A stretch of 32,000 bases of DNA from Methylophaga frappieri (GTDB taxonomy: Bacteria; Pseudomonadota; Gammaproteobacteria; Nitrosococcales; Methylophagaceae): positions 870,001 to 902,000 of the forward strand of contig NC_017856.1 in assembly GCF_000260965.1 (NCBI RefSeq). Direction: 5' to 3'. The position numbers were made by a program, and so were the translations under genes. Under the pieces are notes generated by a model. The model was not told where the DNA came from and searched no databases. It saw only the letters and a program-made list of their open reading frames with translations. Below, piece after piece: positions 1 to 32,000 of this stretch. How positions within the stretch are numbered: position 1 is the stretch's first letter; the number at the start of each line of letters is the position of its first letter.

Positions 1-78
1 CTGCAGGCCTCTCTGGCCACACTTCGCCGCGCCTTAATTGTGCTGGCTGTTGTGCTCGGTATGACGTTAGGGCTGTGA
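1..78 (+). CDS. 3' end of an upstream ORF with a hydrophobic C-terminus (possible lysis-class membrane protein), truncated by the window edge
   Basis: Frame 1 is open from base 1 to TGA 76-78 (...LQASLATLRRALIVLAVVLGMTLGL*). It overlaps the next start as GTGA. Confidence 0.3.
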   Translation: MQASLATLRRALIVLAVVLGMTLGL

Positions 79-809
79 AGATGAGAATTAAATTCTCACT
101 GGCTTATTTACCACTAATCCTTTTTAGCTTGGTTTGTCTGGGCTTTCTTCTTTTATCTAGCTGTCTTCCTGCCTCAGCTTCGATAACTGACAAAAGCGAT
201 CACGTTGTCGCATTTGAACCGACATTCATCGCCAAAACGATCGGCGCCGATCGTTTTGAGCACGCACCGGTAGAAGCCAGACAGTATCAACGACTATTAC
301 GACGCAGCGCTCATGCCTACTGGGGTTTAGATGCACCCATTGCCACGATGGCCGGTCAGGTTCATCAGGAAAGCCGCTGGCAGCCGGATGCCAAGTCACC
401 GGTCGGTGCTGAAGGTCTCGCTCAGTTTATGCCGACCACGTCTGACTGGTTCTCCACACTCTATCCCGACGCGCTTGGTGATAATCAGCCGTTTCATCCT
501 GGCTGGGCGTTACGTGCCCTGGTTCTGTATGACCACTGGCTCTATCAACGCGTAACTGCTGCAGATAACTGTCAGCGTTGGGCCTTGACCCTGAGCGCCT
601 ATAACGGCGGGCTGGGTTGGGTGTATCGAGATAAACAACTGGCATCGGCTAAGGGGGCCGATCCGCTGGTTTGGTTTAACTCGATAGAGCACCACTCACG
701 CCGGGCCGACTGGGCTCGGCGTGAGAATCGAACCTATGTCCGCAATATATTGACCCGCTGGGAGCTGATGTATGCCGCCGCAGGTTGGGGGGCTGGTATA
801 TGTCATTGA
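75..809 (+). CDS. Endolysin: SLT-family lytic transglycosylase with an N-terminal signal-anchor / lipobox-like segment
   Basis: SLT motifs VHQESRW, AEGLAQFMP and SAYNGG. Hydrophobic N-terminus MKMRIKFSLAYLPLILFSLVCLGFLLLSSC. The start may be GTG 75 or ATG 81. Confidence 0.85.
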   Translation: MKMRIKFSLAYLPLILFSLVCLGFLLLSSCLPASASITDKSDHVVAFEPTFIAKTIGADRFEHAPVEARQYQRLLRRSAHAYWGLDAPIATMAGQVHQESRWQPDAKSPVGAEGLAQFMPTTSDWFSTLYPDALGDNQPFHPGWALRALVLYDHWLYQRVTAADNCQRWALTLSAYNGGLGWVYRDKQLASAKGADPLVWFNSIEHHSRRADWARRENRTYVRNILTRWELMYAAAGWGAGICH

Positions 810-1231
810 TACTTCGCCAGCTGCTGATGACCTGGTTGCCGCTTTTGCTGTTTGTGGGCTGCGCGGTTGTCGTGCCGTGGTACTGCTACCGGACAGGACT
901 GGAACATGGCCGCCTGGAAGTCACTGCGCAGACAGATAAACAAACTATCGCCTCGCTGAACGAGCTAATGTCCAATCACCGCGAAATGATTGAGTCGGCG
1001 AATACGGCGAGTAACAGAATTTTGACTCTGACAAGCCAGCGTCAGGCTTATGACGAGATAACAACAAAAACGCTGCAGGAGGTGCTTGATGAAACAGCCG
1101 CTTTACGTGCTGCTTGCGTGTATGACGCTGACGTCATGCGCCAGCTCGAAGACGCCAGGCAACGGGCTGCCGCCGCCGCTGCCAGCGGTTTTGATGGTGC
1201 CGTGTCCAGCCCCGACAGGGCCGGTCAGTAA
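800..1231 (+). CDS. i-spanin (Rz-like): N-terminal TM helix plus coiled-coil periplasmic domain
   Basis: ATG 800 overlaps the endolysin stop. MSLILRQLLMTWLPLLLFVGCAVVV is a TM segment, followed by a charged helical region. It sits directly after the endolysin and carries an embedded lipoprotein ORF. Confidence 0.7.
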   Translation: MSLILRQLLMTWLPLLLFVGCAVVVPWYCYRTGLEHGRLEVTAQTDKQTIASLNELMSNHREMIESANTASNRILTLTSQRQAYDEITTKTLQEVLDETAALRAACVYDADVMRQLEDARQRAAAAAASGFDGAVSSPDRAGQ

Positions 1232-1340
1232 TCATGCTGATGCCATGGTGACAGCGCTGAAACAGGTTTATGACCAGTATGGAATTTGTGCCGGCAGGCT
1301 ATTTGAACTGCAGCATTATCTGATAGGGATTGATAAATGA
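1089..1340 (+). CDS. o-spanin (Rz1-like) outer-membrane lipoprotein, starting inside the i-spanin gene in the +1 frame and extending past it (overlapped architecture)
   Basis: AGGAGG at 1077-1082 then ATG 1089. MKQPLYVLLACMTLTSC has a lipobox (LTSC). The mature part is proline-rich (GLPPPLPAVLMVPCPAPTGP). Confidence 0.75.
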   Translation: MKQPLYVLLACMTLTSCASSKTPGNGLPPPLPAVLMVPCPAPTGPVSNHADAMVTALKQVYDQYGICAGRLFELQHYLIGIDK

Positions 1341-1717
1341 TAGACACGATCAATTTAAACGATGTGTTATCGCTGGTTGCGATCATCTTGACTGTTATCG
1401 GCGGCTTCTGGGCGCTCGCTAAGGTGTTAGTGAAATTGCTGGCACAGCATCTTGACAGCAAGTTCGCGGCGCTGGACGGCAAGTTTGCTGATCTCGATAG
1501 TCAGCTTGATCGAATGGAGCGAAGTGACACTGAAAATCAAAAACAAATGTCAGAGCTGGAGCGGGACATGTTGCGGTTGCGTGCTGAGCTACCTAATCAG
1601 TATGTGAGACGTGAGGATTATGTCAGGGGGCAAACAGTGATAGAGAGCAAGCTCGATGCTCAAGCCAACATGCTGCAAAGCTTGCAGCTGCAACAGGCTG
1701 GAGTTAAAGACAAATGA
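1337..1717 (+). CDS. Membrane-anchored coiled-coil protein, positional equivalent of Mu gp25 (DUF2730-like)
   Basis: N-terminal TM helix (VLSLVAIILTVIGGFWALAKVLV) followed by a heptad-like charged region. ATGA overlap with the o-spanin stop. Confidence 0.6.
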   Translation: MIDTINLNDVLSLVAIILTVIGGFWALAKVLVKLLAQHLDSKFAALDGKFADLDSQLDRMERSDTENQKQMSELERDMLRLRAELPNQYVRREDYVRGQTVIESKLDAQANMLQSLQLQQAGVKDK

Positions 1718-1815
1718 ATTTGAAGTGCGGCGTAGCGGCATCCGGATTGCAGCAAGCCAACACTCTGCTCAACCGCAGGGTAACTGCAAACGGACTAAAT
1801 TTAAGGGAGTATTAA

Positions 1816-2127
1816 ATGGCTGACTTTACTAAAATTCGCCGAGAGCAAATGCGCTGGTCTATTCTGCTGACGTTGAATCATGCACGCCCTGTAGGCGCTC
1901 ATGAGCAAATGGTATTGTCCACTGTACAGGCAGTGTATCCGGATGCGACAGCGCATGAAGTGCGTCGCGAACTGGACTATCTGGAAAACCGGGAATTGGT
2001 TGAGATAGCACGCGAACCATCAGGCTACTGGCGTGCTGAACTGACGCGCTATGGTATTGATATCGCAGAGTACACGGTTGAATGCGAGGCGGGTATTTCG
2101 CGTCCGGTCAAATACTGGGAGGGCTAA
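1816..2127 (+). CDS. Small winged-helix-like protein of unknown function (Mu gp26 position)
   Basis: GGGAG SD before ATG 1816. The 103-aa sequence pattern (ILLTLNHARPVG ... VRRELDYLENRELVEI ... YWRAELTRYG) looks like a wHTH. Function is not recognised. Confidence 0.5.
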   Translation: MADFTKIRREQMRWSILLTLNHARPVGAHEQMVLSTVQAVYPDATAHEVRRELDYLENRELVEIAREPSGYWRAELTRYGIDIAEYTVECEAGISRPVKYWEG

Positions 2128-2129
2128 AT

Positions 2130-2663
2130 ATGCCGCCCGTATCCAAAGTACAGAAACTGAGCCAGGATGATAAAGCCTGGCTTGATGCCGAACTCATCAA
2201 ACGCGGTTTCAGTGGCTACGATGACCTGGAAGCGATATGCCGTGAACGCGGTATCGACATCTCCAGCAGCTCGTTACACCGATATGGCAAGTCATTTAAT
2301 GAACGCCTTGATGCCGTAAAGATGATTACCGAACAGGCGAAAGCCGTTGTTGATAGCGCCCCCGATGATGAGGGCGCTGTTAACGAGGCGTTGATGCGTC
2401 TGGTCCAGGAGAAGCTGTTTAACCTGGTTATCGACGCCGAGATTGATACCAGCAAGCTGGATCTGGCCAAAGTAGCTAAAGCGATCGCGGATCTCGGTCG
2501 GGCCTCGGTCAGCCAGAAACGCCTGGCAGCGGAAGCCAGGGAACAGGCTCGCCAGGAGTTGCTGCAGGAACAGGAACAGCGCCTGGAAGAGCTGCGTGGC
2601 AGCGATGGCATGAGCGAGCAGCTGGAAGACCGTATCCGTGGCATTTTGCTGGGTAAAGCCTGA
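2130..2663 (+). CDS. Terminase small subunit, Mu gp27-like (DUF3486 type)
   Basis: MPPVSKVQKLSQDDKAWLDAELIKRGFSGYDDLEAICRERGIDISSSSLHRYGKS is the typical DUF3486 N-terminus. ATG 2130 follows the previous stop (2125-2127), and the gene lies immediately upstream of TerL. The track start at 2082 is rejected. Confidence 0.75.
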   Translation: MPPVSKVQKLSQDDKAWLDAELIKRGFSGYDDLEAICRERGIDISSSSLHRYGKSFNERLDAVKMITEQAKAVVDSAPDDEGAVNEALMRLVQEKLFNLVIDAEIDTSKLDLAKVAKAIADLGRASVSQKRLAAEAREQARQELLQEQEQRLEELRGSDGMSEQLEDRIRGILLGKA

Positions 2664-4321
2664 TGGCCGAATCTATCGGTAAAGGGCTCACCTCCGTCAA
2701 TCAGCCGCGCAAGATTAACCTGGCTGAAGAAATGGAGCTCTATGGCGTCGATGTCCCCCAGGACATCGGCGATGCCCAGCCGGATAAAGAACCGGTGTTT
2801 TTGCCATATCAGCAACGCTGGTTCGAAGATGAAAGCCAGATCATGATTGCTGAAAAAAGCCGTCGAACCGGTCTGACCTGGGCCGAAGCCGGCCGCAACG
2901 TGATGAACGCAGCCAAGCCCCGCCGTCGTGGTGGCTGCAATACCTTTTATGTCGGCAGCAAACAGGAAATGGCGCTGGAATACATCGCCGCCTGCGCTCT
3001 GTTTGCCAGGGCCTTCAATGAACTCGCTGAAGCCGATGTCTATGAGCAGACCTTCTGGGACGATAAGCGCAAGGAAGAGATCCTGACCTACATGATCCGC
3101 TTCCCGAAAACGGGCAGGAAAATCCAGGCGCTAAGCTCCCGGCCGAGTAACCTGCGTGGTCTGCAGGGTGATGTGGTCATCGATGAGGCGGCATTCCATG
3201 AATCACTGCAGGAGCTATTGAAAGCTGCTCTGGCTTTGACGATGTGGGGTAATAAAGTTCGACTCATCAGTACACATAACGGCGTTGATAACGACTTTAA
3301 CCAGTACATTCAAGATGCACGAGAAGGTCGCAAGGATTACAGCCTGCACCGAATCACTCTGGATGATGCGATCGCACAGGGACTATATAAGCGGATCTGC
3401 TTTGTCACTGGTCAGGAATGGTCTCAGGAGTCCGAAAAAGCATGGCGTGAGGGTCTCTACAAAAACGCACCAAACGCTGAGTCTGCTGATGAAGAGTATG
3501 GCTGTATTCCTAAGAAGTCCGGTGGCAACTACCTGACTCGTGTTCTGATTGAGGCCGCCATGGTGGCTGATCACTCAATCCCCATCCTGCGGTTCGAAGC
3601 ACCTAAAGACTTTGAAAGCTGGACAACGGAAATGCGTGAGGCCGAGATCGCTGACTGGTGTCAAAAGAACCTTCTGCCAGAACTTAAGAAGTTAAACCCG
3701 TCAGACCGCCATGTTTTTGGTGAAGACTTTGCCCGTCGTGGTGACTTGACGGTGTTTGTACCGTTGGCCATTAAGCCTGATCTTCGTAAGCGTGAGACCT
3801 TCAGGGTGGAGTTGAGGAATTTGCCTTATGAGCAGCAACGCCAAGTGATGTTTTATATCTGCGACCGATTGCCGCGTCGTGGAGGACTAGCCTTCGATGC
3901 CACTGGTAATGGTGGCTATCTGGCAGAACAAGCAGCCCTTAAGTATGGCCAGGGCATGGTCGATCAGGTTCATCTATCGTCTTCCTGGTACCACGAGTGG
4001 ATGCCAAAACTAAAAGGCGAATTCGAGTCATTCAATCTTGAGATAGCCCGACATCAGACCACGTTGGATGATTTGCTCTCCATCAAAGTCGAGAACGGTA
4101 TTCCCGTTATTGATAAAGGCCGGACAAAAGACTTGCAGTCAGGTGATGGCAAAGCAAAACGCCATGGTGACTTCGCTGTCGGCTTGGTTATGGCTATTCG
4201 CGCCTCCTGGATGGATGGCGGTGAAATTGATTTTATTGCCGTGCCTAAAGGTCATGAGCATGCGGATCTGGATGATGACGAAAACGACGATGCACGAGAC
4301 TTCGGAGGTGGCGCATGGTAG
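2663..4321 (+). CDS. Terminase large subunit (Mu gp28-like)
   Basis: 552 aa. Walker-B-like VVIDEAAFH. Positioned between small terminase and portal. ATGA-type overlap with the upstream gene. Confidence 0.85.
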   Translation: MAESIGKGLTSVNQPRKINLAEEMELYGVDVPQDIGDAQPDKEPVFLPYQQRWFEDESQIMIAEKSRRTGLTWAEAGRNVMNAAKPRRRGGCNTFYVGSKQEMALEYIAACALFARAFNELAEADVYEQTFWDDKRKEEILTYMIRFPKTGRKIQALSSRPSNLRGLQGDVVIDEAAFHESLQELLKAALALTMWGNKVRLISTHNGVDNDFNQYIQDAREGRKDYSLHRITLDDAIAQGLYKRICFVTGQEWSQESEKAWREGLYKNAPNAESADEEYGCIPKKSGGNYLTRVLIEAAMVADHSIPILRFEAPKDFESWTTEMREAEIADWCQKNLLPELKKLNPSDRHVFGEDFARRGDLTVFVPLAIKPDLRKRETFRVELRNLPYEQQRQVMFYICDRLPRRGGLAFDATGNGGYLAEQAALKYGQGMVDQVHLSSSWYHEWMPKLKGEFESFNLEIARHQTTLDDLLSIKVENGIPVIDKGRTKDLQSGDGKAKRHGDFAVGLVMAIRASWMDGGEIDFIAVPKGHEHADLDDDENDDARDFGGGAW

Positions 4322-5943
4322 CCAAGAATAAATATTTAAAGATGGTAGCGCAGCTATTTGGTGGTGCCGAGGAAGCGCTGGAAGACAAACAGACCAGCGA
4401 TGAGGGTGCAGGTAGTGCTGCTATTGGCCAACTGAAAAGAGAGTTTGCTGAGCATCCCAGTAAAGGTCTCACGCCAGCTAAATTGTATGACATTCTTGAG
4501 GCCGCTGAGCAAGGTGACATTAAAGCCCAGTCAGAGCTATTTGAGGATATGGAAGAGAAAGATCCGCAAATTGGTGCCGACATGGCCAAGCGTCGACAGT
4601 TGGCTGCAGAACTAGAGTGGCAGATAGTCCCGCCCGATAATCCAAGCGCTCAGGAAAAACGTGCCGCTGAACACGCCGCTGAAGTATTTAGTGGTCTTGA
4701 GGTCGAAGACCTGATCTTGGATCTTGGTACCGGCCTTGGTCATGGCTGGGCTAATTTAGAGCTGTCCTGGAATAACGATGGTGGTTTGCATTACATCGAG
4801 CAGCCAGAATTACGGCCTCACAGCTGGTTTAGATTGCATCCGGACAACCAGAACAAAATTACGCTGCGTGACAATTCAGCGACTGGAGCTGAGCTCTGGC
4901 CATTGGGCTGGGTGCCGCATCGCCATCGAGCTAAGCCTGGTTATGTGGCCAGAATGGGCCTACACCGGATGCTCGTGTGGCCATACCTTTTCCAGAACTA
5001 TGCGCTGGGTGATCTGGCTCAATTGCTGGAAATCTATGGCTTGCCTGCCCGATTGGGTAAATATCCAAGCGGTGCAACGCCAAAAGAAAAAGCGACACTG
5101 CTTAATGCTGTTGTGCGTATGGGTAAAGACGCTGCAGGCATTATCCCGCAGGGAATGGAAATAGATTACCTGGAAGCAGCGGGTAAAGGTGCCAGTGCTG
5201 ATGTCTATAAATTGATGATGGACTGGTGTGAACGCAGCAAGGCAAAGGTCATACTGGGTGGCACGCTGACCAGTGGTACCGGCGAGGGCACCAATACCAA
5301 TGCACTCGGTAATGTGCATGAACGCGGTCAGATGAGCCTGATTCGTTCAGATGTCCGTCAGTATGCCGGCAGCATCAAAAAGCACATGCTCTGGCCGATG
5401 GCGGCGCTGAACTTCGGCATTGATTCGCCGCAACGTGCACCACGTTTTTACCTGGATACCGGTGAAACCGAGGGGCTGGAAAAACTGGCTGACACACTAC
5501 CTGTATTCGTTGATATGGGTATGCGCATCCCTTCATGGTGGGCGCATGAAAAAAGCGGCATTCCGAAAGCCGGAGATCAAGACGAGGTTTTACTATCAGT
5601 GGAATCAAAGCTCACTGGACAGGATGCCGCTGTCCTGAAAGCCCAGGCCGCTGCGACAGCAATCGCTGCAGCGACAACGGAGACACCCGTACCAAGTCCA
5701 CCTGATCAAATGCTGGCCAGGACACGCGAAAATCTACAGCCAGTCACAAATGCTTGGATCAACCAGGTCCGTGAGCTTGCTAACCAGGTAGACAGCCTGG
5801 ATGCGTTGCGCGAAGCTTTGCTCGACCGGTATCCAGAAATGACACTGGATCAGTTTGCAAATGCCCTGGCTGATGCGATGGCCACGGCGCACCTCGCTGG
5901 TCGTAACGAAGTGACAGAGGAAAACCCTGATGCCCTCCGTTAG
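4315..5943 (+). CDS. Portal protein, Mu gp29-like (DUF935)
   Basis: 542 aa. The N-terminal region ...LFEDMEEKDPQIGADMAKRRQLAAELEWQIVPP is typical of DUF935 portals. Gene order TerL-portal-MuF. Confidence 0.85.
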   Translation: MVAKNKYLKMVAQLFGGAEEALEDKQTSDEGAGSAAIGQLKREFAEHPSKGLTPAKLYDILEAAEQGDIKAQSELFEDMEEKDPQIGADMAKRRQLAAELEWQIVPPDNPSAQEKRAAEHAAEVFSGLEVEDLILDLGTGLGHGWANLELSWNNDGGLHYIEQPELRPHSWFRLHPDNQNKITLRDNSATGAELWPLGWVPHRHRAKPGYVARMGLHRMLVWPYLFQNYALGDLAQLLEIYGLPARLGKYPSGATPKEKATLLNAVVRMGKDAAGIIPQGMEIDYLEAAGKGASADVYKLMMDWCERSKAKVILGGTLTSGTGEGTNTNALGNVHERGQMSLIRSDVRQYAGSIKKHMLWPMAALNFGIDSPQRAPRFYLDTGETEGLEKLADTLPVFVDMGMRIPSWWAHEKSGIPKAGDQDEVLLSVESKLTGQDAAVLKAQAAATAIAAATTETPVPSPPDQMLARTRENLQPVTNAWINQVRELANQVDSLDALREALLDRYPEMTLDQFANALADAMATAHLAGRNEVTEENPDALR

Positions 5944-7171
5944 TTACGGCTCCGTCCCTTTCCAGGAACAGCAAAACTTTTTCAGACGCAAACTGAATAT
6001 ACCGACGCGAGCCTGGACCGATATCTATAACGCGGAGCATGACTGGGCGTTTATGGTGGCCGGTGCTAACCGTGATGAGATCGTGGCTGACTTTCGCGAA
6101 TCCATCGACAGGATGATTGAGGAAGGCTTGACGATAGAAGAATTCCGTAAAGACTTCGACCGCATTGTTGCTGAGCATGGCTGGGACTATAACGGTGGCC
6201 GCGAATGGCGATCGCGGGTTATCTACGAAACCAATCTGCGCACCAGTTATGCTGCTGGTCGTTTGGCCCAACTTAATGAAGCCATAGCAGAGCTGCCTTA
6301 CTGGGAATACCATCACTCAGGCGCTGAGCATCCGAGGCTACACCATTTATCATGGGATGGTCTCATCATCGCTGCTGATGACCCATGGTGGCAACAGCAC
6401 TATCCGCCAAATGGTTGGGGCTGTGGCTGTTATGTTACTGCACATAGCGAAGCCGGTTTGCGGGAGATGGGAAAAACACCGGATGAAGCACCAAATGTAG
6501 AAATGGTGACCCGAGAAATAGGCAAGCGCAGTCCGAACGGGCCTCGCAGTGTCGATGTGCCAAAAGGCATTGATCCTGGCTTTGAGTATGCACCGGGTCG
6601 TAGCAGAATCAAGAGCGCGGTACCGCCGCCGCTGTCGGAGCCACCGCTCGACTTTTCTGGTGCCGCCGGCATACCTAATCGCCGGGCAACAGATGTATTG
6701 CCATTACCACGCGCTATGAGTCGTGCCAGGTTATTGCCTGATGAGTTATCTGATGTCGATTATGCCGAAGGATTTCTGGGCGAGTTTGGTGCGAGCCTGG
6801 ATGAAAGCCTGCTGTTTGATGATGTGATAGGTCATCGCCTGGCCATTGGTCCGGATCTGTTTCGTGATTGGGAGACGGACGAGCTCATAACCCACAGTGA
6901 TGGCCATGGACCTTATCTGCCTCTGATAGGCGAAACTATTCGCAGTCCGGACGAAATATGGACGCGTATCGAGCAGCATGGCAACAAGATGGGCGTATGG
7001 CGTCGATACCTGTCACAGTTCCTTATTCCTGGACAGGATGAACCGGCACTGGTGATTGTTGAATGGGGTCCATCAGGCTGGAAGCGCACGATCCTCCTTG
7101 ATGCCGATAAACCAGATCCAGACAGCATGCGTTTCGGTGTCAGACTGTATCGCCGATCTGAAGAAGAGTAA
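5930..7171 (+). CDS. MuF-like minor head / head morphogenesis protein with a ~145-aa C-terminal add-on domain
   Basis: MuF signature HPRLHHLSWDGLIIAADDPWWQQHYPPNGWGCGCYV at aa 134-168. A Pro-rich linker follows, then a separate C-terminal module (aa ~270-413). Confidence 0.8.
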   Translation: MPSVSYGSVPFQEQQNFFRRKLNIPTRAWTDIYNAEHDWAFMVAGANRDEIVADFRESIDRMIEEGLTIEEFRKDFDRIVAEHGWDYNGGREWRSRVIYETNLRTSYAAGRLAQLNEAIAELPYWEYHHSGAEHPRLHHLSWDGLIIAADDPWWQQHYPPNGWGCGCYVTAHSEAGLREMGKTPDEAPNVEMVTREIGKRSPNGPRSVDVPKGIDPGFEYAPGRSRIKSAVPPPLSEPPLDFSGAAGIPNRRATDVLPLPRAMSRARLLPDELSDVDYAEGFLGEFGASLDESLLFDDVIGHRLAIGPDLFRDWETDELITHSDGHGPYLPLIGETIRSPDEIWTRIEQHGNKMGVWRRYLSQFLIPGQDEPALVIVEWGPSGWKRTILLDADKPDPDSMRFGVRLYRRSEEE

Positions 7172-7185
7172 CTGGAGAGCTCATC

Positions 7186-7629
7186 ATGGCTGGTACCAAT
7201 ATAAGAATTGAGCTTGATACAAAAAAGGCAAGCAAGGCTGTATCAGCTGCAGCTGAGGCACTTGATAACCCAGCGCCGATGCTACGCGAGGTCAGAGAGT
7301 ATCTCACTCGGTCCCACAGGCAGAGATTCAAGTCACAAACTGAGCCGGATGGTTCACCCTGGGCACCACTATCGCCTCGTTATAAAAAGCGCAAGAAACG
7401 TAACAAGAATAAAATACTGACGTTGAGCGGGATTTTGAGCGGTACCCTGCGTGGGCAGATAGATGAGGACGGTTTGTTATTCGGTACGAATCGTATCCAG
7501 GGCGCTTCGCTTCATTTTGGACGGCCAGCGATAAACTTGCCTTCGCGTAAGTGGTTAGGTACCAGCATCCAGGATGATGACAATATCACCCGGATTGCAC
7601 TTCGCTACTTGGAAAATTCCCTGGAGTAA
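7186..7629 (+). CDS. Mu G-like virion morphogenesis protein
   Basis: 147 aa. The pattern ...SHRQRFKSQTEPDGSPWAPLSPRYKKRK...LTLSGILSGTL... is typical of Mu gpG family proteins. Located between MuF and Mu I. Confidence 0.8.
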   Translation: MAGTNIRIELDTKKASKAVSAAAEALDNPAPMLREVREYLTRSHRQRFKSQTEPDGSPWAPLSPRYKKRKKRNKNKILTLSGILSGTLRGQIDEDGLLFGTNRIQGASLHFGRPAINLPSRKWLGTSIQDDDNITRIALRYLENSLE

Positions 7630-7633
7630 CACA

Positions 7634-7655
7634 AAGCCCCTGACAGGCTTTTTTA
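7634..7655 (+). terminator. Weak intrinsic terminator after the G-like gene
   Basis: AAGCC (7634-7638) pairs with GGCTT (7646-7650) around a 7-nt loop, followed by a T run reaching 7654. Confidence 0.45.
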
Positions 7656-7881
7656 GACCTTTATGGCTATCATCGGTTATAGTCAGCACCGAAAGCGCCG
7701 GAAAACCCCTTTATAATAATTTTTAATAATGTTTTATCACCAGCCGCTCGGCTACCTTCCCAACACTCTCCATTAATACCCCAGTTTGAAGTTTTGCCTT
7801 CGGTCAAATGACCTGACTTCACTGTGTCCGCAATATGGCTCTCGGAACTTCTGAAAAACGAGACCGGAGACGACAAGTGAA

Positions 7882-8961
7882 ATGAATTCTGCCATTGCTA
7901 TCGCCATCGCAGCCTGTGCCTTTTCTCTGCCTGAACAACTTCAAGGTAACCATGTCGTCATTCAGGTGACGCCAACTGGTTTCTTTAAGCCGTCTGACGG
8001 TCGAGACCTGCCTGTGTCTGCCTGGCACATCGATAGACCGCTGGCCATCCAGTTAATCGAACGGTTTGAAGAGCGGAAAACTCGCACTGTCGTCGATTAT
8101 GAGCATCAGACCCTCCATAAAGAAACCAATGGCCAACCTGCTCCTGCAGCTGGCTGGATTTCCTCTTTGGAATGGAAAGATGAAAGCGGTTTGTGGGCTA
8201 CGGTGGAGTTGACCCCCAAAGCCATTGAGTACGTCAGTAATGGTGAATACCTCTATTTCAGCCCTGTATTTGTTTATGACAGCCGGACTGGCGATGTGCT
8301 CGACCTGTTAATGGGGGCATTGACCAACAAACCTGGTATTGAAGGCATGGCTGAAATCGAACTGCTTGCTGCCGCCACATTTGGTTTACCACACGAGGAG
8401 ACTCAACCCATGAAGAAATTGTTAATTGCCCTGGGCCTGGCAGAAACGGCCACCGAAGGTGAGGCGATTGCCGCACTGAATGCACAGATAAAATTCGGAG
8501 CCGATATCCGCAAAGCCATTGCAGTCAGTGAAACCGCCGACAGCGAGACCGTGATTGCTGCCTGTACTGCCCTGCACCAAGGTTCAGGCAAACCTGACCC
8601 AGCCAAATATGTACCGATTGAAAGCGTGCAGCAGATGCAAACCGATATCGCTGCGTTAACCGCGAAGATCAAGGACAGGGATGACAAGGATGTCGACTCA
8701 TTAATCAAGACCGCCATCGATGACGGTCGTCTGCCAAAAACATTGGAGCCTTGGGCCCGTGAGTTAGGTGGAAAAGATGTGGCGGCATTGACTGCCTATC
8801 TGGATAAAGCGCAGCCCATCGCTGCACTCACCAGTACCCAAACCAAAGGCAAGGAGCCACAGGTAGACCAGGAAACTGGCCTGACTGACGCAGAGATGGC
8901 TGTGTGTACTGCGATGGGACTCACTGTTGACGCCTTTAAGGCGGCCAACACTAACGCTTAA
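7882..8961 (+). CDS. Mu I-like prohead protease / scaffold protein
   Basis: 359 aa. The N-terminal part (VVIQVTPTGFFKPSDGRDL...VVDYEHQTL...YFSPVF) matches the Mu-like prophage I protein family. The C-terminal half is Ala/Asp/Lys-rich and helical (scaffold-like). Lies upstream of the capsid gene. Confidence 0.85.
   Translation: MNSAIAIAIAACAFSLPEQLQGNHVVIQVTPTGFFKPSDGRDLPVSAWHIDRPLAIQLIERFEERKTRTVVDYEHQTLHKETNGQPAPAAGWISSLEWKDESGLWATVELTPKAIEYVSNGEYLYFSPVFVYDSRTGDVLDLLMGALTNKPGIEGMAEIELLAAATFGLPHEETQPMKKLLIALGLAETATEGEAIAALNAQIKFGADIRKAIAVSETADSETVIAACTALHQGSGKPDPAKYVPIESVQQMQTDIAALTAKIKDRDDKDVDSLIKTAIDDGRLPKTLEPWARELGGKDVAALTAYLDKAQPIAALTSTQTKGKEPQVDQETGLTDAEMAVCTAMGLTVDAFKAANTNA
8410..8961 (+). 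CDS. Candidate nested in-frame scaffold gene (Mu Z analogue) within the I-like gene
   Basis: In-frame ATG 8410 (Met177) preceded by GAGGAG at 8395-8400. It starts exactly where the helical C-terminal half begins (MKKLLIALGLAETATEGEAIAAL). Confidence 0.45.
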   Translation: MKKLLIALGLAETATEGEAIAALNAQIKFGADIRKAIAVSETADSETVIAACTALHQGSGKPDPAKYVPIESVQQMQTDIAALTAKIKDRDDKDVDSLIKTAIDDGRLPKTLEPWARELGGKDVAALTAYLDKAQPIAALTSTQTKGKEPQVDQETGLTDAEMAVCTAMGLTVDAFKAANTNA

Positions 8962-8985
8962 CCGTCCATATAGAGGAGACGATTT

Positions 8986-9405
8986 ATGACTGCTGCAACT
9001 CAAAACCGAAACACCCCTCAGCGTGGCGCGTGCAAGCGTGGCCATGGTGTCGCTGCCACTGAAAACTGCTTTGCAGGAACGATTGCGGTGATGAATTCAT
9101 CTGGCTTTGCTGAACCTGGCAGTACTGATACTGGCCTGGTTGCCCTGGGCGTATTCAGCAAGCAATACGACAACAGCGCCGGTGCTGATGGCGATATGGT
9201 CGCCGAAATCGAGCGTGGCCACTTCCAGTTTGCCAACTCGGCAGGCGCGGACGAAATCACTATCACCGATATCGGCAGTGACTGTTACATCGTTGACGAC
9301 CAGACAGTGGCCCTGACTGATGGCACCAGCACCCGTTCCCGCTGCGGCGTGATTGACGATGTTGATGCCGGTGGTGTTTGGGTTTGTATCGACCCAACCA
9401 ACTAA
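8986..9405 (+). CDS. Small head-module protein between protease and capsid genes (possibly DUF2190-like / decoration-type); function not recognised
   Basis: GAGGAG SD, 139 aa, Gly/Asp-rich and apparently beta-rich. The assignment rests on position only. Confidence 0.45.
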   Translation: MTAATQNRNTPQRGACKRGHGVAATENCFAGTIAVMNSSGFAEPGSTDTGLVALGVFSKQYDNSAGADGDMVAEIERGHFQFANSAGADEITITDIGSDCYIVDDQTVALTDGTSTRSRCGVIDDVDAGGVWVCIDPTN

Positions 9406-9433
9406 TTGATCCCTTAGCACAGGAGTAATAATC

Positions 9434-10336
9434 ATGGATTTAATTTCTGCCAATCTGCAGGCCCTGTTCAAGGGTTACAACACCAATTTCCAGCAGGGTT
9501 TCAACTCGCTGGGTGATAACGGCTCAATGTATGAACAGCTTTCAACTGTGGTGCCATCAACCACTTCAGTCGAGGTCTATCCCTGGCTGAAATCACTGCC
9601 GCGTATGCGTGAGTGGATCGGTGATCGTGTTGTTCACAGCCTGGAAGGCTCAGATTTCAGCATCAAGAACCGTAAGTTCGAGCTGACCGAAGGTGTCGAG
9701 CGTGACGCGATTGAAGATGACACCTACGGCTTGTATGCGCCGATATATGAAGAATTCGGTCGCGGCTCTCGTGAGCATCCTAATGAGTTGATCGTAGAGG
9801 TTTTGGAAAGTAACCCGGAATGCTACGACGGCCAGCAGCTGTTTGACACTGACCATCCAGTCCTGGATGAAGACGGTAATGAAGCATCTGTTTCCAATGA
9901 TATGGGTGGCTCTGGTCCTGCCTGGTATGTGATGGATTTGTCTCGGGCCATCAAACCACTGGTATTCCAGATGCGCCGCGCTTATAACTTCCGTGCCCTG
10001 ATGGACCTGAATAGTGATCGCGTCTTCATGGAAGACAAGTTCCTGTTCGGTGTCGATGCTCGTGCGAATGCTGGTCCTGGTCTGTGGCAGTTGGTTGTTC
10101 GCTCCAAGCAAACCCTGGACGCGACCAACTATGAAGCCGCTCGTAAACGCCTGCAGGAAATCAAAGGCGATTATGGCCGTCCACTGGCGCTGCGTCATAC
10201 CCACACCATGGTACCGACCAACATGGAAGGCGCGGCTCGCAAGATCCTGATGAATCAGCTGACAACTGGTGGTGAGACCAACGAATGGGCCAACACCTCA
10301 CAGCTGATCATTAACCCTTGGTTAGCTAACTCGTAG
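9434..10336 (+). CDS. Major head subunit, Mu T-like
   Basis: 300 aa, AGGAG SD. The size and sequence pattern (MDLISANLQALFKGYNTNFQQGF..., ...NPWLA at the C-terminus) match the Mu-like gpT family. Position in the head module fits. Confidence 0.85.
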   Translation: MDLISANLQALFKGYNTNFQQGFNSLGDNGSMYEQLSTVVPSTTSVEVYPWLKSLPRMREWIGDRVVHSLEGSDFSIKNRKFELTEGVERDAIEDDTYGLYAPIYEEFGRGSREHPNELIVEVLESNPECYDGQQLFDTDHPVLDEDGNEASVSNDMGGSGPAWYVMDLSRAIKPLVFQMRRAYNFRALMDLNSDRVFMEDKFLFGVDARANAGPGLWQLVVRSKQTLDATNYEAARKRLQEIKGDYGRPLALRHTHTMVPTNMEGAARKILMNQLTTGGETNEWANTSQLIINPWLANS

Positions 10337-10420
10337 ATACACCCCGGAGAGGGGACGTCGCCAATGATCCAGGCGTGACAGCTGGAGAGACAGCACCACT
10401 TAATTAATGGGAGAAATCCA

Positions 10421-10963
10421 ATGAGTGAAGTAAAAACAGTTCTGGTCGGTGTAATGCATACGATGGCTTATGAAGGCAAGCCCAACGTCGACGTGATTAA
10501 ACAGGATGCCAAGCTCAACAAGGTGACTGCGGCTGATCGTGATGCTGCCTGGGAACAATACCAGGAAGAACTGAAACAGCAGGAACAACAAAACGCCGGC
10601 ACTGATGCTGATGGCGCTACGGAACAAAACACCGGTGACGATAGCGGTGATGCCAATGCTGGCCAGGAAGGCGGCACCGAAACAGGCGCTGCTAATGATG
10701 GTGACAGTTCTGATGAATCCGGTACCGGCTCAGATGCCGATAACCAGAACACGCCGCCATCGCCAGATGAAAACAAAACCGGCTCAGGTGAAGCCGAAGC
10801 CGTGCTGGTTGTGAAGACCAAACGCGCCAAAGGTTCACGCCGCCGCGCTGGCTTCCGCTTTGGTGGTGAGCCTGTGGCTATTCCGCTGGCTGATCTGAGT
10901 GATGAACAGCTTGATGAGATTAAGGCTGATCCAGCCTTATCGGTCAAAGAAGAACTGGTTTAA
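10421..10963 (+). CDS. Head-module protein with two small terminal domains joined by a strongly acidic low-complexity linker (position of FluMu HI1506 / Mu gp35)
   Basis: GGGAGA SD. aa ~55-125 are D/E/G/S/T/N-rich. The basic C-terminal segment is KRAKGSRRRAGFRFGGEPVAIPLADLSDEQLDEIKADPALSV. Confidence 0.55.
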   Translation: MSEVKTVLVGVMHTMAYEGKPNVDVIKQDAKLNKVTAADRDAAWEQYQEELKQQEQQNAGTDADGATEQNTGDDSGDANAGQEGGTETGAANDGDSSDESGTGSDADNQNTPPSPDENKTGSGEAEAVLVVKTKRAKGSRRRAGFRFGGEPVAIPLADLSDEQLDEIKADPALSVKEELV

Positions 10964-10984
10964 TTAAGACGCCAAGTGATTTGA

Positions 10985-11488
10985 ATGAGCTATATCTCTC
11001 ACATTCAGCTTACAGAGCGACCCGGAGCCAGGGAGCTGGCCGAAGTCGCAACTGCAGAGCATGAAACGCTGGTCGACTACGCACTGATGGAGGCCACCCT
11101 GATCGGTGCCGATCGCAGTGCCTGGTCAGCGGATGAAATTGCTGTCGCTGATGATGCCTTGCAACGGATTGATGATGCTGTCAGTGATGCTGAATCCCTG
11201 ATTGATGGTTTCCTGGCTCAACGCGGTTATCTGCCTCTTGACCCGGTGCCTGGTGTTGTCACCACCTGGGCCAGAGCAATAACTCGCTACTACCTGCACA
11301 AACACAGACTAGGCACGGATGCACAGGACCCGATCGTTCGTGATTACCAGGATGCAATGAAACTGCTCAAGCTGACAGCCGAGGGCAAGTTCAGCCTGGG
11401 TGCTGATGACCCGGTGGCCAGCGCTGACAGCATGGATGTTCAGTTTGAATCCGGTACCCGCGTTTGGGATGGCCGAGGCCGCTACTGA
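10985..11488 (+). CDS. Mu gp36-like (DUF1320-type) head completion/connector protein
   Basis: 167 aa at the correct position after the capsid module. The family call comes from size and N-terminal pattern and was not searched. Confidence 0.6.
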   Translation: MSYISHIQLTERPGARELAEVATAEHETLVDYALMEATLIGADRSAWSADEIAVADDALQRIDDAVSDAESLIDGFLAQRGYLPLDPVPGVVTTWARAITRYYLHKHRLGTDAQDPIVRDYQDAMKLLKLTAEGKFSLGADDPVASADSMDVQFESGTRVWDGRGRY

Positions 11489-11937
11489 TGAATGAGCCAC
11501 TGGATACCAGTCTCATCGAGGAGCGCCTGAAGGCCCAGATCTCGAATGACGTGCTTCAGAAAATAGGATCTGCAGCAGACTTTGCAGCGGTCACCAGCAT
11601 GAGTGGATTTCGTATCGGCAGCGCATACGTGATTCTGGTGGATGAAAGCCGGATTAATCCCAGTGAGTCCGATCGCAACCGGGGCAAGCAACAGGTGAGA
11701 TCGACATTTGGCGTTATCACCGTGGCCAGAAACTTCAGAGGTCAGACCGGCGCTGAAGCCCAGCAGGAACTAAGACCCTTTATCGGCCTTATCCGTACTG
11801 CCCTGGTCGGATGGTCCCCGGTTTCTCCCTGGCGGCCAATCACCTGGGAAGACGGCAAGGTCATCGACTATGACAAAAGCACTTTACTGTGGGCGGACAC
11901 GTTTACGACCACGCACTTTATCAGCAACGGAGGTTAA
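11488..11937 (+). CDS. Mu gp37-like (DUF1834-type) neck / tail-completion protein
   Basis: ATG 11488 overlaps the upstream TGA (ATGA). 149 aa. The track start at 11464 is rejected. Confidence 0.55.
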   Translation: MNEPLDTSLIEERLKAQISNDVLQKIGSAADFAAVTSMSGFRIGSAYVILVDESRINPSESDRNRGKQQVRSTFGVITVARNFRGQTGAEAQQELRPFIGLIRTALVGWSPVSPWRPITWEDGKVIDYDKSTLLWADTFTTTHFISNGG

Positions 11938-11939
11938 GC

Positions 11940-12119
11940 ATGACAAAGAAAGATGAAACTCCCAAAAAGGTCGAGGTAGTTCTGCTCGCTGACCATACCC
12001 ATGAGGGCAAGCCGCGTAAAAAAGGCGACAAGATTCAGGTCACCGAACGCCAGCGCGCCTTCCTGGCAGAACGCAAAAAAATCGCAGGCGCTGACAAGCC
12101 TGTCTCACAAGCTAAATAA
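11940..12119 (+). CDS. Small basic protein of unknown function preceding the tail tube gene
   Basis: GGAGG SD at 11929-11933 then ATG 11940. 59 aa, Lys-rich (MTKKDETPKKVEVVLLADHTHEGKPRKKGDKIQV...). Confidence 0.45.
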   Translation: MTKKDETPKKVEVVLLADHTHEGKPRKKGDKIQVTERQRAFLAERKKIAGADKPVSQAK

Positions 12120-12130
12120 GGAGTCGCGAG

Positions 12131-12889
12131 ATGAAAGATTTCTCACTTCAAGGTAAAGTCTGGCTCGGTGAAAACCTCAATGGCCAGCCTGGGGCAATGA
12201 ACTGGGTTAACGATGCGGCATTGCTGCAGATTTCAGCATCTTCTGAAGAAGAGCAGCGTCGTGAAAGTTGGTCAGGCAAACGTAATATCTCAGCGACTCT
12301 GAGCACTGGTAGCGAGGTGAGTTTTACCCTGACACTCAATCACGCCAATGCTAAGAACTTGGCATTGGGTCTGTATGGCACAGTAAATACGGTAGCTTCA
12401 GATAGTGTTACGGCTGAAGCCTTCCCGACTGGTCTGGTAGCTGATGATCATGTTGTATTAGATCGTGGCAACATCAGCAATCTGGTCATTGAAGACAGCG
12501 CCGGTTCGCCAGTGACCCTTGTGTTAGACACTAACTATGAAATTGCCGATGCGGTTGGTGGTGTTATCAGGATTCTCGACCCTGCCTCACTGACTCAGCC
12601 ATTTAATGCTGACTATGACCATGGCGCCAGCACTGACGTGACGATGTTCACCCAGAAAGCGCCTGTTCGCTATCTCATCATGACTGGTGAGAATACCGTT
12701 GACGGCAGCGCCGATAAAGTGCGCGTTCGGCTCTACAAGCTGAAATTCAATCCGGTCAACACACTTGACCTGATTAATGACCAGTTCGGTGAAATTCAGC
12801 TGACTGGTACCGCCATCCTCGATACCAATAATGAGCCATCTGCAGATCTGGGTGGCTTTGGCCGTATTGAGCTGCTGGAGGCGAGTTAA
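12131..12889 (+). CDS. Major tail (tube) protein, siphovirus type
   Basis: AAGGAG SD, 252 aa. Lies immediately upstream of the frameshifted chaperone pair and tape measure (canonical tube-G/GT-TMP order). Confidence 0.65.
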   Translation: MKDFSLQGKVWLGENLNGQPGAMNWVNDAALLQISASSEEEQRRESWSGKRNISATLSTGSEVSFTLTLNHANAKNLALGLYGTVNTVASDSVTAEAFPTGLVADDHVVLDRGNISNLVIEDSAGSPVTLVLDTNYEIADAVGGVIRILDPASLTQPFNADYDHGASTDVTMFTQKAPVRYLIMTGENTVDGSADKVRVRLYKLKFNPVNTLDLINDQFGEIQLTGTAILDTNNEPSADLGGFGRIELLEAS

Positions 12890-13389
12890 TGGCTCGTAAG
12901 GCATCCAAAACAGTCAATAACGATCTGGAAGTTCTGCACCCTGAGCAGGTCATTACGCTCAGGGGACAGCAGATCACGGTGCGGGAGTATGGCTTTGTCG
13001 AAAGTCTGAACCTACGGCCACTGATGAAACCCTTTATCAACGATCTACATGATTTGCTTGCCGTTGGGGGGGATATACCGCTTGACGAAGTATTTGATTT
13101 GATCGCAAAGCATCAGAATGCCTGTCTTGAACTGGCAGCGATGGCAGCAAATATTGACCAGGCATTTGTCGAATCGCTTTCGTCCGCCGACGGTGAAACA
13201 CTGCTAATGGCCTGGTGGGGTGCCAACGGCCCTTTTTTCAGTCGTCAGCTGCAGATGCAGCTGTTCAGTCGACGAAACACAAACCGTACACAACAAGACC
13301 AGGACTCAGATGGGCAGAAATCTACACAGAGCTCATCGCAGCAGGACACGACCCGGTCAGACTTGGAGAGTACACCGAGCGACAGCTGA
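12889..13389 (+). CDS. Tail assembly chaperone (lambda G analogue), zero-frame product
   Basis: Sits between tube and tape measure and contains the slippery heptamer. The zero-frame tail after the slip site is low-complexity (SRQLQMQLFSRRNTNRTQQDQDSDGQKSTQSSSQQ...). Confidence 0.65.
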   Translation: MARKASKTVNNDLEVLHPEQVITLRGQQITVREYGFVESLNLRPLMKPFINDLHDLLAVGGDIPLDEVFDLIAKHQNACLELAAMAANIDQAFVESLSSADGETLLMAWWGANGPFFSRQLQMQLFSRRNTNRTQQDQDSDGQKSTQSSSQQDTTRSDLESTPSDS

Positions 13390-13517
13390 ATTTATATTTC
13401 GATGCAGCCATAAGTCGTGACCGACGCAAGCGAGCTGACATGGTATTGGACACCAATAATGCCTTTGCCGGCGGAAAAGATTTGAAAAAGCATTTGCAGT
13501 TTTTGAAAAAGAGTTAG
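12889..13517 (+). CDS. Tail assembly chaperone -1 frameshift fusion (lambda GT analogue): 12889-13238 joined to 13239-13517 after a -1 slip
   Basis: The -1 frame is open from the slip site to 13517 and reads like real protein (...LRWAEIYTELIAAGHDPVRLGEYTERQLNLYFDAAISRDRRKRA...). Confidence 0.6.
13233..13239 (+). promoter_or_regulatory. Programmed -1 ribosomal frameshift slippery heptamer T TTT TTC
   Basis: Zero-frame codons are CCT TTT TTC (13231-13239), giving X XXY YYZ = T TTT TTC. The -1 frame continues CAG TCG... at 13239. Confidence 0.6.
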
Positions 13518-13657
13518 TTACAGGAAGAGATAGCGACCAGTCAGTGCGCCAACACTGGCTGGCCGTCGAGTCACAGGCCGTAACCTGTGAGCCAACCAGG
13601 GCTACCCCGCCGCGTCGACGCAGCCGGGTCAGCCTATCATTATTTAATGAGGCTCAC

Positions 13658-13849
13658 ATGATTGAAGTACGTTGTGGTGACTGTGGACGTTTGCTGGCCA
13701 GAGCCAGTTTTAGTCGAATTGAAATCAAGTGTCCGCGTTGTAAGACACTGAATAGCTTGAGGGCCATAGAGCCTCCAACCCAAGCACCAGCGAGTGCCAA
13801 CGTTGAGGTAAATCATGGCCAAGCCAATACTTCCATGGATGGGCGGTAA
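13658..13849 (+). CDS. com: Com-like zinc-finger protein (Mu Com family translational activator)
   Basis: MIEVRCGDCGRLLARASFSRIEIKCPRCKTLN has Cys at 6/9/25/28 (Mu Com: 6/9/26/29) and shares the IRCxxCxxLL...IEIxCPRCK pattern. GAGG SD at 13649-13652. The 3' end overlaps the methyltransferase start. Confidence 0.8.
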   Translation: MIEVRCGDCGRLLARASFSRIEIKCPRCKTLNSLRAIEPPTQAPASANVEVNHGQANTSMDGR

Positions 13850-14576
13850 AGCCCGTTTAGCAAAAGATATCCTGCCACTTTTCCCTGAGCATAATTGCTA
13901 TGTTGAGGTGTTTGCTGGTGGTGCCGCTTTGTTTTATAAAAAGCAGCCATCCAAGCACGAGATCATTAATGATATCAATGGTGAGTTAATCAACTTGTAT
14001 CGTGTGGTTCAGCATCACTTAGAAGAGTTTGTGCGACAGTTTAAATGGGCATTATCTAGTCGACAGATATTTGAGTGGGAGAAGCTGAAGCAGCCTGAAA
14101 CACTGACCGATATCCAACGCGCTGCGAGGTTCTATTACCTGCAAAAATCAGCCTTTGGCGCGCGTGTCGATAATCAGACTTTTGGAACGGCAACTACTGC
14201 CTCACCAAGATTAAACCTGCTTAGATTGGAGGAAGATCTAAGTGCCGCACATTTACGTTTAGCCAGAACAACGATTGAGAATATTGACTGGGCAAAATGT
14301 ATCGAGAAATATGACAGGCCACATACCCTTTTTTACCTTGATCCTCCCTATTATGAAACGGCTGGCTATGGTCAAAGCTTTGAGCGTGAGCAATACGCCT
14401 TGATGTCTGAATTAGCCAAAAGCATCAAAGGCAAAATGATCATCAGCATCAATGACCATGAATTTATCCGAGAGCAGTTTGCTGGTCTTGCTCATCGTTC
14501 GTTAAACATCAATTACACAGTGGCCGGAAATCATAAGAAAAAACCTGCTAAGGAGCTGCTCATCTGGAACTGGTGA
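13815..14576 (+). CDS. Dam-family (D12 class) N6-adenine DNA methyltransferase
   Basis: N-terminus KPILPWMGGKARLAKDILPLFP, motif I VEVFAGGAALF, motif IV FYLDPPY. 253 aa. GAGG SD at 13805-13808. Confidence 0.9.
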   Translation: MAKPILPWMGGKARLAKDILPLFPEHNCYVEVFAGGAALFYKKQPSKHEIINDINGELINLYRVVQHHLEEFVRQFKWALSSRQIFEWEKLKQPETLTDIQRAARFYYLQKSAFGARVDNQTFGTATTASPRLNLLRLEEDLSAAHLRLARTTIENIDWAKCIEKYDRPHTLFYLDPPYYETAGYGQSFEREQYALMSELAKSIKGKMIISINDHEFIREQFAGLAHRSLNINYTVAGNHKKKPAKELLIWNW

Positions 14577-14606
14577 AAATCTAAATAGTTTTGCCCCGAT
14601 TCAAAC

Positions 14607-14628
14607 GACACCTATATATATAGGTGTC
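14607..14628. repeat. Perfect 22-bp palindrome GACACCTATATATATAGGTGTC 30 nt after the methyltransferase stop (hairpin / possible moron terminator or protein-binding site)
   Basis: GACACCTATA + TA + TATAGGTGTC is an exact reverse complement. No T tract follows. Confidence 0.5.
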
Positions 14629-14726
14629 ATCATCCCTTCCATAACACACCGTGACCAGGGCAGAACGCTGCCCACGACAAGTCCGCCCTGGCATCTGGGT
14701 GCAGGTGCCAGGTTTATTGGAGGTGA

Positions 14727-17510
14727 ATGGTGGCCGATAAAAATCTTGATCTCGCATTACGCATTAGAACTGACCTTAAACAAGCGGTCGGTGAACTGAA
14801 TGCGCTCGAAAGCGAACTGACAAGTTTAGATGGTGCTGGCAAAAAAGCCGGTGCGGGCCTGGATAAAACGGCCTCTTCAGCCAACAAGGCGATAGTAAAT
14901 TTCGGCCGGATGACGCCAGCAGTCAATAATGCCGAGCAGGGTCTGCTCAGATTCCAGCGTATTGCGAACCAACTCAACAAAACTATGCCTGGCATTGCGC
15001 CTGGTGCATTGACTACCGGCATTCGTGAACAGAGCAGACAAATGGGCGCTGCCACACTGTCAGTCAAGCAATATCGCCAGGCTATGCGCCAGTTGCCGGC
15101 ACAAATCACCGATATCGGCACCAGCTTGGCTTCAGGCATGCCGATCTGGTTAGTGGCCATTCAACAAGGTGGCCAGATCCGCGATTCGTTTGGCGGTACC
15201 CGCGAGGCCGGTAAAGCGTTGCTGTCTACTATCAAGCCGATGCCTATTCTGTATGGCAGTATTGCAGCTGCAGCATTGTCAGTCGTTGTCGCTCATGAAA
15301 AAGGCGCAGCTGAGACAAGGCGCTTTAACGAGGCGCTGATTAACACTGGCAATGCCTCCGGTACCAGCACTGACAAGCTGAATGAGATGGCTGAACGTCT
15401 GGATAATATTGCTGGCACCCGTCGAAATGCGGCAGCTGCACTGGCTGAAATCACTGAGACAGGCAAGTTTACCGAACAACAAATTGAGCAAATCGGTCTC
15501 ACTGCTATCCAGATGCAGATAGCTACTGGTCGCGCGGTGAGCGCAACGGTCGAAGAGTTTGTTGCTTTATCTGAAGACCCGGTTGAAGCCATCACTAAAC
15601 TGAATGACCAGTATCACTTCCTGGATGCGGCGATTTATTCCAACATCAAATCACTGCAAGACCAGGGCAAAGAAGTCGAAGCGATCGATCTGGCCATCAA
15701 TACCTACGCTAACACTATGCAGCAACGCGCTGATGAGGTTGCTGGTAATCTTGGGATACTTGAACGGGGCTGGAAAGCTATAAAAAATGCAGCTGCTGAA
15801 GGCTGGGATGCCATGCTTGATATCGGGCGTGCCGATACGCTACAAGAAAGGCTGGATCAAGTTGAGTCACAATTAAACAGACGTATGCGGGGGCCGGCAA
15901 ATCAGCAGTCTGAGCGACGTGCTGAGCTGGAAGCTGAACGTCGAAGATTGCAACTGCTTATTCAGCAACGGGATGAGCTGGCACGTAATGAATCAGCACA
16001 GAAAAAAGCCGATGCTGAAGCCATCAGTGCTATGCAGGCAATCGACAAGCTCACCCAGTTAAATCTCAGCAATGAAGAAAAGCGCGTGCTGGCAATCAAG
16101 GAATATAAGGACCAGCTGGAAGCGATTCGTAATGTTAACCCGAACGATGAACGCCTGGATGATGCAAGGGTGGCCAGAAATATCGCTGGCATTAATGCCC
16201 GTTATCAAGATCGAAATTCTGGCAGTGACCGGGATCGCGCCGCCGAACAAGCTGCCCGTGATGCTGAGCGGTTGGCCGAATCTCAACAGCGTTATGTCGA
16301 ACAATTAGAACGCACAGCAGCCACTGCGAATAAAACAGCAGCTGAACTGCGTGCCTACGAGCTAACCGAACAATCACTGACTGGTGAACTTAAGCAACGT
16401 GCAACCGCTGCGTTGTCAGCCATTGACGCGCAGGAAAAAATGCAGCAGGCAATGGAAGACGGTCGGCAATTGTCGTCTATTCAGACTCAGATTTTACAAC
16501 TCGAAGGCAATACGATGGCAGCGCGCCAGGCCCAGCTTGATCAGCAGTTTGGCGAGTTGCGGGATCGGTTCGTGCAGCGTGGCGATCAGGCGGGTGCGGC
16601 ATTTATAGACAAGCTAATTAATCTTGAGATGGCTCGCACTCGATTGACTCAGGTGCAAGATGAAATCAGTCGGATATTGGCTGATCAGCAGCGTGTTGAA
16701 GATTCAATTAATGTCCAACAGGATGCTGGTCTGATTAATGAAGTTGAGGCGCGAAAGCAGATCCTCGATCTGCATAAACAAACCGCAGCAGTGCTGGAAC
16801 AGCAGCGGCCAGTGCTGGAGAAACTGGCACAAATGCCAGGCGTTATCGGTCAGAATGCAGCAGCTGCCTTGGCTGCTTTGGATACTCAGGCATTACGACT
16901 TAAAACCACGACAACGGAGCTCGCAACAACTGTAAAACAAGGGCTTGAGCAGGGTTTAAACAATGCGATTACCGGTCTTGCTGATGGCACCCTGACCCTG
17001 CGTGATGCTATCGGCACGCTTGTTGAGTCGATTGGCCGCGCTCTGATTCAGCTCGCTGCACAACAGGCAGCAGTGTCGATTGTTGGCGGTTTTGGCGGTG
17101 GTGGTTTTTTGGATTTCCTGGGCTTTGCAGATGGTGGTTGGACCGGGCCAGGCAGCAAATACCAGCCAGCAGGCATTGTTCATGCCGGTGAGTATGTTCA
17201 ACCTCAGTCAGTGATGCGGGAGCCCGGTGCCATGGCATTCATGGAGTCGTTTCGTCAAAACGGTATGGCCGCTCTGAGTCGCTTTCGTGGGTATGCTGAG
17301 GGTGGTCTAGTTGGCGGTTCAGGGCATCTGCCTGAGCAATCTGGCGGTCAAGCACGTAAATCCGGCGCGACTCATCTCAATCAGTACATCGCATTGGACC
17401 CTCAGGAACTGGCTGACTCGATAGCGAGTACACCAAATTTTGGCCAGAGCATTATGACTGTGATCCGGACAGAGCGCCGGCAGGTATCAACAATTTTGGA
17501 TGGTGGCTGA
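14727..17510 (+). CDS. Tail tape measure protein
   Basis: 927 aa, highly helical, Ala/Gln/Glu/Leu-rich, with a Gly-rich C-terminal part ([23 protein letters not shown] ... [10 protein letters not shown]). Follows the chaperone pair. Confidence 0.85.
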
Positions 17511-18721
17511 TGGCATTGCCAGACGGCGTTTCGGCCGTTTTCCCGTTTGCTCCGGACTGGTCAGATCCGGTGCAGGAGAGTTTTGCATATAAAACAAATG
17601 TATTGCGCTCACGCGATATGACTGGCCAGTGGCGCGGACTGCGCAGTAAACCGCGCGAGCAGCTAAATTACACGATTTTGCTGGGTGCCGACGACGCAGC
17701 CAGTTTTGATTATCGCTTTGGTCGACTACAGCCCTATACCTGGATGCTGCCACAGTGGTCCCGTCGGCGCTTTTTAGCATCTGCAGCCACTATCGGTACT
17801 AACACACTGTTGCTTGATGGCCCAGTCTCATATCTGGCTCGTGCCGGTGATGAATATATATTAATGCTGGGTGACGTAGAGCCTGAAGTCGTCGCTATTG
17901 AAAGCATCTCTGGTGACCGTCTGACCCTGACATTAACTAGTGCTCTCGATAGCAGTTGGCCATCGAGAGCCAAAGTCTATCCTGCCTGGCGTGCTCAAGT
18001 GGCCGGTGAGATGGAGGCCGAGTGGATTAGTAGTCATGTTATGCGCTGCCCGGTCAGTTTCAGACGCCTGGTTGATAACCGTGCTCCGGAAGCATCCAGC
18101 TTAACTGCTGACGAAACGCTTAATAGCTTGGAAGTACTGGTTCGCCCTGTCGACTGGTCAAAGCCAATTAATGTCACTTATGACTGGGTACCGGATTACA
18201 TCGATGCTGAAGTTGGCCCGTTTGAATCCGTAGTGCGTGGCCTGATTTCACGCCGCCTGCGTAAAGGTGAAGTGCTATGTGAAAGCCGTGATGAGGTCGA
18301 CTGGTGGCTTGCATTCCTCGACCGGCGCTCTGGCCAGCGTGTGCCGTTCATGATGCCGACCTGGCTCGGTGATTTGCAACTACAGCAGCCGCTGAGCGCC
18401 GGTATTGATTTTGAGGTTGCTGGCACCGATCTGGGCATGTTTTCACCGTCTTCTGGCACTTATACCCACCTGATGATCCGCAAAAAAAACGGCAGCGTGG
18501 CGTTTTTTGAGGTGTCCACGATTGCCGCCGATTTTGGCCTTGGCGTATCAACGGTGACAACGGTCGAGGATTGGGACGAATCATACGGTCCCTGGGAATG
18601 CAGTCAGATCAGTTTTGTCACCGTCTGCCATCTGGCCAGTGATGGTTTCACCGTCTCCTGGATTACTGACGAAGTGGCCAGAATTAACCTGGCAGTTATG
18701 ACTGAGGAAATCCCCGAATGA
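17510..18721 (+). CDS. Tail protein at the distal-tail (Dit) position; family not recognised with certainty
   Basis: 403 aa, ATGA-coupled to the tape measure and to the next gene. The N-terminus FPFAPDWSDPVQESFAYKTNVLRSRD... loosely recalls DUF2460-type tail proteins. Confidence 0.55.
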   Translation: MALPDGVSAVFPFAPDWSDPVQESFAYKTNVLRSRDMTGQWRGLRSKPREQLNYTILLGADDAASFDYRFGRLQPYTWMLPQWSRRRFLASAATIGTNTLLLDGPVSYLARAGDEYILMLGDVEPEVVAIESISGDRLTLTLTSALDSSWPSRAKVYPAWRAQVAGEMEAEWISSHVMRCPVSFRRLVDNRAPEASSLTADETLNSLEVLVRPVDWSKPINVTYDWVPDYIDAEVGPFESVVRGLISRRLRKGEVLCESRDEVDWWLAFLDRRSGQRVPFMMPTWLGDLQLQQPLSAGIDFEVAGTDLGMFSPSSGTYTHLMIRKKNGSVAFFEVSTIAADFGLGVSTVTTVEDWDESYGPWECSQISFVTVCHLASDGFTVSWITDEVARINLAVMTEEIPE

Positions 18722-19539
18722 CATTTAACGCCTACGAGACAAGCCGGCATTCAGGCACGCCCGCCGAACACCTGGAAATTGTCTACGGCGACAATCCGGT
18801 GGATGCCGTGCGGATGACCACTGCGGACTATAACGTGACGATAAACGGCAAAGAATATACGTCCGGCATGATCAAGCGCGACTCAATCTCGGACGACTCT
18901 AATCCGTACGACGGAGAGCAGCTAAAAATATCGCTGAACAGAGAAAATCCGTTTGCCGATATCTACCTTTCGCATGAGTTCGCTAACGTCATCACAGTGA
19001 CGCTCTATCAATCGCATCTTGATGATCCGGACACGCAGCCAGTCATTGTCTGGTCGGGGCGACTGGCCGGTGTTGAGTGGGAATATCCGATGATGATCCT
19101 GCTGAGTGAGCGCATGGATTTGTATATGAATGGCTATGCGCTGACGATGCGTTACCAGATTGGCCAGTGTGTGCATACCGTCTATCACGGCTTATGCGGA
19201 TTGATTAAATCCGAATGGGAAGTGGGGGGGGATGTCACGGACATTACCGACAAAACCGTGATCGAAATAACCGAGGCTGGCGGATATGGGGACGGCTATT
19301 TTACAGGCGGCATCCTGTCATTTGCAGGTATCAATCGCTACATACTGCAACACGTCGGCAACCAGGTTTGGCTTAATCGTCCGATAAAAAGCTTGATACC
19401 TGTCAGCGCTGTGAAGCTGTATCCGGGCTGTAATCGGCTACCGCAAACCTGTCTGAATAAGTTTAACAATATTGACAACTATCTCGCATTCGATTGGACA
19501 CCCGCGAAAGACGGTTACGACGGCAACAGTATATTTTAG
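18718..19539 (+). CDS. Tail tip/hub protein of the DUF2163 + phage BR0599 type (RcGTA g13-like)
   Basis: The C-terminal pattern ...DGYFTGGILSFAGINRYILQH...VKLYPGCNRLPQTCLNKFNNIDNYLAFDWTP matches the BR0599 domain signature (GC..x..C..KFxNxxN). Confidence 0.7.
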   Translation: MTFNAYETSRHSGTPAEHLEIVYGDNPVDAVRMTTADYNVTINGKEYTSGMIKRDSISDDSNPYDGEQLKISLNRENPFADIYLSHEFANVITVTLYQSHLDDPDTQPVIVWSGRLAGVEWEYPMMILLSERMDLYMNGYALTMRYQIGQCVHTVYHGLCGLIKSEWEVGGDVTDITDKTVIEITEAGGYGDGYFTGGILSFAGINRYILQHVGNQVWLNRPIKSLIPVSAVKLYPGCNRLPQTCLNKFNNIDNYLAFDWTPAKDGYDGNSIF

Positions 19540-19549
19540 GGGGCTAATT

Positions 19550-19774
19550 ATGGGATTTTGGATACAGCTATTAATCGGCGTGGCTTTGATGGCCATACAA
19601 ACCATCTTAAATAAGCCGCAAAAATCACCCTCTGCTACTGCAGAAAAATTAACTGTGCCTAGCGCAAAAACGGGGTCTAGCATTTATCTGATGCGCGGTA
19701 CTCGTGATATTGAGTCCCCTGGCGTGGTTAACAGGGGCAACACACGCGCTAAAGCAATCCGCAGGAAACCTTAA
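19550..19774 (+). CDS. Short ORF resembling the detached N-terminal segment (TM helix + conserved LxVxSAxxGxxI...GTxRI stretch) of J-like / GTA g15-like tail tip proteins
   Basis: GGGGG SD then ATG 19550. Sequence MGFWIQLLIGVALMAIQTILNKPQ...AEKLTVPSAKTGSSIYLMRGTRDIESPGVV. Same reading frame as the 19964 ORF. The track start at 19472 is rejected. Confidence 0.5.
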   Translation: MGFWIQLLIGVALMAIQTILNKPQKSPSATAEKLTVPSAKTGSSIYLMRGTRDIESPGVVNRGNTRAKAIRRKP

Positions 19775-19776
19775 CC

Positions 19777-19974
19777 GTGGCTAGAGTTTATATTCGGCAC
19801 ATTCGGCAACTTCGATATTGTCGTGACGGATTTCTAAACTGGGGCGCGAGAAATGGGTTCACTTTGCGCGAGTTTCGCAATGGCGTCGAGACCAAGGCGC
19901 TTCGTGAGACGGGCTGCCCGTTTGCAGTCGCAGTCGCAGAGTTGGCCGAGAAAGAGGTAGACGATGGGCGGTAG
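19777..19974 (+). CDS. 65-aa ORF of unknown function lying between the two parts of the tail tip gene
   Basis: GTG 19777 lies 2 nt after the upstream TAA, with AGGA at 19763-19766. Its end overlaps ATG 19964 by 11 nt. The frame differs from both neighbours. Confidence 0.4.
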   Translation: MARVYIRHIRQLRYCRDGFLNWGARNGFTLREFRNGVETKALRETGCPFAVAVAELAEKEVDDGR

Positions 19975-22861
19975 CGGGAAACGTCAAACGGTCGGGTATA
20001 AATACTACGAAGACCAACACTTGGTCCTTGCGCTTAGTAATTTTGACCATATCAGCCATATCTGGTTTGCTGAAAATCTGGCATGGGTGGGCATAGAAGA
20101 AGGTCTGACTGACGACTGGTCTACGATTGAGATCAGCCAACCTAAGTTATTTGGAGGGGAACAGCGTGAAGGCGGCGTATCCGGCACCATAAGACTGGGT
20201 ATGGGCTGGCCGACCCAACCACGGTTAGCACGTATGGTATCGCGAATTGGTGGTCCGCTAATGCCGGCCTACCGTGGTGTAGTCTCTCTATTTTTCGATG
20301 ATTTTTATTTCGGCAACAGCCCGTATATAAAGCCGATTAAATTCAGAGCGCAGGCAATTCATAAGCTCAGCGATGGGTCTCCACAGTGGTACGACGAGAA
20401 AGCTGCGATTTTCGGAGGCTATGACAGAACCCCTTCGGCTGTGCAGTTCTCCCTTGACGCCTCGGGGTCCATGTTCCCCCCGGATTCCAACAGATGGGCG
20501 GTTGTTAAAGAAGCCATGAACTCGGTTTTTGATTGGTTAACCGAGATCGGCATATCTCACGATATACGTGTCAATATATGGGCGTCAGGGTCACAGGCTT
20601 TAGCTAAGTATAATATTGATGCGGCAGCGATCTCAGAGTTGCGCGCTTTTGTAAACGCTGTCGATGCGTCAATGGGAGCCACCGATTTCACGGCGTCCAT
20701 ATACGCTATGTCCGCGTTTTTCAATACGAGCAATAAACCGATCAAAAAATTTATATTTTTGACGGACGGTGAGCCTTCGCCGGAAGGCACTGATATTGAG
20801 GCGAGTGAACAGTTAAGCAACATACCTAACGTTCAGGCACACGCTTTCAACATCGACCTTGCGGACACCTCGCACACGGAGCTGATGGACAACACGCCCG
20901 CAGACGGTGTGCCAGTGATTTCCGGCAGTAACGCAGACGCGATTGCGGACGCCCTCCGGTCGGCTTTTACCATGTGGGACATTAATCCGATCCATCTAAT
21001 GCGGGAGTGTCACACCGACAAAGTTTGGGGCGGACGGTTCCCCGAATCAAAGATGGGGGACAGCTACGAAACTGCGGCCGATACCCTATTTGAGGAAAAG
21101 TTAGGGGTATCATTCCTTTTCACAGAAGAAATCCGATGGCGTGAAATTATTGAAGAAATAGCACGCCACATCGACGCTATACCCTATCAGGACCCTGAAA
21201 CAGGTCTGATGGAGATAAAGCTGATCCGGGACGACTACGACCCGGAGACACTGCCGATCCTTGACCCTAGCAACTCTGAATTGGTCAATTTCAACGCTCC
21301 GATGGAGAACGAAATATTTAACCAGGTTGTTATCGAGTTCTGGAACAGAGAGACCGGTAAAGACGATTCAGTGACGCTCAGTGACGCGGCAGCCGTTGAC
21401 GCTGTGGGGTACATTAATCAAAAGACATATCAATACGCGGGTATCACTAATCGATATTCGGCTATGATTGTGGGTGAACGCGATCTGGCGCGATCCAGCA
21501 AGCCTTTTTATCAAGGACGCATTCGGACCAACCGCGTACATGCTAACCTGCGACCTGGTGATGTGTTCAAACTAAACTCGCCGGATGACGACATAGAGAC
21601 TATGGTGTGTCGTGTTACTAAACGCAATGAGTCTAGTCAACTCAACGGCGACATTACGCTTGAGTGGGCGGAGGACGTGTTTGGGCAGGTGTTCAGCACT
21701 TTCGGTACCCCGGCAGGGACCCAGTGGTCGGACTCAACGTCCATATCAGGTTCGATAAAACATAAAACCGCGTTTGAGATACCTTATTTCTTAGCGATGC
21801 AACTCGTCGGTGAGCAGGCTATCCCCTCGGAAAATACATCAGCCGCCTACGGGTTCGCGGCAGCAGAGCCTAGTTCGGGGGTTTCCTTGGGTTATGATCT
21901 CTACGTTTATCCAGAAGGGACAACTCAAGAACCAGACCCCGAGGAAGCGATAGAGAGTGCATACACGCCAACTTTGATCGCGGCCAGTTCGATCTCTGAC
22001 CGGCAAGAGACTGTGATACCGATATCCAGTGAGATAGGAGTCGAGTCACTCTCTGTGGGACAGTTGGTCTTGATCGGTAACGCGCTAGACGCGGAGCGGG
22101 AGATCGCCGCCGTCTCTGTAGAGTTTACTAGCGGGGACAGCGTACTGTACTTATTACGCGGCGTCGCAGACACCCTCCCACTACCGATCCCAGCAGGCGC
22201 GCCACTCTACGTCATCGGAGAGGAACTTAGCTACAGCGAGACAATATTCCTCCCAGGGGAAACTGTTGAGGGGTACGCGGTAGCGAACAGCGCTGGTGGA
22301 ACTGAACCAGGTCCTTACGCAAAACACGCTGTTGAAATGGACGGGCGCATATTCAAACCCTATCCACCCGCCAATTTTCGCGTAGAAGGGTTGCTGTACC
22401 CAGGGGAACTCTACCAGCCGCCGAGTGCGTCTGTCACATTCACATGGTCATATAGGGACCGCATAATCCAAGCTGATCAGGTTGTTTCTTATTTTAACTC
22501 GGACGACTACGGACCCGAAGTGGGAACGACCTACTTAATTGAAGCCGACGCACTGGACGTTGACGGCTTGTTAATCGAAGAAAACTGGTTTTCAGAAGAC
22601 CTTGGCTCCGTCAAGACCTATGATTTGGATTTTGTTACATATCCAACGCCCACGGATACGTTTTTTGTTGTTATCCGTTTGTGGGCGGTTCGGGAGGATG
22701 AAAGGTCATTGCAAGCACCTTTCGTTCAGTTCATCGCCCCCGATGCCGACCCAGATGAGATCGACAGAGACTTGCTATCTCAAGAACGGCCTATCGCCAC
22801 TTTCACGGCCGTTATTTTGGGCGAAAACGGTGAGTACATCGAAATGGAGAGACCAGAATGA
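19964..22861 (+). CDS. Tail tip / host-specificity (J-like, central fibre) protein carrying an internal vWA (MIDAS) domain
   Basis: AAGAGG SD. The N-terminus MGGSGKRQTVGYKYY... and the later INPIHLMRECHTDKVWG...IKLIRDDYDPETL... are typical of this tip-protein family. aa ~158-335 form a vWA domain (LDASGSM, GATDF, FLTDGEP). Confidence 0.8.
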   Translation: MGGSGKRQTVGYKYYEDQHLVLALSNFDHISHIWFAENLAWVGIEEGLTDDWSTIEISQPKLFGGEQREGGVSGTIRLGMGWPTQPRLARMVSRIGGPLMPAYRGVVSLFFDDFYFGNSPYIKPIKFRAQAIHKLSDGSPQWYDEKAAIFGGYDRTPSAVQFSLDASGSMFPPDSNRWAVVKEAMNSVFDWLTEIGISHDIRVNIWASGSQALAKYNIDAAAISELRAFVNAVDASMGATDFTASIYAMSAFFNTSNKPIKKFIFLTDGEPSPEGTDIEASEQLSNIPNVQAHAFNIDLADTSHTELMDNTPADGVPVISGSNADAIADALRSAFTMWDINPIHLMRECHTDKVWGGRFPESKMGDSYETAADTLFEEKLGVSFLFTEEIRWREIIEEIARHIDAIPYQDPETGLMEIKLIRDDYDPETLPILDPSNSELVNFNAPMENEIFNQVVIEFWNRETGKDDSVTLSDAAAVDAVGYINQKTYQYAGITNRYSAMIVGERDLARSSKPFYQGRIRTNRVHANLRPGDVFKLNSPDDDIETMVCRVTKRNESSQLNGDITLEWAEDVFGQVFSTFGTPAGTQWSDSTSISGSIKHKTAFEIPYFLAMQLVGEQAIPSENTSAAYGFAAAEPSSGVSLGYDLYVYPEGTTQEPDPEEAIESAYTPTLIAASSISDRQETVIPISSEIGVESLSVGQLVLIGNALDAEREIAAVSVEFTSGDSVLYLLRGVADTLPLPIPAGAPLYVIGEELSYSETIFLPGETVEGYAVANSAGGTEPGPYAKHAVEMDGRIFKPYPPANFRVEGLLYPGELYQPPSASVTFTWSYRDRIIQADQVVSYFNSDDYGPEVGTTYLIEADALDVDGLLIEENWFSEDLGSVKTYDLDFVTYPTPTDTFFVVIRLWAVREDERSLQAPFVQFIAPDADPDEIDRDLLSQERPIATFTAVILGENGEYIEMERPE

Positions 22862-23610
22862 GCTTAGTATTTAAGAAAATTTCGGATTATCTGGCATTAG
22901 CGGGTTCAGCACTACGCGGGAATGAATTCATACTGCTATCCGACACAGAGTCCGACGGCAGCTACACCGCGACAACCATCGCCTACGATGCTGGCACGAA
23001 GACGATATCTGACTCTAATAACTCACTGCCACTGGTTAAACCCGGCGGCTATGTGCAGGTGACCGGATCTACTGTTAGTGCGCTCAATGGTGTGCATGAG
23101 GTTGTCTCATCGACAGCGGGAGCGATAGTCATAACTTCGGCAGTGGCGACCCCCGAGACTGCGGGTGCGTCAATCACCATTGCTGAGATCGCAGCAAACT
23201 ACCGTACTACGCTGGCTGATCTTCAAGCATTTTTCACTGCCGCGTCGATACCAAACCCACTGAACGGCGTCAATATTCAAAACGCCTGGGCAGATAAAAT
23301 ACGCGGCAAGCCGGTCGATGTAACAGGAAATATCTCCGGCAACGCTCTTGATTTTGACTATGATGACGGCGATTTCCAATACGCGACACTGAGCGCTGCA
23401 GACACCGATATCACTGTGAGCAACATGCCCGCCGGTGCTCAGCTAAAAATAATATTGTTTGCCGCAGATACTTATGCCCCTGATGTATCGGCACTGACAC
23501 CACTGCTCAATGGTGACGGGATTACATTTAGCCCAGTGACAGTAATACTTGCAGAAACACTAAATAACACAACAATCAGATATATAGCAGCAGGGGGGTA
23601 CGCGTCATGA
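22858..23610 (+). CDS. Tail-associated protein of unknown function (distal fibre module)
   Basis: 250 aa, ATGA-coupled to the tip protein and to the next gene. Ser/Thr/Ala/Gly-rich and apparently beta-rich. Confidence 0.45.
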   Translation: MSLVFKKISDYLALAGSALRGNEFILLSDTESDGSYTATTIAYDAGTKTISDSNNSLPLVKPGGYVQVTGSTVSALNGVHEVVSSTAGAIVITSAVATPETAGASITIAEIAANYRTTLADLQAFFTAASIPNPLNGVNIQNAWADKIRGKPVDVTGNISGNALDFDYDDGDFQYATLSAADTDITVSNMPAGAQLKIILFAADTYAPDVSALTPLLNGDGITFSPVTVILAETLNNTTIRYIAAGGYAS

Positions 23611-24317
23611 TGCCGCAGCGAAGATGGAGACGGGCTGTTAGTAAGCCGTCGCCACTGGTGCCGGGGGACTATATAGCTCTATGGCTGATGGCCGGTGATG
23701 CAACGGACGTAACGGGCGATTACGATATTGGCCTGTTTGGTGGCGCAGATCAGCATGAAGACCATGTCGACTATGATGGGAATAATGATTACGGTCAGTG
23801 CGCGAGACTGGCTTTCAACGATAACGCCTTTACGCTCATTATGCTCGTGCGTTTTGACGGGTTCGATACCGATGGAGTTTGGATCGCTAACAGCCGCAGC
23901 GACGACGATGTGACGGCGAAGAACGAGTGGCAGCTAACTGTCTTCTCACCCGCCTCTGGAGGTCTCAATAAGCCTCGCGTATCGATTTGCAACACCGAGG
24001 GTACTTTTCACTCAGCCACATTTAACGAGGCTATTGCAGTAGGTACCTGGTACACCGTATCTGTTAGGTTCACTGGTAGCGCAGTGCAGATTTTTAACGG
24101 ATTAAGTTTGCAGGAAAGTACCGAATTTACCGGCACCATGAATACCGGCTCCACGAATACTAGATTCGCTCGGCGTGGCTGGAATCAAGAAAGTGCGAGC
24201 ACAGTTATTCACGGACACTTGGATCAATCTCGTAGCATTGCGTACGACTATGCACTATCGGATGCTGAACTAGCGGCAACTATAACGGCGATCACAACCG
24301 GAGTCGGATTGGTTTGA
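23607..24317 (+). CDS. LamG / concanavalin-A-like lectin-fold protein, probable receptor-binding tail component
   Basis: Pattern ...FTLIMLVRFDG...WQLTV...GTWYTVSVRFTGSAVQIFNGLSLQES...GHLDQSRSIAYDYALSDAELAA is typical of Laminin_G_3-type domains. It is the last phage gene. Confidence 0.6.
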   Translation: MMPQRRWRRAVSKPSPLVPGDYIALWLMAGDATDVTGDYDIGLFGGADQHEDHVDYDGNNDYGQCARLAFNDNAFTLIMLVRFDGFDTDGVWIANSRSDDDVTAKNEWQLTVFSPASGGLNKPRVSICNTEGTFHSATFNEAIAVGTWYTVSVRFTGSAVQIFNGLSLQESTEFTGTMNTGSTNTRFARRGWNQESASTVIHGHLDQSRSIAYDYALSDAELAATITAITTGVGLV

Positions 24318-24366
24318 TAGTTCTATTCTGGAAAAGGTTTTTATTATTTGTAACAGATAATAAAGT

Positions 24367-24410
24367 TAAATTATCGCGCACCCAGGTTGGTTTTATCGCG
24401 CGCGGCTACA
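24367..24410 (+). repeat. Mu attR-like terminal transposase-binding repeats (R2-like 24367-24388, R1-like 24389-24410) ending in the terminal CA
   Basis: The exact 9-mer TTATCGCGC occurs at 24371-24379 and 24393-24401, 22 bp apart. The terminal GGTTTTATCGCGCGCGGCTACA resembles the Mu right end ...CGTTTTTCGTGCGCCGCTTCA. Confidence 0.7.
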
Positions 24411-24449
24411 GCAAGTTATAAAAAAATAGCAGATTAATGAAATTAATTC

Positions 24450-24478
24450 TTGCAAATGTGAATTATTATCATTAATAT
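24450..24478 (+). promoter_or_regulatory. Sigma70-type promoter: -35 TTGCAA, 17-nt spacer, -10 TAATAT
   Basis: TTGCAA at 24450-24455 and TAATAT at 24473-24478, with AT-rich upstream DNA. Confidence 0.45.
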
Positions 24479-24484
24479 TAACAA

Positions 24485-24561
24485 CAGATGGTCGCCACGG
24501 TAACCATCTCTCTCTGACACTGACAGACTTTATGCCAGCCCTCGGGCTGGCATTTTTTTTA
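24485..24561 (+). ncRNA. Candidate ~77-nt small RNA or leader/attenuator transcript (5' hairpin, single-stranded CTGACACTGACA stretch, intrinsic terminator)
   Basis: A promoter lies just upstream. A 7-bp hairpin forms from 24487-24493 and 24504-24510. The terminator is at 24535-24561. No protein ORF explains the unit. Confidence 0.35.
24535..24561 (+). terminator. Canonical rho-independent terminator
   Basis: GCCAGCC-CTCG-GGCTGGC (7-bp GC-rich stem) followed by A and T8 (24554-24561). Confidence 0.65.
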
Positions 24562-24588
24562 TCTGCCTCACATCAACTATCTCCATGT

Positions 24589-24594
24589 ATAATC
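24589..24594 (+). promoter_or_regulatory. Consensus -10 hexamer TATAAT (preceded by TG) upstream of ybiT; candidate proximal ybiT promoter
   Basis: TGTATAAT at 24587-24594. No good -35 is present. It lies 50 nt upstream of the TTG start. Confidence 0.3.
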
Positions 24595-24644
24595 ACGCCT
24601 TTTTGGCAGAAATCTGTCTCTAGCTTAATCTCAGGATCCACACC

Positions 24645-26240
24645 TTGCTTAGTACAGCCAATATCACCATGCAGTTCGGCGCCAAGCCGCTTTTCGAAAA
24701 CGTTTCTGTCAAGTTTGGCGAAGGAAACCGTTATGGCCTCATTGGCGCCAATGGCTGCGGAAAATCGACTTTTATGAAAATTCTTGCAGGATTGCAAGAG
24801 CCTAGTTCAGGCAATGTTGTTCGTGATCCCAATGAGTCATTTGCTGTCTTGAAACAAGACCAGTTTGCTTATGAAAGCGACCGCGTCATTGACGTAGTGA
24901 TTATGGGACAACCGCAACTCTGGGCAGTGCACCGTGAAAGAGAGCGTATTTATAGTCTGCCAGAAATGAGTGAAGAAGATGGTCTGAAAGTGGCAGAACT
25001 TGAGGGCCAATATGCTGAGCTAGATGGCTATACCGCTGAATCTCGTGCTGGAGAATTATTGCTTGGCGTCGGTATTCCAGTTGCCCAGCATTACGGGCCA
25101 ATGAGTGAAATTGCGCCAGGCTGGAAATTGCGTATTTTACTGGCGCAGGTATTGTTTGCGGATCCAGATATCCTACTGCTCGATGAACCCACTAACCACT
25201 TGGATATTAATACCATTCGCTGGCTGGAAGGCGTATTAAATCAGCGCAACAGCACCATGATCATCATCTCTCATGATCGCCACTTTCTGAATAGCGTCTG
25301 CACACACATGGCGGACATGGATTATGGAGAACTTCGCCTCTATCCCGGCAATTATGATGATTACATGATTGCCTCGACACAGGCCCGTGAACGCTTACAG
25401 GCTGATAACGCGCGTAAAAAAGCGCAAATTAAAGAGCTACAAGAGTTTGTTTCTCGCTTTTCCGCCAATGCTTCCAAAGCCAAACAAGCCACCTCTCGGC
25501 AAAAACAAATCGATAAAATCCAATTGGAAGATATGAAACCTTCCAGTCGGGTTAATCCTTTTATTCGATTTCAGCAAGATAAAAAGCTGTTTCGTAATGC
25601 ATTGGAAGTGACGCATCTGACACAGGGTTACGCCGATGAGCAGCCGCTGTTTAAAAAACTGAATTTGAGGGTCGAAGTCGGTGAAAAAATTGCCATTATT
25701 GGCCCGAATGGCATTGGTAAAACGAGTCTGGTTAAAACGTTGATTGGCGATTTGGCGGCGATTTCCGGAGAAATTAAATGGTCTGAAAATGCCAACATTG
25801 GTTACTACGCACAAGACCACGATCACCAATTCAAACAAAATTTAACCTTGTTCGAGTGGATGCAACAATGGGCCGGTTCTGGAGATGATGAGCAAGTGAT
25901 TCGCGGTACCTTGGGGCGTTTGTTGTTTTCGGGCTCCCAAATCGACAAAAAAGTAAATGTCTTATCCGGTGGCGAAAAAGGACGGATGCTGTTCGGCAAG
26001 TTGATTCTGCAAAAGCCGAATATTCTGGTGATGGATGAACCTACTAATCACATGGATATGGAATCCATTGAATCGCTTAATTACGCACTGGAACAATTTG
26101 ATGGCACCTTGCTGTTTGTCTCGCATGACCGTGAATTTGTCTCCTCCTTAGCGGATCGGATTCTGGATATTCAAACCGATGGCGTGACTGACTTTCATGG
26201 CAATTATGAAGCGTACTTACAGCATCTAGGCGTTAATTAA
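24645..26240 (+). CDS. ybiT: ABC-F family ATPase YbiT (two ABC domains, no TM domain)
   Basis: [49 protein letters not shown]... is collinear with E. coli YbiT as I recall it, including the N-terminus (supporting TTG 24645 with AGGA at 24633-24636). There are two Walker A and signature (LSGGEK) sets. Confidence 0.9.
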
Positions 26241-26274
26241 TCCTTACCGGATTTTCGTCAGGATTTAAGCAAAG

Positions 26275-26304
26275 CGCCGACATATTTAAATCAATATGTC
26301 GGCG
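26275..26304. terminator. Hairpin between the convergent ybiT and dodecin genes (likely bidirectional terminator)
   Basis: CGCCGACATAT (26275-26285) pairs with ATATGTCGGCG (26294-26304) around an 8-nt loop. AAA lies upstream and TTTT a few nt downstream. Confidence 0.6.
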
Positions 26305-26313
26305 TAGGCGTTT

Positions 26314-26523
26314 TCAGTCATCCAATCGAAAACCAATCTTGATGGTTACCTGCCAATACTTCACTTTGCCTTCTTCAATATAGCCTCGGGTATCTATGAC
26401 TTGAAACCAATGTACTTGATGCAGACTTTGCGTTGCTTTGGCAATGGCATTCTCAATCGCCTTATCCGAGCTCTCCGTCGAACTACCAGTAATTTCGATG
26501 TGTTTGTAAATATGATCAGACAT
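26314..26523 (-). CDS. Dodecin-family flavin-binding protein
   Basis: The 69-aa sequence MSDHIYKHIEITGSSTESSDKAIENAIAKATQSLHQVHWFQVIDTRGYIEEGKVKYWQVTIKIGFRLDD matches the dodecin pattern (YK.IE..GSS..S...AI..AI..A...L....WF.V...RG.I..G.V..YQV.....F.L.D). Confidence 0.8.
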   Translation of the reverse strand: MSDHIYKHIEITGSSTESSDKAIENAIAKATQSLHQVHWFQVIDTRGYIEEGKVKYWQVTIKIGFRLDD

Positions 26524-26792
26524 GACTGCTCCTCTGCATTTAATAAATTGTTTACAAGCACACTGACCAGCGGCTGCGTGTCATCGACACGATTAATATC
26601 CACAAAGACCAGATAGCCCTATCTTAGACTGAACAAGGCAAGGCTTGCCAGCGATAAAAAATAACGCCCAGCCAACCTGAATAAATAAATGATTTTGCTA
26701 TCATTTAACATAAATGAACGGTATAATCACCAACTCCGTTTTATCCCCAGACCGTTTGCCTAAATAGCTCACTGTCCTTCACAGGTTACTCC

Positions 26793-28592
26793 ATGTCTAC
26801 AGAACAACACGATGCAGCGCCCTCATTTTCTGAGTTAGGGCTAGCCCCCGCTATTCTTGAAGCCGTACAACAAGCTGGCTATGAAACGCCCTCACCTATT
26901 CAGGCGCAGAGTATTCCACCGCTGCTCACCGGCCGCGATCTGTTGGGTCAGGCACAAACCGGCACCGGTAAAACCGCGGCTTTCTCTCTGCCGTTATTAA
27001 GCCGACTTGACCTAAAAAGCAAAGCCACACAGCTACTCGTGCTGGCTCCGACGCGGGAATTGGCCATTCAGGTATCTGAAGCAATGCAATCTTATGCCCG
27101 GCACCTGAAAGATTTTCATATTCTGCCGATTTACGGCGGTCAAAGTGTCGGCATTCAATTACGGGCGTTAAAACGCCAACCTCAGGTAATTGTCGGTACG
27201 CCAGGTCGAATTTTGGATCATATCCGGCGTCGAACTTTGAAACTCGATCAATTACAGGCTTTGGTGCTCGATGAAGCCGATGAAATGCTGCGCATGGGCT
27301 TCATCGATGATGTTGAAACCATTCTGCAGCAGACACCGGATAGTCGTCAGGTTGCCTTATTTTCCGCAACCATGCCTGGCCCGATTCATCGAGTGGCGCA
27401 AAAATATCTGAAGGATCCGGTTGAAGTCCGTATCAAGTCAAACACGTCAACAGTCGAAACCATAAACCAACGCTACTGGCAGGTCACAGGTCTACACAAG
27501 CTGGACGCACTGACCCGGATTCTGGAAGTCGAAAACTTTGATGGCATGATCATCTTTGTCCGCACCAAAAATGCCACGGTGGAACTGGCAGAAAAACTAG
27601 AAGCACGTGGCTATTCCGCTTCAGCTATCAATGGCGATATGAATCAGGCCTTGCGAGAGAAAACCATTGAACGCATGAAAAAGGGACAAATTGATATTCT
27701 GATTGCCACGGATGTTGCTGCTCGGGGACTGGACATCGAGCGCATGAGCCATGTGGTGAATTACGATATCCCTTATGATACCGAGTCTTACGTTCACCGA
27801 ATTGGCCGTACCGGCCGTGCTGGTCGCCAGGGCGAAGCCATTCTGTTCGTGTCACCGCGCGAAAAAAGAATGTTGGCGGCGATTGAAAAAGCAACACGCC
27901 AAACCATCACCCGCATGCAGCTGCCGAGCACGGAAGAAATTGCCGACCGGCGTGTTATCCAGTTTATGGAAACCTTAACGGAAACCATCGAATCTCAGGA
28001 CCTGAGTTATTTTGAAAACTTGATGCAACGTTATCAGCAAGAGCATAACGCTGACCCGATGGATATGGCTGCTGCATTGACCTATCTACTGCAAAAAGAT
28101 CGGCCTCTCAACCCGCCAGTTAAACATGTCAGCGAACGCAAACCACGAGAAAACGCCAACGAACGACAGTTTAATGATGAGCGTCTACCTCGCCGCGAGC
28201 GACGCAAGGATTTTCGTGCGGATGACCGCCACCCAACTGATCCTGATATGGACATTTATCGCGCCGAAGTCGGCCGTGTTGATAATGTTGAGCCACGTAA
28301 TCTGGTTGGCGCCATTGCCAACGAGGCCGGTATCGAAAGCCGCTTTATTGGCCGGATTACCATTAATGAAGATCACAGTTTAATTAATTTGCCGCAGGGC
28401 ATGCCCAAAGATATCTTCCAACATCTGCGTAAGGTTTGGGTCGCCAACAAACAACTCAATTTGAGCCTTGCTAACGATGAGATCGATAATTCTCCGGCTC
28501 CGATTCGGCCCAAGCTGAATAAGGCGAGAGGAGCAGGAAGAGCGCTTAATGCGGGTAATCGCCCCAAACAGCGCACCAGCAAAAAGCGCTAA
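26793..28592 (+). CDS. deaD: Cold-shock DEAD-box RNA helicase DeaD/CsdA
   Basis: Q-motif region FSELGLAPAILEAVQQAGYETPSPIQ, AQTGTGKTAAF, DEAD, SAT, HRIGRTGRAG, and the C-terminal DbpA-like RNA-binding part (YRAEVGRVDNVEPRNLVGAIANEAGI). Collinear with E. coli DeaD as I recall it. Confidence 0.9.
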   Translation: MSTEQHDAAPSFSELGLAPAILEAVQQAGYETPSPIQAQSIPPLLTGRDLLGQAQTGTGKTAAFSLPLLSRLDLKSKATQLLVLAPTRELAIQVSEAMQSYARHLKDFHILPIYGGQSVGIQLRALKRQPQVIVGTPGRILDHIRRRTLKLDQLQALVLDEADEMLRMGFIDDVETILQQTPDSRQVALFSATMPGPIHRVAQKYLKDPVEVRIKSNTSTVETINQRYWQVTGLHKLDALTRILEVENFDGMIIFVRTKNATVELAEKLEARGYSASAINGDMNQALREKTIERMKKGQIDILIATDVAARGLDIERMSHVVNYDIPYDTESYVHRIGRTGRAGRQGEAILFVSPREKRMLAAIEKATRQTITRMQLPSTEEIADRRVIQFMETLTETIESQDLSYFENLMQRYQQEHNADPMDMAAALTYLLQKDRPLNPPVKHVSERKPRENANERQFNDERLPRRERRKDFRADDRHPTDPDMDIYRAEVGRVDNVEPRNLVGAIANEAGIESRFIGRITINEDHSLINLPQGMPKDIFQHLRKVWVANKQLNLSLANDEIDNSPAPIRPKLNKARGAGRALNAGNRPKQRTSKKR

Positions 28593-28602
28593 ACCACTAA
28601 AA

Positions 28603-28630
28603 AGTCACTGCATGCAGTGACTTTTTTTTT
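28603..28630 (+). terminator. Rho-independent terminator of deaD
   Basis: AGTCACTGCA/TGCAGTGACT is a perfect 10-bp inverted repeat (28603-28622), followed by a T run to 28630 and preceded by an A run (possibly bidirectional). Confidence 0.75.
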
Positions 28631-28650
28631 CAGCATGCCAAAATAACCCG

Positions 28651-29880
28651 ATGCTGAATATTATCTGGATTGCTTTTTTTCTGATTGCCTTTGCGGTCGC
28701 CTTATTCAAATTACTGGTCTTGGGTGATACCGTTATTTTTGGTGAAATCATGCAGGCGTTGTTTGCGTTGGCAACCACGGCTTTTGAGATTGCCCTGGGA
28801 TTAACCGGTATTCTGACGCTATGGCTGGGTATGATGAAAATCGGTGAACGTAGCGGCTTTATCGAATGGTTAACACGCGGCTTGACGCCGCTTTTCACAA
28901 GATTGATGCCTGAAGTGCCCAAAAACCATCCCGCGCTGGGGGCCATGGTCATGAACATGTCGGCAAATGCGCTTGGTCTGGATAATGCTGCGACGCCACT
29001 TGGAATCAAGGCCATGCAGGAGTTACAAAAGCTCAATCCCTTCAAGGACACAGCGAGTAATCCGCAGATCCTATTTTTGGTTATCAATACCTCCGCAGTT
29101 ACGTTATTTCCCGTCACGATTTTTACTTATCGTGCACAAATGGGCGCCGCTAATCCAACCGATGTGTTCATTCCCTTATTGATTGCCACCTATTGTTCTA
29201 CCATGGTTGGCCTGATTACTGTTGCCTTTGTACAAAAAATTAACTTGCTGGATCGTGTTGTACTCACCTACCTGGGAGTGATCAGCCTGATCGTCTTTGG
29301 CTTACTGGCTTATTTCGGTCAACTAAGTCAAGCGCAGATGCAAGCGCAATCCGCCTTGATCAGTAATTTAATCATTTTCTCTCTGGTCATCGCTTTCATT
29401 GTTGCCGCCAGCTGGCGCAGGGTGAACGCCTACGAAGCCTTTATTGAAGGGGCGAAGGAAGGCTTTAGCACTGCAGTGATGATTATTCCTTATCTGGTTG
29501 CCATGCTTGTGGCTATCGGCGTATTCAGAGCCAGCGGGGCATTGGATTTACTGGCGGATGGGCTGCGTTATCTGGTGCTGTCTTTTGGTTTGGATGCCCG
29601 GTTTATTGACGCCTTACCAACGGCTTTAATGAAACCATTTAGTGGTAGTGGGGCAAGAGCCATGCTGATCGATACCATGGAAGTCCATGGTGCCGACTCG
29701 TTTGCCGGACGCCTCGCTTCAATCGTTCAAGGTAGTACAGAAACCACTTTTTATGTTTTGGCCGTGTATTTCGGTGCGGTTGGCATACGTAAAGTCCGTC
29801 ATGCTGTCAGCTGCGGTTTGGCGGCCGATATTGCTGGCATCCTCGCTGCCATTTTTATCGCTTACTGGTTTTTTGGTTAA
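28651..29880 (+). CDS. Nucleoside-recognition (Gate) domain inner-membrane protein, fused SpmA/SpmB-like
   Basis: 409 aa, polytopic. The N-terminus MLNIIWIAFFLIAFAVALFK... and ...NMSANALGLDNAATPLGIKAMQEL... are typical of SpmA-type Gate-domain proteins. Confidence 0.65.
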   Translation: MLNIIWIAFFLIAFAVALFKLLVLGDTVIFGEIMQALFALATTAFEIALGLTGILTLWLGMMKIGERSGFIEWLTRGLTPLFTRLMPEVPKNHPALGAMVMNMSANALGLDNAATPLGIKAMQELQKLNPFKDTASNPQILFLVINTSAVTLFPVTIFTYRAQMGAANPTDVFIPLLIATYCSTMVGLITVAFVQKINLLDRVVLTYLGVISLIVFGLLAYFGQLSQAQMQAQSALISNLIIFSLVIAFIVAASWRRVNAYEAFIEGAKEGFSTAVMIIPYLVAMLVAIGVFRASGALDLLADGLRYLVLSFGLDARFIDALPTALMKPFSGSGARAMLIDTMEVHGADSFAGRLASIVQGSTETTFYVLAVYFGAVGIRKVRHAVSCGLAADIAGILAAIFIAYWFFG

Positions 29881-30006
29881 AGCACAAGGCCAGTCCAAAA
29901 TAAATCTACTGCTAGCCGCATTTTCTGCTACATTTTATCGCCCCGCATGGGCATAGCCTTGTTGAATTCGATTCACAAGTTATTGTGCTGATGGAGAAAT
30001 GATGCC

Positions 30007-30648
30007 TTGAATGCGCCCCTACTGGTTTCGCCTGATTTACTGGATCAGGTTGCAGATCAACTTGCCGAGAACGGCTATTGTATTTTGCCACAGCTGTTAC
30101 CGCTGCCATTAAATCATGATTTGTATCGACGCGTTGCTCGTCTGGACGACCATAATGCGTTGACCCGCGCCGGTATTGGGCGTGATCAACAGTTTCAATT
30201 AAACACGACAATTCGTCGAGATGAAACACGCTGGCTAAGTGACGAACACCCGATCGATCAGGCTTATCTCGCTGCAATGTCATCATTTCGTCTCGCGCTC
30301 AATGAGCGACTTTTTCTCGGCTTGTTTGATTATGAAGCACATTTTGCGCATTATGGTCCAGGTGCATTTTACAAACGCCATGTCGATGCATTTAAAGGAC
30401 AATCAAACCGGATTCTGACAACGGTTTTGTATCTCAACCCTTTCTGGCCAGCAGAAGCGGGAGGTCAACTGGCTATGTACCAACCCGGCACAGAAAAGAT
30501 AATCGCATCCGTTGAACCCGAACTGGGCACCTTTGTTGTTTTTTTAAGTGACACCTTTCCACATGAAGTCTTGCCCTGCCGACAGGATCGTTACAGTATC
30601 GCAGGCTGGTTTCGTTGTCTTGATCCCTTGCAAGCGCCGTCAATTTAA
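30007..30648 (+). CDS. 2-oxoglutarate/Fe(II) oxygenase of the PHD/EGLN (prolyl 4-hydroxylase) type
   Basis: YKRHVDAF (HxD), TTVLYLNPFWPAEAGGQL, FPHEVLP (distal His) and RYSIAGWF (2OG-binding Arg) parallel the PHD2 core pattern. TTG start at 30007 with GGAG at 29992-29995; there is no nearby in-frame ATG. Confidence 0.65.
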   Translation: MNAPLLVSPDLLDQVADQLAENGYCILPQLLPLPLNHDLYRRVARLDDHNALTRAGIGRDQQFQLNTTIRRDETRWLSDEHPIDQAYLAAMSSFRLALNERLFLGLFDYEAHFAHYGPGAFYKRHVDAFKGQSNRILTTVLYLNPFWPAEAGGQLAMYQPGTEKIIASVEPELGTFVVFLSDTFPHEVLPCRQDRYSIAGWFRCLDPLQAPSI

Positions 30649-31185
30649 ATGACTGATCTCGACTGGGAAATACGCGAGCTAGGCCATCCGCAACTTAGAA
30701 AACCAGCCAACCCTGTATTGGATATTGCCGAACCAGATACACAGCGATTACTCGATAATCTGCTGACCTTTGTTGTCCAGAAGCAAGGCATGGGTATCGC
30801 AGCACCCCAGGTGGGTATTAGCCTGCAAATTTTTATTATGTGCAGTCACCCAAATCAGCGATATCCGAATGCGCCAGTGATGAAGCCAGCCTGCATCCTT
30901 AACCCAACTATTCTCCATTATTCAACGGAAATGGAAAAAGACTGGGAAGGTTGTCTCAGTATCCCCGGATTACGGGCTTTGGTACCGCGGTCAAATGCTA
31001 TTGATGTTGCGTACGACACGCGCCAAGGTGAGCGTGTTCAAATCCGATATACCGGGTTTCTGGCCAGATTGTTTCAACATGAATACGATCATCTGCAAGG
31101 CCGGCTGTTTATTGATCATGTCGATTCCACACTGGACATAATGACCGAGAAACAATGGCGAAACACCCTATCCACTATGGCATAA
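30649..31185 (+). CDS. def: Peptide deformylase
   Basis: Motifs GIAAPQVG, EGCLSIPG and HEYDHLQG. 178 aa. It starts on the base after the upstream TAA. Confidence 0.9.
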   Translation: MTDLDWEIRELGHPQLRKPANPVLDIAEPDTQRLLDNLLTFVVQKQGMGIAAPQVGISLQIFIMCSHPNQRYPNAPVMKPACILNPTILHYSTEMEKDWEGCLSIPGLRALVPRSNAIDVAYDTRQGERVQIRYTGFLARLFQHEYDHLQGRLFIDHVDSTLDIMTEKQWRNTLSTMA

Positions 31186-31193
31186 ACAACAAG

Positions 31194-32000
31194 CTATGCT
31201 GATTGCCCGAACATGATTCCAACTGACGTTGCCAAGGCATCAGAACGGCCTGGCGAACGCAATGCTTGCATGATCGGGTCACGCAAATTTGGCAAATATA
31301 AAACATCTGCCAATAACTGACTAAACCCGGGTTGCCCCGCATCATTAATTGCCAAACGCTCACAAAATAAATGCGCGATCGTTGGCTCTGCCAAAGTTGA
31401 CCAGCAACGGCCACTCACCACGGCGAGTATTTCGACGTTGCGACTACAGTCATGTTGCAAAACTTTTCTGACAGTTTCTGCAACCAGCCCTTGAGCAGCC
31501 GTATTTGAAATCGCTCTCAGGCAAGCAGCTACGTGATTGACGTCGGGATCAACCTCACCCAAGGCCGCCGAGAGCTGCGCTATGAATGCTTCTACCAAAC
31601 TGGTTGGAATGGCAACCTGCTCAAGAAACCGGGCAAGCGTTTGAAACGGCGTTGCCGGCAACCCAGGTAGCGTTTGAATTAAGTCCGCTACATCATCTGT
31701 CTCCGGCAAGCGCACCGCCACATCGGCCACTCCCTGGAGTGCTAATTCCGACCAGACTTGTGAATCAGCGTTGCCAGTGAAATACGCCTTCGCGGCCGGA
31801 AAATACGGTGACGGAGGCAGGCGCAGTGTTGCCGTTGCGAGGGCATTAAATGCCGCCATTTTTTCTTCTCGTGGCGTAAAACTGTAAGGACTGTCTTTTA
31901 ACGCACCTTGAAGCCGGTGACCATCTGCCGCGGCCAACATGGATTCACCGACGCGATCCAGCACCGCCACCAGAAACTCATCGCGTGCTACTTGCAATAA
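31194..32000 (-). CDS. Conserved-looking hypothetical protein, N-terminus outside the window
   Basis: The minus-strand frame is open from the window edge to a stop ending at 31194. The 267+ aa are Ala/Leu-rich and helical. No family was recognised. Confidence 0.45.
   Translation of the reverse strand, partial: LLQVARDEFLVAVLDRVGESMLAAADGHRLQGALKDSPYSFTPREEKMAAFNALATATLRLPPSPYFPAAKAYFTGNADSQVWSELALQGVADVAVRLPETDDVADLIQTLPGLPATPFQTLARFLEQVAIPTSLVEAFIAQLSAALGEVDPDVNHVAACLRAISNTAAQGLVAETVRKVLQHDCSRNVEILAVVSGRCWSTLAEPTIAHLFCERLAINDAGQPGFSQLLADVLYLPNLRDPIMQALRSPGRSDALATSVGIMFGQSA

Follow-up and report, generated by a model that had tools for sequence, protein, structure and literature searches.

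The locus lies in a window of 32,000 nucleotides from Methylophaga frappieri (assembly GCF_000260965.1, contig NC_017856.1, positions 870,001 to 902,000), the whole stretch of DNA that was analysed and in which all positions are counted. The prophage that it carries is a B3-like siphovirus with Mu-type head genes, of which the early and transposition region falls outside the window. Its right end is situated at about 24.3-24.6 kb, with host genes from about 24.6 kb onwards. Around 10 kb from this right end, two overlapping reading frames separate the tail assembly chaperone GT (12889-13517) on the left from the tape measure gene on the right (Table 1), in surroundings that also include the tail terminator and the major tail protein. 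In the T frame, identity with IMG/VR relatives is 47-48%. An earlier note on this DNA had placed the pair between chaperone and tape measure, and the PF20336, PF06791 and PHROG assignments of both neighbours agree with this. The measured lengths likewise reproduce its estimates, with an overlap of 35 nt, an upstream spacer of 140 nt (13518-13657) and a downstream spacer of 150 nt (14577-14726).

The first frame of the pair encodes a Com protein. It matches the PF10122 (Zn_ribbon_Com) profile with 55.1 bits (cut-off 22.9; E = 5.3e-15) and the PHROG profiles 'translational regulator' (1e-18) and 'gpCom' (2e-10). Across an alignment of 13 sequences, the zinc-binding cysteines 6, 9, 25 and 28 of the ribbon are invariant, while the C-terminal tail is variable. 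Identity amounts to 48% with ORF47 of Pseudomonas phage B3 and to 38% with Mu Com. A longer in-frame ORF with a GTG start (13544-13849, 101 aa) was discarded as the com start, since it runs over the covarying leader described below. The second frame matches PF02086 (106.1 bits, cut-off 22; E = 3e-30) and the 'Dam family' profile TIGR00571 (122.7 bits, cut-off 114.85), and its translation holds both AdoMet motif I (EVFAGGAALF) and the catalytic motif IV DPPY (LDPPYYE). It is 64% identical to B3 ORF48, 66% to gp27 of Burkholderia phage phiE125 and 79-81% to the enzymes of Methylophaga and of an IMG/VR contig (L092). The nearest solved relatives, DpnM and E. coli Dam, are found at E-values of 1e-14 to 1e-11 only, and the E. 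coli-type Dam equivalog (NF008152, GATC specificity) is not reached (56.8 bits, cut-off 441). Both identities had earlier been read from motifs (the four cysteines of a 63-aa Com; FAGG and DPPY of a D12 methyltransferase) and hold at profile level. Judged by sequence, the com gene of the window is a genuine Com homologue coupled to a conventional D12 adenine methyltransferase. Most related com-bearing loci show a comparable overlap of both genes (28-53 nt). No Mom homologue was found anywhere in the window (tblastn, E > 4), in line with the absence of a Mu-type mom that had been proposed.

Table 1. Features of the locus, with positions in the window
Feature	Position	Strand	Basis and remarks
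Tail assembly chaperone G and T frame of GT	G 12889-13389, T 13215-13517	+	PF20336 / phrog_1442, phrog_8022
Cassette (leader, com and methyltransferase), apparently mobile	13518-14580	+	Extent set by DNA homology
Structured RNA leader, three-way junction P0/P1/P2 and hairpin P3	13523-13640	+	Covariance model R1
P0 helix, closing the junction	13529-13534 with 13601-13606	+	6/6 pairs changed on both sides; 85% of cells paired
P1 hairpin, conserved loop CGCCAA	13537-13546 with 13553-13562	+	Compensatory changes in 9/10 pairs
P2 hairpin	13572-13577 with 13584-13589	+	Compensatory changes in 4/6 pairs
P3 hairpin	13607-13614 with 13619-13626	+	Compensatory changes in 8/8 pairs
Segment UGUGAGCC (3' strand of P2 and next bases)	13586-13593	+	Complementary to com start region
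com translation start region	13649-13660	+	SD GAGG 13649-13652, AUG 13658-13660, read from sequence
com, 63-aa Com-type zinc ribbon	13658-13849	+	PF10122; phrog_6417/13819; alignment with B3 ORF47 and Mu Com
Alternative inhibitory helix over methyltransferase SD and AUG	13755-13824	+	Minimum-energy fold; pairs 13755-58:13821-24, 13762-67:13815-20, 13769-70:13813-14, 13771-75:13805-09, 13777-79:13802-04
Com-operator hairpin A (predicted), loop CAUAGA	Stem 13761-64/13771-74	+	RNAalifold consensus, 27 junctions
Com-operator hairpin B (predicted), loop CAGCGA	Stem 13784-87/13794-97	+	RNAalifold consensus, 27 junctions
Dam-family D12 N6-adenine DNA methyltransferase, 253 aa	13815-14576	+	PF02086, TIGR00571, phrog_56; SD GAGG 13805-13808
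Downstream spacer with three stable hairpins	14577-14726	+	Hairpins 14607-14628, 14658-14673, 14687-14712; fold z -3.25
Tape measure protein	14727-17510	+	PF06791 E 2e-74, phrog_24

A Com and D12 gene pair at the junction of GT and tape measure is an already known arrangement, of which the window offers one further example at the B3 locus. The 'rewired' Com and the non-canonical position of the earlier view are already on record for another phage. B3 carries ORF47 (Com) and ORF48 (Dam methylase) at the same junction (Braid et al. 2004, as described in PMC3299994; record NC_006548), and the methylase activity of ORF48 was putative as of PMC3299994. The B3 record agrees with the window feature by feature: a leader RNA upstream, com overlapping a D12 gene between tail chaperone and tape measure, twin hairpins with Com motifs and a homologous phage backbone. 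The two cassettes differ in that identity is only 64% for the methyltransferase and 48% for Com, the overlap measures 31 nt in B3 and 35 nt in the window, and the region of hairpin A is read in another frame. The window cassette is also closer to cassettes of Mu-like myophages, its host is another bacterium (about 50% GC), and its closest fetched relatives are from Methylophaga. In FluMu, Pnm1 and Hia5, too, a Com homologue lies upstream of an adenine methyltransferase. These non-specific enzymes take the place of Mom and occupy the mom position, unlike the enzyme of the window, and Com-type regulation has been proposed for them (PMC3299994). The 1000 closest sequences to Hia5 do not include B3 ORF48 (PMC3299994), which places ORF48 in a different subfamily.

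The identical order in B3 (chaperone, leader, com, dam, tape measure) and the homology of the tail proteins of both phages could mean that the pair is a vertically inherited core element of B3-type phages, already present at this junction in the common ancestor of B3 and the window prophage. We consider such an origin improbable on several grounds. PM105 (of the same genus as B3), JBD25, phiSHP3 and D3112 have an empty junction that leaves no room for the pair, and two closer relatives from IMG/VR (50-52% identity in the major tail protein) hold other, unrelated ORFs there, so that the pair is not core to all relatives surveyed. As a single-protein locus query, the major tail protein returned only two viral relatives. 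The closest cassettes are located at the right ends of Mu-like myophages (79-81% identity for the methyltransferase, 64-66% for Com) and are thus nearer than the B3 cassette, while the structural proteins of the window prophage are only 36-39% identical to those of B3. Furthermore, homology at the DNA level does not extend beyond the cassette borders. With prophage copies of Methylophaga thiooxydans and the IMG/VR contigs L092 and L102 (blastn, 72-73% identity), it spans the DNA from immediately behind the stop codon of GT to that of the methyltransferase, with unrelated flanks. The surroundings of the cassette vary: baseplate and tail-fibre genes precede it in Methylophaga and L128, in L141 it is placed between the genes of a MuF-like protein and of the head protease, and phiE125 carries a com-less form behind the lysis genes. 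Near-identity DNA searches with positions 13300-14900 gave no match in phage records or E. coli genomes, distant blastn searches with leader and com returned short fragments only, and an account of the core and accessory genome of the D3112 group (Cazares 2014) makes no mention of com or dam. The comparisons of junctions and flanks support the cassette as accessory cargo of the junction, because relatives have this position empty or filled with other cargo, and as horizontally mobile.

Base composition also speaks against shared descent of the pair with the tail genes, as the GC content of the methyltransferase is anomalous. At 43.7%, with a CpG observed/expected ratio of 0.74, the gene marks the GC minimum of the prophage part (mean 51.6%, sd 2.3; z about -3.5; 0.6% of windows as low). 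The earlier description of the whole insert as AT-rich therefore applies to this gene, yet not at the roughly 38% given for it, and not to com (49.5%) or the upstream spacer (59%), since com and leader are not atypical for the prophage. The term moron can be maintained in part. The pair is absent from the junction of relatives and the methyltransferase is compositionally atypical, but a search for sigma-70-like promoters gave none (2.1 would be expected by chance), so the cassette is apparently not a classical self-contained moron.

The upstream spacer, previously taken for non-coding filler, is a conserved structured RNA leader, and the second layer of control that it would provide had been missed. 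Covariance model R1 matches it with 94.3 bits (E = 2e-23) as its sole match in the window. When 32 sequences are aligned with MAFFT, 82.3% of the cells are paired against 64.7% after shuffling (0/500), controls slid along the alignment reach 31-41%, and 27 out of 30 pairs show compensatory changes. P3 is variable in sequence and, judged by eye, a perfect palindrome in most loci. Note that, folded singly, the leader adopts another long-range structure at minimum energy than in the comparison, and P1-P3 appear in the centroid only. The leader occurs in at least 126 other fetched loci according to the R1 model, about 95 of which lie outside its seed alignment. Without exception it lies on the coding strand and directly precedes com or, in com-less loci, the start codon of the methyltransferase; in most loci it starts a few bases from the stop codon of the upstream gene. 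Leader and com also precede N6_N4 methyltransferases and Mom. The records of the well-studied phages B3 (L001, 5701-5817) and phiE125 (L002, 4860-4978) either show small ORFs in its place or no annotation at all. When viral contigs were scanned with a loose DNA pattern of the leader core, most matches were due to chance, and the model confirmed only six of the 80 listed out of at least 120. Rfam 15 yielded no relevant match to the leader at E <= 10 and, for seven other loci, none at E <= 0.1. A 'D12-methyl' RNA motif was reportedly included in the work of Weinberg and colleagues of 2017. This term does not occur in the searchable literature text, and no Rfam model of that name matched. The leader is apparently an undescribed RNA, unless it corresponds to the 'D12-methyl' motif.

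One strand of the leader is predicted to act on the com start. The segment UGUGAGCC (13586-13593) pairs with GGCUCACA (13651-13658), and across 114 leaders the corresponding duplex is more stable with the start region of the own locus (mean -12.7 kcal/mol) than with that of other loci (-9.7 kcal/mol; 0/2000 permutations). A control segment from P1 shows no such difference. AGCCU (13632-13636) could also pair with AGGCU of the com SD region, both sides being invariant.

The 140-nt element could also function as DNA, for instance as a late promoter, an activator or operator site, or a recombination site of the cassette. It marks the left border of the cassette, in Mu a complex promoter of mom precedes com (PMC3299994), and P3 is nearly always a perfect palindrome without spacer, as is typical of binding sites of dimeric proteins. 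We regard this as unlikely, for the helices are conserved as base pairs. The compensatory changes are spread over five helices of freely variable sequence, about 25 cells are G-U pairs, corresponding to A-C on the opposite strand, and one segment covaries with the ribosome-binding region of its own locus some 60 nt downstream. A role as DNA is also at odds with the lack of a detectable sigma-70-like promoter and with the fixed position on the coding strand immediately before the first start codon.

Within com, the RNA upstream of the methyltransferase start carries putative binding sites for the Com protein. The recognition motif CC(N)2-3GAG was defined experimentally with Haemophilus sputorum Com and Mu RNA (PMC6483171), and specificity in the window may differ. 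The motif is found as CC-AUA-GAG (13764-13771) in hairpin A and as CC-AGC-GAG (13787-13794) in hairpin B. Of 42 distinct junctions, around 25 have both copies, at about -51 and -29, and 39 have one copy or more. Three of the four stem pairs of hairpin B covary (GCAC/GUGC, GCGC/GCGC, AUGC/GCAU), and both hairpins jointly have 94.4% of their pairs formed against 86.3% after shuffling (0/500). As the operator is embedded in a coding sequence, part of its conservation may be protein-driven. Nonetheless, the B3-like group retains GAGCCUCC in another reading frame, which indicates selection at the RNA level. In the models, both hairpins combine a short-loop motif and a C-G closing pair with an adjoining structure that masks the start, as expected of a cognate site of Com.

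This masking structure is a predicted long-range helix in which the region of the first Com motif pairs with the SD and AUG of the methyltransferase. Opening the start (-13 to +3) would cost 12.2 kcal/mol, compared with 8.3±1.4 kcal/mol for shuffled upstream sequence (0/60) and 8.8 kcal/mol with the Com motifs blocked. Averaged over 40 junctions, these costs are 10.7 (native), 7.4 (shuffled) and 7.8 kcal/mol (blocked). In about a third of the junctions, among them B3 (z 0.5), L128 and L137 (both with negative z), shuffled sequences occlude the start at least as well, and the single-sequence fold significance of the start region is modest (z -1.7 and -2.1). All seven junctions with a GUG start read AGCCACGAG...CUCGUGGCU. 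The earlier note had the AUG masked by a local hairpin between CAUGG (13814-13818) and CCAUG (13833-13837). Though both pentamers are complementary, they would form a stem of 5 bp with a loop of 14 nt, which is missing from minimum-energy and centroid folds in the 81-nt as well as the 141-nt context. The AUG partner conserved across relatives lies upstream (GGCCAU / AGCCAC), and this local pairing is highly improbable. Since Com motifs and a start-occluding structure are conserved, translational gating by Com through the long-range helix is plausible as modelled.

Together, the comparisons make it likely that positions 13518-14580 represent a mobile three-part DNA-modification cassette in a late tail operon, comprising a leader, com and a gated methyltransferase, and serving to protect progeny DNA. 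The cassette would be transcribed together with the late tail genes. The covariation suggests that the leader segment, by pairing with the com ribosome-binding region, would decide on the translation of com, while the SD and AUG of the methyltransferase would remain buried in the helix with the first Com-motif region. Judging from homology and in silico energetics, Com would bind the twin hairpins, which are incompatible with the inhibitory helix, and thereby free the methyltransferase start in the manner of Mu com-mom. The enzyme would then modify phage DNA late in infection. Its most probable role would be to shield progeny DNA from restriction, with the lysogen spared unscheduled methylation; both the anti-restriction function and the late timing that had been proposed earlier keep the status of an inference.

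Alternatively, the enzyme might be an orphan methylase that is active in the lysogen (where it might bring about lysogenic conversion, regulate genes epigenetically or defend the host chromosome), with com and the RNA structures irrelevant or vestigial. Only 22 of the 83 loci in the methyltransferase clade possess com, eight of them copies from one Methylophaga assembly, and the relative in phiE125 is reportedly active in lysogens. There is little probability to this option, given that com is intact, with its four cysteines and a family-level match, and that conservation, with covariation, extends to operator motifs and hairpins. Com-less copies retain the leader directly before the methyltransferase start, which argues for regulated rather than constitutive translation, and no promoter-like site of its own was found for the gene.

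A gated methyltransferase might equally serve phage DNA metabolism, i.e., packaging, control of replication or transposition, or evasion of mismatch repair. P1 Dam is required for pac cleavage. The enzyme of the window belongs to the Dam family and is encoded inside a morphogenesis operon, and GATC is not avoided in the window (150 sites observed versus around 125 expected). Against these points, leader and com also precede Mom, a dedicated anti-restriction enzyme, as well as unrelated N6_N4 methyltransferases, which suggests 'DNA modification that must be timed' as their common property, and the cassette is dispensable in close relatives. A metabolic role is therefore rather unlikely, if somewhat less so than activity in the lysogen, and protection of progeny DNA remains the preferred function.

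Comparison with known systems delineates what the proposed mechanism would add. In Mu com-mom, likewise, the gene of a homologous Com zinc ribbon overlaps the modification gene that follows it, a hexaloop hairpin closed by a C-G pair presents CC(N)3GAG beside a start-masking structure, and a second motif lies closer to the start. Nonetheless, the window encodes a D12 methyltransferase instead of Mom, inside the tail operon instead of at the right end after the tail-fibre genes. Where Mu masks the start by a local hairpin, the window would employ a long-range helix involving the region of the first Com motif, and Mu is without a leader RNA. The proteins phiE125 gp27, phi1026b gp26 and KS9 gp25 belong to the same methyltransferase clade (about 66%), in phiE125 with the leader directly upstream, but these lambda-like phages are without com and have the cassette after the lysis genes. 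The leader further resembles translational riboswitches and long-range coupling leaders in its covarying multi-helix junction and conserved unpaired bases. As in translational riboswitches, mutually exclusive pairing is predicted, with one segment engaged either in P2 or with the ribosome-binding site. It differs from them by its palindromic P3, its lack of an Rfam family match and its start near an upstream stop codon.

While the gene pair on its own is routine, the comparative evidence offers a concrete and testable account of how Com could control an enzyme other than Mom at the RNA level: twin operator hairpins would be present, and the operator would double as part of the helix that hides the start site. 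The structured leader accompanies the genes of three unrelated families of DNA-modifying phage enzymes. We tentatively propose, with slightly less than balanced confidence, that this RNA of about 120 nt constitutes a new cis-regulatory class gating the first gene of DNA-modification cassettes in phages of Beta- and Gammaproteobacteria. Its parts could be the three-way junction, the palindromic hairpin and the switching strand, and its targets D12 and N6_N4 methyltransferases and Mom, an assignment that shares this tentative standing. Where com is present, two RNA-based tiers could just as conceivably follow each other in a cascade, the leader controlling Com and Com the enzyme. Candidate triggers are ribosomes completing the upstream late gene, a small molecule, or a protein of phage or host. 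If the leader is a switch, this would explain how potentially harmful DNA-modifying enzymes can be inserted in varied late operons yet be timed correctly. The leader would then also be of use as a portable regulatory element and for locating anti-restriction cargo.

Finally, the downstream spacer lies outside the shared cassette and has no homologue in any fetched locus. The first of its three hairpins is a perfect palindrome, and the last one is terminator-like, followed by UUUAUU just before the tape measure gene.

The 63-aa ORF that the earlier note had read as Com-like is matched by the Pfam profile Zn_ribbon_Com (PF10122; E 5.3e-15; score 55.1 bits, cut-off 22.9) and by the PHROG families 'translational regulator' and 'gpCom'. 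Its cysteines lie at 6/9/25/28, and it is 48% identical to ORF47 of Pseudomonas phage B3 and 38% to Mu Com. The large ORF that overlaps it by 35 nt, in the sequence as in the ORF table, is likewise confirmed as a canonical D12-class methyltransferase (PF02086, E 3e-30; also PHROG 56 and TIGR00571, 'Dam family'). GATC specificity should not be assumed, since the score against the E. coli Dam equivalog is far below threshold (56.8 bits versus 441) and the solved Dam and DpnM structures are only distant relatives. The function would be late anti-restriction methylation; like the timing and the target, this is inferred. The pair is flanked by spacers of 140 nt upstream and 150 nt downstream. The methyltransferase is the lowest-GC stretch of the prophage part, although at 43.7% rather than the 38% proposed before, and neither com (49.5%) nor the upstream spacer (59%) is AT-rich. 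A GTG-start ORF of 101 aa (13544-13849) that would extend com upstream in frame overlaps the covarying leader and is most likely a by-product of mechanical ORF prediction.

Features of the cassette and its downstream spacer (window coordinates)
Feature	Position	Strand	Description
P0	13529-34 with 13601-06		Alignment-supported leader helix
P1	13537-46 with 13553-62		Leader helix, counted as two
P2	13572-77 with 13584-89		Leader helix
P3	13607-14 with 13619-26		Leader helix
com	13658-13849	+	63-aa ORF
Hairpin A	13761-13774		Loop CAUAGA; junction consensus
Hairpin B	13784-13797		Loop CAGCGA; junction consensus
D12 methyltransferase	13815-14576	+	253-aa ORF
Downstream spacer	14577-14726		Three stable hairpins; fold z -3.25

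A Com-methyltransferase pair at a B3-type junction is an already known arrangement. Phage B3, found by tblastn of phage records, is annotated with the order major tail protein, tail assembly chaperone, two tiny ORFs, ORF47, ORF48 and tape measure. ORF47, a 'translational regulator similar to Mu Com', overlaps ORF48, a 'DNA methyltransferase' whose activity had not been demonstrated (Drozdz et al., PMC3299994). Com homologues also precede non-Mom adenine methyltransferases in FluMu, Pnm1 and H. influenzae biotype aegyptius (PMC3299994). Given this layout and these published pairs, a Com switch rewired to an adenine methyltransferase at a non-canonical locus, as put forward earlier, was already on record. 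The accompanying remark that Mu-type mom is absent from the right end stands, as a window-wide search returned no Mom homologue; a second Com was not found in the window either.

The site recognised by Com is 5'-CC(N)2-3GAG-3', displayed in the hexanucleotide loop of a small hairpin that has a C-G closing pair and adjoins the structure hiding the mom start (Nowacka et al. 2019, PMC6483171). Among 42 distinct com/D12-methyltransferase junctions gathered from genomes and viral contigs, 39 contain this motif, against a chance expectation of about 0.1 per sequence by our own arithmetic, and in about 25 it occurs twice, near positions -51 and -29 relative to the start codon. The RNAalifold consensus from an alignment of 27 junctions comprises two tandem hairpins, A and B, both with 4-bp stems and 6-nt loops. 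Both the proportion of paired cells (94.4% versus 86.3% shuffled) and the covariation score (0.358 versus 0.198) exceed all shuffles (0/500), and slid controls reach at most 52% paired. Hairpin B occurs with the stems GCAC/GUGC, GCGC/GCGC and AUGC/GCAU. The string GAGCCUCC is kept by the B3-like group in another reading frame than that of the window, which points to selection at the RNA rather than the protein level.

In the minimum-energy fold, the hairpin A region pairs instead with the Shine-Dalgarno and AUG of the methyltransferase (GGCCAU 13762-67 with AUGGCC 13815-20; GCCUC 13771-75 with GAGGU 13805-09), with hairpin B at the tip of this occluding helix. The CAUGG/CCAUG pairing (13814-18 with 13833-37) originally suggested to hide the start is absent from both folds. 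Opening the start region is predicted to cost 12.2 kcal/mol, versus 8.3±1.4 with the upstream sequence shuffled (0/60 as high) and 8.8 kcal/mol with the Com motifs unavailable. The means over 40 junctions are 10.7, 7.4 and 7.8 kcal/mol, respectively. All seven GUG-start junctions read AGCCACGAG...CUCGUGGCU, or 8-9 contiguous pairs; their source genomes are related members of the Halomonas group, so the number of independent events is small. Because about one junction in three shows no such occlusion (it is weak in B3), the Com-gating model is supported comparatively but not proven. Comparative and thermodynamic computation, on which all steps of the mechanism rest, favors the earlier proposal that Com would gate the methyltransferase.

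The leader RNA, together with the two-tier control that it would imply, is the part that most merits attention. As homology starts at 13518, a profile of the upstream spacer was built, which matched 48 loci, including com-less methyltransferase genes and com-mom cassettes. What had been taken for a non-coding spacer is instead a structured RNA leader with five covarying helices. In a MAFFT alignment of 32 leader sequences, not fitted to any structure, 82.3% of the cells are paired versus 64.7% in shuffles (0/500) and 31-41% in slid controls. Both-sided changes occur in 27 of the 30 pairs (189 cells versus 66±6 in shuffles). Around 25 cells hold G-U pairs, in keeping with an RNA read from the coding strand. 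P3 (13607-13626) is almost always a perfect palindrome without spacer (GCGUCGACGC, CUCUCGCGAGAG, GUCAUCGAUGAC, GCUCACGUGAGC and others); this goes beyond the need of an RNA hairpin and may hint at RNA dimerisation or a role at the DNA level. In the window's leader, the P1-P2 junction (13563-13570) reads CC-GUC-GAG, a Com-type motif that is probably due to chance, as most other leaders have CAAC at this place.

A covariance model finds one leader copy in the window (13523-13640; 94 bits) and recovers 126 further loci among those collected, about 95 of them from outside the seed alignment. In the 120 of these loci that are anchored on a methyltransferase or Com, the leader is always immediately 5' of either com or a methyltransferase gene without com. 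Carriers include B3 (locus L001, 5701-5817, over ORF45/46), Burkholderia phage phiE125 (L002, 4860-4978) and Shewanella phage MuM16-1; another copy lies in the comparison locus L003 (4855-4974). The model has no match in Mu or in cassette-less B3 relatives, and the leader matches no family in Rfam 15. Genes behind leader and com encode D12 methyltransferases, N6_N4 methyltransferases (PF01555) or Mom (PF25680). In a large group of viral contigs (L103-L134; e.g., L103 4001-4922), com, 72-75% identical over the zinc ribbon, precedes an N6_N4-type methyltransferase and the leader is absent; leader and com are thus separable modules. In B3 (L001, 5573-5798), ORF45, the counterpart of the T frame in the GT tail chaperone, overlaps only the first bases of the leader; the 26-aa ORF46 lies entirely inside it and is probably a spurious gene call.

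The com start region (GGCUCACA, 13651-58) has its complement in the 3' strand of P2 and the bases that follow it (UGUGAGCC, 13586-93). This complementarity shifts in step across subfamilies (GUGAGCC/GGCUCAC, GCAAGCC/GGCUUGC, GCAAACC/GGUUUGC, CGUAGGC/GCCUACG, ACGGCAU/AUGCCG). Leaders form a predicted duplex of -12.7 kcal/mol with their own start region versus -9.7 with those of other loci (0/2000 permutations), and a P1-region control gave no own-versus-other difference. Based on this preference and the in-step changes, the leader resembles a translational switch: one strand would be contested by P2 and the com start region. In most loci, the leader starts within a few bases of the stop codon of the upstream gene, which is compatible with ribosome-driven coupling and also with simple genome compaction.

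The neighbours of the cassette are the tail terminator, major tail protein, chaperone G with its T frame, and tape measure. The window also holds Mu-type head genes (portal, MuF-like protein, major head protein), and host genes start near 24.6 kb. Homologues of the tail chaperone occur only in B3-like and D3112-like transposable siphophages. In four relatives (PM105, of the same genus as B3, JBD25, phiSHP3 and D3112), the tape-measure gene directly follows GT, and in the two closest viral contigs (50-52% major-tail identity) this site is taken up by small, unrelated ORFs, in agreement with the accessory status proposed earlier. The GT/tape-measure junction serves recurrently as a slot for cargo. 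Of the ORFs in these two contigs (L085 7399-8463, L086 7420-7985), one contains a lipoprotein-type signal (MKKLLMIAVVGAVLAGC) and another is membrane-like.

Close relatives of the methyltransferase (62-79% identity) occur in 80 genomic loci, none of which has the window's tail genes nearby. In the nearest, Methylophaga thiooxydans (methyltransferase 79%, Com 65% identity), the pair follows baseplate and tail-fibre genes, the 'mom position' of Mu. Another locus (L128) likewise has the cassette after tail-fibre genes, phiE125 has a com-less form after lysis genes, and L141 (3876-4949) has leader, com and methyltransferase in the head module, between MuF-like protein and head protease, a region in which D3112-like phages carry anti-CRISPR genes. 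DNA homology between the window and these cassettes is limited to 13518-14580, starting exactly at the GT stop and ending at the methyltransferase stop. The empty or otherwise occupied junctions, these varied contexts and the confined homology indicate that the leader-com-methyltransferase unit is mobile cargo. The window cassette is nearer to myophage cassettes than to that of B3, which argues against simple vertical inheritance. As no promoter-like site was found and the sole terminator-like hairpin lies outside the shared cassette, the unit is probably transcribed within the late operon.

The downstream spacer has no homologue in any fetched locus. Its hairpins include a perfect palindrome of 22 nt (14607-14628) and a terminator-like stem (14687-14712) with UUUAUU after it, immediately ahead of the ribosome-binding site of the tape-measure gene. 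The protein encoded at 11464-11937 is labelled 'portal protein' by PHROG 209 versus tail terminator by Pfam (PF23840, E 7e-38); the actual portal gene lies at 4315-5943, and the mislabel recurs in the B3 and PM105 RefSeq annotations. At least eight scaffolds of the M. thiooxydans DMS010 draft (L005-L012) carry the same Mu-like prophage end and cassette, several at scaffold ends; the cause could be either transposition into several sites or repeats in the assembly. The prophage right end (24320-24645) abuts an ABC-F type ATPase gene, and in one Methylophaga copy (L005 7975-9399) an ABC-transporter ATPase gene lies about 1.2 kb beyond the cassette, possibly a coincidence.

What the first reader, a model, noticed from the sequence alone, without database searches (positions are those of the whole stretch)
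20435..20968. Complete vWA/MIDAS domain embedded inside the J-like tail tip protein
Residues ~158-335 of the 965-aa tip protein have the full metal-ion-dependent adhesion site. This comprises DxSxS (LDASGSM, D165/S167/S169), Thr (GATDF, T240) and Asp (FLTDGEP, D268), in a Rossmann-like alternating pattern. The flanking sequences (MGGSGKRQTVGYKYY...KPIKFRAQ before it, INPIHLMRECHTDKVWG... after it) are, as far as I recall this family, normally contiguous. The vWA therefore looks like a domain insertion.

vWA/MIDAS domains are classic cation-dependent adhesion modules, for example in pilus-tip adhesins and integrin I domains. One placed at a phage tail tip suggests metal-dependent receptor binding or a role in tail assembly. 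I do not recognise this as a described tail architecture.
Basis: partly seen in the sequence, partly recalled or inferred. Interest (0 to 1): 0.7.

Follow-up and report, generated by a model that had tools for sequence, protein, structure and literature searches.

The report
vWA adhesion domain in phage hub
A prophage tail-tip (baseplate hub) protein carries an inserted metal-binding vWA adhesion domain at a site where related phages carry other binding domains; the domain is real but already present in sequenced phages, and its function is untested.

Summary
ORF 19964-22861 (965 aa; Methylophaga frappieri Q7C_848) is a baseplate hub / gpJ-like tail-tip protein. It is homologous to the solved hubs of phages Chi (8VJH) and JBD30 (8RK3). 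Those hubs align to residues 1-155 and 339-861 and lack the 183 residues in between.

That segment models with pLDDT 95 as a vWA fold. Its best structural matches are adhesin vWA and integrin I domains. D165, S167, S169, T240 and D268 form a complete MIDAS, kept in 185 of 197 related domains.

The architecture is not unique. Collinear hubs occur in 21 cultured-phage records; Bordetella phage MW2's is annotated "von Willebrand factor type A". The vWA domain matches 239 protein clusters, most of them hubs of this architecture.

The site is an exchange hot-spot. Of 120 homologues, 116 carry an insert there: 62 vWA, the rest lectin-like, beta-sandwich or roughly 450-aa modules. The same vWA clade also decorates Dit-like and gpL-like proteins.

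Most likely it is an outward-facing, cation-dependent accessory adhesin for the host surface. This function is inferred, not shown. No paper describing it was found. I rate it a new member of a known kind, of moderate interest.

The parts
19964..22861 (+). Baseplate hub / gpJ-like tail-tip protein, 965 aa (Methylophaga frappieri Q7C_848). A Shine-Dalgarno-like AAAGAGG lies 8 nt upstream of the ATG.
   Evidence: ORF. PF13550 Phage-tail_3 at E=1.2e-10. phrog_1101 at E=6e-189. 8vjh_A (phage Chi) at E=8.6e-65 and 8rk3_o (JBD30 gp53) at E=9.2e-63. 100% identical to P0001. RBS read.
19964..20428 (+). N-terminal hub segment, aa 1-155, conserved in all family members.
   Evidence: Aligns to residues 1-150 of Chi and 1-142 of JBD30 hubs. 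69-73% identical in the closest homologues.
20429..20977 (+). Inserted vWA domain, aa 156-338.
   Evidence: Absent from the solved hubs. AF2 pLDDT 95.2. Foldseek matches vWA adhesin and I domains. VWA_2 at 28 bits. phrog_15205 matches aa 159-333.
20456..20470 (+). MIDAS DxSxS motif (D165-A-S167-G-S169), at the end of strand beta1.
   Evidence: Invariant in 30 of 30. D 190, S 190 and S 187(+3 T) of 190 aligned. Strand E9-16 of the model ends at D165.
20681..20683 (+). MIDAS threonine T240 (GATDF).
   Evidence: T in 191 of 196 aligned domains. Lies in a loop before helix 93-96 of the model.
20765..20767 (+). MIDAS aspartate D268 (FLTDGEP), at the end of strand beta4.
   Evidence: D in 195 of 196. 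Strand E111-118 of the model ends just before it.
20849..20914 (+). Clade-specific conserved loop after beta5, aa 296-317 (N-I-D-L-x-D-T-x-x-T-x-x-M-D-N-T-P-x-D-G-V-P). Its role is unknown. Its position on the MIDAS face is predicted from strand topology only.
   Evidence: N296, T302, T305, D309, N310, T311, D314 and P317 are kept in 166-180 of 197 domains. Follows strand E141-148.
20978..22861 (+). Hub core resumes at aa 339 (INPIHLM...). It includes Phage-tail_3 (aa 393-552) and the C-terminal part.
   Evidence: Aligns to Chi 159-700 and JBD30 152-661. Pfam. This core is found in 734 phage records.
14727..17510 (+). Context: tape measure protein.
   Evidence: PF06791 at E=2e-74; phrog_24.
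17510..18721 (+). Context: Dit-like tail-tip protein, 403 aa. In other phages its homologues carry the same vWA clade.
   Evidence: phrog_1082. 10 vWA-bearing homologues.
18718..19539 (+). Context: gpL-like / upper-baseplate protein (Phage_BR0599), 273 aa, without a vWA here.
   Evidence: PF09356 at E=2.7e-16. phrog_15205 covers this ORF plus a vWA, meaning the two are fused in other phages.
19550..19974 (+). Context: two small tail genes (74 aa at 19550-19774; 65 aa at 19777-19974) between the gpL-like gene and the hub gene.
   Evidence: phrog_1180 at E=8e-14 and phrog_1196 at E=1.5e-13. The same pair is present in MW2, Elanor, PaMx28, L005 and L006.
22858..24317 (+). Context: downstream 250-aa protein and 236-aa Laminin_G_3 (ConA-like lectin) protein. 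These are probable fibre or receptor-binding proteins and the last prophage genes.
   Evidence: PF13385 at E=1.9e-8. The 250-aa protein is 56% identical to the one next to a non-vWA hub.

Best explanation
**What it is (shown).** The 965-aa protein is the trimeric baseplate hub of a siphophage-type prophage, of the lambda gpJ / T5 pb3 / JBD30 gp53 class. A complete vWA domain (aa 156-338) is inserted between its N-terminal about 155 residues and the rest of the hub core. The domain has an intact five-residue MIDAS metal site.

**How it most likely works (inferred).**
- The vWA is a peripheral decoration that acts as an accessory adhesin.
- vWA termini lie together on the face opposite the MIDAS (general knowledge of the fold). 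Both termini are tethered to the hub, so the MIDAS face should point away from the hub.
- A bound Mg2+/Ca2+/Mn2+ would complete its coordination with an acidic group of a host surface molecule, either an outer-membrane protein or an anionic glycan.
- This would give three cation-dependent contacts around the tail tip. They would help hold or orient the tip before the primary trigger.

**Evolution.** The site is a cassette-exchange hot-spot. vWA, ConA-like lectin, sugar-binding-like beta-sandwich and larger modules replace one another there. The same tail-specific vWA clade is also grafted onto Dit-like and gpL-like tip proteins.
For: **Identity**
- Hub homology to solved structures and Pfam/PHROG families.
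- vWA fold at pLDDT 95.2.
- Best PDB matches are adhesive vWA domains: LapA, SpaC pilus-tip adhesin, TRAP, integrin I and anthrax-toxin receptors.
- VWA_2 above its gathering score when the domain is scanned alone.

**Selection on the metal site**
- Full D-S-S-T-D in 185 of 197 domains.
- Invariant in 30 of 30 in alignment A1.

**Decoration rather than core**
- The solved hubs function without it.
- Among the five closest homologues (flanks 64-73% identical), two carry a vWA that is only 37-48% identical. Three carry unrelated inserts.
- On a rough neighbour-joining tree of 116 hub cores, insert type needs at least 31 changes, and vWA versus non-vWA at least 11.
- Other inserts at the site are Laminin_G_3/ConA-like. 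One is a beta-sandwich weakly resembling GH2 sugar-binding, PA14 and CBM35 domains.

**Mobility within the tip complex**
- The vWA clade sits in gpJ-like hubs (about 160 proteins), Dit-like proteins (10) and gpL-like proteins (4).
- Phages such as MW2 and PaMx28 have two copies.

**No co-varying partner**
- The downstream 250-aa protein is 56% identical next to a non-vWA hub and unrelated next to a vWA hub.
- The gpL-like and first small protein are equally similar in both loci.
Against: - No experiment or solved structure shows metal or ligand binding.
- The orientation of the domain in the assembled trimer was not modelled.
- The co-variation test rests on only two loci.
- vWA domains also mediate intra-complex protein-protein contacts, so fibre docking is not excluded.
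- The lectin-like assignment of the P0004-type alternative cassette is weak (Foldseek E about 3e-4, TM about 0.45).
- Most other cassettes have no Pfam match.
- Only about 3% of cultured phages with this hub core (21 of 734 records) have the vWA. It is therefore dispensable for the family.
Confidence: 0.55

Rival explanations
1. Intra-virion docking module. The MIDAS metal binds an acidic residue of another tail component, such as side fibres or the downstream 250-aa or Laminin_G_3 proteins. The vWA would then be an attachment socket rather than a host-binding site.
For: vWA domains commonly mediate protein-protein assembly (general knowledge). In JBD30 the hub provides attachment sites for fibres and receptor-binding proteins. 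Some phages carry two vWA copies on adjacent tip proteins.
Against: The downstream 250-aa protein is kept at 56% identity next to a hub with a non-vWA insert, and is absent next to another vWA hub. The gpL-like and small proteins do not co-vary with insert type. The same site holds lectin-like modules in close relatives. The vWA clade moves between three different carrier proteins.
Confidence: 0.2
2. Integrin-I-domain-like allosteric sensor. Ligand binding at the MIDAS shifts the C-terminal helix, which runs directly into the hub core. This movement helps trigger hub opening and DNA ejection.
For: The domain is inserted by both termini, like an integrin alpha-I domain. Its C-terminal helix (model residues 175-187) leads straight into the conserved INPIHLM hub segment. 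Integrin I domains are among the best fold matches.
Against: The site tolerates unrelated beta-sandwich and lectin cassettes that have no such switch. The same vWA also occurs as a terminal fusion on gpL-like and Dit-like proteins. No data on conformational states exist.
Confidence: 0.1
3. Functionally inert passenger, or purely structural filler: a relic of domain shuffling with no binding role.
For: Hubs without any insert are functional (Chi, JBD30). Only 21 of 734 phage records with this hub core have the vWA.
Against: The MIDAS pentad is intact in 185 of 197 domains, while the remainder of the domain diverges faster than the hub flanks. A further clade-specific loop is conserved. The insert shows no compositional anomaly or decay.
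Confidence: 0.07

Closest known systems
Baseplate hub proteins of siphophages JBD30 (gp53, PDB 8RK3) and Chi (PDB 8VJH); more distantly lambda gpJ and T5 pb3
   Same: Sequence-homologous over aa 1-155 and 339-861 (E about 1e-63). Same gene order: TMP, Dit-like, gpL-like, two small genes, hub.
   Different: The solved hubs have nothing at the insertion site. This protein has a 183-aa vWA there.
Hub proteins of cultured phages: Bordetella MW2/CN1/CN2/FP1/LK3, Xanthomonas Elanor/Mallos, Stenotrophomonas Bhz59/QH3, Erythrobacter R6L/ZS04, Pseudomonas PaMx28, and Variovorax phages
   Same: Same architecture with the vWA at the same position. The MW2 protein is collinear over 854 aa at 34% identity and is annotated "von Willebrand factor type A".
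   Different: Only 29-36% identity in the vWA. Several of these phages carry a second vWA on the gpL-like protein, which this prophage lacks. None has been functionally characterised in the literature I could search.
Integrin alpha-I (inserted) domains and bacterial adhesin vWA domains (LapA, SpaC pilus tip, TRAP, CMG2/TEM8)
   Same: Same fold, with a complete DxSxS-T-D MIDAS. Like the I domain, it is inserted into a host domain through adjacent termini.
   Different: Only 13-20% sequence identity. The segment after beta5 is a clade-specific conserved loop rather than a canonical helix. No evidence for ligand or allostery.
Carbohydrate-binding and other decoration domains on Dit, Tal or hub proteins (evolved Dit, HDII insertions, OB/Ig decorations)
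   Same: Peripheral, exchangeable accessory modules on conserved tail-tip scaffolds. Lectin-like cassettes occupy the same site in relatives.
   Different: The module here is a metal-dependent vWA rather than a beta-sandwich CBM. No description of this type on a siphophage hub was found.
vWA domains noted in other tail-like machines: Bacillus phage 0305phi8-36 gp164 and eCIS tail fibres
   Same: A vWA within baseplate or fibre proteins, interpreted as swapped adhesion modules (PMC2147016, PMC12923769).
   Different: Different carrier proteins (myophage baseplate/fibre, contractile injection systems). Not the siphophage hub insertion site.

Membership tests
[quoted passage not shown] | Alpha/beta Rossmann-like fold: central mostly parallel beta-sheet flanked by helices | tested here: met
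   AF2 model at pLDDT 95.2 and pTM 0.91, with alternating E/H elements. 415 PDB matches at E<=1e-3, the top ones all vWA/I domains at TM about 0.7.
[quoted passage not shown] | Profile-HMM match at the curated threshold | tested here: met
   VWA_2 at 28.0 bits against a cutoff of 27 for the isolated domain. This is marginal: 23.7 bits, below the cutoff, in the full-length protein. 29 of 30 homologous inserts match VWA_2 and 21 of 30 match PF00092.
[quoted passage not shown] | DxSxS after beta1, Thr in a following loop, and Asp after beta4 | tested here: met
   D165/S167/S169 at the end of strand 9-16; T240 in a loop; D268 after strand 111-118. Conserved in 185 of 197 domains.
[quoted passage not shown] | Actual divalent-cation and ligand binding | not testable with these tools
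   Needs ITC, crystallography or adsorption assays.
Siphophage baseplate hub (gpJ / pb3 / JBD30 gp53 class) | Homology to structurally defined hubs and to Phage-tail_3 | tested here: met
   8vjh_A at E=8.6e-65; 8rk3_o at E=9.2e-63. PF13550 at 42 bits against a cutoff of 23. phrog_1101 at E=6e-189.
Siphophage baseplate hub (gpJ / pb3 / JBD30 gp53 class) | Gene position downstream of TMP, Dit and the gpL-like protein | tested here: met
   TMP 14727-17510, Dit-like 17510-18721, BR0599 18718-19539, two small genes, then the hub.
Siphophage baseplate hub (gpJ / pb3 / JBD30 gp53 class) | Trimer closing the tail tip in the virion | not testable with these tools
   Inferred from JBD30. No multimer modelling was available.
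Integrin alpha-I-type allosteric inserted domain | Inserted in a host domain through both termini | tested here: met
   Flanks are near-contiguous in Chi and JBD30 hubs.
Integrin alpha-I-type allosteric inserted domain | Open/closed switch of the C-terminal helix coupled to the MIDAS | not testable with these tools
   Only a single static model, without coordinates, was available.
Exchangeable decoration cassette on tail-tip scaffolds | Unrelated domains occupy the same site in close homologues | tested here: met
   116 of 120 homologues have an insert. 62 are vWA; the remaining 54 fall into 14 other clusters. The closest relatives differ in cassette while their flanks stay 64-73% identical.

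The most novel reading that the evidence does not exclude
The hub-inserted vWA may be a phage counterpart of the integrin I domain: a metal-dependent receptor sensor. Ligand engagement at the MIDAS would be transmitted through its C-terminal helix into the hub core and would help gate tail-tip opening and DNA ejection. The tail-specific vWA clade, with its conserved post-beta5 loop, would then define a previously undescribed class of cation-dependent phage receptor-binding modules that can be moved between Dit, gpL-like and gpJ-like scaffolds.
Probability: 0.1. Interest if true: 0.75.

Novelty: new member of a known kind. Interest (0 to 1): 0.38.

Why it matters
**If the vWA is a cation-dependent adhesin**
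- It would add a metal-dependent, integrin-like binding mode to the known set of siphophage host-recognition modules, which are mostly beta-sandwich CBMs, Ig/FN3, OB folds and fibres.
- It could explain part of the divalent-cation requirement for adsorption in phages that carry it. These include Bordetella, Xanthomonas, Stenotrophomonas, Pseudomonas (PaMx28) and Erythrobacter phages.

**Practical use**
- The hub site after residue about 150 tolerates many unrelated domains.
- That makes it a natural grafting point for engineering host range.

**For annotation**
- This is an ordinary prophage hub with a known type of decoration.
- Public databases already flag the vWA domain.

Tried and rejected
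- **Word-indexed protein search with the insert alone.** No hits, because of the k-mer prefilter rather than true absence. The exhaustive HMMER search then found 239 clusters.
- **PDB sequence search with the insert alone.** Nothing significant. Fold search was needed.
- **Pfam on ten non-vWA cassettes.** Only two clear Laminin_G_3 matches; seven had no match.
- **The P0004-type cassette.** The model is only moderately confident (pLDDT 81). Its similarity to sugar-binding beta-sandwiches is weak, so I use it as a hint only.
- **Nine literature searches** for vWA/MIDAS in phage tails, hubs, Dit or fibres. No description of this architecture was found. Papers on Mesyanzhinovviridae (Lydia), JBD30 and Avs-1 do not mention a vWA.
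- **Recent foreign acquisition.** Rejected: GC is 0.517 in the insert against 0.497 and 0.512 in the flanks.
- **Dedicated partner gene for the vWA.** Rejected on limited data.
- **tRNA or att site near the prophage end.** No tRNA was found in the window.
Full report
**Where the finding sits**

The finding lies inside ORF 19964-22861 (+), 965 aa. The ORF has a good Shine-Dalgarno sequence, AAAGAGG, 8 nt upstream of the ATG.

The protein is 100% identical to Methylophaga frappieri Q7C_848. NCBI calls it hypothetical, and UniRef already names it "VWFA domain-containing protein".

The window carries the late (head and tail) gene module of a siphophage-type prophage:
- large terminase, portal, protease, major capsid protein and a major tail protein with an Ig-like domain;
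- tape measure protein at 14727-17510;
- a Dit-like protein at 17510-18721;
- a gpL-like / Phage_BR0599 protein at 18718-19539;
- two small tail genes at 19550-19774 and 19777-19974;
- the 965-aa protein;
- a 250-aa protein and a Laminin_G_3 protein ending at 24317.

After these comes a bacterial ABC-F-type ATPase gene, judged from its duplicated Walker motifs in the translation and not scanned against a family library.

**Is it a hub protein with an insertion?**

Yes. The protein matches PF13550 Phage-tail_3 (42 bits, cutoff 23) and phrog_1101 (E=6e-189).

It also matches two solved tail-tip proteins:
- 8vjh_A, the central hub/fibre protein of phage Chi (E=8.6e-65);
- 8rk3_o, the baseplate hub gp53 of JBD30 (E=9.2e-63).

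In both, query 1-155 aligns to their residues 1-150 (Chi) or 1-142 (JBD30). Query 339-861 then resumes at residue 159 (Chi) or 152 (JBD30). So about 183 residues here have no counterpart. PHROG profile spans are shorter than the query by about 170-200 residues, in line with this.

**Is the insert a vWA with a MIDAS?**

Yes.
- The isolated segment scores 28.0 bits on VWA_2 (cutoff 27; E=3.5e-6). 29 of 30 homologous inserts match VWA_2. In the full-length protein the score is just below the cutoff (23.7 bits).
- An AlphaFold2 model built on 30 aligned inserts (A1) has mean pLDDT 95.2 and pTM 0.91, with an alternating beta/alpha pattern.
- Foldseek against the PDB gives 415 matches at E<=1e-3. 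The top ones are all vWA domains with adhesive roles: LapA, mussel PTMP1, CMG2/TEM8, the SpaC pilus-tip adhesin, Plasmodium TRAP and integrin I domains (E about 1e-9, TM about 0.7).
- DxSxS follows strand 1, T240 lies in a loop, and D268 follows strand 4. These are the canonical topological positions.
- Across 197 related domains the full D-S-S-T-D pentad is present in 185. Most exceptions are truncated fragments.
- A further segment after strand 5 (aa 296-317, N-I-x-L-x-x-T-x-x-T-x-x-x-D-N-T-P-x-D-G-x-P) is conserved in this clade only. I could not explain it.

**How unusual is it?**

- A tblastn of the insert finds 21 cultured-phage records: Bordetella FP1/CN1/CN2/LK3/MW2, Xanthomonas Elanor/Mallos, Stenotrophomonas Bhz59/QH3, Erythrobacter R6L/ZS04, Pseudomonas PaMx28 and two Variovorax phages.
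- In the three I inspected, the match lies at the same position of a 917-945-aa hub, downstream of the same gene series.
- The MW2 protein is collinear with ours over 854 aa (34% identity) and is annotated "von Willebrand factor type A".
- An exhaustive HMMER scan of 1.84 billion cluster representatives finds 239 matches at E<=1e-3. The great majority are 900-1400-aa proteins with the domain at about 150-345.
- By contrast, the hub core without the insert occurs in 734 phage records. The vWA form is therefore a minority (about 3%) among cultured phages.

**The site is an exchange hot-spot**

For the 120 best full-length homologues, I located the conserved blocks on either side and measured the gap.
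- 116 have an insert of 110-490 aa, one (P0084) has none, and the remaining three could not be measured.
- With a profile of the vWA inserts, 62 are vWA. The remaining 54 fall into 14 unrelated clusters.
- Two singletons are Laminin_G_3/ConA-like.
- The largest non-vWA cluster models as a beta-sandwich (pLDDT 81). It has weak similarity to GH2 sugar-binding, PA14 and CBM35 domains (E about 3e-4, TM about 0.45).
- A cluster of about 450 aa, also present in Aeromonas phage vB_C4, has no match.
- Exchange is recent. The five closest homologues are 69-73% (N-terminal) and 64-67% (core) identical to our protein. Two of them carry a vWA that is only 37-48% identical, and three carry unrelated inserts.
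- On a rough neighbour-joining tree of hub cores, insert type needs at least 31 changes, and vWA versus non-vWA at least 11.
- The insert has no GC anomaly.

**The vWA clade is a mobile tail decoration**

I classified the 193 vWA-bearing proteins by what else they contain:
- about 160 are gpJ-like hubs;
- 10 are homologues of the Dit-like protein, with the vWA internal or C-terminal;
- 4 are gpL-like/BR0599 proteins with an N-terminal vWA, which is the phrog_15205 architecture seen;
- 19 have no detectable partner domain.

PaMx28's 483-aa gpL-like fusion is the best match in the viral structure library. Several phages have two copies.

**Mechanism**

Shown: the hub identity, the insertion, the vWA fold, the conserved MIDAS, the cassette exchange, and the mobility of the domain among three tip proteins.

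Inferred, in steps:
- vWA termini are adjacent and lie opposite the MIDAS (general knowledge of I domains). An inserted vWA should therefore present its metal site away from the hub.
- The hub is a trimer in JBD30, so three such sites would surround the tip.
- Close relatives place lectin-like modules at the same spot. The best fold matches are adhesins. The metal site is under strong purifying selection while the rest of the domain diverges faster than its flanks.
- The most economical reading is therefore a cation-dependent accessory adhesin for a host surface ligand.

I tested the main rival, a docking socket for another virion protein, by asking whether neighbouring genes co-vary with the insert.
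- The downstream 250-aa protein is 56% identical next to a non-vWA hub (L006) and unrelated next to a vWA hub (L005).
- The gpL-like and first small protein are equally similar in both loci.

This argues against a dedicated partner, but it rests on two loci. An integrin-like allosteric trigger is possible. It is made less likely by the interchangeability with unrelated folds and by the terminal fusions.

**Comparison with the literature**

- Decoration of conserved tail-tip scaffolds by exchangeable binding domains is well known. Examples are OB domains on JBD30 Dit, HDII insertions and an OB insertion in lambda-type hubs, and galactose-binding folds on Dit.
- vWA domains have been noted in the baseplate/fibre region of Bacillus phage 0305phi8-36, explicitly as a swapped domain.
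- They have also been noted in eCIS tail fibres.
- I found no paper describing a vWA/MIDAS domain in a siphophage hub, Dit or gpL-like protein. A review of Mesyanzhinovviridae tail proteins does not mention it.

**Verdict**

- The object is a new member of an already sequenced and auto-annotated, but functionally uncharacterised, subfamily of decorated hubs.
- The most useful by-product is the definition of the insertion hot-spot and of a tail-specific vWA clade.
- Interest is moderate.

Noticed in passing
window 13815-14576 (+): A DNA methyltransferase gene (phrog_56, E=1.7e-93) sits inside the tail gene block, just upstream of the tape measure gene. A MethyltransfD12 gene occupies the same place in the related locus L005. 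It looks like a conserved moron, possibly for anti-restriction.
   Followed up: partly
window 19550-19774 and 19777-19974 (+): Two small genes (74 and 65 aa; phrog_1180 and phrog_1196) lie between the gpL-like gene and the hub gene. The first begins with a hydrophobic stretch. The second overlaps the hub start by 11 nt. The pair is conserved in MW2, Elanor, PaMx28, L005 and L006.
   Followed up: partly
window 20849-20914 (aa 296-317 of the hub): A loop after strand 5 (NIDLxDTxxTxxMDNTPxDGVP) is conserved in the tail-specific vWA clade and replaces the usual helix. It resembles an acidic Ca-binding-type loop, but its role is unknown.
   Followed up: partly
window 22858-24317 (+): The last two prophage genes are a 250-aa protein with no family match and a 236-aa Laminin_G_3 (ConA-like) protein. 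The 250-aa protein is 56% identical to the one in L006. The lectin proteins share only their first about 13 residues, which suggests a conserved N-terminal anchor with swapped binding domains.
   Followed up: partly
window about 24317-24645: Probable right end of the prophage. GC is 0.516 for 1-24317 against 0.478 for 24645-32000. An ABC-F-type ATPase gene, judged from its translation only, follows at 24645-26240. There is no tRNA in the window, and the attachment site was not identified.
   Followed up: partly
L004 3243-7823 (Aeromonas phage vB_C4) and proteins P0019-P0028: Hubs of 1234-1526 aa carry an insert of about 450-500 aa at the same site. It has no Pfam match, and its fold and function are unknown.
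   Followed up: no
protein P0121 (932 aa, metagenomic): A protein with two copies of the tail-type vWA (aa 181-366 and 670-857) and no detectable hub, Dit or gpL homology. 18 other vWA-clade proteins also have no recognisable partner.
   Followed up: no
proteins P0010, P0013, P0036, P0046 and others: A subset of vWA hubs has an N-terminal extension of about 85-160 aa, so the vWA sits at about 240-260. This may be a fusion with an upstream small gene.
   Followed up: no
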